Origin: Bugula neritina
Taxonomy: Eukaryota > Animalia > Bryozoa
DNA length: 64,000 nucleotides
Assembly: GCA_964035545.1 (NCBI GenBank)
Contig: OZ037770.1
Span: 2,884,662-2,948,661, forward strand
Direction of reading: 5' to 3'
How positions within the stretch are numbered: position 1 is the first letter of the stretch; every line of letters starts with the position of its first letter. The notes beneath the pieces were generated by a model. That model saw nothing but the letters and a program-made list of their open reading frames with translations. It searched no databases and had not been told where the DNA came from. The translations under genes and the position numbers were made by a program. This document shows, one piece after another, positions 1-64,000 of this stretch.

Positions 1-1625
1 CAAATAATTCCACAGATAATATTTTGGCTGGTAGCACACATGCAAAGACTACCACAATGAAGGTGTGTTTATACCCTCACAGTTTGCAGTCTAATGTTTA
101 CTTTGACTGAGTGGACAGTTTCATTGAGTCATTTAATGTTATAAAAGCAACTCCTCAATGTTATTCTCATGTCTTACTGTTGAAAAGTGATCCACATAAT
201 GAAACCAGTCTCAGTGAGTTTTAGTAAAGTTATAGAAATGCCAGCTCATAATGATAATTTTTCCCAGAAGATGAAAACTTCGTTCATATTATAAACTAGA
301 TGAATAAAGCATATAATGCTGGTAACGCATAGAGTAGTAACAAAATACACACACACTATGTTGTATATAAACGTACATTATAATATATTACATGTGCATA
401 CACTACACAATGCATTCAATATACAACATGTAAATGCTTACCTCAGCTATTAGTCTGCACGCAAATGAACAACAAATACAAAATGATATTACAAGCACAA
501 GTCTTTTTAGTAACAATCGGATGAAGAATGTTTAAAATTTATTGTTGTAATTTTTAAAATATTTCAACTTTGAATAACTGTAAGGGACATAATATGATTA
601 CTTCAATCTAGACAATTATGCTGCAAATCCATATATATTTTCCTTTCCATATGATCAACTTACTACAACTTGTGCAGAAATTCTAATATATGCAAGTATT
701 ACATGCTTGAATAATTTTTGTGTGACTTAATTATATAATATGGCTAAAGCTGGCAATTATTTAATTATGGTGAATAGATTTAAATTGTTATAACAAGTGG
801 GTATTTGTTTTCCCTCACCAAGCCTATGAAAGTATATCAGGGTTAGCAAAGAATGGGGTGGAAATCTTATCAATAGCTTGAAGTTGTCTGTCCTTTTCTC
901 AAATGTTAGAATAAACTAAAGCTTGAGTGATGAAATGTCATTTGGACTGAGTTATTACATAAGTATGAAGTTGCTGCTGAACAGTATAATACAAGTTGTA
1001 ACAGTTTTGTAGTCACTTTACAGCTCATGTTTACATTTTCCCTACAGCTTTCCTATAGTGAGTGACTCAAGGCAATTTGTGTGTACAAGCTGGAACCTGT
1101 TTGGGGTCAATAGGGCATTTTGGGCAGTGTGGTATATTTAAGAGTGCCGACTTTTAGAAATCTTAGGGAATTATATGGACATCATTATGCCGCGATTGGT
1201 ACCGCGAGTTCATATAAGTTATAGAGGGAAAATTTTGCCACTTTTGTTATTTTATTATCATTTTATTTTTAGTTTTGTTTAATGGTAAAGCTTTTAAACA
1301 ATTTTTTTATGCATATACAATTTAAAAGAAAATTAAAAGTCACTCATGCACGTAAATACAAAGCTATAAAGTCTAAGTTTCGCTGTGATTAAAACATGAA
1401 AACTAATTGAATAATGCTTGCAATAACCGTGTTACACAAAATACATTACAGTTGCTATAAATGTAAGACAAGTAAATTAGATGCAAATAGGCACGGTAAT
1501 ACTACTCAATTTATGCTATTTTTAAAAATTTTAGTCGATAATTGGCATATATACATATATATATTATATATAATGTATGTTGATTGTCAATCTAGTTGGA
1601 GTTCCAGCAAACTAAAGTGCTCGAT

Positions 1626-2530
<905 letters not shown>

Positions 2531-2940
2531 GTATGTACATGTGTGTTTGAGCATGCATGCACGTATTTGTGTGCGTGTAGTTGCTTTCTTATAAAGTAGT
2601 GTTTAAAGGAGAAACTGATCTGTTTGTTATCTTTCTTCATATCTGGAATATTAATTAGCATTCTAATCAAACAGCAGCACACAGAATATTATATATAATA
2701 GAAAAATTCATTGTATAATCTGTCTCGCAGCTATAATATTCAAATTAATTATTATAATTGACCATACAAAAAAATTTGAAATAAAAGTAGTTGTACTAAC
2801 GGTGTCATCCCGGATAGACGCTTCCCAGTTAGACGATAGGCTAAATCTCCCAATTGAAGATTCCCAGTTACACGTTATTTATTTATATTGGTACAATATA
2901 TAATATTGTATGTGCAATTTATTTGAATGTTATTCATATA

Positions 2941-4022
2941 TAGGGGTAAGGGGGGGGGGGGGCACAACGGTCATAGAGGTACAAAAAGACAGTCAAATTG
3001 TGAGAGAACTTATTGATTTTGAGATGTGATTCTTTTTTTAATAAATTGGCATTGACATAATTATTCAGCCATTGTAGTTTCAACACTTGCAGAGCATACA
3101 TGTTGAAGTAGAGGCGAGTCAAAAATTGTTTTTACCAACGTTTTGTAAATTTTTTAAGACGTAGGTAAAGCTTTTTTACTTTTTACACTAAAAGGTGACA
3201 AGCTTAAATTTTACTGATATTGTTGCCATTGCTTGACTCTACATTGCTTAACTGGTAGAACGGCCAACTCTAAAATAAATCTTCTTTGAGTCACATTTTT
3301 TTTCAACTTGGCCACCTGGGCACAATGGGCCACCTGATCGGTGCACCCTGATCACTGTTATTAGTTTGTTTGCCCAAAAAGTTAGATGTAATGTTAATAA
3401 AATCTATAGATACATAGCCATTTTGTAAAATATCAAAGAATCATGGTAAGACTACCAAACTCCCAGGTGAAGCTCCCCCAATAGGCCTATATACATTTAG
3501 CACCGTAAGGTTATAGCTTTGCCATTTTATACATGATACAGAACACTCTGATGTTGCTACTAATAGATAGTCATGATATTCATTATACATTATATCATTG
3601 GGGGATTATACATGTATTTGACTAAAATAAATTCCGATTTACACATTTCCTCCCCTCTCCCCTTTTGCATTTCAATCACAAACCTCAGCCATGCCCCTTA
3701 GCCACAGTTAAATTCATAGAAAATTTTTTTAAAATACATGTTACTAAAGTTTTTTCTGATGAAAGTTCTTGTGAAGTGGAAATAGAAAAAACCTTTTTAG
3801 TTCTAAACATTAATGAAAATAGTACTGTAAAAATGAGTGATGTACGTTTGATTTTGCCTCCCCTTGTTATCTGTGGTGGTACAAACTGAACAGCTAAAAC
3901 GTGATTTTTGCCGTATATTAATTAAATTAAAATCAGATGCAACAAATCTACAAAGTTTCAATATATTTGTCATGTCCCACCCAGTGGCCCATTGTGCCCC
4001 AGTACCAGGGTACAATGGGCCG
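2941..4022. mobile_element. Degenerate DNA-transposon remnant (possibly pogo/Tc1-mariner-like)
   Basis: GGGGCACAAYGG.C motifs occur in both orientations (2955-2972, 3317-3335, 3985-4022). ORF 3665-3889 ends in ...DVRLILPPLVICGGT, which resembles C-terminal segments of invertebrate DNA-transposon proteins. No TSD or transposase core was found. Confidence 0.35.
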
Positions 4023-5494
4023 ATTGTTTTGTCATGAAAATTTCATTATTCTGAAAGTTGTGAGAGAGATAGAAACAACAAACTGATACCTGTAATAGAC
4101 AACAGATGCAGCATTTGGACTAGAGATTATTGAACTAGTAACTAACTGTAATAAATTTGCTAACAATTGCAAAATAATATCTGATTGCTCTAATTATTAT
4201 TAAAACAAGCTTTTTAGAGATAGAATATAATAGAAACTTCTTGTATTATGGCCTATTCCATAAATATAGCCCTATATTTCATTTTCAGTCAAATCTTGAA
4301 CTAATAAAAGTATCATAACATATATTCATATTTTATACTTCAGAATCCACCTCAGACTAGACCCTGACATAAATACAAAAGACTTGCTCAGCACTCTTTC
4401 CCCTGTCTTCTAGTTTTGCTGAAAAGAGAGAATTTCACCAACAAAGATGCATATCTTCCAATCATTCTCACCACATTCTATTTGAGTTTACCTGTAAGCT
4501 GAAAAATCATCTGAAAGAGAAACATCAATATAGTATACAGGTGGGTAGAGGAATATCCAACATACATATTGCTGCCATAGAAAATGCTAACTTTTTACAA
4601 AGTATTCATCAATGCTATGCTCAATTGCTTTCTATTAGTAGCCATATTGTTGTAAAGTAAGGAATGCCAGGTGGTATATAACCACACTGAGTACCTCAGT
4701 TTTGAAATAAGTTTATGTCAAGCAAATGCACAGAATAAGGGAAAATATTGTATATATATAGTTGAAATGAGCCCTGCACCCTGAACATAACAAAATGCTA
4801 TTGTTTAAGTCAGTTCTTTAAGTAGCTAATTGATGTATATTATTATATAAACCAAACGTTTCTGGTATGACTTGCACAGCATATGAATTACATGCATTCA
4901 CAAAGCAATGAATAGTATCATGTGACAAGATTTGCTGAGTAAGTGAAGAGTAGAATTTCTAAAGCTGCAGACAAATAAAACTAATTTATCAGTTAAATCA
5001 AATCACATTGTAAAATTTCTTCAACTATAAAAGCTTTTAGCAAAATATGCATATGCATAGACTGTTTTAACTAAGCAATGTGCATTTTGCATAATGACCT
5101 AGCTATTATTTGATTGACACCGATCTGTTGTGTAAAACCTATATATAACCATCAGTTTATAGTAACTTAACAATTATCTACAGCAAAAGTGAAGCTGTGA
5201 AATATTACCTAATTAATTTAAATCTCCAGTTTTAATTCTTCTCTGCCATCTTGTTTAGTTTATATTCAGCAGACACACATGTATTGGCAATTAGCTGAGC
5301 TGCATAATAATACTACTATTGTGCCATCCTGGTTGGGTATTGGTGATCAATACAATATCGTAATTTATTACGTTATTAGTTTAGCAAAGTATATCTAAAG
5401 AAGACGATGAGATCTAAATACAATAGTTTTCATAGACACCATGTAATCTTTATTGTGTTTATAATTTATAATGATGTATAAATATTTTAATTTG

Positions 5495-5981
5495 TTGTTT
5501 AAATTAAAATTCCAGCTGTGAAAATCATTTCTTGTTATATTAGTATACAAACATATCATATAATAGCAGTGCTAGTACTGTGACTATTTGTCTATTATCT
5601 AGTAATTGTGATGTCAAGAAATACCAACAATTCTGCAAGTAAGGCATACCTTTAAAAATGATTAACTCCTGATTAAAAGTAAAGATGAAATACAACCCAT
5701 GCGCCTCTCTAGCCTAGTAGTTTACTCAACTGGCAACTGTGAAGTGAAAACTTCATAATAATATTAATACTTACGTATCTTGAAGTGAAATGATTGTGAT
5801 TTTTCGTCTTTTAAACCTATTTTTAAAGGTATGCTTTATTTGCAGAATTGTTGGTATTTCTTGACATCACAATTACTAGATAATAGACAAATAGTCACAG
5901 TACTAGCACTGCTATTTTATGATGTTTGTATACTAATATAACAAGAAATTAATTTCATAGCTGGAATCTTAACTTGAACAA
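5495..5981. repeat. Long inverted repeat (~165-bp arms, ~160-bp spacer)
   Basis: 5495-5660 is the reverse complement of 5818-5981, e.g. GCAGTGCTAGTACTGTGACTATTTGTCTATTATCTAGTAATTGTGATGTCAAGAAATACCAACAATTCTGCAA. Confidence 0.92.
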
Positions 5982-6321
5982 TGCACTCAACATTCTAATA
6001 TCCTAGATGTGCCCTTCCTGAAACTCGTACAGAGAACACCTTACTGTATGTCAGTGATGTGGTGAGGAAGTAGTAAACTTACTTTGACAGTCTCAGCTGA
6101 CTAATTCAAATGTACCTCATAGTTTAGAATATATTTGTGAGACAGTTTATTGGCGATTTTTATGAAAAATCGGCCTGTGTACATGCAGCTTTAGTCTAGT
6201 ATTTTCTCAAACAAATAGAAGGTGCTGGAAGGTGAAAACCAATATACAGAGAGATGCATGTCACTGCTATGAAACTAGGTCACAGGGTGAAGATACACTG
6301 AATAGGATACATGATACTTAA

Positions 6322-9300
6322 AGGCGGTAAGCTTCCAGGTTATTTATTACATTTGAGCAAAGGTTTGCATGCTTTTCAACTGTTTTATCAGCATTTTATC
6401 CAATTTCTTATACGAAAACACTACAAAAATGTAAGTAAAAGTGGTCATATTAGGTGTCTTGGACTTGCCCAGACTTGCCCGCGAGCGTGCCCTCCGTGTC
6501 CTATTCTGACGTGGGGATGGCAAAATAGCCCTATTGTAGCGTGAGTTTATATCGCGTAAAGTTATTAAGAAGCGGGTTTGTCACAGATTCTCGTTATTCG
6601 TAGTTCAAATCACATGAATGTTACTCTTCGGGCGGCTACTAATAACTAACGTTAGCTACGCAACATCAAGAAAGGTAACTAATTTGACTGTTTTCAAATG
6701 GACTATTCCATTTCGCTAGTTTGTAACTTGCTGTAAATCACAAAATAATTATTTTCCCTATTTTAATTTCAATTATCATGTCGACCACACTACCAGAAAA
6801 TTACTCTTAAATATGCAGTAAATGATGATTTTCAACCGTTTTGTGATGAATTATAGGTTAGTAGTTGTCTACGTAAAACCAAGTTTTAAAATTTGTAACT
6901 GAATCAGTGAAACTGAATCACAGTATCAGTATGACTATGAGTATCACTAGTCTATCACTATGTCTATGACTCTCACTCTAACTCTAAGTCTATGACTGTC
7001 GCTTATTGGTGAACTATTATTAATAATATTCAATGGTTATATTTATTAATACTATTATCAGTCATAATGATAATCATATGACAGTATCAGTATGTTAATG
7101 TTACGGAGCAGAATCAGTTTCGAAACTAATACTTATAATATTAGTTATAACTATAAGTATAAGTTATACCAATAGCTATATTTATATTAATATAAATATT
7201 TATATTCATAGTAATACTAATAACAAATGTAAAATTATTATGTTAATAGTTATACTTGTAAGTTATAATATAAAACAAACGACACAAGTATTAATTTGAA
7301 CTGCTGGTCTTAAAATAAAAAGTAAAATAAATAATATTATAAATAATAAAATATAAATTATAATAATTTAATTATACTAATACTAATAGCAATACTTATA
7401 CAGTAATATAATTATAATAAATTTATAAAACTTAAACAACTTTAAATTTAAGGAACAACTTTAAATACAAACAAAGATAATATTAAATAATTATAATCAT
7501 AATGATCATAACAATAAATATAATTATGATTCCAATAATTATCAATATATTATATAATATTTAAATTATTTTAATTTATAATTATAATCATAAATTTTAT
7601 AGTTATAGTGAATAAATTCAATTTGACATAACTATAATATTATAAAGCAGTCAGCCTATCTCTAATGCTGATTAAAATTCAGATTGTTATGACTGTATCA
7701 TTATTCACTAACTCTAAGAGTAAGTGGCTACAATTATTAGTATCAATGTTGTGTTAGAGTACTATACCCATTGGAATTTTGATATATCCATTATATTTAC
7801 AACTCTGCCTGTTACAGCTATTAATAAATTGAACCAAAATACCAACAGTGCCTAATCATCGCCTTATTTATAAAATAATCACAATCATAATGCTCAAGTT
7901 AATAGATTGGAAATTATTGAAAATTATGTTGATGCCAATATAAATATGACATTGTATGCATCCAAGTAGTGATGTTGTAATATATCTTGGAAGATAATTA
8001 CATTATAATAAGAGTTAAATTCCTCTAAGTAACTTTTTTGCAATTATTCCTTAGAATAACTATAACTTATACTCCTAACATTTAATAGCGCATTAGTTTT
8101 AGATTGAGCTACTAATTGTATTTATTGCATGTGAAAGTTAGTTATTCTCCGCCAGCTGCATGAATGTGACTGGTAAATTTTGTAACCTTTGGCAGTAATA
8201 ACTTTGTAGTATAAATTAGACACATTTTTATGAAAATACATAATTTTAATGCTATAGCTGCTAGTAATTCTAATGGGTGTAATAATATTACTTTCACCAG
8301 CATTAATTTTTACTTTGTTCATGCTTCATAAAGCATTTTCTAAATTCTTTTTTGAATAAATATACATATAATGTGCTGAATAGATTACATATGTTGGGGT
8401 TCTTCCTATACTGCAGCTCAGCCTACACTCCCCGCCACAAATGTTCCTAAACTACTAGCTTCATCAGGATACAGATTGATGGAGCTGTATTGATAAAAAC
8501 TTCTCTTTTTAGCAGTAGAGGCATCATGAAAAAAAGGCAAGTATTTTACTCAATAAGAATTCGGTTTTTTACTTCTACAAATTTGATAGCCTACACGATT
8601 CTATTTAAATGGAAACTGGTCTGACATAATGTGTCTGCAATTTATTAGTTATATTATAGTAAATACTATGCAGGCCTATAGATCAAATGGCTCAAAAAAA
8701 ATTAAATAAAACATTACACAATGCTGTATTTATTAGCAATGTAATGCTTAGCAACTAATTTCACATTATTATTGTTTGCAAAGTTTCATACATCTACATA
8801 TGTTTGTTCAATTCAGTGTTCTGAAGTAGAAGGTTCTAACAGCAGGGAAAAGCCTTGAACAAGATATTATGTTCTACATCTCCAACTCATTTTAACTTTG
8901 CTGGTCAGTTCATTGTGTATCTGGAGCATAGTTTTGTATTTTCAAGTAGTCCATCAGATACCTTTGTAGATAGTAAAGATTAAAATGCTTGTGCAATGAT
9001 GTCCATAATGTTGAACCGATTTATTGAAACTAAAACTGTTCTTAATTATAACAAAACTTGACAATCTTTACATAAAGAATAATGTCCTATAATCTATCTT
9101 CATTGTAAACAAAATTAGAAAGTTCCACACCAGCAAATTGTTTATCATCATCTGTAGGTGGAAGACACGTGCACTCAGTTATAAAGGCAAGCTGACAGTG
9201 GTTTTCTTTGCCTTCTATGAAGATTTGGAAAGAGCCAGAAAATCAATACTCTATAACTGCAAAACCATGTTGTAGTGTCTTGTGTTATTGATTGAATCAT

Positions 9301-11574
9301 CTAAAAGAAAAATTGTTGTATCATTATAATTTTACTGTTAATGAATTAGCAAATCTACTTATCTTGGTAAATATATTCAAAAACAAATACTATAGTGTAA
9401 CTCAGTTTTGGTTATGTGTATGCTCCTTAAGCAAATTTACAGCAGATATCAAACTATATATTAGAGACTGATATAGGAATTAAATTTAAGCTAACCATGA
9501 TGATGTAAATAGCTGTTGTATGTGACTTCGAGAACTCTGCTGGCCATGTCAGTTCAAATACACCAGGGTGATCTGTTACGAATTTCATGTCATTATTGAA
9601 ATTCAGCTTTTTCAAGTGCCTCTTCACAACTCTGGCAGCATTCTGACTGCTCCTTAGCTTTCTGCGCCTGAAATTTCTTCTACTTGCACCATTCTTCTAT
9701 TGGTGGAATGTTAGCCTATAACAAACAGGTGTACCAAAGCTAAAAAAATATCTAATTCACTGCACTAGGATATTATTCAACTCATTTAAATTTAATATAT
9801 AGCAGTAAAACAATCACATAATTGTTTTTATTTTATCAGCTTTACTTTACAAAGCTGAACCATATAATTTAGTAACTTGTCACCATAATAAACTTTGTAC
9901 AACGTACAAATTGAAAACCTGATGTGATTGCTTTTTTAATAGAATATACATCAAAAACATGTTACTTTGATAGGCGTGTTTATAATAAAAGTATTAAATT
10001 AGTTTGAAAAAATTTTTTTGTTATATAAGGGATCACAAAACTACATCATTTTAGACCTGTAGCTCAATGTTCCTCAAGCAACGGGCTGCTATGACTAATT
10101 AATTTTCTATCATTGCATTTGATTGTTGTACTCATAGTGTATTGGCGAATTAAAATTATTGGTAATTTAATGTATATTTTAGCTACCTCTGTACAATCAA
10201 TGTCATAGTAATATCAATTAGGTTTTAAATTTCACTGAGTTTATAGTAAATTACTGCAACCGTTACATAACATTTGGCTAGTTCTCTAGTTCATTAAATA
10301 ACCATACGAACTTAAATTTACAACATGACAAAACACACAAAGCAAAATTAAAATAAGCATATTATGAACCAATGTAAATGATAAGCGATAATGCTGTTAT
10401 AAAACATAAATTATCAAATTGAAATAGTTATTATTACTATTAGTATTACTATCATTATAACAACTATAACTATTATTAGTATTACTATTACTATTAGTAT
10501 TAGCAAATTAGTAGTAAAAAATGAGTAGAGCTCAACATATACAATCTAGCTTACTATAAAAGTAGAAGTAGAACTTTTAAAACTATCATCTGCATCATTA
10601 TCAGAACTATGAGTAATACTAGTAGTTGTACTAATAGTAATACTAATTATTAATACTAATAGTATCACTATGAGTATGAGACTTGGGCTGGCAGTGATTA
10701 TCACTATCAGTATCAGCATCGTCATAGTCAAAAGTTACAAGAATTAGAAGCCATATTCATAGTAATAGTCAATCATTGATTGAGTTAATGTCATAGTGAT
10801 ACTCATACTCATAATTAATTTATACGATACTTATACTCATAGTGATAGTGATACTTCACCGTGAATTTAATAATAATTTTAATTTAATAATAATATAAAT
10901 ATTATTATTATCATTGTTGCTAATATTATGTCTTACTCTTAGTCTAACAGCAGCTCTATGAAGAAGTTAAACATAACTGATAACAAAACAAATTTAAAAA
11001 ATAATACTGCAACAATCAATATAATGTATATCAATATGCTAGCAACCTAATTTTCAGCTCACTTCATTAACTTTCCGTGCAGTATTGTGAATTGTGATGA
11101 AATAAATTTATTAATGGTGACCTTGACATCTTCGTCCAAATGCCTTTCACGTCAAGCCCCGAACCAATTTGTAAAAATTTTGGATTTTTTACTTTTGATT
11201 ATTTTTTACGAAAAGAGCTTCAAAACAAATTTAAAAAAAAGTGAGTTGTTGTCCACATGAAAAGAAATATATGAGCTAATTTTCTAAATTCAGGAAGTTA
11301 CCAGAGGGTCACAATAATTTTTTAAAAAAATCTTTATTTTCACGACAAGCTCTATATATTAATATAGAAAAAAAGAAGACAACTCTTTTTTCAGATTTTT
11401 CATGTGCCACGGTCACGTCAATATCAGTGCTATTAACACATATATTTTAATTCATTTTTTCTGGTATATTGAGTTGAGATTTTTTGTATATATTTTGTGA
11501 ATGCTACTAAAAAAGTATGATCTTTTAATTAACAGTAATTGATTTTATCAAAATAACCTGGATGCTTACGATGT
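6322..11574. mobile_element. Degenerate Kolobok-type DNA transposon (5.25 kb)
   Basis: TTAA flanks at 6318-6321 and 11575-11578. Imperfect TIRs: AGGCGGTAAGCTTCCAGGTTATTT / AAATAACCTGGATGCTTACGATGT. The empty site is visible in the duplicate copy at ~1955-1975. An internal KolX-like relic is present. Confidence 0.8.
9113..9715 (-). pseudogene. KolX / P2X7-C-terminal-like Cys-rich protein relic of the Kolobok element
   Basis: The minus strand gives ...EQSECCQSCEE... and SYRVLIFWLFPNLHRRQRKPLSACLYN*VH../LPPTDDDKQFAG. This matches the YR-x-W...R-x-PLP-x-C...FP...G motif of Kolobok second proteins, with stops and frameshifts. Confidence 0.65.
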
Positions 11575-12143
11575 TTAAGTATAGTCTCTGTATGTAGAGT
11601 CTCACTTTATACTTTGAGTTGGTGCTTTATTAATAGAAGCTTGTGTATTAACTAAACACAGGGTTAACAAAGGGAGGAATGCTAAGAACAATTTGTTAGA
11701 GCCAGGACAAAAGACTTTTATATAATAACTATCAGTGAAATCAGATCACCCTGTAAAATACTATTCAGCTGTAAATTCTCACATGCTGTCAAGCATATAT
11801 TTGGAACTAAGGTAATTGTTGCTAATACAATACAGTGAAAGGAGAGTCGCAATATAAACCCAGTGTTTTGAAGTTTTTTATAAATTCCTGTCATTCAGTT
11901 CAGTTTGATTAGGTGCATGTAATTAGTTTATATATCAGATCATTATTTCTCAGTACTCAAGTAGAAGCCTAGATCTGTACAGTTACTTTATGCGATTAGA
12001 TTTGTTCTCTGTTACCTTCTTGTACCAGCACCATGTTTAGTCCTCCATAGACCACACAGGTATGTATAAAGATGAATTTATTACTTTGTATTTTAATTCA
12101 AATGTTATATTGCATAAGAATATTTTTTTATATGCCTGTGCAA

Positions 12144-12148
<5 letters not shown>

Positions 12149-12233
<85 letters not shown>
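12149..12233. repeat. (TA)n microsatellite
   Basis: Pure TA run. A second run at 14067-14125 heads the duplicated copy of the same region. Confidence 0.97.
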
Positions 12234-12237
<4 letters not shown>

Positions 12238-12919
12238 AATTATGTAGCTTGTTGACTAAGACTTCACAAAATATGACTTTAAATTTATTTTCAGCAATTC
12301 TGTTGTTCATTACAGTCACCACTAAAGTAGAAGACACCTGTTAGCACCTGTCATCAATACATTATTACAAGACCTTGCCTGTCACAGCCTGTCACAGCCT
12401 GTCACTACGTTAGTCACCACCTGAGCTGACATAGACAATCTTCCACAACTACCTTACAGAAGTAAGTTTATATTTGAAAGAGACAATTCTAATGCCTAAT
12501 TTGAAAAGAATTTCTAGTTTACTCACTGACTTTTCTTATGAATTTCATGCTTTGTTAGTTTTTCATTTTATATTATACAGTCACCACTCAAGTAGAAGAC
12601 ACCTGCGAGCACCTGTTATAGGGGCATTACTACCAAAGTCTGCCTGCCACAGCCTCACCATCCAAGTACAATACTATAACAGCAAAGCACACACCTGCTA
12701 TCACCTGCCACAAAACTGAAATAGACATAGAAGTGAGTTGTTTTATTTTACAAGTAGAAATTCTATTACCTTATGATAACATTTCACAGCATAGTCAAAC
12801 AAATTTAGCTACTACTTCCTGGCAAAAAACATAGAATTATAAAACACTTTGCTGCACTTTTTGCTTCTATGTCATTTCTCTTATTAACCAGTTGGTTTCT
12901 CTTATTAAACAAGTTATAG

Positions 12920-13085
12920 GTAATAATGGCACAAATGGAAAATTAAGTAAAATTGGCACATTTTCAAAATTAGCATTGTAGATATGAGTTGGGGGTTAGA
13001 CGTCTAGGATGAGGGGTTTGGAGGTTAGGGTTTGGGAAAATTTAACACCAGTGTGCGATTTTTACCTGTGCCATTTTTACCTAAA
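12920..13085. mobile_element. Short dispersed element with GGTAAWAATGGCAC / GTGCCATTTTTACC inverted motifs and GGGTT(A/T) tracts (copies also at ~17526-17780 and ~59780-60010)
   Basis: Three related copies share TAATGGCACAAATGGAA, a G/T telomere-like tract and TTACCTGTGCCA. Assignment as a Helentron/MITE-like non-autonomous element is inference. Confidence 0.6.
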
Positions 13086-14061
13086 ATCGGAACAGGTTCT
13101 TCTTCTATCAAAGTTCATTGAGTGTAGGGAAAGACACCATGCTTTTGATAGAGATGACACCACTTTAGTGTAACCTTAAAAAAATTGCCGCTGTTATGAA
13201 AGGCAATGATATGATGATTGCACTCCCACATTTTTAGATTCAGGTTATTTAGTGTAGCAAATATATCCACTAGGTATGTAGTATAAAGTTCATAGAAATT
13301 GACGTGCATGGCTGCTAAAAGTTGGCCTGTTAGTTTTTGCATATTTTTGACTTTTATTCGAAGTAACACAGAGAGCAGTTAGGGTAGAGTAATTTTTAAA
13401 CACACATTCATGTAGAAGTAAACTGAGATTGCAGAATATGGTTTAGTTAAATAGATGAACTAAGATGAAGATTTATAGATATACATATACACTTAACTTG
13501 CAAGAGCTCAAAACCGCCAACAAATTGCGTGAACTTTTCAAAATCCAAGTCCCCCCCCCCCTAAAATGTCCAAATTCCCCCCTTTGTGTGAACAGGGGGT
13601 TAGAGTAAACAGAAATTAGTGTCAGGTTCTGTGAATAGCATGTTAGATCAATGTTTATCTAAGGAGTTGTGAAACTGATCCTTTGTATTTATCATAATGA
13701 GCCAAGTCATGCTCAATGCTGAACTTATTTATGTTCAAAACTAAACTTCTGTTTATTTATTGCTAAACTTATAACCCCCCCCCCCCCTCGTTCATACATT
13801 GCCTTCGCACATTGCCGTACCATCACAGACAAAATGTTGCTGCTGTTACGTTTTGTCAACAGGCATTGCCCAAAACTAGTATAATATAAATGACTACACC
13901 TACATAATCGAGGTTCTTCTTAATTTTGATTGATTCTCCATGTTTTTTCCTATTTATTCAGCAACTTTTGATTGCAGAGTGTTATGAAAAAACCATAACT
14001 CTCCGAAATTTGTTATCTTGTTATTTAACCATGTTTGCTAAACAAACTGTCCTCGTAATCT

Positions 14062-14129
<68 letters not shown>

Positions 14130-14155
14130 CACAACTCTATAGCTTGTTGACTAAG

Positions 14156-14544
14156 TGTTGACACGATGCGTTTTTTACACATTTGTGACGTCCGAGAATA
14201 CCCGCTAGTGACCTGCCAAACACAGTTCGTGTGTTGCAAGTGCAAAAATTTATTAGCTAATGATGTTAGCGTTAAATTTTACTGCTCGCCTACAAGCGTT
14301 GGTTTTTTAAAATTACGTCATCGGCAAAGTTGCTTTAGTTATTATAAAAGCGGAAATGCAAATTATATGAAACTGTTTTAATTCAGTTCGCTAAAAGCTA
14401 AAACTTGAATTGAAATAAAAAAATGTGCTCCTAAATGATAATAAGCCCAAAGGCTTGCAGCTCCTCTTGCTCAGCGTGTTAGACGCATGAAAATTCCGCT
14501 CGTGACATCCAATTTTTGGGCTAAACGTGATTTCTTGCCCTACA
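14156..14544. mobile_element. 389-bp TG...CA insertion with 5-bp TSD (solo-LTR-like)
   Basis: CTAAG TSD at 14151-14155 and 14545-14549, termini TGTTG...CTACA, internal AATAAA. The duplicate copy at ~12251-12270 reads GTTGACTAAGACTTCAC (empty site). Confidence 0.75.
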
Positions 14545-17500
14545 CTAAGACTTCACAAAATATTACTTTAAATTTATTTTCAGCAATTCTGTTGTTCATT
14601 ACAGTCACCACTAAAGTAGAAGACACCTGTTAGCACCTGGCATCAATAGATTATTACAAGACCTTGCCTGTCACAGCCTGTCACCACGTTAGTCACCACC
14701 TGAGCTGACATAGACAATCTTCCACAACTACCTTACAGAAGTAAGTTTATATTTGAAAGAGACGTTTCTAATGCCTAATTTGAAAAGAATTTCTATTTTA
14801 CTCACTGCAATGGAACCCTTAGATTTTTCTTATGAATTTCATGCTTTGTTAGTTTTTCATTTTATATTATACAGTCACCACTCAACTAGAAGACACTTGC
14901 TAGCACCTGTCATAGGGGCATTACTACCAAAGTCTGCCGGTCACAGCCTCACCATCCAAGTACAATACTATAACAGCAAAGCACACACCTGCTTTCACCT
15001 GCCACAAAACTGAAATAGACATAGAAGTAAGTTGTTTTATTTTGTAAGTAGAAATTCTAATACCTTATATGATAACATTTCACAGCATAGTCAAATAAAT
15101 TTAACTACTGCTTCCAGGCTAAAGACATAAAAATGTATAAAAAATTTTGCTGCAATTTTTGCTTCTGTATCATTTCTTTTAATAACCAGTTGTGTTTTCA
15201 TTGCAAGTTTTTCTATAAAAATGATTGGAGAAACAAGCTATGGTGTAGTAATTGCTTTGCTTTTTACCAGATCATTTAAAGTATCTTTGGACCTAATATT
15301 ATTATTTTACAGCCACAATATTGCAATATCTAAAATTTACTGTTATTTAGACACTACCACAACAGAACCCACCTGCTATCACCTGTCACAAAGTTAACTC
15401 TACCTCAGCAGACATAGGCAATTCGCCTTTAATAATTTGAAGTAAGTTTCTTTAAAAAATGGAAATTCTAATATGTCTTATAGTAAGATTTCACAACTTA
15501 ATGAAATGAATGTTGCAATTGCTTAATCAAGCCAAAAAAAGAAATATCTCAAATGTCCAACTCTTTCAACAGATTATTAAAAAGGCAGCCTTGACCTTTA
15601 TTTAGTTTGAGTAAATATACTGCACATTTTGCTGCTAAGTCATTTTCCAGTAACTATTTAGGTTGTTATTACAAGTTTTTTTTATAAAACATGCTTATAT
15701 AGAAAGATCTATGGGGTTATAATCGTCTCACTTTGTAACTAATTATTTGAAGTTTCTTATAAAGAAAGAAGTTTTGCAGTGTAGCAATTATCTTGTTTTT
15801 AGCACACTATTTGAAGTGTCTCAGGTTTCTATGTGATATTTATTTATGCATTGCTGATGCTGTTAACTCTAAGCATTATCTTATTATTTAGACGCAACAA
15901 AACCCACCTGCTATCACCTGTCTCAAAGTCAATTACTGCTTGAACAAACACAGCTCTTCAATTATCCAGTAAGTTTCTCTCTTTTAATAGTTTAATATCC
16001 AATAATAAAACGTTACCATCTAGTTATTAGTGTGCTTAGTCCCTATTGATATGATGAAAGCAGTTAGTTGTATAAACATCAGGATTGTAGCCTAAACTTT
16101 CCATTTCCCTTGTCTATTCTGATATCAATCAAAAATTAAATTTTGATGAATGAAATATATGATTGGAAACACTTTTAACAGAGTTTTTCTTATGGGTGAA
16201 CTTTTACTTCTCAGTAATAGTCACTAAATACAGTTTCTATCATGAACAATAGACTCAGTATTGGAGAAACAAGCTATGGTGTAATAATTGTTTTGCTTTT
16301 TACCAGATCATTTGAATTATCTTTGGACTTTGTAATATTATTTTACAGTCACAATACTGCATTATCTACATATTAATTTGTTATTTAGACACTACCACAA
16401 CAGAATCCACCTGCTATCACCTGTCACAAAGTTGACTCTACCTCAGCTGACATAGACCATCCTCTTTCAATAATTCAAAGTAAGTTTATTTTAAGAATGG
16501 AATTCTAATATTTAATGATAAAAATTCACAGCTCAGTCTAATAAATTTGGCATCTACTTTTAAGCAAAAAAAATGAGAAAAGCTCAAATGTAAAACTATT
16601 TTATCAGATTATTAAAAATACTGCATTGACTTTTATTTAGTTTGAGTATATATAATTTTTCTCTGCTGACCTGCTGCGCATTTTGCTACTGTGTCATTTT
16701 CTAGTATTAACCAGTTAGGTTTTTATTACAAGTTTTTTTTATATAAAATATGCTTATAAAGAAGGCTTATATGTAGTTGCAGTTGTCTTACTTTTTACCA
16801 TTTAAAGCTTCTTAGCCTCCTGTATAATTAATTATATAATCACAATGCTGCTACTCTAAGCAAATATTCTAAGCAATATTCTAAAATTTAGACACTATAC
16901 CAGCAGAGAACTTACCTGCTCCCACCTGTCACAAAGTATATGACTGCCTGGCAAACAAAACAGCTCTTCAATTATTCAGTAAGTCTCTCTCTTTTGATAG
17001 TGTAATACCTAATAATAAAATGCTACAATCCAGTTAGTAGTTTCTTTTTAAGGTGACTAAATAATTAGTTGTAAAAATATCAGGCTTGTGGCATAAAATT
17101 TTCATTTTCGCTCGTTTAAGAAATGAAGGAAGTATGATTGGAAACACAATTAACTGACAGCGTTTTTTACTCATAACATAAAAACATGACATAATAATGA
17201 CTGAGGACAGTTTTTCTTATTCACAAAGGAACATATGCTGTTAAAACACACCTGAGCCAAGTCTTCAGAAATTACTCTTTAAAATTTGAATTATTTCAGC
17301 ATAATCAGTTGTGGACATACATTAGTGCACTCAACACTATTATTATTAGAAACCTATGGTTGCTATGATTTTGTTTACAAATACTTATACATATGTAAAC
17401 AATGCAAACACCAATTATATATGAGTGACTATTTGTTTGGCATTTGTTTCCTTTATATTAAACATATTTACTGACATCTCATATTATACTGCATAGTTTG

Positions 17501-18199
17501 AGTTTGCTGGTACAAAATGATTTTTGGTAAAAATGGCAGCTAAAAATAGCGCTAGTAATGCTGGCACAAGTGAAAATGGCACAAATGGAACAGTAGGTAA
17601 AAGTGGCACATTTTAATTATTGAGGTTTGGGGTGGGTGATTAGAGATTTAGAATGAGGGTTTAGGTTTGGGGTTTTAGTTTAGGGTTTGGGTAAATTTAA
17701 CATCAGTGTGTCATTTTGACCTACTTTTTCATTAGTGCCATTATCAGTTGTGCTGTTATTACCTGTGCCATTTTTTATGGTTTATACTATTTTAATGGCC
17801 AGCGGAAGTATAACCCCCCCTTCCCCCCCCCCGTGTCCCCTACAAAACATAATGAAATAGTTTATAACCAGAAACGGCAACTCTCAGTCATTCTGTCTCC
17901 ACATGCAGCATCACCATTAATTAAGGCGGCCAGGAAGGCGTGATCTTATTGCCAACCAATAAGGGGCAAGCTTTTGTATATAAACAGCACCTTCCACCGC
18001 CTATAGACACATTCCAATAGTACGAGTAGCTAACACTATAACCGAGTTGTTTGCTAAAAGAATGAATTTTGACAAAGTGTGTGATGGAAATGCGCAATTT
18101 AATGCACCGCTTGAATTTTGTTAAGAAGTTGAATTACTATTTATCTCTTTGCAGAGACATGTATAATAACTTACTCACTTATCTTGTAGACAGTAAGTA

Positions 18200-21100
18200 A
18201 TGGAGGGCTATAAAGACATTGGGAAGTTGGATGAGTTGACAGAGAAATACCAGAATGAGGCAAGAGATTCAAAGGGTGACTGGGTACCTTACCTTAAGGT
18301 GTGTATAGGTGACTGATTAGTGTATATACTTACTACTTGAGTCTCAAAATTGTTTGTGATAGGTATGTATAATGAATATAATGAATACTGTGGTATTTTA
18401 TTTAGGCTCATGGGTTGGCCAACAGATGTCTTGCCAGAGAATTCACAAAAGAAAGACAGCGTAAAGTCTATGATATAGAAGATAGCTGGTACAAAGGTAG
18501 GCATCCACTTACATATGAGGAACATGAGCAGCAAACAACCAAACACTTACAACTACTCAGAGATTACAGAGAAGAAAGTAAATATGAGTTTGACTCTATT
18601 GATACAAAGCATTTAAACCTTGACAGTTACCACCCAAATGATCAACTGTCTTCCTTTTCTGATACTGTATTTAAGCTAAGTCAAAAGTGTAGTAACCGAT
18701 TCATTTCAGTCTGTGCGTCCATTATGCAGTCAAGTGTTGATAATCTCAGTAAGTTAGGTTTGGAGGTTCCTTGTTCTTTTGCTGTGATTGCATTGGGTTC
18801 TGTTGCTCGTGGTACAGCCACTCCTTACTCTGACTTGGAATATGCTTTCATTGTGGAGTCTGACAGTCACATGGACTACTTTACTAAGCTAGCTGTTGAT
18901 AGTTACTTTAGGATAGGGAACATGGGAGAATCGCCCTTGAAAACCTTTGATATTACCGAAATAGACAAGCCCTACAATGACGACGTGACTGTTGGATTTC
19001 ACATTGATGGCATATCAAAGAAAGCAGGGAACATCCCTACTGGAAGAGGTGATGGTGCTAAGAACTTGATCCTGATGCCGCAGCAGTTAGCCGATGTGTA
19101 TAGGGAGGCGTTGTGTTCACCAGCTGGTGACACAGCAGATATTGGTGACATTCTCTCTTCTTCAGTGTTGGTTTATTCTCACAAAGGTGGTGATGGTCTT
19201 TATGAAACAGTGAAAGAAAGTTTTCATAATGTCTTAGCAGAAAAGAGCTCAAGCACATTGCTAATAGAGAAGCGATTGGCAGTGTTGGAATCTGATGTGA
19301 ATACGTATAACTTCCAACCTAGTTTTGAGTCATTTGGGCCTCCAGACAACACCCAGCTTGAGGTGAAGTCCAAATTATTTCGCTACCCAACACTTTTAGT
19401 TGATCATCTCCGAATGCTGTTAGGTTTCCCTGAAACAAAACCTGTTGCAGTAAATAAGAAACTGAAAGAATGTGGGTTTATAGATGATGCACAGTGTTTC
19501 AGACTAAACCTAGTGTCAGCTTTAGCTATATACATAAGAACAGCAGCTTGTATTCAGCTACAATCTCAACAAGATAAATTTTCACTGTATCCTGCAGCGA
19601 AATCAATCAGAAAAGTTTATTGCTTATCGCCTGATATTTTCATCCTGATGATCTATACAATTGTTCCTTTCAAATTGTGCATTGCCAAAAATTTGGTTTC
19701 ATTAACTGGCTTTGACACAACAGAAAAGGTTGATGTGATGAAGCATTTACTAAGCAATTTAAATGTGCAGAGTTCATCTTTTATGGTAAAAGCTGAAGCT
19801 GAGTACTTCTGTGGATCCTATGAACAGGCAATAAAAACTATTAAAACTAACTGTGGTGAAGAAATATTTGCTGAGATACCTGATTCATTTGCAAAGACTG
19901 TAAAAAAAACCGTCAACCAAAACAAATCAGAAACATCAAGGTTGTTGAGTAGGAGCTCAGAGGAAGTAAACACTTCTCAGCAACTTGTCGAACTGGCAGC
20001 CTATTTGTTATATTCTTCACAAAATTTCCAGCTTTCTTTAAAATATTTTACTTGGCTAGCAGAAAATTCTAAAGAAACTCCAATTGATGTGTTGAAGTGG
20101 AAGATTTTGGCCACAGATTGTGCTAACAAACTTCACAACTATACGGATGTATTTTCACTGCTTGGAGATGTTTACTCTACTCTAAAGACCAAGTTTAACA
20201 TGAGTAAAGGGGAAACTCTGTTCAGGTTTGTAAGAAAGATGTCTACAAGCTCTGAAGTTCCAGATGAAGACCAGCGATGGTTTGAAATCACTGCACAAGC
20301 TTTCAGAGTCCTCAGTGAAGCATGTAAAAACACAAAAAACTACGTACAAGCAGAGGAAATGGCCAATGCTGCGCTCACAGTTTTTGACAGGCTGCACTCA
20401 GTAGACAAACAGGAAAGACTTGATAGTCATTACATTGAGCTGATAGTATCATTAGCTTTAATACATTCAGAGAAAGGAGAGCATGGCAGAGGTATACAGT
20501 ATCTGAATCAGTACCTTGATGAGTTGATAGAGCTTCACACTGACTGTGTTGATCACCCAGATGTTGCAATACTACTGAGAGGGTTGGGACTAATTTATGA
20601 AAATATTGAAGACTATGAAATGTCTTTGCATTTCTATAGCAGAGCTTTGTCTATGACAGAGAACCTGTACACCACAACTCATCATGGCAGTGTTGCTCAG
20701 TGTTATAGAGATGTGGCAGCTCTGGAAGTCAAAAGGTCAAACTATGATGCAGCACTGAAGAATTATCAGACAGCTAGACACATATATGATAGCATAGAAG
20801 CAGGCAATCATGAAAAAGCTAGTCTACTGGTAGAAGTGGGACTCCTTTACAGTCTTATGGGAGATTATGACTCGGCCCTTTCAAGTCTCAAATCAGCTCT
20901 TCAGATTTCCCAGGCTACAGCAGAGACCACCCACATAGACATTGCAGACATACACTCTGCTTATGGTAGAGTATATAGTGAGATGGGAAAGGAAAAGCTT
21001 GCACTCAAATATCATGCAATGGCTTTAGAAATGACTAAAAACATATTTAATGAGATTAAGGACATCCCAATACTGGCCCAACTTCATGGAGAAATGGGGA

Positions 21101-22467
21101 AGTTTTCTATAGACTTAGGTACTAAGGCTAAACAATTGAATATAGAGAGAGCTAGTAGAGAGGTGAAAGGTGTTCATCCTGATATAGCTTCATGTTATCT
21201 CCAAGTTGGTGGAGTGTATCGAGATATGTGTCTTTATGATCAGGCTCTGCTTTATATGAACAGGTCATGTGACATGTATATTGCTGTACATGGGAAGACA
21301 AATCATGTAGATATAGCTCGTGCTTATAGTGAGCTTGGTACTGTGTATTACAGTATGGGTGAATATAGCAAGGCACTAGAATACTATACTAAGTCATTAG
21401 ATATGGAGCTAGCTATCTATGGCAGTGAGGCTACACATGCAGACATTGCTACTTCATATAACAATATTGGTCTTGTGTATAAGAGCATGGGTGAATATAG
21501 CAAGGCACTAGAATACCATACTAAGTCACTAGATATGTGCATAGCTATCTATGGCAGTGAGGCTACACATGCACACATTGCTACTTCATATAGCAATATT
21601 GGTCTTGTGTATGACAACATGGGTGAATATAGCAAGGCACTAGAATACCATACTAAGTCACTAGATATGTACATAGCTATCTATGGCAGTGAGGCTACAC
21701 ATGCAAGTATTGCTACTTCTTATAACAATATTGGTCTTGTGTATGACAACATGGGTGAATATAGCAAGGCACTAGAATACCATACTAAGTCACTAGATAT
21801 GTACATAGCTATCTATGGCAGTGAGGCTACACATGCAAGTATTGCTACTTCTTATAGCAATATTGGTAGTGTGTATAACAACATGGGTGAATATAGCAAG
21901 GCACTAGAATACCATACTAAGTCATTAGATATGGAGCTAGCTGTCTATGGCAGTGAGGCTACACATGCAGACATTGCTACTTCATATAGCAATATTGGTA
22001 GTGTGTATTACAACATGGGTGAATATAGCAAGGCACTAGAATACTATACTAAGTCATTAGATATGGAGCTAGTTGTCTATGGCAGTGAGGCTACACATTC
22101 AAGTATTGCTACTTCTTTTAACAATATTGGTAGAGTGTATGACAACATGAGTGAATATAGCAAGGCACTAGAATACCATACTAAGTCATTAGATATGATG
22201 CTAGCTGTCTATGGCAGTGAGGCTACACATGCAGACATTGCTACTTCTTATAATAATATTGGTTTTGTGTATACCCACATGAGTGAATATAGCAAGGCAC
22301 TAGAATACTATGAAAAGTGTCTAGTGATGGAGTTAGCTGTCTATGGCAGTGAGGCTACACATCCACACATTGCTAGTTCTTATAAACACATCAGTATTGC
22401 ATATAAGAAAATGGGTGAATATGGAAAAGCACAGGAGTACCAGCTGAAAGCAGATGCTATAAGCTGA
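18200..22467 (+). CDS. Nucleotidyltransferase (GlnD/DUF294-like pol-beta fold + helical substrate-binding domain) - TPR repeat protein, copy 1 (~1386 aa, 2 coding exons)
   Basis: Exon 18200-18298 (MEGYKDIG...VPYLK, GT donor) joins in frame to 18406-22467 (TTTAG acceptor; contains the 1350-aa ORF). NTase motif FAVIALGSVARGTATPYSDLEYAFIV (hGS-x9-D-h-E), then LEVKSKLFRYP helical domain, degenerate TPRs and a C-terminal 44-aa TPR array. Confidence 0.92.
21301..22440 (+). repeat. Coding tandem repeat, 132-bp unit (44-aa TPR), ~8.5 copies
   Basis: ATG(G/A)GTGAATAT recurs at 21355, 21487, 21619, 21751, 21883, 22015, 22147, 22279 and 22411, an exact 132-bp period. Confidence 0.97.
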
Positions 22468-23602
22468 GAAGCTGTTCTATATAAGATACCAGTATTTATA
22501 TACAGGACCTCCCACTCTGTGTGTTACTCATCTTCCTATTAACTAGACTCTAGTCTCCCTGTACAGAACTCAGACTACTCTCTGTACAGAACTCAGACTA
22601 CTCTCTCTACTATGACTCATCTCTAGAACATTCTGGTATTTTCTAGAAGCTACAGTCTCTCTGTTTCTATGCTCATGTTAATAATACACTCAGTTTACTC
22701 AGGTCAAGTCTATGACGTAGTGTTACAGTGACTCATAGTTCAAAGGTCATTTACCAGGTGTATTCCTGTATACAGTCTGTCTCAGAGGGTATATTGTGGT
22801 CTTTCTTTCTTCCTCTCCTTGTGAAATATCCAGCTCTAGTTTGTTAGTATATAAATGTTTCTTCTATAGTCAGAGTTTATTGGTTGTTTTTTCTCTCAAT
22901 TAAGTGGTCACAACTCCGGATTATCACTATAGACTCGCTATACATACATTTGTATACATTATGTTTGTATAAACTATATTTGTATATATTATATTTGTTT
23001 ATTTGATGATTGTATATTTTTTTGTTTGTGAAAACCACTTCACATCGCATTCAATAATGTGAATTCGATCATTTATATATTAGAACTTTTCACATTTTGC
23101 ATTCTTTATTTCACTATATGTTAAGCAGTAATGTGATTTAGTAGCAAATTTGTTTATTTATTACTGATTTCAATCAATTTTTGTTGAAAATTACTGTATA
23201 TTTTTCTGTAACCAATTGTTTATTTTATTGTAAATTTCTGCACATTCTATTGTAAATTGCTGTATATTTTGTATCATTTGTCATATTTGACAACAGGTTT
23301 TATTTACAATATTATACTTTTTCATTTATTCATTATTCCAGAATATATAAACTCAGAAACATATATTGACTATCATTTTCTCCCCCCCCTTATTTAATGC
23401 CCTATTCACTATTTTTATTGAAGAATATGCAAATTTAGAAACACATTTATTCTAGAGAATTCTTGCTTGAATATGCTCAGTACTAACTAGTTTTAATATA
23501 TAACTAAGGCTAGTTGTCATTGAAAGTTTGACTTTAATATTATTGGGAAACTTCATCACTACATAAGAGTAGAGAATATAAATCAGTGTAACTTCAGTAT
23601 AA

Positions 23603-23946
23603 GCCTAGGGCCACACGGCGCGTATTTTCGCATGCGAAAATTGAAATCACAAGTAGCAAAGGTGTCCACTGCGTGCGTTGAGAAAACATTCGCACTTGTC
23701 GCTCTGCATTTTCAACGCAAGTGCGAATCGTCTCTGTCGACGTCACCTAATTGGCTGGTAGTTTTTCGGCAAGCCCATTTTCTTTATTTTAGTGCTACAT
23801 TCCAGTAAATTGCGTTTTATTGAAAGCGAGTGCGATTTAAAAATGAAAGCTTTATTTATCACGCATCACTGACGCTACAGTGGACACTTTTGCTACTTGT
23901 GATTTCAATTTTCGCATGCGAAAATACGCACCGTTTGGCCCTAGGC
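23603..23946. mobile_element. PIF/Harbinger-type (Tourist-like) MITE
   Basis: ~70-bp TIR GCCTAGGGCCACACGG...CCGTTTGGCCCTAGGC with TAA TSD on both sides (23600-23602, 23947-23949). Confidence 0.88.
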
Positions 23947-24228
23947 TAATAGTCTATACATAGCGCTGAGACAGTCAACACACACATAAAATAAGATAAT
24001 TATCCAATCAACATCTACAATATGACTATCTCAGTATAACTGTTTCTCATTCAATTCTGACATTTCTGTTCTCTTCCTGTTTATTTTATCTCCTCTTCCT
24101 GTTTATTTTCTCTCCTCTTCCTGTTTATTTTCTCTCCTCTTTCTGTTTATTTTCTTCCCTTCTCCAAAGTCATTACATTATCTCACCTTGTCTCTAGATA
24201 TGGCTAAAGCAATACATGGTGACAATAC

Positions 24229-24580
24229 TGTAGTGAGTAGTGCAAGTACAAATACAGGAATCGCCCTCTCCCTACTCTTGGAATACTTAGACTCTTATGT
24301 AGCAACCAATTAGCAGCTCCGGAAGATATGCTTCCGATTCACGTGACACTTCCCGGGTTATTAACATTATATCACGTTGTTGTAAGCGGAGGCTTGTAGT
24401 AGTAACATGTGTTAGTAGTTGACTCTTGTATAGGATAATTTGATGTGATGTTTGGTTTATGCTTTATTGTGGATAATAAATATAATTACTCGACAGCTAC
24501 CTTAGTAATTGATAACAGAATAACCAGCTAACTATACGCAAGTAAATAACTCACGCTCAGTAATTGCACAAATTACTACA
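24229..24580 (+). repeat. 5' LTR of element 1
   Basis: Identical by eye to 29136-29487; TG...CA ends. Confidence 0.97.
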
Positions 24581-24581
24581 G

Positions 24582-24599
24582 TGGTGGCAGCGGTGGGAT
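24582..24599 (+). promoter_or_regulatory. Primer-binding site (tRNA-Leu)
   Basis: TGGTGGCAGCGGTGGGAT is complementary to the ...ATCCCACCGCTGCCA-CCA 3' end of animal tRNA-Leu and lies 1 nt after the LTR. Confidence 0.9.
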
Positions 24600-24615
24600 C
24601 TTGCGTATAGCAGTC

Positions 24616-25566
24616 ATGGCAGAAGACGGCACGGAGCTACCCATTCCACTGAATGAAGGTGAGAGAGATAATGTTGATATACCTATGGAACCAGTGGTGT
24701 TAGATGAAGAAGTGAGAATTCTTAAAGAGTATGGTGAAGACAGATACCGGATGAAGGCGCCCACCTTCGCAGGCGAAGAAGCAGTGGAGCAGTTTATCCA
24801 AATATTCCAAGATGTGATGGAGATTTCAGAGTGGCCGCCAAGGGTGGCGCTGCTCAAGCTCAGGATGGCGCTGACGGGCAAAGCTAAGCCGTACGGAGCG
24901 GGACCTGACATAGACGGAATCTTTGCTTCCCTGCGGGCCCGTTTTGGCATCTCTCCCATAGATGCGCGGGCCCGTCTACAGAGGATGCGGCGTGATCCTC
25001 ACACGTCACTAGAAGAGCACGCTGCCACGGTGTACCCACTAGCGCAGATTGCATTCCGCGATCTGCCTCCGGTACACCGTGAGAGGTATACTTATGATGC
25101 CTTCGTGCAGTCCATCAACGACTTGGGGCTCCACCATCAACTCCAAGCGAGGGGAGTCACCACAGTCGAAGATGCACTTGCGGTGGGAGAAGCCTACCTC
25201 TTGGCGACTCATATGCACCGCAACCGCGTGGCCTCCCGCCAGGTGACCACGGAGCACTCTACTGCTCACGCCGACTTAGACGCGGAACCCTCCGCGGTGG
25301 CTAATGTGAACCAGATGTCACTAGCGTCAAAAATCTCACAGATGACTGACATGCTAGATAAACTGGTCACCACATTAGCTTCCCCAAGCCAGGTAGATAC
25401 TGCCCGTGAGCCTAGCGGGCCGCAGGTACAATCACCAGGCATGGGGCACCACTTCTGCTGGGAATGCGGAAGGCCAGGACATTTCCAGAGAGACTGCCCT
25501 CAGCTCCCACAAGGGTTAAACTACCACGGCCCGCAGATGTTCCCACCTCCTGCGGGCCGTCTGTGA
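24616..25566 (+). CDS. gag: Gag (capsid + CCHC knuckle), element 1
   Basis: ATG at 24616; KAPTFAGEEAVEQFI; CWECGRPGHFQRDC zinc knuckle; colinear with element 2 gag. Confidence 0.92.
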   Translation: MAEDGTELPIPLNEGERDNVDIPMEPVVLDEEVRILKEYGEDRYRMKAPTFAGEEAVEQFIQIFQDVMEISEWPPRVALLKLRMALTGKAKPYGAGPDIDGIFASLRARFGISPIDARARLQRMRRDPHTSLEEHAATVYPLAQIAFRDLPPVHRERYTYDAFVQSINDLGLHHQLQARGVTTVEDALAVGEAYLLATHMHRNRVASRQVTTEHSTAHADLDAEPSAVANVNQMSLASKISQMTDMLDKLVTTLASPSQVDTAREPSGPQVQSPGMGHHFCWECGRPGHFQRDCPQLPQGLNYHGPQMFPPPAGRL

Positions 25567-27620
25567 ATCACCCAGGGAGGCCCGCGCGTCTGTCGCCCCG
25601 CTGGGCGCCGCGCGGAGATGCTGTGAAGTGGCGACCCCCGCGGCAAGTAGGCTCCAGCCACTCGCCACCTGGGTCCTCTACGCCACTCCGGCACCAACAC
25701 GGAACCGGCAGACGGTTGACCACAGAGCCTGCGAGGGAAACGGTACAGGCGCCGCAAGGCGTACCGCCCCAACCTCGGCAGCTGGTCAATAGTCGCCGCC
25801 AACCGTGGACCCCTCGACCCACAGCGAGGGAGGTGCAACCACGGCACACACAATTGCAGCCACACGGAAGTAGCTACTTCCTACCAGGAAAGCTAGCCGG
25901 CAAGCCTGCCAACTTCCTCCTGGACTCAGGCTGCACCACCAACCTCCTTAGCCGTCAGTTCTTTGACACCCTCAGCGCTAAGGTCAAGGACAGGTTGGCA
26001 CCGTATGAGGGGGATCATGGCACCCTGGCAGACGGGTCATGCATTCCCTTCTACGGCATTATTGAGCTAACTGGTTACGTCCGTAACCAGGCCATCCAAG
26101 AGACGTTTATCGTCGGGCAGCTCAACGAGGATGCTATCCTCGGGATGCCATTCTTACAACGACACGGTTGTCGCATCGATTTCAGTAAATCTGCGATGAT
26201 CATGGGCGACAAGGAGCTCGCTTGTGTCGATAAGTTTGGTCGTCCTTTAGCGGGAGCAGTGCAGGTAGTACGGAGCTGTACTATACCAGGCCACTCCCGG
26301 GCTACCGTCTGCTGCAAGGTAGACGGTGGCCAAACCTCTAAGTTGGGAGTTGTCGAAAGTACGCACTCGAGAGTCCAACTTGCCCATAGCTTTAGCCGGC
26401 TTACGGGACAAGGAGAGATCTCAGTGCAGTGTGTCAACCCCTTCTCAGAGACAGTAGACCTACCACCCAGATCCATGCTGGGTCGCTTCCATCCTGTCCA
26501 GGAGGAAGCCATTGGGCCGTCGTCGGGAGCTACGACGGAAGGTCCTCAGCAGAGCCCGTCTCGAGGGCGGAGGACCGTCCCAACCCACGCCTCCCCTTCT
26601 CCAGGGACGCGTGGCTGCACAGGCAACGGGAAGCGCCAGGCTATGGCTAGGTTGCCACATGGGTACAGTGAGGCGTTCAGCCACACAGACCACGGAGCCC
26701 GCCTAAATAGAGCAGGCTGCCGTGAGGTACCACGGGCGGCGAGGACCGCCCCTGCTCAGCTACTCCAACAGAGGGCTGACACGCCCCCGGAGGCTGCCCA
26801 GAGCCTCTGCGCCAAACCTGTATGGGCTGGTAACGTTAGGGAGCTGCCGAAGCTCCAGGAATGCCTTCCTGGGGTGGTAGCCGACGTGTACCGAGCGAAA
26901 CAGGAAGGGCGACGACCCAGTAGTACACAACGGCGACAGGGATGCGCCGAGTTACGGCTGTACTGTCAACGTTGGAGCTCTCTGCGGGTCGGGCCAGATG
27001 GTCTGCTAACCATGACCTTGGCCGCCAACAGCAGACAGCCAGCCAGGAAGAGGGTTGTCTGCCCAGTTGCCATCCGCCGGAAGTTGATACAAGACACCCA
27101 CGAGGAGACTCACGGAGGAGTCCAAGGGGTGGTCACCAAGCTACAACTCCGGTGGTACTGGCCTAACATGGAACGGGATATCCGACGCAGAGTGAGACGG
27201 TGCAAAGTCTGCCAGACCAACAAGCATAGCCGTCTCCCTGGTGAAGCGGGGCGGCAGACGCATTGTGCGAGAAGGTCTCGGCAGGCGGAGACTGTCAACC
27301 TGGCCGGAAACACCTCCATGACACGTCAGGAAGACTTGGCGAGGCGAGAAAGGCTACTTCCGTCCTTGAAAGTGCGCCCACCGCCCCCAACGTCAAGCCT
27401 GCCATCATCACCACTTCCGGAACCAGAAACAGGTCCGGAAGTGCAAAAACCCCCCGTGGGAGGGGCTCCGCAAGGAGATACCAACATAGGACCAGGACCA
27501 CACACTAGGCAACTTCCAGCGTGTCTCAGAGACTGTGTACGTGACCGCGGTATAAGCGGCAGTAACGAAAGTCTAGAGGCCTCGCATGAAAAAACAGGCA
27601 AAGAGCCGTGGGAGTTGTGA
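25464..27620 (+). CDS. pol: Internally deleted Pol: aspartic protease + remnants + integrase HHCC, no RT/RNase H/DDE core
   Basis: The FLLDSGCTTN protease is intact. Alignment to element 2 jumps from the pre-RT region (REVPRAARTAP) to the post-RH region (QLLQQRAD...), and from the IN start (TVNLAGNTSMT) to the IN tail (RQEDLARRER). Confidence 0.88.
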   Translation: MRKARTFPERLPSAPTRVKLPRPADVPTSCGPSVNHPGRPARLSPRWAPRGDAVKWRPPRQVGSSHSPPGSSTPLRHQHGTGRRLTTEPARETVQAPQGVPPQPRQLVNSRRQPWTPRPTAREVQPRHTQLQPHGSSYFLPGKLAGKPANFLLDSGCTTNLLSRQFFDTLSAKVKDRLAPYEGDHGTLADGSCIPFYGIIELTGYVRNQAIQETFIVGQLNEDAILGMPFLQRHGCRIDFSKSAMIMGDKELACVDKFGRPLAGAVQVVRSCTIPGHSRATVCCKVDGGQTSKLGVVESTHSRVQLAHSFSRLTGQGEISVQCVNPFSETVDLPPRSMLGRFHPVQEEAIGPSSGATTEGPQQSPSRGRRTVPTHASPSPGTRGCTGNGKRQAMARLPHGYSEAFSHTDHGARLNRAGCREVPRAARTAPAQLLQQRADTPPEAAQSLCAKPVWAGNVRELPKLQECLPGVVADVYRAKQEGRRPSSTQRRQGCAELRLYCQRWSSLRVGPDGLLTMTLAANSRQPARKRVVCPVAIRRKLIQDTHEETHGGVQGVVTKLQLRWYWPNMERDIRRRVRRCKVCQTNKHSRLPGEAGRQTHCARRSRQAETVNLAGNTSMTRQEDLARRERLLPSLKVRPPPPTSSLPSSPLPEPETGPEVQKPPVGGAPQGDTNIGPGPHTRQLPACLRDCVRDRGISGSNESLEASHEKTGKEPWEL
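25515..25580 (+). promoter_or_regulatory. -1 ribosomal frameshift signal (G_TTA_AAC + stem-loop/pseudoknot)
   Basis: Heptamer 25515-25521, 5-nt spacer, stem CGGCCCGCAG/CTGCGGGCCG. Pol is in the -1 frame of gag. The signal is conserved in element 2. Confidence 0.8.
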
Positions 27621-28078
27621 TCACCACAAAAATCTCAACTTTTGCCTCGGCGGAATCTCACACGAGATTCATCCGCTGGAAGTAAAAAGCCCTAGTCACG
27701 TTTCACAACCACGCTGTCCGGTCTTTTCCTATGTTGATGCAGTCGAGAGTAGACGTGCCAGTAAACAGTAATCATTTACCACTCTCATTCCAAAATGTCT
27801 TACTATTCTGGATCGAAGGGTGTTAATTATGTTTTTGGTACGATAACTAGACTGCATCAGTCAGCTTAGCTACACTAGCTAGCTGGAGATTCGATAATGA
27901 TAAACAGTGGTGGGAATACACGTCGACTTTGATTTTAAATAATCTGCCATAGCGAGTGTGTTCTCCATCAACTATTCATTAGCCTGAATCTCACGAGTGT
28001 AACTGAACAGAGTACCGGTCAGGCTGTACACGCCGACGGTGCCTCAGTGTATAATCTTTAACACTGCTACTCTTTCAG

Positions 28079-28845
28079 ATCACACTCGAGTGACCACCTC
28101 CCGGTCACGGGACCAGCCAACCTCTCTGTCTATGGAAGAAGAGCCTGTAATGGAGAATGGCATACCCGTAGTGCTCCGCCGACGACACCGTTGGGTGTCA
28201 CCCACGACAGAGAGGAGAATTGAAGAAGCCTGGGGACCCAGTGGACCACACCGAACCTGCCAGGTCTGCTTTGAGGAGTGCCCGTCACACCGCTCCCTGC
28301 GTTTACATGTAGACGCCCATTTCCTACTCCACTTCTGTCCCTGCGGGTTCCACGACGTCTACCCGTATCCCGTGACAGTACATAAGCTAAGCTGCTTCGC
28401 CGGAGAGAACCACACTGTTGATGAAGACAGTTTCCCCCTATACCTGGATGCCATCAAGCCAGTCATCAGGAAGGCTATCACCCTGGCCGCACTAACGTCA
28501 GGGTTTCACGTACTGCTACTATCTGCCCGCCATAAGTCCCCTATGGTTCAGGGCCCACCTCCTACCCCCGTCAACCCTAGCAACACCCCAGAAGTAGAAG
28601 AAACAACAATATCCCCTCTAACGGAGACCACTACAACCCCACCAAGGCCTAGCCAGCTGGCTAACGTAGAAGAGCGGCTTATGAGACTACAAGCCGAGTT
28701 CACACAACTTGCCCCTGACCTGCTGGATACGACGACAGGTCTATACCAGTTGAAGGACTCAGTGGGGCGACTGAAGAGGCGGCTACGGGCCCGACAGGCT
28801 CGACACAGAGCATGGTCGCTACAAGAATCAGAGTCCAACCAATGA
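28079..28845 (+). CDS. ORF3 exon 2 of element 1: C2H2 + C2HC zinc fingers, Pro-rich linker, coiled coil (spliced to gag leader 24616-24658; 269 aa)
   Basis: CQVC-x12-H-x3-H, CPC-x12-H-x3-C and C-terminal heptads. TCTTTCAG acceptor at 28077-28078. Homologue present in element 2. Confidence 0.85.
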
Positions 28846-29135
28846 GAATGCCTGGGGTAGGCACCTTCGTTGAGCGATACTCGTTTGGAATGTGACGAGC
28901 GCTCCGACATTGGCCCGCGTGCTGGTAAGCACCCTCTCTCTTAATAGCTGACTAGATGTGTGTGATCGATCACCCTGTTGTCTTCTAATGTAAACGTTGT
29001 CGTGCTCAACTATTTCTTTTCTTACTCTTTGTGGGTTTACTTATGTATGTTTTTCTTTTTGGATTATTGTATGGTTTTTCATTATGTTTTTTTATTGTGT
29101 TATCAGAAAGTAGGGCTTTCTGCTGGGGGGGACGG

Positions 29136-29487
29136 TGTAGTGAGTAGTGCAAGTACAAATACAGGAATCGCCCTCTCCCTACTCTTGGAATACTTAGACT
29201 CTTATGTAGCAACCAATTAGCAGCTCCGGAAGATATGCTTCCGATTCACGTGACACTTCCCGGGTTATTAACATTATATCACGTTGTTGTAAGCGGAGGC
29301 TTGTAGTAGTAACATGTGTTAGTAGTTGACTCTTGTATAGGATAATTTGATGTGATGTTTGGTTTATGCTTTATTGTGGATAATAAATATAATTACTCGA
29401 CAGCTACCTTAGTAATTGATAACAGAATAACCAGCTAACTATACGCAAGTAAATAACTCACGCTCAGTAATTGCACAAATTACTACA
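29136..29487 (+). repeat. 3' LTR of element 1
   Basis: Preceded by PPT GGGGGGGACGG (29125-29135) and followed by the ATAC TSD. Confidence 0.97.
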
Positions 29488-30659
29488 ATACCACTCACAT
29501 AGCTATAGCACACACCTACCATAGACTGGGTAGACTGTATCATAACACAGGTCAATATACACACTCAGTACACTGCTATAACATGGCCCTGGTACAGAGA
29601 GATAGGTGTAATACTGCTCATCTCCCTCTATATACAGCTGTGTTAGTCAGTTTCTCTCAGACTATGATCTCGTTGTCAGACTACAAACACGCTAAGGGTC
29701 TCCTACTACTCGCTCTCAAACATTCACCTACTGACTACTGTAAGGATACTCAGGCTGGTATCTGTCAATTCTTAGGATAGTGTTGTCTCCACTTACATCA
29801 GTACAGGAAGTGTTGGAAATATTTTATATGACGCCCTAAAATAACTTCAAATTGAAAACATAAATAAAAAATTAAAAAATGAAGTTATCCTCCTTTAACA
29901 AAGATAATTAAAATACAGCAAATAAAATAATTATTTAACAGATTACTGGAAATATAAAAAGTTGGTAAATTATTTTTAGTTTCCTGAAATAATTAAACTG
30001 TGAAAAAGTTTCAGTTTGAGCCAATGCAGATTAGGAGACTCAGTTGCATAGTATTTGCTTAGAAAATATCCAAGTAATATTTTAAAGTAGCACCCAACGT
30101 GTAAATGATATATTCCATTTATAAAAAACCATATTAATGCTGCAAGTTTCCATAAACCGCAGTCTCTTCTACTGGAGTTGTCGTTCTTTAAAAGTAGAGT
30201 GTATTTTCTGTTTCAGCCATTCATGCATAGTGACAGGGGGGTACTTAGAACGCCCCACTAGACATTCTATTAGTGTGGTCTGGTCTGGAGTAGCAAAGAA
30301 TGGGATAGAAACTCTGTCAGCCTCCTGCAGGTGCATGTCATCTGACACCAACACTCGGTGCTTCTGAAAAACATAAACAGTTTTCAAGGAACAAAGAAAA
30401 TAGTTCATGAAAATACTGCATTCTACAAATTTTAAGTCAAATTTGACTTTCTTCCATCAGAGTTTTTCTACAAAAATGCAACAAAGCAAAGCATTAACTA
30501 TATTCACAGCAAAAATATTATGTTTATTACAGAGACAAGGTTACCAGTTGAGTAGCTTTTCAATAAAGTAACATAACCTGGTAGAACCTGCTTGCTGTGC
30601 TTTTTGTAACTATCAACTACTTAGCGTGACATCACTAGTTAGTATGACATCACAAGTTA

Positions 30660-30985
30660 GCCTAGGGCCACACGGTGCGTATTTTCGCATGCGAAAATTG
30701 AAATCACAAGTAGCGTCAGTGATGCGTGATAAATAAAGCTTTCATTTTTAAATCGCACTCGCTTTCAATAAAACGCAACTTACTGGAATGTAGCACTAAA
30801 ATAAAGAAATTGGGCTCGCTGAATAACTACCAGCCAGTTAGGTGACGACGACAGAGACGATTTGCACTTGCGTTGAAAATGCTGAGCGACAAGTGCGAAG
30901 GTTTTCTCAACGCGCACAGTGGACACCTTTGCTACTTGTGATTTCAATTTTCGCATACGAAAATACGCACCGTGTGGCCCTAGGC
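30660..30985. mobile_element. PIF/Harbinger-type MITE, second copy (inverted relative to 23603-23946)
   Basis: Same TIRs; TTA TSD (30657-30659, 30986-30988). Inserted in an 18-bp minisatellite within the last dioxygenase intron. Confidence 0.88.
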
Positions 30986-31247
30986 TTAGTGTGACATCAC
31001 TAGTTAATGTGACATCACTAGTTAGTATGACATCACTAGTTAATGTGACATCACTAGTTAGTATGACATCACTAGTTAGTGTGACATCACTAGTTAGTAT
31101 GACATCACTAGTTAGTGTGACATCACTAGTTAGTGTGACATCACTAGTTAGTGTGACATCTCTAGTTAGTATGACATCACTAGTTAGTGTGACATCACTA
31201 GTTGGTATGACATCACTAGTTTGTGTGACATCACTAGTTAGTATGAC
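30986..31247. repeat. 18-bp minisatellite (RTGACATCACTAGTTAGT)n
   Basis: About 14 copies here, plus about 2 copies at 30620-30659 on the other side of the MITE. Confidence 0.95.
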
Positions 31248-33501
31248 GGAGCAAAGAGCATTTTTAATGCAAAGAAAAACCTAGTCTGGAGTAAAGTTTT
31301 CCTTGTTTAATTTCTCGATATAACACATCCCAGAACTCAGTCTATAGAATACAGTTGTATGGTAGATTTGATGTGTTTGTTTTCTCAATATAACACATTG
31401 TGGAACTTACATTAGCAACCAGAGTGTCTGACGTCCAGAACTGCATTACATCACCAATATTAACAATAATACCACCAGGGGGAGCTGTCACTGCCTCATA
31501 TTCTCCAGTGGATCTATTCATCACCTGGTATAATATAATACACAGAGACTACAAGCAGCGAAGATAACTTCTAAATGTTAGTAAATTAAACTAACAAATA
31601 TGATAGAATTCAGAGCTCATTGTGTAGAGGTCAGGCACAACTAACTCATACAAGTATTATGTAATATGAACCTCTAGCCCGGGGCTATCTTGAATCAGTA
31701 AAGTAACGGAGCCGTAGTCACTGTGCTCCCCACATCTAACTTGGCCAGGTTCTAAGTCTACATTCACCGAACAAGCAATCTTGTTAGCTCATCTGATTGG
31801 TTGAATAGGAAGTGATGTCACACTTGAAACTACATTCACACATGCAATATATTGTATACAATACCATAACTAATAGATGTAACTCTTATCCTAATACTTA
31901 GTATTCAAGGAAACATCTCAAGATTCCTACATATACATGATATACTATGTTGATGTTAATATTGTACTAAAATATGGTTTACTAAAGTAACGCTGTCTGT
32001 TCTATTATATACACAGAATATACAACTATACTGTTACTCTTAGTATCTGTGAATGTGTGTTGTACATGCAACCAGTAAAATATAGCCTAGGAATCTCACC
32101 TTTGTTGAGAGTGGCTGGGTAAAAGTTAACTCGAATAGCCGACTCAGTATGAGAGGAACCAAAGCTATGAGAATTTGCTATATAAGACGGGTCTTTCAGT
32201 CTTAGACCTAGGCCTATCAGCTTCATGAACTGCAGTGAGAGGGTAGACAGTCTCCCCCACCATTCCTTGAGAATTTTCATAGAATCTGGTATTTCCTAGA
32301 GAAAGTGTAAAATGTTAATAGCAAAGACTCACTCTTTACATTCTCAGTCTGGAATTTGTTAATTTCTAAAATAATGAAACGAAATGATAAAAACTTCAAA
32401 CAATATTATGATGGACAATATGTAGAAAAATTATAGATATTCATCGCAACACAAAGTGACTATGTCATACATGAAATATTTCAATTTACACTCATATTTG
32501 CACTAATGTTTAGTACACACTATACACTATACACTTGACAATGAAACCATTTTACACTATAAACTCACTGTTTCCGCCATTACTGGTCGAAAGTTAAAAG
32601 TTTCCTTGTAGTCCCCTGCCCTCCTATCAGTAGAGAGAGTTTCTCGTCCAACATCCACCCTCCCTGTGTTACTCATCAGTCCCTTTGTGTACAAGCACTT
32701 TTCACTCTCTCCCAAACCAAAGAATTATTTTACTTCGTTCATCAATGTGTCCATCTGAAAGCATGAAGCAGACAAAATAAAGTGCACTAAAACATTCAGA
32801 TTTAAGTTTTACCTGTACACATACACTACAGAGCACCTGGGAATACCTGTATATATAAACTGAACAGCACTTGCTGACACCTGCCAGCACTTCATAAAAT
32901 TGAAAGTGACTTCTGCAAGGCTGATAGAAATATGAACAAAACTCATAAATATTGACAATAAATACAGAGTTACATACTATATGACATTCTCTCTAATCTG
33001 CTTCATATAAACACCTACACACTACTTGTATGTTACCTCGCCTTGAGTTATTCCTGTGTTCACTAGACAGATAAATCCTACAGTCTTTAATGCTGCTATT
33101 ATGTCATCAGCCAGTGATATCTGTTCAGGAGTTGTCTTCCATAGCAGTGCTGCATCTCCTGGTATTGACTGTCCAGCAGTAAAGTCTATTACAGGCACAA
33201 TTGGCTTCTCCGTGGCACTATCTAAATATCAACAAAGGTAAATAAGCTAACTTGGTGGATGAGATACGAAATAAGTTGGCTGAACACAAACTTGAAACCT
33301 TTTCTAAAAAGTAACAAATACATGAATTAGAGAATTTGACTCTTGAAATTAAACAAGGTGATACTTTGCTTAGATACTTGCTTAGACCTAGTGATTAGTT
33401 GCTACCATTACGCAATAGGTATAATTGTCATGATGCCTAATGGCATTCCGCATTCATAATAATAATAATAATCAACATTATCATATTGGTAATGTGAATA
33501 T

Positions 33502-33806
33502 TGTTAAGATTTTCAGTTTTAGGGTTGATGTGCTATCCAGAGAGTCTATTTATTTACTATAGAACTGCACCAGGATAAGTCGAGTGAACGAGTATATTTT
33601 ACACACAACTATACATTATAAAAACGATACATTATTTCCAAACAAGTTACACATCTAATCTATTTCACACTCTAGCTTCGACTGAGTTAGCAGCGGGAAA
33701 CTACAATTGCTGCTAACTATCAACTACGCTAATTGGCTATCCATTGTTCCGGGTCAATTACGCGACCCTACATGTTGTGCTGCTGGTAGTTCCACGAACC
33801 ACCACA
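33502..33806 (-). repeat. 3' LTR of element 2
   Basis: Identical by eye to 40702-41006 (offset 7200). Confidence 0.97.
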
Positions 33807-34093
33807 CCGCCCCCACCAGCAGAAAGCCATCTTTCTGATATATATATATAAAAACATTCAATAGTAATTGCATACATCAGTGGACAAAATAATACATAAT
33901 ATACAGGAAGAGACATAATAATAGGCAGAGTCATTATAACGATCCGTTGCATACAATTGGCCAGCTGTAGATAGACGAGGAATACTAGCTAGCTGTAGTA
34001 TTAGACAAGGAATAACCTGTCTAGCAGTTAAACATTTGCACGATCTTGGTTCCTCACAAGATGTGAAGTTGCGGAGTATTCTGGGTAGCCTAA

Positions 34094-34881
34094 CTAGAGT
34101 CCTTGTTGGGCACGCCGGTGCTTGGCTTGGCATGTACGCAGTTTCCGTTTCATACGGCATACGGATCCCTTTAGCTGGAAGAGTCCGGTTGTAGTGTTAA
34201 GTAGATCTGGTGCCAGCTGGGTGAATTCTTCTTGTAATCGCAGGAGGCGTTCTTCTACTGTGGCTAGGCGGACTGGGTCGGGGGACGGTGTCCGTCTGTG
34301 GCGCAAGGGTGGACTGGGGGACCTGGTTCGTCTCTTCGCCGGGGTAGGGGAGATCTCTCCTTCTTCTGGATATGTAGTTTCCTCGGGGGTGTATGTAATT
34401 TGAGGGCGGTCAGACACCAACGGGGATTGTTGGCGGGCGTTGTCTAACACACGTTGGAACCCCGAGGACAGAACGGCTAATAGCATGGCCTTCTTCACCA
34501 GAGGTCGTATAAGTGTGAGGAACTCCGGGTATAGCTTAGCGTCGACCACGTAGTTTTCTCCAGGGAAACAGCCCGCCGCTCTGTGTCTGGTGACGGGGTA
34601 GGGATACACATCATTGTACCCGCAGGGGCAGAATGTCAGTAGGAGATGAGCATTGACGTGTAGTTTAAGGGAGCGGTGAGAGGCGCAATCTTCACCACAG
34701 ATCTGGCATCTCGTCCGTCCTCTGGACCCCCAGGCTGTTTCTATTTCTTCTTCTGTTTGTGGAGACACCCACCGCCAACGGCGGCGTAGTGGCTCAGGCC
34801 GGTCACCACTAGCATACTCCTCTGGATACGGAGCGGGAAGTGTTCTATCCCGTACCCTGGTTGTAGCGGGTCGAGTGTAAT
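34094..34881 (-). CDS. ORF3 exon 2 of element 2: C2H2 + C2HC zinc fingers, RSPSP linker, coiled coil (spliced to gag leader 40670-40628; 276 aa)
   Basis: CQIC-x12-H-x3-H, CPC-x12-H-x4-C, LATVEERLLRLQEEFTQLAPDLL heptads. CTTTTTCAG acceptor at 34883-34882. Confidence 0.85.
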
Positions 34882-35424
34882 CTGAAAAAGTTTCAACAGT
34901 GTTAATACAGTACACTGCTGTGTTGTCAGCTTGAACAGCTTGGCAACTCCTAATTCAGTTACCTCGTAGAGATTTATGGTAGTGAATAGTCAGATAGAAC
35001 ACGTATTGCAATGAGATTATAAAAATCTCTAAGTCAAACTGAGTTCTTACTACGGTATTTCACTAACCTATCTCCAGCTCGATTGACTCAGTGAGTCAGA
35101 GCTGAGCGATGCAATCTAGTTTCGTATTAAGATATAGTTAACTCACCCCACGATCTGTTGTCGTAAGACATACTGAATGTGTGAAATGGTTTGAACTACT
35201 GCTTAGAAACACGTCTACTCCTGACTGCATCAGCGTATGAAAAGATCGAGCAACGTGGTTGGGGTGCGTGATTAAGACTTTGTGCACCCGGCGGATGAAT
35301 TTTATTTCTATTTCCGCCGATGCAAAAGTTGATATTTCCGTGGTGTTGACAACTCCCACATTTGCTCGATTCTTTTCTCGTACGGTTTTCCCCTAGACTT
35401 TCATGCGTGCCGCTTTTAACGCAG

Positions 35425-38400
35425 TCACATACGAAGTCCTTCAATTATGCGGGGGGTTGCCTCGTACGCTGTCCCCTTTCTAGGGGGGGGTGACACGCTT
35501 GCCGGTTCGTTAGTAGGGGCCTCTAATGGCGTCTCTACTTCGCCGTCAGCAGTCACCTCTTCTTGTTCTCCGGATGGAGCCCCTCCCTCCGTGGGGGTTT
35601 GCACTTCCGGAACCGGCTCGGTTTCTGGAAGTGATGGAATTAGACTTGGCGGTGGCGGACACGCTTCTGTTGACAAAAGCTGCCGCTCCTCTCTCACCAA
35701 GTTTTCTTCCCGCGGTATGACCACTTCGTATTCAGGTCCATGCCGCCGTCGCCCGCGCGTTGTTGTCTGCCTCCTGGGCTCTAACAACGGGGGGGCTTCT
35801 CCCACTCCGCCGGGGCTAGCCCAATACGGTTTCAAGCGAGACTCATTCTGGATAGATACCTGTCCTGAGCGCTCAATCTTGTACGTATGATTAGGCATAG
35901 CCTCGACAACCACGTAGGGGCCCACGAACTTAGGCTTCAGCTTATCAGCCTGTCCGCGGCGCCTACGGTAATTGACCATCCACACCTTATCTCCCCTCTG
36001 ATAGAGGGGTGGTTCATCGGAATCTTCGTGCCGCACCTTCCACTGCTGTTGGCGCAGTATATCGTGTGCGGCCTTCATCCGTTCCACTAGTTCACTGGCA
36101 TACTCGTGGACTGAGTTATCTTGCTCTGGAACGTGATAGGTGAGATGGTCGGGGACACGAGTCTCTCTCCCGAGCATCAAGAGGTTTGGGGTCTCGCCAG
36201 TACTGGTGTGTGGGGTGCTACGGTATGCACGCATGACTTGCGGCAACACCGTATCCCATTCCTCTTGACCTCGTCCAAGGAGGAGACTCCGGAGTGCATC
36301 ACCTAGCATCCGGTTGTTGCGCTCCACCACCCCGTTACCTTGAGGGTGGTAGGGGGTGGTCCTGCTCTGATTTACTCCCCAGAGGCGGCAAAGGTCGCTC
36401 ATCAGTTGAGACTGGAATTGAGCGCCTTGATCAGAGTGTATCTGTTCGGGGAGCCCAAAATAACAGAATACATGTTGGTCTAGCGCCCTGGCCACTGTTG
36501 GGGCTGATGCATCTGGGATAGCCAGAGCATCCGCCCACCTAGTAAAGTGGTCGGTTAGTACTAGGATCCAATTATTGCCTCTGGGGGTCAGGGGCATGGG
36601 TCCGACCAGGTCTACAGCGACTACTTGCCAGGGCCTACCAGCGTATAGCCTCCGCCGTCCTGCTTCACCAGGGGGGCGGCTATGCTTACTGGCCTGGCAG
36701 ATCTCACACTGTTTGACTCTGAGCCGGACATCACGCTCCATTTGTGGCCAATACCACCGAAGTCGTAATTTGGACATCACTCGCTTGACCCCTGCGTGGG
36801 CCTGTTTGTGAGTATCCCAAATCAACTCACGGCGGATGGCTGTGGGGCAGACCACCCTCTTCCTTTCCGGGTGTCTGCCGCTGGCAGCTAGAGAGATGGT
36901 TAGTAACCCATCCTGCCCGATCCGCAGCGAGTCCCAACGCTGACAGTATAGCCGGAACTCGGCGCATCCCTGTCGTATGCGTTCCTCGCTGGGTCGTCGC
37001 CCTTCCCTTTTGGCCTGGTATATGTCTGCCACGACTCCAGGCAGCTCTTCTTGGAGCTTCTTCAGCTCTCGAACATTACCGGCCAGTACAGGGTTGGCGC
37101 GGAGGTTTTGTACATCCTCCGGGGACTCATCAACTCTTTGCCTGAGTTGACCTTGATCCCAGTCAAACGGTGCTCCGTGATGAGCCAGCGTCTCCAACTC
37201 GCATCGTGGGGGACCTCCATCCCTCCTCTCGATGTTGAGACACTGTTTGCAACCTCCGTCAGATCGACGACTCAACCCATCCGCATTGCTGTGTCTCTTG
37301 CCCGGTCGATGTTCGATCCGGTATGAGAATTCAGCTAGGATTTCGAGCCACCTGGCGACCTGACTAGAGGGCTCTGCTCTCCTGCACAACCAGATCAGCG
37401 AGGCATGATCCGTACGCAGCCGGAACTTCCTGCCATATAGGTATGGTCTGAAGTGCTTCACTGACTTGATTACTGCCAGCAGCTCCTTGCGGGTAGTGCA
37501 GTAATTTCGTTCAGCGGGTGAGAGAGACTTGCTGTAGTAGGCTACTACTACCTCTCGGCCTTCCTGCACTTGTGACAGCACAGCGCCAACATTCTGGTCA
37601 CTGGCGTCCGTGTCTAGGATGTACTCCAGAGTGGGGTCTGGGTAGGCCAAGATGGGCGCCGTTAGTAGGCAGCCCTTGAGGCGGTCGAACGCTTCTTGTT
37701 CGACTGGAGTCCACTGCCACGTCACTCCCTTTGCGGTGAGCCGGTTTAACGGCTGGGCTATGCCCGCAAAGTCTGGTATGTATTGCCTGTAATACCCTAC
37801 CAGCCCCAAGAAAGCCCGGAGTCCGGTCAAGTCTTGGGGGGTGACCCAGTCTTCTACTGCCCGTACCTTTTCGGGATCCGTTGCCACGCCGTTTCGACCG
37901 ACAACGTGCCCCAGGTACTTGACCTCCGGCTGCAATAGAGCGCACTTGGAAGGTTTGAGCTTAAGACCGGCACCTCGGAGTCTCTCGAAAACCTCCTGCA
38001 GACGACTGACATGTGTCTCAAAGTCTGGAGAGATTACGATGACATCATCGAGGTAGACCAGCAGTGTCTTCCAATGGAGTCCGCTAAGGACTTGTTCCAT
38101 CAGCCTCTGGAAGGTGGCTGGGGCGGAGGTTAACCCGAAGGGCAGCACCTTCCACTTCCACAAACCGTCCCGTGTGATAAACGCCGCTTTCTCTTGGGCG
38201 TCGGGACTCAGAGGAACCTGCCAATAGCCGCTTAGCAAGTCTAACGTACTGAAGTACTTGCTGCCGGCTAGGGCGTCCAATGACTCGTCAATACGAGGTA
38301 GAGGGTAGGCGTCCTGTATGGTTACGCTATTGAGTTTGCGGTAGTCCACACAGAACCGCCAACTGCCGTCTTTTTTCCGGACCAGTACGACTGGCGAGCT

Positions 38401-39828
38401 CCACGCACTATGGGCGGGCTCTATCAGTCCCCGGTCCAGAAGATCCCGTACTTGTCGGCTAACCTCCTTCTCTTTCTCCGGCCCCAGCCTGCGCGTGGGC
38501 TGCCGGACAGGGACTGTCCCTGCAGTCAGCGGTATTTCGTGTCTGACAATTCCAGTCAGTCCCACGTCATGCTCTCCGCTGCTGAACACATCACCGTAGT
38601 CGCGTAGTAACTTAGCCATAGCTTGGCGTTCCCTGTTACTCGCGCAGCCGCCACTGGCTGTTTCATATAACTCCCGGAGATGTGTTGGGACTGCCCCTCG
38701 TCCCTGAATAGGGTGTCGAGGGAGTGCCTCTGTCGCATCATCCAGCGACGGGCCTACGTCTCCCTCCTGAACAGAGTGAAAACGGCCCAGCATCGACCCA
38801 GCCGGGAGCTTGATAGGCTCGGTAAAGGGGTTGACGCACTGCACTAAGATCTCCCCTTGCTCAGTCAGCTGATTCAGACTGCTGGCAAGTTGGATCTTTT
38901 CGTGCGCGCTTTCAACCACCCCGAGTCCAGAGATCCGGCTACTATTCACCCTGCAGTGAATGGTAGCCCGGGAGCGGCCTGGTATGGTACGGTTGCGTAC
39001 CACTTGCACACCTCCCACTAAAGGGCGGCCGAACTTGTCGACGCAGGCGAGTTCCCGCCCGGACATCATCATTGCAGATCTGCTAAAATCTATGTGACAT
39101 CCGTGCCGTTTAAGGAACGGCATCCCGAGGATAGCATCCTCCTTGAGCTGACTGACGATGAACGTCTCTTGGATCGTTTGATCGCGGACTCGTCCCGTCA
39201 GCTCAATTATACCATAGAAGGGAAGGCACGACCCGTCAGCTAGGGTGCCGTATTCCCCTTCGTATGCTTCCATCTCGCCCCTGACCCTAGCACTGAGGGT
39301 GTCGAAGAGTTGGCGGCTTAAGAGGTTTGTGGTACAGCCCGAATCAATGAGAAAAGTAACAGCTTTGCCTTCCAGTTTACCGGGCAAGAAATAGCTGTTC
39401 CCATGGGGCTGCACCTGAACTCTCCCTTCAGGCCTTACTCTCGCAGGGAGTACCTCCCTCGCTTTGGGTCGCGAAGGAGGTCTCTTGGGGCGGTGATAGG
39501 TAGGCCTCGGGGGTGCCGAGGCTAGATTCTCAGCTACCTTTGTGTGCTCCCATCCAGATTCTTGGACTTGTAGTCCTGTGAATCTGTTGTGAAGGGGCAT
39601 AGAAAAGGCAGCCGCGGGGCGAAGCCCCTTGCTGGTCCGTCGTGGCTGTTGCCACTGTTGGTTGCCAGTACGCGGTACCCGTCTGGGTGACCTGCGTTTC
39701 TTCTTCCCTGGAGGTTTCATCGTCGGCCCGCGGAAGGTGGGAACATCTGCGGGCCGCGGTAGTTTAACCCCTGATTTAGGAAGGGACAATATCGGCGGAA
39801 ATGTCCTTGGTTTCCGCATTCCCAGCAA
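35425..39828 (-). CDS. pol: Pol polyprotein (protease, reverse transcriptase, RNase H, integrase)
   Basis: LIDSGC, RFCVDYRKLN, LPFGL, YLDD, TDAS, HHCC, DLVGP, SDQG, VERNN, and a GPY-like motif (FVGPY). Domain order is that of Ty3/Gypsy. Confidence 0.97.
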   Translation of the reverse strand: MLGMRKPRTFPPILSLPKSGVKLPRPADVPTFRGPTMKPPGKKKRRSPRRVPRTGNQQWQQPRRTSKGLRPAAAFSMPLHNRFTGLQVQESGWEHTKVAENLASAPPRPTYHRPKRPPSRPKAREVLPARVRPEGRVQVQPHGNSYFLPGKLEGKAVTFLIDSGCTTNLLSRQLFDTLSARVRGEMEAYEGEYGTLADGSCLPFYGIIELTGRVRDQTIQETFIVSQLKEDAILGMPFLKRHGCHIDFSRSAMMMSGRELACVDKFGRPLVGGVQVVRNRTIPGRSRATIHCRVNSSRISGLGVVESAHEKIQLASSLNQLTEQGEILVQCVNPFTEPIKLPAGSMLGRFHSVQEGDVGPSLDDATEALPRHPIQGRGAVPTHLRELYETASGGCASNRERQAMAKLLRDYGDVFSSGEHDVGLTGIVRHEIPLTAGTVPVRQPTRRLGPEKEKEVSRQVRDLLDRGLIEPAHSAWSSPVVLVRKKDGSWRFCVDYRKLNSVTIQDAYPLPRIDESLDALAGSKYFSTLDLLSGYWQVPLSPDAQEKAAFITRDGLWKWKVLPFGLTSAPATFQRLMEQVLSGLHWKTLLVYLDDVIVISPDFETHVSRLQEVFERLRGAGLKLKPSKCALLQPEVKYLGHVVGRNGVATDPEKVRAVEDWVTPQDLTGLRAFLGLVGYYRQYIPDFAGIAQPLNRLTAKGVTWQWTPVEQEAFDRLKGCLLTAPILAYPDPTLEYILDTDASDQNVGAVLSQVQEGREVVVAYYSKSLSPAERNYCTTRKELLAVIKSVKHFRPYLYGRKFRLRTDHASLIWLCRRAEPSSQVARWLEILAEFSYRIEHRPGKRHSNADGLSRRSDGGCKQCLNIERRDGGPPRCELETLAHHGAPFDWDQGQLRQRVDESPEDVQNLRANPVLAGNVRELKKLQEELPGVVADIYQAKREGRRPSEERIRQGCAEFRLYCQRWDSLRIGQDGLLTISLAASGRHPERKRVVCPTAIRRELIWDTHKQAHAGVKRVMSKLRLRWYWPQMERDVRLRVKQCEICQASKHSRPPGEAGRRRLYAGRPWQVVAVDLVGPMPLTPRGNNWILVLTDHFTRWADALAIPDASAPTVARALDQHVFCYFGLPEQIHSDQGAQFQSQLMSDLCRLWGVNQSRTTPYHPQGNGVVERNNRMLGDALRSLLLGRGQEEWDTVLPQVMRAYRSTPHTSTGETPNLLMLGRETRVPDHLTYHVPEQDNSVHEYASELVERMKAAHDILRQQQWKVRHEDSDEPPLYQRGDKVWMVNYRRRRGQADKLKPKFVGPYVVVEAMPNHTYKIERSGQVSIQNESRLKPYWASPGGVGEAPPLLEPRRQTTTRGRRRHGPEYEVVIPREENLVREERQLLSTEACPPPPSLIPSLPETEPVPEVQTPTEGGAPSGEQEEVTADGEVETPLEAPTNEPASVSPPPRKGTAYEATPRIIEGLRM

Positions 39829-40670
39829 AAACTGACTGTTTCTCCCTGTGGCGGCGCCGATGGCCGCATGGGCTCAGGGGCGGTACTCACTGGGTTTTGT
39901 GGTGTCAGTGTTGCTATCAGCTTGGCTAGCATGTCCGTCAGTTGAGTGACTTTTGATGCCGTCGCCAACTGGGACACGGCAGCCGCGGCGGGGGTTTCCT
40001 CCCCTTGTCCCGCGGCCGCGTCTGCGCGGTCTATCTCCACTTGGCGGGAGCTTCCGCGGCTTTTATGCATTTGATTAGCTAGGAGGTAAGCTTCCCCCTC
40101 AGTCAGAGCATCTTCAACGGTGGTGACTCCCCTAGCTAGAAACTGGTGGTGGAGACCCAGATCGTCGACAGATGCTATGAAAGCGTCGAGGGTGTACCTC
40201 TCGCGGTTGACTGGGGGCAAGTCGCTGTACGCGATCTGTGCCAGCTTCATGACCGCGGCGGCATGCTCCCGCAGCGGGGTGCGGGGGTCACGCCGCAACC
40301 TCTGCAATCGGGCCCTGGCATCTGTAGCAGAGAGGCCAAAGCGGGCCCGCAGAGAAGCAAAGATATTATCAATGTCTACGCCCAGCCCATAGGGCTTGGC
40401 TTTGTCCATCAATGCCATTCTAAGCTTCAGCAAGGCCACCCTAGGGGGCCACTGAGCGACGTCCATTACGTCGCTAAACTCTTGGATAAATTGTTCCACC
40501 TCCTCTTCACCCGTGAAGGTGGGCGCCTTTAACCTGTAGCGGTCCTCAGCTAGTTCTCGCGGAACCCTTCGCTCTTCTACTACATGGTTAACAGGCATTG
40601 TCTCTACAGCATTGTCTCTACGCTCACCTTCGATTGCCGGTGGTTGAGTTCCAGCATTTTCAGTCTCCAT
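39717..40670 (-). CDS. gag: Gag (capsid + CCHC knuckle), element 2
   Basis: 317 aa; CWECGNQGHFRRYC. Overlaps pol, with a GTTAAAC slippery site at 39768-39762. Confidence 0.94.
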   Translation of the reverse strand: METENAGTQPPAIEGERRDNAVETMPVNHVVEERRVPRELAEDRYRLKAPTFTGEEEVEQFIQEFSDVMDVAQWPPRVALLKLRMALMDKAKPYGLGVDIDNIFASLRARFGLSATDARARLQRLRRDPRTPLREHAAAVMKLAQIAYSDLPPVNRERYTLDAFIASVDDLGLHHQFLARGVTTVEDALTEGEAYLLANQMHKSRGSSRQVEIDRADAAAGQGEETPAAAAVSQLATASKVTQLTDMLAKLIATLTPQNPVSTAPEPMRPSAPPQGETVSFCWECGNQGHFRRYCPFLNQGLNYRGPQMFPPSAGRR

Positions 40671-40682
40671 CTTGGATGCACT

Positions 40683-40700
40683 ATCCCACCGCTGCCACCA
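40683..40700 (-). promoter_or_regulatory. Primer-binding site (tRNA-Leu)
   Basis: Same 18-mer as in element 1. Confidence 0.9.
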
Positions 40701-40701
40701 C

Positions 40702-41006
40702 TGTTAAGATTTTCAGTTTTAGGGTTGATGTGCTATCCAGAGAGTCTATTTATTTACTATAGAACTGCACCAGGATAAGTCGAGTGAACGAGTATATTTT
40801 ACACACAACTATACATTATAAAAACGATACATTATTTCCAAACAAGTTACACATCTAATCTATTTCACACTCTAGCTTCGACTGAGTTAGCAGCGGGAAA
40901 CTACAATTGCTGCTAACTATCAACTACGCTAATTGGCTATCCATTGTTCCGGGTCAATTACGCGACCCTACATGTTGTGCTGCTGGTAGTTCCACGAACC
41001 ACCACA
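40702..41006 (-). repeat. 5' LTR of element 2
   Basis: TGTGGT...TTAACA on the minus strand. Confidence 0.97.
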
Positions 41007-44000
41007 ATATAAAACTTAACTACACAACCCACACTCACAGGCACTTGTTTATGTTGAGATTGTCATTTTCACTGGTACACTAACACTAACAGTAACAGTA
41101 ACACTACATCCTAGTAACGGTAAGTCACTAACTGTAACACTAACAGTGTAAGTGTTACACTTAGTGATTAGCTATTAATTTAATAATTATAGCATAAGTA
41201 TTACTATTAGTTGTACTACGATCTATAGTATTAGTAATGATTATAAGTTATAGTAATGCCCAACTCAAATATCAATATGAATATCGATATTCATTTGCAC
41301 AATAATATGAAGGAAACTAGAACAAATGTTGAAAACGGAATCAATAGTTTTACCCAATACTGTAAAGTTACTATTGGAAAAGCAACCAATTGCAGCGTTA
41401 TAGTTTTTTCCAAGAAGGCACAACTCAATTTGTATACTAGCACGTGACTCCTTTGTAATAGCCTTGCGACCACCCAGTGTGATAATATTATTGTTAAATT
41501 ACCACATTCTGCCAATGGAAACTAATCACCATCAAACTAGCTAGGCTCGGATTCCTGGCTTTTATTTTTTCAATGAATGAAAATGAAAGTCGTTGTCGAA
41601 GAGTCAGACTTGTTGAACTAATGTTAACGTTTTCACAAAGGAAAAGTTCTCGCCAAATGATAGTGTAAGATGGAAGATTGCGCATAGTAAATCAGCCTAA
41701 TAAGTAGTCTATATGTATTTTTGCACTTTTAGTTAGTTAATTTTAGTATTTTTGCATTCTGGAATTAATTTACCCAATTCACAATTGAGTTCTAAATACT
41801 TATACTTATACTAGTTAATAGTTATACTCGTTGTGGTATAATTTTGTTTTATTTTAAAGGTAAATCCCAGTCTAAATAGTAAATATCAATCTGTAATCAT
41901 AATGATGTTTGATAATCATTGTGATAATCATTATACTAGATTTATCAATTTTAATTATTATATTTATAATAATCATTGTCTATCTGGGCCTGGGATGACA
42001 CCAATGATAGTTCATAGTTGTATTTATACTAATAATTATAATATATTTGGAATTAGTATAACTATAACTATAAGTTAATGTATAAGTAATAATTATAGTA
42101 GTAACACTTGTAATCAATCTCATAGTCATACTCAAACTGGTAGCCTACAGTCGTACTGACAGTGATACTCATAGTCATACTACTCATACTAATGCTATTA
42201 CTAAGTCTAGTACTAGTAGTTTAGGGTGCAGGTTATTTTGTACACAAGTCATTTCGTAAACAACCATATAAATTAACTAAAATACATGTTTTTTTTATAT
42301 GTTTTTGACATTTACTTGTTATTAAGGTTTAGGGTTGATTCATTTTTCATTTTGTGTACAGAAATTTGTGTAGGAGTCGCCAGGAACCCATACTATAATA
42401 CTAATACTAACAGTGATATTATTACTATTAGTAATACTAATAGTAATAGAAATGCTATTACTAAAGCTAATTAGTAATACACATGCTAATAACAATGGTA
42501 ATAGGAGTACATTTAGTTTTATTATGCTTATATCCAAAACTAATAGTAGTACTAATAGTAATGCTAATAGTCATAGTGGCGCTTATAACTTAAACTATAA
42601 CTATAAGTAACAAAAGTTGTAGTAGTTAGTCACAGTGAGTATGGCTGTCCTATGACTTCTCTTTTATAATTATATAATATAGGCTGTAGAGTTATGGTTT
42701 AAATTATACTCACATTCAGCTTTACTAATTAATTTTATTGAAACTTGCTCTATCAGTATTACTATGCATGCATGATAATAATTATGCTAATAGTTGTAAC
42801 ATCAACTAGTCTTCTGTAGTGATAGTAAATGTTAGTTAATTGACTAGAAGTAAAATAATAATTTTACCTTACAGTTAAAACTTCTAACTCACATTAATAT
42901 CAAATATGTTTTATGATTATTATTGTAAGTTATCAAATGTAAAGATATATTTGAAATAAAAGTGACAGGTACACCCAGTCTCATGTGATAAGTTGCATTA
43001 TTCTAAAATTAGACCTTAACTTTTTTATAGCGGCTATGCACTTGATAGTATTGTAGTGCAATAAATCTAAACTCTAGAGACATGTAAATTGTCAGTCATT
43101 TTTCATGATTGTTCAAGTTTGTATAGTAAATTTATTATTTTTAATAGTATTATTTGTTACAAATTCAATTTTTAGCCACTACTTTACTATACAAAAACTC
43201 ACGGAAATTTAAAGTCGCCATTTATGCGAGAAAGCGCTAAGGACAAGGTTTTTTGTTAAATAGGGCTAAGGACTTATTCAAATGGGGCACAGGAGCAATT
43301 ATGACTGGATACTTTTCCTAACTTCATCAATGGCCTTTGTCGGGTTTAAACCCATGACTTTTTGTTTACTAAAAAAACACTTTAATCCCTAGACCTCCTA
43401 GTTACTACTTTAATATGACGTATGATATCTCAATCAAATGATGCGCAAATTTTAATAACACTATTTGAATTACAATAACTAGCATAATGTGGCATTTAGC
43501 ATATTTATGTGTTTATTAAATAAATCATTAGGAAATTCTCAGACAGGTGGTATTAAATTACTTTCTCCTGGTAGATGTTTATCTGTTTTGAAATTTTATT
43601 CATTTTTTTACTTTTTATGTGAAATTTGATTTTTACAGTTTTAAATAACTATTTGTTGAGCTTGAAGGATATTATTTCATAGGAATAATGAGTTTTCTGA
43701 ATCAAAAATTAGTAGTTAAGTTCAACATTTACATAAGTCTAGCATTCTGACTGTATTATTTATTTTATAGTAAAAGTTGACATCAACTTGACATTGAATA
43801 GCACCACCTCAGCTAATGAGTAGAAATGATTTTCACATCAATCTATGTATTCTGTTTTTACCAGAGAGAGACTTTCTAATGTGTCTAATTTCATGGAATA
43901 AACTCTATGGACCAACGAACACCATGCTTTAACTGAAAGTTGTGAAATAGGAAGAGTATTTTTGTATGTTTGAACTTCTACCTTTTTGTAGCAGTTAGAA

Positions 44001-44141
44001 TATTATATTCTGATTTTATTGTTTAGGTTTTTCTTATAGGTGACTTTGAGCTTAAACCCTCAGGGTTAATTTTTTTTTAAAAATATGTTTGACCCAAACC
44101 TAACTTGTTTATTTTAATTATTTCTTGAACCAGATGATGTG

Positions 44142-46994
44142 ATGAGTGGACGAGATATTGAGAGAAACTATGAGACTGAGAGGGAAGTTAAGACGAGACG
44201 TAAACGTGAGCAGGAAGAATGGGCTCGTCACGTAAGTTGAGTTTACTTGTCAGACATGTTCTGTTTACCAGCTTAGTTTGTATTATATATTACTAGTTAT
44301 ATGTTATATTATATATTACTAGTTATATGTTTATATTATATATTACTATTTATATGTTATATTATATATTACTAGTTATATGTTTATATTATATATTACT
44401 ATTTATATGTTATATTATATATTACTAGTTATTTGTTATATTATATATTACTAGTTATATGTTTATATTATATATTACTAGTTGTATGTTATATTATATA
44501 TTACTAGTTATATGTTATATTATATATTACTAGTTATATGATTATATTATATATTACTAGTTATATGTTATATTATATATTACTAGTTATATGTTATATT
44601 ATATATTACTAGATAATACAGTGAGTTATAGTATGTATAGCTTGAGATCTAAAGTTAGTCACAGACTATGCAGGGTACTCAGGCTATATTCTGTGACACT
44701 GATTCACTGTTGTAGGGTGGCTATATGAACGCTAAGGTACAGAAACTAATCAACAAGTACGACTCTGATAAATCTCGTGAAAACCATGAATCTCAGTCTA
44801 AACTGTTTGAAAACGTTGCTATTTTTGTCAACGGTTACACAAGTTAGTCATAGAACTTTGGTATCAAAAGTAGGGGGTGTGTATTCACCTCTCGTACTGA
44901 AAAGATCTATGGAATGAGACTATTATCGGACATTATATAAAGGATTCTCACATACATACATGTATACTTTATATTCAATGATGAAATCAACTTTCTGAAC
45001 TCAAACTGGTATATAATTTACATATGAAGGAAGTAACTCTGTGTGGAAGGAATTTTTATTTAAAGAAATTTATGTAGACCATTCAGTATGCAGTATTTCT
45101 AGTCTTGTTTTGATTTAGATTTTTATATTCTAATTTTGTGGTATAATTACTGAGTTTGGAGTTAGAGTTGCACCAGAGAGGTATGATAATAGAAACTGTG
45201 ACTCAGTACAGAGTAACAGTGGTCTACAGTTAGTGTAGCCTTAGAACTTGTTTCTATACAGAATTGTAATTGAATATATAAACCTGTACTCTGTACTATG
45301 CTGTGATAATTTCAACATAGTAATTGAGAGAATAACTATTGTATTGTATCTTTTAATAACATGCTGAAATGAAAATAGATTCAAAACATTTTACTAAACT
45401 TCGAGTGGAATAGAAATTCACTGCTGATTTTTTTTCTTGTTTTATCAACATTCTGGTATATTTCTAGTTTACTATTTGCTATGATTTATTTGGATTGTCT
45501 TTAGTAACTATTGTATTTGTAGAGCCTAGTTTTGATGTGCTGAGAAATTATATGATTGAGGGTGGGGGTAGATTTGAACACTACTACTCCGCAACACGAG
45601 TCACTCACATTGTAGCCACCAGTCTAGCTCTTAGCAAACAGAAACTCTTTGCTGATAAAAAAGTGAGAAATTGAAAAGTTGTTTCTCTTTATTCACTCAT
45701 TTCCTGTTTAATCTCTCGCTATTTTTTTCTATTCAACTACTTTTACTAATCATTATTTATTCACTTTTACTCCTTCACTGAGTGCTGAGATTGAGTCAGC
45801 TGTTTTTCCAGGTGGTGCTGCCTTCTTGGATTACCGACAGCGTGAAGAAGAATTCCCTCCAGCCATACGAGAAGTATCTGCTGTTGAAAAGAAATAAAAT
45901 AACAAACTTCTTCACCAGCCGGGAGTCAGCACCCTGGACAGGAAGTGATGTCATAGATTCTTTAGGTAAGAGTCAGCGTAATACAAAATGCTGACTGTCA
46001 ATATCAGAGCTTCATGTACCTCTTTAGTCATGTGAGTTTAGTATATGTATTTCTCTACTTCCTACTACTCAGCTCTCCTATTGGACAAGTAAAGCATATT
46101 CTCTAGATTATCTGAACAAATGAGCAGCAGAATCTCACGGTTGGGTTTTGAATGAGTAGTTTTATTCTGTGGGAAGACAATTCTCAAAACCCACAGCCTC
46201 TCTTTCATGATTCATCTCTCCATACCATGTAATTATATAATATACAGTCATGTGATCTGCACATGTAACTTGTCTCATATGTATGTCTCAACGTGCTGTA
46301 GAGATCAATGATGTAGCAGAAGATGCTCCTCAGTCCTCCACTTCCAAAGAGCTCTACAGCTCCACGACTGAAAATCTGTGAGTTTATTTGTAACTACTTC
46401 ACTGATTAGTGCTGTGACGGTCTTCAATTTAGGAGATGTACTGTGAATATTGTCATTGTCTTCTGTAGCCCAGGTACCACTATTCAGGAAGAGCAGTCAA
46501 GGAAGGGTGGCAAATCTTCGACCCTCAACATGCTCAGTGCTGATCAACCTGGTTTTGTGGTTGAGTTTTACGGAAACTCCCGCCTACACCATCTCTCTGA
46601 ATGGAGGACTCAGCTGAAGGATCTGGTAGACATATGAGAGTATTCACTCTTCCTCCTAGTACTGTGATATGTTATTCTATGTCTTGTATAATACCATCTT
46701 ATCCAACACTATTCCAGTATAAAATAGGTGTGACAGTTGACTTAGCATCAAACTATACAAAACATAGCCTCTGATTCCTTCCACAGGTCAATGAGATCAG
46801 AGCAGATCCAGAACACAGGCTAACTGGAAGAGACCATCTCGTCCACAAGTACCTAGACAGTAGCAAACCTAGCTCGTCACCTCTCGCACTAGAGTTATCT
46901 TCACATAACAAGTCTACTAGTTCTGTGTACATGCACATAGACATGGATTGCTTCTTTGTCAGCGTTGTGTTGAGGCAGCATTCAGAGTTGAAAG
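44142..46994 (+). CDS. REV1: DNA repair protein REV1, 5' part only (7 coding exons, ~317 codons: BRCT, N-digit, start of Y-family catalytic domain)
   Basis: Exons 44142-44231, 44716-44842 (GGYMNAKVQKL...VAIFVNGYT), 45523-45662 (THIVATSL), 45812-45965 (WITDS), 46302-46377, 46469-46625 (FYGNSRLHHLS) and 46787-46994 (MHIDMDCFFVSV). All are GT-AG and phase-compatible. Confidence 0.93.
44272..44612. repeat. ~26-bp AT-rich minisatellite (TTATATTATATATTACTAGTTATATG)n
   Basis: About 13 tandem copies in a REV1 intron. Confidence 0.95.
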
Positions 46995-47007
46995 GTCAGG
47001 ATGAGGG

Positions 47008-47845
47008 GGTTACACATATTATAGTGTAGATATTACATGGTTACACATATTATAGTGTAGATATTACATGGTTACACATACTATAGTGTAGATATTACAT
47101 GGTTACACATATTATAGTATAGTTATTACATGGTTACACATATTATAGTGTAGTTATTACATGGTAACAGATATTATAGTGTAGTTATTACATGGTTACA
47201 CATACTATAGTGTAGATATTACATGGTTACACATATTATAGTGTAGATATTACATGGTTACATATATTATAGTGTAGTTATTACATGGTTACACATATTA
47301 TAGTGTAGATATTACATGGTTACACATAATATAGTGTAGTTATTACATGGTTACACATATTATAGTGTAGATATTACATGGTTACATATATTATAGTGTA
47401 GTTATTACATGGTTACACATATTATAGTGTAGATATTACATGGTTACACATAATATAGTGTAGTTATTACATGGTTACACATATTATAGTGTAGTTATTA
47501 CATGGTTACACATATTATAGTGTAGATATTACATGGTTACATATATTATAGTGTAGTTATTACATGGTTACACATATTATAGTGTAGATATTACATGGTT
47601 ACACATAATATAGTGTAGTTATTACATGGTTACACATATTATAGTGTAGTTATTACATGGTTACACATATTATAGTGTAGATATTACATGGTTACATATA
47701 TTATAGTGTAGTTATTACATGGTTACACATATTATAGTGTAGATATTACATGGTTACACATAATATAGTGTAGTTATTACATGGTTACACATATTATAGT
47801 GTAGTTATTACATGGTTATACATACTATAGTGTAGCTATTATATA
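47008..47845. repeat. 31-bp minisatellite (GGTTACACATATTATAGTGTAGWTATTACAT)n
   Basis: About 27 tandem copies beginning ~14 bp after the last recognisable REV1 donor. Confidence 0.96.
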
Positions 47846-48191
47846 TTTGCACTCATTAATTCCATACTTTTCAAAATCAGCCACTACTGCTGCTGCCACT
47901 ACCACTAGTAGTTTGACTGCTATAACTGCTGCTGCTGCTACTGAAACTGTTTTGTAAATATAATGATCTTATCATCTTGAATAAGATGTTAATATATGAT
48001 AATAATGATGTTGATATTCACAGAATTATTACACTGACCAACCAGAGTGGAGGAAGAATGGTTATGATAAGACTCACTGTGGCAGATTCCACCAATCAGA
48101 TTCACCGAGTAAACCTTCGAGAAATCCGGTAAGTTTTATTTTTATTTTACTACATACAGTAAAAGTAAGAGTTATCTCCTCCGTACTTTAG

Positions 48192-48298
48192 AGTATATAC
48201 ACTACAGAGCACCTGCTAGCACCTGAGAGTACCTGTATATATACACTACAGAGCACCTGCTAGCACCTGAGAGTACCTGTATATATACACTACAGAGC
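48192..48298. repeat. 43-bp tandem repeat containing CACCTGCTAGCACCTG
   Basis: About 2.5 copies. A related sequence lies at 32815-32890. Confidence 0.85.
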
Positions 48299-50706
48299 AT
48301 GACGATGATGATGTCATCATTAGATTAGTTGACTTCCTGTTTTGATTCGAAGGTTTCTTTTCAATTTCCATCTTCTTTCACAGATAGATAACTTATCTTG
48401 CTACAAACTTTCGATAGATTCAAGGCTACTTAAAATCTCAGCATCTCCTCTTCACATGACTTTATTCACCATTTATCAATAGTATTCAGTCAGTTCAGTG
48501 AATTGTTTTCATCAGTTACCTAGCAACCACGTTCTCTACTCTCTCACCTATAATCTAAGAATATAAAGTGTCAATCTATCTACAGAGAGCAGTGTTCTAG
48601 TATTTCTACTCACTCCACTCTGACTCATCCACATTAAATCCTTACACTAAATTAATTCTTGTGTAGTTTTATTCTAATCCCGCAGTGAATAAAGTTAGTC
48701 ATGTGACCAGTTGGAGAAGTTCAAGGTCAGGGAAGTAGAATGATGCTACTTTCACTTTGTGTTTACAGTTGACAGATGCTGCTGTGGAGAGAATGTGTAT
48801 ATCTGTAGACCCAGGAACCTACTCTATAACTGCTGGAGAGTGGGGTGGTGTTCACACCCAGACTCATTTAGTCAAACTTTCTGGTGGACAATCGGCTAAT
48901 CTTGATTTTTTCTAGAATTGTTTTTCAATGCATTTATTTTTAGTAGATCTATTTATCAGCCTCAATTCTTTCAAAATGATTTTAGTTCCTGTTTTTATCA
49001 TGTCACTCCGTATTTGATATATCAGTCATAGTGGATGAAATGTTTTATATATAATATATTGTATTGTCTCAGACGTTTAATATATAAGAATTTCCCAGAT
49101 TATTCATGTGATATCATACAGTACCAACAGTTCTTCAGATAGCATCCTCTTAATATAACAGTCACCATGTAAACCTAGAATTACCTGCTTAGACAATGCA
49201 AATACATGCTATAGGGTGGGACAACTTTTCGAAGGCAACCAATATTCATATTCCATATTTTGATGTTACATAACTCACCTAATTGTGGTTCTGGATATGA
49301 CTGCATAATATGATAGTAATATGTACAATACTAAAGCTGACTCCAGGCACCATGCATAGAAATCTAAAACCTGGAGGTGAATATTATTCTTACTCTTTTC
49401 TTTACTTAGTGATAAGGGGAAAAAAACTTCAAACTACCAGTTGCCTATACAGTATTATATTTAGCACAAAACTTGCCTAGCCAATAGCTGGTAGTTGTCT
49501 TTTCGTGATTGAAAGTCTAACAATTTAGTTGTAATATCAGAGTGAAGTTTCTCTTCTAACTTCCATTTTCATGTAGCTACCAGTTTCTAGAATACTCAAC
49601 TATAAAGTCTCTGTAATTCTAACTGTTAAATGATGTGCACATCTCTCAGTGACAGCTATGATCAGTTGATATCAACCTAGTCGGCTGGGTGGTTTTGATT
49701 ATAAACACTGATATACATGTAATCATTGCCAGCAGCATATTTGGAATAAACTGCAATATCAGTCATACACTTGCCAAGTAACTAACCTCATCTCTAACAA
49801 TTGACATTATTGGCATTTTTCCAACATCATAGAGTATGGAATATCATGGATATTAGATGCTGGTAGAGAATAGCTTTGAAGTCCCAGTGTCAACAGCGCT
49901 GTCACATTATAGATACAGCCTCCCAACAGGACACACCTGCTAGCACCTGCCACAAAAGTAAGTTATTTTTATTTTAAGTAAAGTTTCCAACACCTAATTT
50001 ATGAAATGTCACATATTATTAATAATTTTCAGAAAACAGCTTTTCGACTCTCAGGCTTGTTGTTAGACTTTTTTCTCATCTGGTTAGCTTTTTATGACTC
50101 GACCAGTGTATAGTGCAGAGATGCGGAAAATAAAAGTTAATTTGGCTGTACTCATTTGGTTAGATCATTTATTGTTGGTGATTATATTTACATACAGAAG
50201 TATCAATATATTTGTGCAAATCTTGTCACATATATACAGTTAGTAAGGAGCAGTAGTGAAGTTGAAATAGCCTAAGTTCTTAATTTTACTATTAAACTTT
50301 GATTTGTGGTGAGGGTTGATATTTTTGAGAGAACATAAATTCTTATGCCACATTTTTAAGCTAGAACACATGCTTTTCTCAATTTCTCTGTCACTCCATC
50401 TACCTCAGTCTATAGTACCTCAGTGTCTCCTCACTACAGCTATTATACTATATTCCCCCCAATATGAATCAAACTTTGTGTAATCAGAGGCTAATGTCTA
50501 TATTGTTTCCTTTAAAGGTACAGAATTAGAATTGAAAAAACTGGACTCTTCACCTGCTAAGAAATAACCTTGACACTGCAGGTTTGTAGGTATAATACAC
50601 ACTCTATACACGACTCAGTCTAAGACAGATACCAAAGTCTTACCTCACTATCTTTAGCCAGTGTTCAACACTGAACTGAATATTTTGAGTTCAGTAGTGT
50701 TTAACT

Positions 50707-51200
50707 ATATTCATCCCAGGTAGACATTTCCCACCTGGATCCTTCCAGCTTATGTACACTTCCCATGCAGTTAGACGCTATTTATTAAATTGGTACCATA
50801 ATGATGTGTACTTCTATATAACTGTGGCTTGATATAAATAGCTAATATTCTAATATGGTTATGATAGCTAATATAAAGTATATGGAATAATAGTCTACTT
50901 TTCAGTTTTCAAGGATTTGTTTGGGGCAAAAAACAATAGACGTTATTTTTAATGAACACTTTTTAACGAAATATTTCCTCAAACAACAAAAATTATAGAA
51001 TATGCAAAATTAATAAGTTAATGCAGATCACGGGAATTTACTCATGTGCTAAATAACAAACAATTGATCTGAGTTTATTTAAATATACATATATTGCCAT
51101 ATTACCATTCAAATAAATTGCACATAAAATATATATTAAATACCCAAATAAATAAATAGAGTCTAACTGGGAAGCGTCTATCTGCATGGGATGACACTGT
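50707..51200. mobile_element. Degenerate MITE-like element (TCATCCC...TAGACG termini); partial copy at ~2800-2935
   Basis: The reverse complement of 51100-51200 matches 2800-2935 and, more loosely, 50710-50800. Confidence 0.55.
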
Positions 51201-51224
51201 TTAACTAGTAGTAATAACAGTAAT

Positions 51225-52570
51225 TTTAGCAGTAGCAGCAGTAGTATAATATAGTAGTAGTATAGTATAATATAGTAGCAGTAGTATAATATAGTAGTAG
51301 TAGTAGTATAATATAGTAGTAGTAGTATAATATAGTAGTAGTAGTATAATATAGTAGTAGTATAATATAGTAGTATAGTATAATATAGTAGTAGTATAGT
51401 ATAATATAGTAGCAGTAGTATAATATAGTAGCAGTAGTATAATATAGTAGTAGTAGTATAATATAGTAGTAGTATAATATAGTAGTAGTGGTATAATATA
51501 GTAGTAGTAGTATAATATAGTAGTAGTATAATATAGTAGTAGTATAATATAGTAGTAGTATAATATAGTAGTAGTAGTATAATATAGTAGTAGTAGTATA
51601 ATATAGTAGTAGTATAGTATAATATAGTAGTAGTATAATATAGTAGTAGTATAATATAGTAGTAGTGGTATAATATAGTAGTAGTAGTATAATATAGTAG
51701 TAGTATAATATAGTAGTAGTAGTATAATATAGTAGTAGTATAATATAGTAGTAGTATAATATAGTAGCAGTAGTATAATATAGTAGTAGTAGTATAATAT
51801 AGTAGTAGTAGTATAATATAGTAGTAGTATAATATAGTAGTAGTGGTATAATATAGTAGTAGTATAATATAGTAGCAGTAGTATAATATAGTAGTAGTAT
51901 AATATAGTAGTAGTATAATATAGTAGTAGTATAATATAGTAGTAGTAGTAGTATAATATAGTAGTATAGTATAATATAGTAGTAGTAGTATAATATAGTA
52001 GTAGTAGTATAATATAGTAGTAGTAGTATAATATAGTAATAGTAGTATAATATAGTAGTAGTAGTATAATATAGTAGTAGTAGTATAATATAGTAGTAGT
52101 AGTATAATATAGCAGTAGTATAATATAGTAGTAGTAGTATAATATAGTAGTAGTAGTATAATATAGTAGTAGTAGTATAATATAGTAGTAGTGGTATAAT
52201 AAAGTAGTAGTATAGTATAATATAGTAGTAGTAGTATAATATAGTAGTAGTATAATATAGTAGTAGCAGTATAATATAGTAGTAGTAGTAGTATAATATA
52301 GTAGTAGTAGTATAATATAGTAGTAGTATAATATATTAGTAGTATAATATAGTAGTAGTAGTATAATATAGTAGTAGTAGTATAATATAGTAGTAGTAGT
52401 AGTATAATATAGTAGTAGTATAATATAGTAGTAGTATAATATAGTAGCAGTATAATATAGTAGTAGTAGTAGTATAATATAGTAGTAGTAGTATAATATA
52501 GTAGTAGTATAATATAGTAGCAGTAGTATAATATAGTAGCAGTAGTATAATATAGTAGCAGTAGTAGTTA
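51225..52570. repeat. Compound satellite [(AGT)n ATAATAT]n
   Basis: About 1.3 kb of variable-length units. It explains the spurious 471-aa Y/T/L/I ORF. Confidence 0.96.
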
Positions 52571-53755
52571 TAGCTGTGTCAGCATAGATGCTGAGTGGCA
52601 CAAATGCCAGACACAACTCAACCTTTTGCCTAAAGCCAACAGTTTATATTTCTCACAAAAACTTTAACAATTATTTGGGCAATGAGGTCTAAATTGCCTG
52701 CAACTTTAGCAAAAGCAAACTTTCCTCTTTCAGTTCTTGAGCTTTATTTATACTCTGACTCATCAAACAAAAGCTACCAGCAAAAAGCTATTGCTAAAGC
52801 TATCACAAAAAAGCTTTCATCATTCAATATTTTACTTTAATAGTCGTGGCAGCTGATTTTGTTATAATATAGGAATTTTTGATATATGAAAATACTTCCT
52901 TGAGTTTATACACTTTATAGACACTTTATCCAGCACTAATAGAAAAAGGTTTGAAATCACTTTATTCTTAATTCTTTAAATTCAACCGTTAGATGATAAA
53001 CTACTGGTTTAAAGAGCATGTTACAGTTACAGTTTATAATCACTATATACATTTGAATCTAAACATTGATTTATTGTTTAGACTCCTCCACAACAGAACT
53101 CACCTGCTACCACATGTCACCTGCCATCACTACCTGATAAACACATCTTCAGTTACCTGAGAAGTTTGGAAAGACTTGACAGAAAGGTTTTTGGGTTCCT
53201 GTGTTTTTCTACTTTCAATTAATCACTCAGCATATTTCATCATTTGTTATCTATGTTCATATAGGCACCAATGCTGAGAATTACTCAAACATTTGACCCT
53301 TTGAAATCTAAACCTGCTACCAACATCCCTTAGTGTTAGTTATCTTCACATAATATTTATGTTACTATAAGCACTGGTTTATCCAACTGTCTATCTCTTC
53401 TGTCAAACAAGCTTCTGTTTCACTTTGTTTCTCTTTTAAACAATCTCCAGGTCTAGTAGCCATTAACCTTTCTCTCAGTGACAGCTATGATCAGTTGATA
53501 TCAACCTAGTAGACTGGATGGTTTTGATTATAAACACTGATATACATGTAATCATTGCCAACAGGATATTTGGAATAAACTGTAATATCAATCATACACT
53601 TGCCAAGTAACTAACCTCATCTCTAACAATTGACATTATTGGCCTTTTTCCAAGAACTGTAAAAGGAAGTTTTAGTTAATTGGTAACAGCTCTGTGATCA
53701 GTTGATATCAACACATGGTAGACTCTATGGTTTTGTATTGTATGTCACAGTGTGT

Positions 53756-55450
53756 GTTATAGAAATAGTATACTAGGGAATTACTAGGTTATTATAGAAA
53801 TAGTATACTAGGGAATTACTAGGTTATTATAGAAATAGTATACTAGGGAATTACTAGGTTATTATAGAAATAGTATACTAGGGAATTACTAGGTTATTAT
53901 AGAAATAATATACTAGGGAACTACTAGGTTATTATAGAAGTAGTATACTAGGGAATTATTAGGTTATTATAGAAGTAGTATACTAGGGAATTACTAGGTT
54001 ATTATAGAAATAGTATACTAGGGAATTACTAGGTTATTATAGAAATAGTATACTAGGGAATTACTAGGTTATTATAGAAATAGTATACTAGGGAATTACT
54101 AGGTTATTATAGAAATAGTATACTAGGGAATTACTAGGTTATTATAGAAATAGTATACTAGGGAATTGCTAGGTTATTATAGAAATAGTATAATAATGAA
54201 TTACTAGGTTATTATAGAAATAGTATACTAGGGAATTACTAGGTTATTATAGAAATAGTATACTAGGGAATTACTAGGTTATTATAGAAATAGTATACTA
54301 GGGAATTACTAGGTTATTATAGAAATAGTATACTAGGGAATTACTAGGTTATTATAGAAATAGTATACTAGGGAATTACTAGGTTATTATAAAAATAGTA
54401 TACTAGGGAATTACTAGGTTATTATAAAAATAGTATACTAGGGAATTACTAGGTTATTATAGAAATAGTATACTAGGGAATTACTAGATTATTATAGAAA
54501 TAGTTTACTAGGGAATTACTAGGTTATTATAGAAATAGTATACTAGGGAATTACTAGGTTATTATAGAAATAGTATACTAGGGAATTACTAGGTTATTAT
54601 AGAAATAGTATACTAGGGAATTACTAGGTTATTATAGAAATAGTATACTAGGGAATTACTAGGTTATTATAGAAATAGTATACTAGGGAATTACTAGGTT
54701 ATTATAGAAATAGTATACTAGGGAATTACTAGGTTATTATAGAAATAGTATACTAGAGAGTTACTAGGTTATTATAGAAATAGTATACTAGGGAATTACT
54801 AGGTTATTATAGAAATAGTATACTAGGGAATTACTAGGTTATTATAAAAATAGTATACTAGGGAATTACTAGGTTATTATAAAAATAGTATACTAGGGAA
54901 TTACTAGGTTATTATAGAAATAGTATACTAGGGAATTACTAGGTTATTATAGAAATAGTTTACTAGGGAATTACTAGGTTATTATAGAAATAGTATACTA
55001 GGGAATTACTAGGTTATTATAGAAATAGTATACTAGGGAATTACTAGGTTATTATAGAAATAGTATACTAGGGAATTACTAGGTTATTATAGAAATAGTA
55101 TACTAGGGAATTACTAGGTTATTATAGAAATAGTATACTAGGGAATTACTAGGTTATTATAGAAATAGTTTACTAGGGAATTACTAGGTTATTATAGAAA
55201 TAGTATACTAGGGAATTACTAGGTTATTATAGAAATAGTATACTAGGGAATTACTAGGTTATTATAGAAATAGTATACTAGGGAATTACTAGGTTATTAT
55301 AGAAATAGTATACTAGGGAATTACTAGGTTATTATAGAAATAGTATACTAGGGAATTACTAGGTTATTATAGAAATAGTATACTAGGGAATTACTAGGTT
55401 ATTATAGAAATAGTATACTAGAGAATTACTAGGTTATTATAGAAATAATA
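53756..55450. repeat. 35-bp minisatellite (ATTATAGAAATAGTATACTAGGGAATTACTAGGTT)n
   Basis: About 48 highly homogeneous tandem copies with no spacers. Confidence 0.97.
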
Positions 55451-58400
55451 AACTATTAGGGAATTAAGTATAGAAACAGGTGAATGTAGTGGAAGACATG
55501 ACTCTACGACCCTCATTCTGCTATTAGTGTCTTATAACCTATTTATAGTGGCCATGAGATATACTATGAAGTGTGATTGTTACAGAGTCCACAACTCCCA
55601 ATTATTAAATGTCACTTTATTCATATAATTATAAATGACTATAAATACAAGTTAGGTTAGCTGCAGTACTCTATTAGCTAAAGGCAGCACTCGATATCAG
55701 TATGAAAGGTTTCTCTGACTATTGAGCTTCTCACAGTAGCTATGTTTTAGGAAGTTGGTTTTAGGGAAATTGATATATGCAGCGCAGAGTTGGGGGTCAA
55801 CGAGTGTAGTGTTTAAGGGTCTACAGCGTTTAGTCTAATATATGAGTTGGCTTTATATAATAGGCTAAATCAGTGTTGCAGCTCCTGCACAACCCTGTAT
55901 GACCATCTGAGACTGCTGTCGTGACCTCACACCTCGGTAAGCTAATAGCTGACCTCTGACTCACCAGATACGCTGCCGGTTAGAAGACTGAGCCGAGGAG
56001 ACACTGCAGGCAGCAACAAGAATAATCAAGGTAATTACTATCAACTTACAACATAATATATGCATACATGTATAACAGAGTGAATATATAGCAATTGACT
56101 GTACCATCATGTTAATTAAAATTGTACAATTGAGTTATAACAATTAACGACATCCTAATTCCTGCTATAACATAATTTACAATGTGTTTTTAAAATAACT
56201 GTGTGTAATTCTGCTGTTACTTCCAAGTCCCTACCAGAGAAGAGACACCTGCTAGCATTTGCCATCAGCCTGCCCTCAGCTTGCCCTCAGCCTGCCATTA
56301 GCCTGTCATTAGCCTGCCATCAGCACTTTACTATACGTAAGCTCTACCAGATAAATACTGGGACACAACACACCTGCTATCACCTGCCACAAAGTTGATC
56401 CTTCTTTAAGCTGACATACACAACCCTTCTGAACTACCTAGAAGTAAACTTCCCCTTTGTAAGTTCTTAATTATACCTTCTGTGTAACTCTGTCAACTAT
56501 TACTCCAACTTCTCCAGTCATTTGGCTCAGAAAGCAAAGATTGATAGTTTGGGGAGACTTGATTGATTGTATTATATCCACCATTATTTATATAAAAGCT
56601 ATATATGTGCTGCTGCCACATGTTTACTGTACAACCTATTTCTAGTTGAATATATCAACACTATAAGCTCTCATCTACATTTACATTCCTCTCAGTGGAT
56701 CATATGGAGACTCATATAAAGTATCAAGTTGTGCTTGATGTTTGTGACAATTTTTGGTTTTGGTTTCATTTTCTACAACTGTTTCCAAAGGTCAAATAAA
56801 GAATCCATTCCCCTGAGGCTACTAATGAAAATGCAGCTATTGTTGAATAATTAGTCATACTTTCCCATTTTTAACTGAAAACTTATATATACTGTGGATT
56901 TTGAAGACAGTTTCATATAATGTGCTTCTTCTGCATGGTAATTCCAGACACCACCCAAGTAAGAACACCTGCTAGCACTTGCCATTAGTACATTACCACA
57001 AAAACTTGCCTGCCACATCAGTAGCCAACCATAGACATGGTTTTCAACTACCTAAGAGCAAGTGTCTTATATCTTGAAATGAAAATATACTTAAAACAGA
57101 GATGTAGTCTCACAAATTTGCCTCCAATATTAATTCTTCTATTAAGAGATAATCATCTCTATTAAATATATATTTCACATATATTGAATGTATATAACCT
57201 ACATGTAACATATGTCATTTAAATGAACTAGTACCAGCTTAATTGTTTACTTTCAATAATTCATTTATATTTAAATCTAATTTTACAAGATAAACTAACG
57301 TACTGTTTCTATTTTTAGCGTACTGTTTCTATCTTTAGCGTTGGATATTGAAAAAAAACAACAATTTGTTCTGTAGGCAATATAACCACAACACAACTCA
57401 CCTGCTGCCACCTGCTACAAAGTTATTCACTACATGAGCTGACACACACAATCCTTGTTGACTAACACAAAGTAAGTTTATACTCTCTCTTGAAACTGAG
57501 AAGTTAAATGTTCGATACTTTGACTGTATTAACCAACAGCGTTTGATTAATCAATGCATAGAAAACTGCTAAAAGAATCCTTGACACACTTTACTTGTGC
57601 TGTATTAAAATATTCTTATATATATATTAGTTTTCATCTACATACTGTTTTAAGATTGTATGCCTAACATTTTGCTTGCGTGCAGTTGTAATTTTAATAT
57701 AATAGCAGTTGCTACAGTAGCAGCATGTCACATTTAGGTTTTATCATTATTTAGACAATATACCACAACATAACACACCTGCTATCACCTGTCACAAAGT
57801 TGGTCTCTACATGAGCTGCCATAGACCCACCTACCAAAAAGTAAGTTTCTATCTTTTAAAAGTTAATTTTATTACCTGATAATATTGCACCTATATTGTT
57901 AACGTTTTAAAGTTCACTGGGTAGCTGGCTTGGAACTTCATTTGCACTGATTGCAATAAGACTATGTTTGTAGTTAGAATTTTTACAACTTAACATACAT
58001 GTAAAATATGATACTTGGGATGAATTATAGTTGTAATTTACATAGCAGCTTATGTTATCTGGTAAGATAAAATAAAATTAATATCAAAGTTATCTTTAGA
58101 ATTAAACTAAAACATAAACTTTCTAAAGATTTCACTAATATATAATCATCAGATTTGCTTAGTGTAATATGTTATATTTGTATTGTGCTATCTATATTCA
58201 CTAAGTACAATCACTATTAGAGTCACTTTTATACTCACAACTCATGAAGAATAAAGACAATAACATGTTCTTTAGGCACTATCACAATATAGACTCTGCT
58301 CTTGCTACAAATTCCTCACATACACCACTGCCATCTAAACTGCACACACCTCTTCCAGCACCTCAAGGTAAGCTTGCTTTTTCTGAATAAAGTTGGTAAT

Positions 58401-60141
58401 AGCAAACGTTTAGAGTTTTGCTATTCATTTTGTCTTTTTTTGTATTACAGCACCACAATACACCTGCTATCACCTGTCACACTACCTGAGCTGATACTGG
58501 ATATCCTTCTCAAATATCTGTAATAAGTAGGTTTTCTATGCATTAAAAGTGAAGTTTTTAATGACATAAAATAATCCAAAGCCTTCAAAATTTCTAAGCA
58601 ATGTTGATTAGTTATAATTAGTTTCTTAACCAAAATACTGCAAAATCTCAGCATTATTTTATTCTTATTTATTATTTGTTCATTTAGACACTACCACAAC
58701 AGAACTCACCTGCTAGCACCTGTCACAAAGTTACTCACTGCCTAAAATAAACAGACCATCAATTACACAGAGGTAAGTTATCTCTTTTAAAACTGAAGTT
58801 TTCCTCTAATAATAATTTTCAAAATAATATAATGGTTATTATTTTATATTAAGATGAGTAAAGTATTTATCATGTTCATTTGCATTTATTTTATTATATT
58901 TACTAGTTCACTCAGTTGTCAATCAATTAAAATAAGTTTGGTGAATTTCAATCCAGTGAAGATGTTCGAAAATAATTTTAATGGACAAGTTATTTTATGT
59001 TTGAAAAAAAACATCTATAGAACTGATATTGACCTACTTTTTAACACCATTTTATGTCTTATTTGATACTTATCAGTAAATATAAATATTAGAGTTGAGT
59101 TGAAGAGGGCGTTACCAAAAATTAACTTTGTCTTCAAATTTTGCGGTGAAAATGAAATCTCTTACTTAACTTACCAGCGTTATTCAAAAATAAATTCACA
59201 CACTTGTCAACACCTGTCAAAAATCTGTAATATGCAGGTTTATTGAACAACTTTTCACTGATCGGTTTTTATTTTACCTAATATCAAATACAATACATTT
59301 CTATAGCTGTTTGACTAACATCTCACAATTTTAATTTAAATAAGACTAAATGCAAGCTTATGCTACTATTTGTAGACCACACCACTCAAGCAGAAGACAT
59401 CTGCTAGCGCCTATCATACACCCTTTTCTACAAAAGACTGCCTGTCACAGCCTCACCATACACATACTTGCTAAAGCAACAAGACACACCTGCTATCACC
59501 TGTCACACAGCCTCTCACTGCCAATAAAAAGTCACTATTTATACTTTCTAAAAGTAAGCTTCCGTTTCTTAAAAATATAACTTCTATGGTTAAAAAGTTT
59601 AAAATGCACGCAAATATTTCTAAAATCAATACCTTAGATTAGATAAACATATCCTCCATAATTGTAGTGTTTGTCAAGTGGAATATTTTGTTATCCGCAT
59701 GGCTAATCAATATTAAAATATTTTTATTATCACTTAATACTTTAGAAGTTAAACCTAGATATTAATTTATATTATTTCAGGTAATAATGGCACATGTAGT
59801 ATAATGGCACAAATGGAAAAGTTAGTAAAACTGGCGCACCCATATTTAATCTGTCCAACCCAAAACGCCAAAACTCTAACATTGAAAATCTGCCAATTTA
59901 TCCATGTTAACACCTATTTTACCATCACTATCTGTGCTATTACCACCTCTGGTATTTTTGCTGTTCAATTTTACTTGTGATATTGTTACCTGTGCCACTT
60001 TTGCCAGACACCTTTATCAGTTAATATAAATATTAGAGTTGAGATAAAGTGGGTGTTACCAGAGTTTAGACTTTGTATTAAAATTTTATGGTGACATGAG
60101 ATAAACTCTCATAGAGTTGATAGACATTATTCAGCTGCCAT

Positions 60142-60728
60142 CACACACCTGCCAACACCTGCCAGCACACACCGGCTAACACCTGCCAGCACACACCTGC
60201 TAACACCTCCCAGCACACACCTGCTAACACCTCCCAACACACACCTGCTAACACCTGCCAACACACACCTGCTAACACCTGCCAACACACACCTACTAAC
60301 ACCTGCCAACACACATCTTCTACCACCTGCCAATACACACTTGCTAACACCTGCCAAGACACACTTGCTAACACCTGCCAGCACACACCTGCTAACACCT
60401 CCCAACACACACCTGCTAACACCTGCCAACACACACCTGCTAACACCTGCCAACACACACCTACTAACACCTGCCAACACACATCTTCTACCACCTGCCA
60501 ATACATACTTGCTAACACCTGCCAACACACACCTGCTATCACCTACCAAAACATACATGTTAACACCTGCTAATATCTGCCAACACAACACTTTCCAACA
60601 CACACCTGCTAATACCTGCTAATACCTGCCAACACATACCTGCTAATACCTGCCAACACATACCTGCTAACACCTGCTAACACACACCTGCTAACACCTG
60701 CCAACACACACCTGCTAACACCTGCCAC
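60142..60728. repeat. 24-bp minisatellite (CACACACCTGCTAACACCTGCCAA)n
   Basis: About 24 copies. The unit is the paired-CACCTG core of the surrounding modules. Confidence 0.95.
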
Positions 60729-61396
60729 AAATGTTATCTCATATGTTCATACCTTCATCCTACACAACTATAATTCAAGTTATATGTTGTCAGCATATAT
60801 ATGCTATAACTTTATTAAAGCAACCGCATTGTTTATATTCAACTTGTTGGTATAGATTTAATTTTGCATGTGATTTTTAAATATGAGTTTGTTAGCTATT
60901 ATTTATAGTATTTTTGTGAAAATTACTGTATGTAATTCTACTGCTACTTTTAGGCACCACCCACATAGAGGACACCTGTTATCACCTGCCATCAGCACAT
61001 TGCTACAAGGTCCTGCCTGTCACAGCCTCACCATATATATACAGCACCACAATACACCTGCTATCTTCTGTCACACTACCATAGCTAATATTGGATATCC
61101 TCCTCAAATACCTGTAAGTAGGTTTTCTAAGTCAAGATTTTCATAATCAATACCTTCAAAAATTTCTCACCGAAGTTGAATATTTAATTAAAATGAAGCA
61201 TAGATTTATGAGGGTTTGTAGTGTTGAAATGTTTTACCCTTTAGAAAAAATTGAGTTGAAAAAGGTGACTCGCTACATTTGTTTTGAAGAAGCAATTTAA
61301 ACTGGCATACAGAATTTTCTAATTGTCCATTTGGGAATTGCCTTTTTTCGAAATAGGCGTTTTTCAATTGTCATTTGCGAAATGTCGTGTCACCTA

Positions 61397-61631
61397 GCCC
61401 CCTGTTCACACATAACAGCAAATATCCGCCATCTTTGTTAACATCGAGTACGATTCGGCGTCGATCAAGCAGGGCTTGATTCAAAATTAACTCCATTATG
61501 GTTGATCAAAACTCAACGTCATGTGTTGTGCCTTACAGCAATGTGTGAACGCCTGTTGACAAAATGTAACAGTGGCGCCATTTTGTTTGTTCTGGTACGG
61601 CGTACGGTGCGGCAATGTGTGAACAGGGGGT
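61397..61631. mobile_element. MITE with TIR CCCCCTGTTCACACAT; fragments also at ~13580-13600 and 13775-13865
   Basis: CCCCCTGTTCACACAT ... ATGTGTGAACAGGGGG. Internal similarity to the reverse complement of 13790-13865. Confidence 0.7.
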
Positions 61632-62707
61632 AAAAATAAATGCAGTCCTTGAACTCATTTTTCTGATGAATATTTTATTAGTTTGAAGTAACATATCCTT
61701 TGGTTGCTGGCTCTGTTAATAATACTGTAGACTAACTGGTAGCTGCTATGAAAGCATGACCTTCTTGTTTGTTGATTTAATTACTCAATCTTTACCTTGT
61801 TGGCATACTGATTTATAAAATGATTTGTAAAAATAAATTCATGTAACTCTACTGCTACTTTTAGACACCACCCAACTAGAAGACACCTGTCAGCATCTGT
61901 CACCAGCACAATACTGCCAAAGTCTACCTGTCACAGCCTCACCATATATATACAGCATCACAACACACCTGCTATCACCTGCCACAAAGTTGACTCTACC
62001 TCAGTTGACATAGACCATCCTCCTTCATTAATTTGAAGTAAGTTTCTGATTTTATTCTAATTATAAAATTTCACAGCTTAGTCAATTGAATTTTGCAATT
62101 ACTTTGAAGCAAAAGAAATTAGAAAAACTCAAATATAAAACTATTTTAACAGATTAATAAAATTGCAGCATTAACCTTTATTTAGTTTGAGTTTAGATAA
62201 CTTTACTTTGTGCTGCACGTTTTGCTGCTATTTTGTTTTCTAGTAACTAGTTACGTTTTTGTTGCAAGTTACTTTTATAAAGAAAGCCATCTTTTACCAA
62301 ATTATATGTAATTTCTCATAATCTAAACATCATTCTACTATTTAGACACTATATCACAACAGAACCTACCTGCTCCCACCTGTCACAAAGTATATGACTG
62401 CCTGGCAAACAACACAGCTCTTCAAATATTCAGTAAGTTTCTCTCTTTTGATAGTGTAATATCTAACAATAAAAGGTTACCATCTAGTTAGTAATGTGAT
62501 TTTCCTTTTTGAGATGACTAAAATATGCATCAGGTTTATTTAGAAACTGCACAGATCAACAATAAAATGTAAGAAAGTGAGAAAGGCTAGAAAAAAAAAT
62601 TGTTACCATTTGAATTTATTACTTTTTCTTAAGAAGTTGAAAAACTATGTATCTCTTTGCAGAAAGATGTATAATAACTTACTCGCTTATCTTGTAGAGA
62701 ATAAGTA

Positions 62708-64000
62708 ATGGAGAGCTATAGAGACATTGGGAAGTTGGATGAGTTGACAGAGAAATACCAGAATGAGGCAAGAGATTCAAAGGGTGACTGGGTACCTTAC
62801 CTTAAGGTGTGTATAGGTGACTGATTAATTTACATACTTAATACTTGCTACTTGTGATAGGCATGTATAATGAATATAATGAATACTGTGGTATTGTATT
62901 TAGGCTCATGGGTTGGCCAACAGATGTCTTGCCAGAGAATGGACCGCAGAAAGACAGCGTAAAGTCTATGATATAGAAGAAAGCTGGTACAAAGGTAGGC
63001 ATCCACTTACATATGAGGAACATGAGCAGCAAACAACCAAACACTTACAGCTACTCAGAGAGTACAGAGATGAAACTAAATATGACTTTAAATCTATTGA
63101 TACAAAGCACTTAAACCTTGACAGTTACCCTTCAAAGGATCAACTGTCTTTCTTTTCTGATACTGTATTTAAACTAAGTCAGAAATGTAGTAACCAATTG
63201 ATTTCAGTCTGTGCGTCCATTATGCAGTCAAGTGTTGATAATCTTAGTAAGTCAGGTTTGGAGGTTCCTTGTTCTTTTGCTGTGATTGCATTGGGTTCTG
63301 TTGCTCGTGGTACAGCCACTCCTTACTCTGACTTAGAATATGCCTTCATTGTGGAGTCTGACAGTCACATGGACTACTTTACTAAATTAGCTGTTGATAG
63401 TTACTTTAGGATAGGGAACATGGGGGAATCTCCCTTGAAAACCTTTGATATTACTGAGATAGACAAGTCCTACAATGATGATGTGACTGTTGGGTTTCAC
63501 ATTGATGGCATATCAAAGAAAGCAGGGAATATCCCTACTGGAAGGGGTGATGGTGCTAAGAACTTGATCTTGATGCCAGATCAGTTAACCTGTGTGTATA
63601 GGGAAGCGTTGTGTTCACCTGCTAGTGACACAGCAGATATTGGTGACATTCTCTCTTCTTCAGTGTTGGTTTATTCCCACAAAAGTGGTGATGCTCTTTT
63701 TGAAACGGTGAAAGAAAATTTTCATAAAATCTTAGCAGAAGAAAGCTCAAGCGCATTGCTAATAAAAAAGCGATTAGCAGTGTTGGGAAATGATGTGAAT
63801 ACGTATAACTTTCAACCTAGTTTTGAGTCTTTTGGGCCTCCAGACAACACCCAGCTTAAAGTAAAGTCTGAATTATTTCGCTACCCAACACTTTTAGTTG
63901 ATCATCTGCGACTGCTCTTAGCTTTCTCTGAAACAAAACCTAGGGCGGTAATTGAGAAACTGAAAGAGTGTGGGTTTATAGATGATGCACAATGTTTCAG
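62708..64000 (+). CDS. Nucleotidyltransferase(-TPR) protein, copy 2 (runs off the window)
   Basis: Exon 62708-62806 plus an exon from 62904 that stays open to 64000. Same intron position and identical LGSVARGTATPYSDLEY motif as copy 1. The TPR part lies outside the window. Confidence 0.92.

Follow-up and report, generated by a model that had tools for sequence, protein, structure and literature searches.

A tandemly duplicated bryozoan gene joins a predicted DrrA/GlnE-type nucleotidyltransferase to TPR repeats that vary at groove positions

A gene at positions 18200..22467 of a 64-kb window of Bugula neritina DNA (the window being the whole stretch analyzed; all features below lie on its + strand) raises the question of what an animal does with a nucleotidyltransferase (NTase) that is followed by a long array of TPR repeats. 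The protein has 1386 aa in all, encoded by two coding exons (18200-18298 and 18406-22467). Translation starts in the first coding exon (18190..18298), whose ATG lies at 18200 and follows an in-frame stop at a distance of two codons; the 99-nt coding part specifies 33 aa that match the N termini of Watersipora proteins and the upstream exons of related loci. This exon is separated from exon 2 by a phase-0 GT-AG intron of 107 nt (18299..18405), the spliced joint being present in transcript-type contigs of runs X4, X12 (2/4 runs), and X17 (1/4 runs); run X20, recorded as RNA, covers exon 2 and showed no splice joint. Exon 2 is one open exon of 4062 nt (1353 aa plus stop) and, as an earlier note on this DNA had described, holds nearly all of the protein, the many TPRs included. 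A second intron, considered at 18497, was rejected, since homologues align straight through. Further upstream lies a multi-exon 5' leader (~14876-15027, 15351-15441, 16389-16479, and 16892-16978), where transcript-type contigs sit on the exons and leave the introns between them uncovered; its joint to the first coding exon (16978>18190, GT..AG) was seen in 3/4 runs. The leader exons are short and tandemly duplicated, with older copies further upstream at ~12.3-12.7 kb. An upstream open reading frame through them was rejected because frames are not kept open and none is shared, and the leader is likely noncoding. No signal peptide was seen in the 1386-aa protein. Several studies in which no challenge is known yielded transcripts of the gene. 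Among 325 read differences, which mix paralogues, a selected subset of 40 comprises 25 silent and 15 protein-changing ones, and we base no conclusion on it.

The NTase module corresponds to exon-2 residues 1-440 (18406..19725). Its predicted model (pLDDT 94) consists of a helical N-terminal part, a pol-beta core, and a HEPN-like helical lobe, the last of which agrees with the helical partner domain proposed in the earlier note. The catalytic motif G131-S132...D143-L-E145 (exon-2 numbering; 18796..18840) is near-invariant in relatives. It had been called an intact motif of the GlnD/GlnE/DUF294 type, which holds, whereas the spacing given as GS-x9 is in fact GS-x10-D-L-E, i.e., G-x11-D-x-E. D201 (codon at 19006-19008) is likely, from the alignment, the third metal-binding acid and counterpart of DrrA D150, and two basic residues of the second lobe, K321 and R326, are encoded at 19366-19383. 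Among 119 aligned relatives, D143 is kept in 119, E145 and D201 in 117 each, K321 in 115, and R326 in 112, and the catalytic columns are invariant (36/36) in the alignment with bacterial rows. The active HEPN RNase motif R-x4-6-H was not found: R378 is present with no His after it, and relatives with an equivalent of Arg378 have His at +4 to +7 in 50/108 cases.

Profile and structure searches place the module in the fold class that had been claimed. Pfam DUF294 scores above its cut-off (26.9 bits versus 21; E 5e-6), and SidM_N stays below its own (20.6-22.4 bits versus 27). The best structural counterpart is the AMPylase domain of DrrA (6yx5_B; Z 26.6, rmsd 4.0, 319 residues aligned), matched over its whole length by model residues 1-439, and structures of GlnE/GlnD follow at Z 20.6-21.3, GlnD profile matches being weak. 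In the structural comparison among Foldseek's top 1000, the listed proteins other than DrrA and GlnE reach Z 8.4 at most, and in Foldseek itself an E value of 0.001 was passed by DrrA and GlnE domains only (4 chains). The resemblance extends to both lobes: the family profile matches DrrA at E 2.7e-13 and has it as its top match in each lobe, the HEPN-like lobe alone gives a profile match at E 6e-4, and model residues 283-440 match DrrA 210-391 (Z 10.9) and YutE (Z 8.4). A full-length alignment profile run against the PDB gave matches dominated by TPRs, and PADLOC gave weak matches only. The front-end module is thus predicted to fold like the bacterial AMP-attaching enzymes DrrA and GlnE.

Bryozoans have many members of the family, and further ones occur in an annelid, in lancelets, and in intracellular bacteria (Neochlamydia NEX2-like); we found 8-13 distinct copies in each of 7/11 assemblies (80 of 261 loci kept). 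The phase-0 acceptor AG lies at the same place in 77/80 related loci, and the donor is GT/GC in 40/41 of those with a detectable first exon. This conserved intron, together with the multi-exon leader, argues against recent retroposition, a retroposed origin having been suggested as possible. The phylogenetic comparison with bacterial DUF294-TPR proteins called for by the earlier note showed that the nearest nonanimal kin are bacterial; the Bugula protein falls, with full support, into a clade separate from the NEX2-like bacterial proteins. A horizontal origin is plausible from the sequences, with no direction of transfer implied. Fifteen pattern matches on viral contigs were found, none of which was confirmed. 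As for earlier descriptions of the animal members, none was found in our literature searches, nor is this family described in the available parts of PMC8195603 and PMC3482391.

Behind the enzyme module extends a TPR solenoid of ~900 aa (TPR_12 in 12 stretches, E 4e-111). Residues 441-968 (19726..21309) form a divergent TPR-like helical solenoid that matches Pfam TPR families only, and period analysis and the unit table place eight conserved TPR units of 44 aa (132 nt; to 22365) plus a capping unit at 21310..22467. Beyond residue 440, the 1200-aa predicted model has 35 helices and no strand. Neither Pfam, motif searches, nor the model revealed a NOD, NACHT, NB-ARC, Walker A/P-loop, or other globular domain. 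Because it has no NOD domain, the NTase-TPR protein is not an NLR, and the likeness to fungal NLR/HET proteins to which the earlier note appealed does not extend to membership of that group. The conserved array (period 132, 8.2 copies, 90% matches) has units that are 79-96% identical at the DNA level, units 2-7 being 86-96% identical, and paralogues differ in unit number (3-8 above the score used).

Where do these repeats vary? TPR positions 2, 5, 9, 12, and 13 had been named as groove positions beforehand (PMC1261162, available in part). With the repeat register fixed by Pfam TPR_1, these five all rank in the top 7 of 44 columns by variability in a sample of 43 repeat units from 7 close proteins (p 1e-5; p 2e-4 versus non-core columns), and the two further top-variable columns, 27 and 33 of the unit, lie outside the groove set. 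Within the 18200..22467 gene the variable positions are 5, 9, 12, and 13, joined by position 2 across paralogues, a pattern of highly conserved repeats with groove variation that resembles fungal NLR repeats, in line with the architecture cited in the earlier note. The same positions vary in TPRs generally. In six groove columns within the gene, amino-acid-changing diversity is 0.22-0.33 versus 0.075-0.13 for silent diversity, counts that treat nonindependent repeat units as independent; the three silent sites in the groove columns are also raised (0.15-0.27) once the end units are included. Over the whole repeat, the two diversities are equal (0.109 and 0.109), and a first selection test, on columns that we had chosen ourselves, showed no excess (0.29 versus 0.30).

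The window also records the birth and death of copies. A tandem paralogue with an intact motif starts at 62708 and is truncated by the window end (62708..64000; 91.7% identity over 1387 nt), bearing out the proposed tandem duplication; it has the same two-exon start, leader exons at ~61.9-62.4 kb, and a DUF294 match above cut-off. Compared over 360 codons, gene and paralogue differ by a dN of 0.057 and a dS of 0.194 (dN/dS 0.29; Fisher p 6e-8), showing that the enzyme module is under purifying selection. In addition, tblastn with P0005 as the query detected what is left of the 3' end of a less closely related member of the family (24167-24229 plus 29487-29825; 95% identity over 21 aa and 73% over 113 aa), of which the gene's upstream part is missing. 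The remnant is split by an LTR retrotransposon with 100% identical LTRs (24229-24580 and 29136-29487), and the surrounding DNA has a low coding density, LTR elements, recent transposons, and satellites.

What could such a protein do? Judged from its sequence, the enzyme is very probably active; by analogy, its acceptor is probably a protein, and the repeats likely act as a target selector under conflict. Our best explanation combines these steps into a protein AMPylase of the cytosol that is directed to its target by its diversifying repeats and probably serves defense; we hold it tentatively and rate it just short of probable. Mechanistically, D143, E145, and D201 would bind Mg-ATP as D110, D112, and D150 do in DrrA, and the NTase would attach a nucleotide monophosphate to a hydroxyl group of a protein, as DrrA and GlnE do at a Tyr; the group attached would most likely be AMP, with ATP as its donor. 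Unequal crossing-over or conversion may reshuffle the TPR repeats, which would be re-tuned at the groove, so that each paralogue might mark and disable a different fast-changing target, for example a protein of an intracellular invader. It is tempting to go further and to picture a NOD-free, one-chain receptor-enzyme system of marine invertebrates, built from an effector module that intracellular bacteria also have, in which TPR grooves are reshuffled and selected like fungal NLR repeats and each copy recognizes a different invader or non-self protein and AMPylates either it or a host switch; we regard this extended version as rather doubtful. Such a system could be part of the self/non-self machinery of colonial bryozoans.

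Alternatively, along the lines of the TPR-gated NTase proposed in the earlier note, the repeats might restrain the enzyme until a non-self ligand frees it to AMPylate a fixed host protein, an unlikely reading but the best surviving of the alternatives. The host target could be a small GTPase, for example, and the outcome a defense or rejection response. Fungal NLR sensors typically carry high-identity repeats that vary at the groove (PMC4986451, in the part available), DrrA is allosterically activated (PMC7815794, likewise in part), and variation is found in the repeats, next to a conserved enzyme module. Furthermore, the conserved repeats begin ~530 residues after the enzyme module, a gap that may be more in keeping with sensing than with handing over a substrate; a complex prediction for the two gave a score of 0.25 (mark, 0.34). 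Against such gating speaks the lack of NACHT, NB-ARC, or any other switch domain, as does the arrangement in NEX2, where TPRs sit with F-boxes and are taken to pick substrates (accessible portion of PMC4209131).

Distinctly less likely is a domesticated protein NTase that acts on an endogenous, nonimmune pathway and owes its copies and variation to unstable tandem DNA. Development, larval settlement, or symbiont housekeeping would be candidate pathways. The presence of transcripts in studies with no known challenge fits this idea, as do the near-equality of dN and dS over the whole repeat and a region rich in recent transposons and satellites. However, the distribution of the family is patchy, with large lineage-specific expansions and birth-and-death remnants, and the repeat variation is uneven and sits on groove columns.

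The TPRs might instead switch an enzyme that makes second messengers or oligonucleotides (cGAS, OAS, CD-NTase, or Hailong-like), the immune-enzyme option of the earlier note. The pol-beta superfamily is the same, cGAS-like domains are joined to TPRs in oysters (PMC8195603, as far as its text was available), and NTase-HEPN fusions include a potential adenylyl cyclase (PMC3710099). Yet the CD-NTases listed reach only Z 3.3-3.7 (rmsd 5.8-8.5), and HalB 6.2, versus 26.6 for DrrA, which makes a cGAS-like reading improbable; cGAS/OAS chains were absent from these rows, so the comparison is indirect for them. In addition, Foldseek gives E 0.25 or worse for this type of enzyme, and no Mab-21 or OAS Pfam match was found at E up to 0.01.

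The pol-beta fold class also modifies small molecules, as in the aminoglycoside NTases, an observation that runs against the protein-AMPylase reading. That the Bugula enzyme detoxifies symbiont or dietary compounds in this manner is nevertheless very unlikely: the two-lobe plan is common to both (Z 6-8; weak NCBIfam matches), but the match is far weaker than that to protein-modifying enzymes, and the idea offers no reason for a diversifying TPR array of 900 aa. Finally, bacterial contamination or an inactive relic is scarcely credible, even though bacteria encode the same architecture and a Hydra-labelled relative nests inside Rickettsia in the tree, since splice joints seen in transcripts refute contamination and the surrounding LTRs and low coding density, the intron in 77/80 loci, and the dN/dS of 0.29 point the same way.

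If the preferred reading, a repeat-directed protein AMPylase, is true, several consequences would follow. In the available parts of two reviews (PMC8097203 and PMC12409994), FICD and SelO are the only AMPylases given for animals, although further ones are expected there; the DrrA/GlnE-fold family of bryozoans, lancelets, and an annelid, with its intact active sites, would then be a third animal class. Animals would have kept and multiplied a host-directed module of intracellular bacteria, and NLR-like repeat diversification would occur without a NOD switch. Bacteria already provide examples of this enzyme class and of the NTase-TPR plan; what is gained here is a bryozoan-type clade, together with proof of splicing, of copies that arise and decay in tandem, and of repeat variation centered on the groove.

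How does the protein compare with known systems? With Legionella DrrA/SidM (PDB 6yx5 and 3nku; PF20879), it shares the whole-domain fold, the G-x11-D-x-[DE] spacing, and K-x4-R in the second lobe; the DrrA motif and catalytic acids are described in the accessible part of PMC7815794. In contrast, sequence identity is 15-16%, Glu replaces the second Asp, Thr/Ser occupies the place of D249 (a metal ligand in DrrA according to PMC8097203, seen in part), and the Bugula protein is the product of an animal nuclear gene, with TPR families only after residue 440 in place of GEF or PI4P-binding domains. NEX2 of Neochlamydia and the DUF294-TPR proteins of Parachlamydiaceae, Rickettsiaceae, and Amoebophilaceae (PMC4209131, in part) share the DUF294-type NTase with C-terminal TPRs, paralogue expansion, and often highly conserved 42-44-aa repeats, at 20-29% identity in the NTase module. 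NEX2 proteins are host-directed and come from intracellular bacteria, and the function ascribed to them is putative. Most of them carry an N-terminal F-box, as P0140 exemplifies. Unlike NEX2, the Bugula protein has no F-box (no match; 33 aa precede exon 2) or OTU domain, its NTase is N-terminal, and it is spliced and falls into a separate clade. GlnE/GlnD (PDB 3k7d and 1v4a) share the two-lobe NTase fold at 9-13% identity but differ by their tandem AT/AR, HD, and ACT domains and by the absence of a TPR fusion. Fungal NLR/HET proteins (PMC4986451, in part) likewise combine an N-terminal enzyme with high-identity C-terminal repeats and a variable predicted interaction surface, but they have NACHT or NB-ARC domains and a different type of effector. 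Lastly, FICD/HYPE and SelO share the proposed AMPylation chemistry, and FICD also the use of TPRs for substrate recognition, whereas, in the available parts of PMC8097203 and PMC12409994, their folds are unrelated (Fic and pseudokinase) and they are single-copy, unexpanded proteins of the ER or mitochondria.

The gene starts with an ATG at 18200 on the forward strand, which opens a 33-codon first coding exon, followed on the same strand by a 107-nt GT-AG intron between 18298 and 18406, seen both in the sequence and in transcript-type contigs, and by a second exon, open over 4062 nt up to 22467; the protein is 1386 amino acids long. The single exon of about 4 kb described in the earlier note was thus confirmed, with a short coding exon before it. 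Residue numbering here takes the first residue encoded by exon 2 (protein P0001) as 1; adding 33 gives full-protein numbering. The joint from 18298 to 18406 occurs in transcript-type contigs of sequencing runs X4, X12, and X17, and a leader joint from 16978 to 18190 in those of X10, X6, and X17; leader introns have no cover in such contigs. That these runs are RNA is our guess, and since they may contain copies 88 to 99% similar to the window gene, splicing is proven for the subfamily rather than for the exact window copy. The leader (12255 to 17039; 60.9 to 62.5 kb in the tandem paralogue) is built of tandemly duplicated exons of 90 to 150 nt with a common short motif, and transcript contigs hold many variant joints, some to exons outside the window. 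An ATG in its last exon (16892 to 16978), conserved in the paralogue (about 62346 to 62432), starts a short reading frame that runs across the main ATG in a different frame and could dampen translation.

The paralogue begins at 62708 on the forward strand, is 91.7% identical, and shares the intron, the leader exons, and the motif with the first copy; dN/dS is 0.29 over 360 codons. Together with the 3' piece of a broken third copy (24167 to 24229 and 29487 to 29825), it bears out the proposed tandem duplication. The third copy is split by an LTR retrotransposon (24229 to 29487) with 100% identical 352-nt LTRs and a 4-nt target duplication, a very recent insertion and probably non-autonomous because its internal pol frame is short. 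A Ty3/gypsy-type element on the minus strand (33502 to 41006) has 100% identical 305-nt LTRs and a 1482-aa protease-RT-RNase H-integrase frame. Close to one end of each of these two elements lies an additional ORF of about 280 aa (28003 to 28845 and 34094 to 34954). A 350-nt MITE-like element with inverted ends occurs in opposite orientations at 23600 to 23949 and 30657 to 30988 (91% identical), and satellite arrays, with periods including 31 and 35 nt, lie between the gene copies (47008 to 47841, 51.0 to 52.6 kb, 53757 to 55466, and 60.1 to 60.7 kb).

Searches with the nucleotidyltransferase (NTase) module, residues 1 to 440, gave, for E values up to 0.001, 833 clusters formed at 50% identity (150 of them listed), and 93 at 1e-30; at least 8 to 13 distinct copies each were present in 7 of 11 assemblies. 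Among the best 80 of 261 metagenome loci (26 to 40% protein identity), 77 have an AG at the same phase-0 position; of the three misses, one locus is cut and the matches of the other two are badly positioned. Where a first exon could be detected, the donor is GT/GC in 40 of 41 loci. The conservation of this intron implies that the loci are nuclear genes and that the long exon is old, which argues against a recent retroposed origin.

DUF294 matched residues 92 to 163 above the Pfam cut-off and SidM_N below it. The pol-beta motif reported earlier is present, but its spacing is x10 (GS-x10-D-L-E) rather than x9. The checks by profile and structure suggested in the earlier note were run, and DrrA/SidM, a Legionella AMPylase, and GlnE, a bacterial adenylyltransferase, were the best fold matches. 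With an AlphaFold2 model of residues 1 to 500 (119 sequences, pLDDT 94), Foldseek returned only four chains that pass E 0.001; they represent the two GlnE domains and, at 2.5e-7, DrrA with Rab8a. A second structural comparison placed DrrA on top (Z 26.6, rmsd 4.0, 319 aligned, model 1 to 439), followed by GlnE (21.3 and 20.6), YutE (8.4), aminoglycoside NTases (6 to 8), HalB (6.2), and MNT (4 to 5); the CD-NTases among the matches listed scored 3.7 or less, which speaks against the cGAS/OAS/CD-NTase option. DrrA was also the first sequence match of a 36-sequence module profile (E 2.7e-13, both lobes), although identity is just 15 to 16%. The DrrA active site, according to the consulted portion of PMC7815794, is G98-x11-D110-x-D112 plus D150; the window gene has G131-x11-D143-x-E145, with D201 likely the third acid. 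Conservation in 119 rows is 119 for D143, 117 each for E145 and D201, 115 for K321, and 112 for R326. DrrA D249, however, aligns with Thr/Ser. The His of HEPN RNases is absent from the helical lobe. By modelled fold and motif, the protein is predicted to work like DrrA and GlnE; by membership tests, it is outside the DrrA/SidM, NEX2 (Neochlamydia DUF294-TPR), NLR, and CD-NTase families.

The many TPRs noted earlier were recovered as TPR_12 in 12 stretches (Pfam), and a 1200-aa model has 35 helices and zero strands past residue 440 (pLDDT 82, pTM 0.68); the protein contains no P-loop. Its last 385 aa form eight 44-aa units and a cap, with unit DNA identity of 79 to 96%. By the Pfam TPR_1 register, TPR position 1 is unit position 3. 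According to the excerpted text of PMC1261162, the variable concave face comprises positions 2, 5, 9, 12, 13, 33, and 34, and the ligand is contacted by positions 2, 5, 6, 9, 12, and 13. Across 43 units from seven close proteins, positions 12, 9, 13, 2, and 5 ranked 2, 3, 4, 6, and 7 in entropy among 44 columns (2.71 versus 1.06 bits; p 1e-5, or 2e-4 against 28 non-core columns). An initial column set gave no excess of amino-acid-changing diversity in the repeats. In the six contact columns of the window gene, this diversity was 0.22, 0.26, and 0.33 for units 2 to 7, 2 to 8, and 1 to 8, against silent values of 0.075, 0.109, and 0.127 and amino-acid-changing values of 0.07 to 0.085 outside these columns (rough Fisher p 0.008, 0.003, and 2e-6, the units not being independent). 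This pattern suggests diversifying selection on the contact columns, positions that vary in TPRs generally.

The nearest named relatives are from Watersipora subatra (38 to 40% identity) and Bugula neritina (36 to 44%); other named animal members come from Owenia fusiformis, Branchiostoma spp., and Hydra vulgaris. A narrow pattern found 29 prokaryote loci in 185,579 genomes. Nine of them carry the label Chlamydiae, Rickettsiaceae, or Amoebophilaceae, 13 are from Cytophagales/Bacteroidota and cluster, in the rows sampled, with Amoebophilaceae, and 7 are others. All five prokaryote NTase proteins scanned at full length carry TPR arrays. One 1.06-Mb Cytophagales chromosome (OY970075.1; loci L088 to L104) has at least nine NTase-TPR genes, whose products are 1600 to 2100 aa long and contain as many as 25 conserved repeats. 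Two stand-alone proteins of 370 to 400 aa, from Pyrinomonadaceae and an unclassified genome (L108 and L109; L108 passes the SidM_N cut-off), are by sequence SidM-like enzymes outside Legionella. In trees of 76, 40, and 41 rows, selected subsets in which unnamed rows were assumed animal from their clade, the window protein fell in a bryozoan-type clade (support 99 to 100), joined by Owenia in the careful tree (93/93); two SidM_N members and two Chlamydiae-type rows, when used as root, were the deepest branches. Animal members without Hydra may form one clade (p-AU 0.51 and 0.25); with Hydra this was rejected (p-AU 0.0006), because the Hydra member nests within Rickettsia (98/92). That member (P0191; 1821 aa, NTase-TPR-ankyrin, on a 70.9-Mb contig), nested in Rickettsia/Tisiphia sequences, would reflect either a recent transfer of its own or contamination of the assembly. 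The suggested horizontal origin is plausible. The window clade lies outside the main symbiont clade rather than within it, and the range of the fold makes an old bacterial origin likely, but transfer from animals to symbionts is possible.

Our leading, still tentative, reading is a cytosolic protein NMP-transferase: the enzyme module would put an NMP, probably AMP, onto a protein, and the TPR groove would select that fast-changing target. It is rather doubtful that the TPRs instead gate a fixed host-directed activity, and a non-immune regulator is unlikely. A messenger synthase is more unlikely still, CD-NTases lying so far behind DrrA in the structural comparison. We consider a small-molecule enzyme improbable, and an artefact is very hard to credit given that the shared phase-0 intron marks the related loci as nuclear genes.

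Animal members of this NMP-transferase candidate family were not described in the open-access literature searched, and the portions seen of the main texts of PMC3710099, PMC8195603, and PMC3482391 do not mention them. The reviews PMC8097203 and PMC12409994, in the sections available, name only FICD and SelO as known animal AMPylases. The relative P0140 combines F-box, DUF294, and TPR, the plan of Neochlamydia NEX2 as set out in part of PMC4209131. The repeat variation of the window gene resembles the pattern of fungal NLR repeats in the passages seen of PMC4986451, where this type of repeat conservation is reported for 0.8% of metazoan repeats.

Follow-up and report, generated by a model that had tools for sequence, protein, structure and literature searches.

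The window analysed here, a stretch of 64,000 nucleotides from the bryozoan Bugula neritina, contains two young Ty3/gypsy (Metaviridae) elements, A and B, which show the hallmarks of the group, namely LTRs, a primer-binding site, a polypurine tract and a target duplication, and whose LTR pairs are 100% identical within each element. Element A is bounded by a 5' LTR of 352 nt (24229..24580, +) and a 3' LTR (29136..29487, +; 352/352 identity) with the polypurine tract 5' of it, and is flanked by a 4-nt target duplication (24225-24228 / 29488-29491). Its primer-binding site (24582..24599, +), which we take to be of the tRNA-Leu type, has the same sequence as that of B. The gag gene of A (24616..25566, +) encodes a zf-CCHC motif (E 8e-6), and the pol frame (25416..27620, +) is in the -1 frame relative to gag. 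A -1 frameshift signal consisting of a slippery heptamer and a hairpin is predicted at 25515..25559 (+), and both heptamer and stem are common to A and B (~-22 kcal/mol). A previous sequence-only reading described A as a copy that had lost RT and integrase. Indeed, RT, RNase H and the integrase catalytic core are gone via two in-frame deletions; the protease and the integrase zinc-binding domain have been kept. Element B lies on the opposite strand, with a 5' LTR of 305 nt (40702..41006, -), a 3' LTR (33502..33806, -; 305/305 identity) preceded by the polypurine tract, a 4-nt target duplication (41007-41010 / 33498-33501), a primer-binding site (40683..40700, -) and gag (39717..40670, -). Its pol gene (35425..39873, -) has Pfam matches to protease, RT, RNase H and integrase in the order PR-RT-RH-IN (positions 164-253, 498-657, 721-849 and 1010-1177) and to an SH3-like domain, and the frame is broken near the 3' end in this copy. 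The LTRs of A and B, formerly called unrelated, are very diverged but not entirely unrelated, as indicated by a global alignment z of 4.1 and by CCAAT, TATA-like and AATAAA boxes at like offsets.

Both elements carry a third gene, ORF3. The ORF3 exon of A (28079..28845, +) comprises a finger module (~28156-28548), a Pro/Ser linker, a coil (28657-28809) and a basic tail, and that of B (34094..34881, -) is composed of the same parts (finger module 34807-34415, linker, coil 34267-34112, basic tail). Starting from the gag ATGs at 24616 (+) and 40670 (-), a predicted splice donor GAAG|GTGAG is placed 43 nt, i.e. 14 codons plus one nucleotide, into gag in both elements (donor 1 of A, 24655..24663, +, exon end 24658, boundary 24658/24659; donor 1 of B, 40623..40631, -, exon end 40628, boundary 40628/40627). 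The first 43 nt of each gag gene would serve as the first coding exon of ORF3. The donor 9-mer is identical at 9/9 positions between A and B; for the preceding gag bases the figure is 12/39 and for the following ones 5/15. The acceptors TTTCAG|AT at 28078/28079 (A) and 34882/34881 (B) enter ORF3 at codon position 2, and phase arithmetic places the gag donor and the ORF3 acceptor in phase, giving predicted joined proteins of 269 aa (A) and 276 aa (B). The coordinates, the 43-nt leader, the in-phase join and the protein lengths put forward earlier all hold. That reading did not include a second donor, which follows an ATG mini-exon of its own and is present in both elements 259/265 nt upstream of the acceptor. 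In A the second start exon (27795..27819, +) consists of ATG + 8 codons + 1 nt, followed by donor 2; in B an exon of the same make-up (35147..35171, -) is followed by a canonical donor, G|GTGAGT, compared with which A's copy is weaker.

Two natural joined forms use the ORF3 acceptor. In the database protein P0023, residues 1-14 match the Gag start of A at 12/14 positions, residue 15 is the predicted junction Asp, and ORF3 follows; P0023 is a single contiguous ORF on a 5320-nt contig, and the join of gag leader and ORF3 is known here from the protein alone. Moreover, a joint in the public run X2 excises 27820-28078 exactly, with GT..AG ends and a depth of 843, and pairs the predicted ORF3 acceptor with donor 2; its short side has 28 letters, it carries the flag 'between: not known', and the record of the run does not give its type. 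The gag-donor junction was absent among the joints listed (15 of 23 for A, 15 of 50 for B). Among the 27 listed homologs with the exon-start motif, 24 have [FL]-S or L-L immediately ahead of it, as expected from a read-through pyrimidine-AG acceptor; the others are P0023 and two homologs that are off position. Taken together, the sequence signals make it very likely that the third gene obtains its start codon by splicing, and we consider a spliced accessory gene to be highly probable.

ORF3 is under purifying selection, as judged from the coding sequences of A and B. Its pN/pS is 0.41 (CI 0.33-0.50; synonymous sites saturated), which is not near 1, and that of the coil is 0.14. The protein contains the two finger patterns described before, together with the basic patch and the coil. 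In finger 1 (C-x2-C-x12-H-x3-H) the ligands are at least 90% conserved in 65 rows and the helix occupies residues 44-55 of the model; finger 2, of the C-x-C type, is atypical, and the pair is surrounded by additional helices. The model of the finger module is confident (pLDDT 96) and resembles tandem C2H2 fingers. At E <= 0.01, 5-7 of the 65 members match Pfam C2H2; the window protein falls below the cut-off, and its finger module reaches the Pfam cut-off for no family. Foldseek returned nothing for the module at E <= 0.001, the best Z in the fold search is 3.8, and the ESM Atlas gave C2H2 leads only, all sub-0.9. The full-length model is weak (pLDDT 63) and has no Foldseek match, and the homodimer prediction, with a score of 0.05, speaks neither for nor against a dimer. 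Of 40 aligned rows, 30 extend into the basic tail, which in these has a median of 8 K+R. No class-1 nuclear export-signal pattern is conserved outside the folded helices, and the helical export-signal patterns of the coil arise trivially from its heptads. Sequence and models support an architecture of the nucleic-acid-binding type.

The small introns between donor 2 and the acceptor (A, 27820..28078, +; B, 34882..35146, -) contain a long stem each (27886-27992 and 35074-34969), and that of A ends with a branch-like motif and the acceptor. Over ~260 nt they are 69% identical between A and B, compared with 61% for the 3' UTR and 59% for the ORF3 exon. The folding z is -4.0 (A) and -2.85 (B), in a region where other pol windows likewise fold at z -3 to -5. 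In this comparison of two sequences, 27 base pairs are exactly common to both introns, 3 of them changed on both sides (null mean 4.9, maximum 27 in 300). Rfam has no match within either intron. The intron thus appears to be conserved and foldable alike in A and B, like a candidate response element; it could also silence splicing, act as a packaging signal or be the target of a host factor.

On the observed base of the two elements, the in-phase splice signals, the selection, the two joined forms and the conserved foldable intron, we tentatively propose, as the best explanation, a CERV/Rev-like switch, for which we see a reasonable chance, somewhat short of even: ORF3 made from spliced RNA would bind to the structured intron that lies just ahead of its own acceptor, so that unspliced genomic RNA would be spared from splicing and exported. 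Early LTR transcripts would be spliced from gag codon 14 or from the mini-exon to the acceptor, yielding ORF3 protein, which would enter the nucleus via its basic patches. The fingers and/or the Arg-rich tail would then bind the intron stem-loop, which would be kept only in unspliced RNA, and the coil would multimerise. Unspliced RNA would build up and serve for packaging and for the synthesis of Gag and frameshifted Pol. In this scheme, element A would be a non-autonomous copy that still provides the factor in trans. Against such an export switch are the likeness of the fingers to DNA-binding Kruppel fingers and the lack of a conserved class-1 export-signal pattern outside the folded helices. 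In addition, 28 relatives carry the module in frame with Pol, and if Pol were its only source, it could not initiate export.

The likeness to Kruppel fingers fits a DNA-binding transactivator similar to foamy-virus Tas, whose C2H2 module would act on the LTR or on an internal promoter near the pol end, the mini-exon being the first exon of the internal-promoter transcript and the acidic N-terminus recruiting co-activators. This is a possible but rather doubtful role. The best six matches of the family profile in the PDB are DNA-binding Kruppel fingers (E 4e-8 to 3e-5), and the fold search points weakly to the same class (Z 3.0-3.7, rmsd 2.6-4 over ~50 residues). Acidic-hydrophobic 30-mers occur upstream of the fingers in 8/26 fused and 6/18 stand-alone relatives, and downstream in 1 and 1; they also occur in 7/52 Pol linkers, and with this background the enrichment is modest. 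The Gag leader carries an acidic net charge (-4 and -3), and a separate ATG mini-exon is compatible with an internal promoter as outlined for foamy viruses in the available part of PMC12789967. However, the LTRs are barely alignable, yet the module is 57% identical, and the base pairing kept in the conserved intron points to RNA.

Chromoviruses carry a chromodomain on the Pol C-terminus. By analogy, the module could be an integrase-side accessory with a role in chromatin tethering, in target choice or in keeping the new insertion from being silenced; it would ancestrally have sat on the Pol C-terminus and would now be supplied in trans. We regard this as unlikely. Fingers and a further tail lie in frame behind integrase in 28 of 120 Pol relatives (0/120 in reversed controls), and the fused forms are scattered on the RT tree around B, whose Pol nests among metagenome Pol at 63-80% identity (named proteins, <=54%). 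Judging from these sequences, the finger module has long belonged to this gypsy clade and is often in frame with Pol. The phrase 'in place of env', used in the sequence-only reading, is therefore correct for position only, and the module is not an env replacement. Against an integrase accessory, the stand-alone P0157 aligns full-length, from residue 1 onward, to an internal Met of the fused P0218 (34%), and the tail may thus be its own gene even where it is in frame with Pol; a spliced message would uncouple the module from the particle, and A, which is without a catalytic integrase, has retained it. In the search for ORF3 loci, none of 246 pattern matches in metagenome contigs and none of 74 in viral contigs proved to be one, and RT in viral contigs gave 0/2. 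A search for longer homologs scored 0/7989 candidates; it was uninformative because P0086 and the known fused Pols escaped it too. A captured-host-gene origin is not supported: of 10 distant homologs examined one has an organism name, a Watersipora subatra protein whose place in the tree is among element-like modules.

Translation of ORF3 without the gag splice, from an internal Met or by re-initiation after Pol, is improbable, as is a decaying remnant with incidental splice signals. A Met is found 15-25 residues upstream of the fingers in A and many relatives, none of 8 distant loci has a donor in the first gag codons, the mini-exon form is at the N-terminus of 0 homologs among 318 proteins compared, and the RNA data examined contain no read across either junction. 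Run X1 yielded 20 and 7 thin contigs, none across either junction; given its small share and thin cover, the missing junctions there carry no evidential weight. However, the first Met of the B ORF3 exon does not occur before exon residue 131, and a spliced-on start is therefore needed there. The donor is conserved in phase between A and B, which extends its conservation to this pair and not to the distant loci, the predicted sites are used by P0023 and the X2 joint, and selection is strong. An Env-like or fusogenic infectivity protein, suggested by a location after pol and before the 3' LTR and by a splice layout like that of errantivirus env, is largely excluded and most improbable, since ORF3 has a zinc-finger fold, no match to viral structure models at E <= 0.001 and, as stated earlier, no clear transmembrane segment (best 19-residue hydropathy 1.4-1.5, below transmembrane strength).

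Spliced regulators have long been regarded as a mark of complex retroviruses. To our knowledge, Rev, Rex, Rem and Rec are without C2H2 fingers, which ORF3 has, and the RNA binding and export that define the comparison are only proposed for ORF3. In the available part of PMC12789967, these proteins are described with response elements and a leucine-rich export signal, in Retroviridae with env. The closest precedent is CERV of the Caenorhabditis elegans element Cer1, the product of a spliced mRNA. This protein shares the Gag N-terminus, combines a leucine zipper with a Cys finger, and is needed for the export of genomic RNA (PMC10309623, in part). Like CERV, ORF3 belongs to a Ty3/gypsy-type LTR element and would, through a predicted splice, begin with the Gag N-terminus, and it likewise pairs a leucine-heptad coil with Cys-type fingers; the nuclear regulator role shown for CERV (PMC10309623, available sections) is only proposed for ORF3. 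CERV is a protein of 517 aa from 5 exons in which a C4-type loop occurs alongside a G-protein-like domain, and the available text of PMC10309623 reports no homologs beyond nematodes. In contrast, ORF3 has ~270 aa, lies 3' of pol, takes up 14 Gag residues only and carries tandem C2H2-type fingers and a C-terminal coil. It is set apart from the CERV family proper by half the length and by models consisting of fingers, helices and coil without a G-like domain, as against the H, M and G domains of CERV described there; the two were compared by description, without alignment, and no homology is claimed. Thus, the sequence-only view of a 'complex' LTR retrotransposon whose regulator is spliced and starts in gag stands as regards a real, selected, non-Env gene, but the idea had already been realised in Cer1 CERV (PMC10309623, as far as available). 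For this zinc-finger protein family, no description was found in the literature covered (Repbase, GyDB, most subscription journals and supplements were outside its scope). CERV being the one gypsy example found there, ORF3 would be a second, unrelated solution in young elements. The candidate protein adjoins its candidate 260-nt RNA target, and the question is therefore directly testable with a reporter.

Moreover, in-frame and split states within one clade illustrate a way in which a Pol extension can give rise to an accessory gene. On a wider and quite speculative view, a large gypsy clade of aquatic animals may have independently evolved a Rev/RRE-like circuit of C2H2 fingers, in which the regulator was first an in-frame Pol tail and was split off in this family behind a structured intron doubling as response element, with two alternative start exons; the bryozoan Watersipora subatra would retain a two-module copy as a gene. 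ORF3 resembles foamy-virus Tas, a regulatory gene that follows the structural genes and has an internal promoter (PMC12789967, in part), in its position and in the mini-exon as a putative second internal entry point, but neither its sequence nor its fold finds a counterpart among the viral models at the threshold given above. Non-env ORF3s, typically from spliced messages, are also known from LTR elements of bdelloid rotifers, where they are esterases, DEDDy exonucleases or membrane proteins (PMC5408684, available part). The bryozoan gene is likewise a non-envelope ORF3 in an invertebrate LTR retrotransposon but encodes zinc fingers, and in the available text of PMC5408684 the words 'zinc' and 'finger' occur 0 times. 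Finally, the MDG1 group of Drosophila, an env-less gypsy lineage, has an accessory gene too, sORF2, which is described in the accessible part of its preprint as a small membrane fusogen upstream of gag (bioRxiv 10.1101/2025.03.14.642691), whereas ORF3 is a 3' zinc-finger gene that is predicted to be spliced.

The two Ty3/gypsy elements of the window, A (24229-29487, (+)) and B (41006-33502, (-)), are oriented toward each other. Each is flanked by a target duplication of 4 nt and has a polypurine tract; the 18-nt primer site, which we take to be of the tRNA-Leu type, is identical in the two. Since the LTR pairs are identical (352/352 in A and 305/305 in B) and the target duplications are present, the insertions are very young. 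In B, pol follows the gypsy order (protease, RT, RNase H, integrase), and two in-frame deletions have removed from A its RT, its RNase H and the core of its integrase. The Gag-Pol overlap is in the -1 frame, and A and B share its slippery heptamer and hairpin. The pol frame of A stays open across its internal deletions (26760 and 27243-27323 (+)), and coverage by the public sequencing run X2 is deep over all 30 bins of A; A possibly belongs to a multi-copy, non-autonomous family. Moreover, a frame at the end of pol that is separate from the pol frame in A and B alike (27608-27770 (+) and 35360-35198 (-); DNA 75% identical) shows a conserved CxxC-x-HH-x5-C pattern.

The sequence-only reading had joined donor 1 (GAAG/GTGAG, after 14 gag codons and 1 nt) to an acceptor (TTTCAG/AT) in front of the third gene, ORF3, and on re-reading of A and B the sites, phases and protein lengths of 269 and 276 aa were exact. 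The donor 9-mer is identical in both elements amid flanking identity of just 12/39 and 5/15, and it is among the 2 (A) and 3 (B) G/GTRAG sites of the sense strands. The ORF3 exons share 52% identity. The selection check proposed earlier gave, for the A/B pair, a pN/pS of 0.41 (CI 0.33-0.50), well under 1, with pN 0.32 and pS 0.77 at saturated synonymous sites; the ratio is 0.14 in the ORF3 coil and 0.34 in gag. Judged by its sequence, ORF3 is a genuine gene. Of 779 candidates from a word-indexed search, 72 proved to be homologs, all unnamed; a profile search across 1.84 billion representatives gave 115 hits (E <= 0.001), and no Pfam family reached the cut-off.

The finger region of ORF3, the module (B residues 25-155), was modelled with a pLDDT of 95.7 from a 65-row alignment. 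The model starts with a helix, continues with finger 1 (C-x2-C-x12-H-x3-H) and finger 2 (C-x-C-x12-H-x3/4-C or H), and closes with one strand and three helices. Beyond the module, ORF3 has a Pro/Ser linker, then a coil and finally an Arg-rich tail. The whole module matched nothing at E <= 0.001 in Foldseek, and its best structural comparison reached Z 3.8.

Several observations indicate that the acceptor is in use. Protein P0023 (261 aa, encoded by one uninterrupted ORF of a 5320-nt contig) matches the Gag start of A at 12/14 residues, has the predicted junction Asp at position 15 and continues as ORF3; it is probably a retrocopy of spliced RNA or a transcript contig. In X2, which looks like DNA (contigs totalling 309 Mb, longest 59 kb), a joint on A excises 27820-28078 between GT..AG ends and has a depth of 843 (short side 28 letters; flagged 'between: not known'); among the 15 of 23 joints listed for A, 12 of the other 14 have depths of 77-129, and the gag-donor junction is absent from the joints listed for X2. 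Furthermore, [FL]-S or L-L directly precedes the exon-start motif in 24 of the 27 homologs printed with it, suggesting from protein data that the acceptor was read through, and B has no Met ahead of the fingers. A junction was found in none of the 20 and 7 contigs, all thin, of X1, the sole RNA run. A donor in the first gag codons was present in 0/8 relative loci, and the gag-leader splice has been shown for the A/B family only.

The X2 joint begins at a second donor, overlooked in the sequence-only reading, which in A and B follows an ATG, 8 codons and 1 nt. As this mini-exon and the gag exon end in the same phase, either start is open to ORF3; the mini-exon form occurs in 0/318 of the proteins compared. 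The small intron from donor 2 to the acceptor (259 nt in A, 265 nt in B) is 69% identical between the elements, compared with 61% for the 3' UTR, 59% for the ORF3 exon and 52% for the LTR, and its many frame-breaking gaps argue that it is non-coding. Its folding z is -4.0 in A (0/200 shuffles as good) and -2.85 in B (2/200), and some pol windows fold equally well. In this comparison of two sequences only, 27 pairs are common exactly and 49 to within 2 nt, and in 3 both bases differ; among 300 controls with random substitutions the mean was 4.9 shared pairs and the maximum 27. In both elements the branch-like motif is part of a short self-complementary stretch (28040-28065 (+) and 34920-34894 (-); paired in the B fold) that could reduce splicing.

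Because a probably spliced, gag-initiated, basic and coil-bearing ORF3 adjoins a conserved structured element retained only in unspliced RNA, we tentatively favour a switch resembling Rev or CERV, the spliced regulator of Cer1. ORF3 would act via this element, kept by unspliced RNA only. We know of no Rev-type protein with C2H2 fingers.

A somewhat less probable role is that of a transactivator. The fingers look like those of DNA binders, the family profile matching Kruppel-type PDB fingers (best E 4e-8), and in relatives acidic stretches lie N-terminal of the fingers (upstream in 8/26 fused and 6/18 stand-alone relatives, downstream in 1 and 1; background 7/52). The mini-exon also recalls the internal promoter described for foamy viruses (PMC12789967). 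In a sister group, four proteins (P0100, P0107, P0109 and P0150) have an acidic leucine motif conserved N-terminal of the fingers, which may serve activation or act as an export signal.

It is rather unlikely that the module is an integrase-side accessory, a role that best accounts for the in-frame relatives.

The module itself occurs across the clade. Among the best 120 of 7783 RT/RNase H relatives, a refined profile detected the module in frame behind integrase in 28 (E 2e-31 to 8e-16; reversed controls 0/120), namely in 28/52 with a tail of at least 300 aa and in 0/44 with a shorter one; the other 24 of the 120 are without a full integrase core. Of 28 loci retrieved by integrase, 3 have a clear and 3 a weak downstream module, and since L001 matches P0237, the locus and Pol sets are not independent. 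In a sister gypsy group with very long Pol frames (L004, L006, L010 and L011; 2078-2168 aa), L004 and L006 have the same PBS and only L006 has a weak finger match (E 4e-5). In an RT tree (FastTree, 130 rows) the fused forms are dispersed around B. The first residue of the stand-alone P0157 aligns with an internal Met of the fused P0218, so even an in-frame tail may possess a start of its own. Ten distant homologs were looked up, and the one with a named organism is from the bryozoan Watersipora subatra. An NCBI protein of this species, P0086/P0191 (596/644 aa, on a 66-Mb sequence), carries the finger module twice, ends in a coil-like tail and is a candidate for a domesticated copy.

Errantivirus env lies between pol and the 3' LTR in a spliced layout; an Env identity for ORF3 is excluded by its fingers and by the absence of a membrane segment on hydropathy analysis. 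Full-text literature searches turned up no account of the finger family. Precedents exist for the concept of a spliced regulator in an LTR element (CERV; PMC10309623) and for non-env ORF3s (rotifer LTR elements; PMC5408684); further sources compared were PMC12789967, PMC13524379, PMC8556966, PMC8220671 and bioRxiv 10.1101/2025.03.14.642691.

Other features surround the elements. A single ORF of 1353 aa at 18406-22467 (+), with a nucleotidyltransferase-like N-terminus (DUF294, E 5e-6) and many TPR repeats (period 132 nt), looks like a host innate-immune-type gene. A MITE-like short element with terminal inverted ends flanks A on each side (about 23600-23947 and 30661-30988; 95% alike, opposite orientation). 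Just downstream of B (32500-33200 (-)), canonical splice sites mark short exons of the host that resemble, by eye, a 2-oxoglutarate oxygenase gene. Satellite arrays occur at 46853-47989 (period 31 nt), 51038-52643 (16/19 nt), from 53617 (35 nt) and at 60060-60742 (24 nt).
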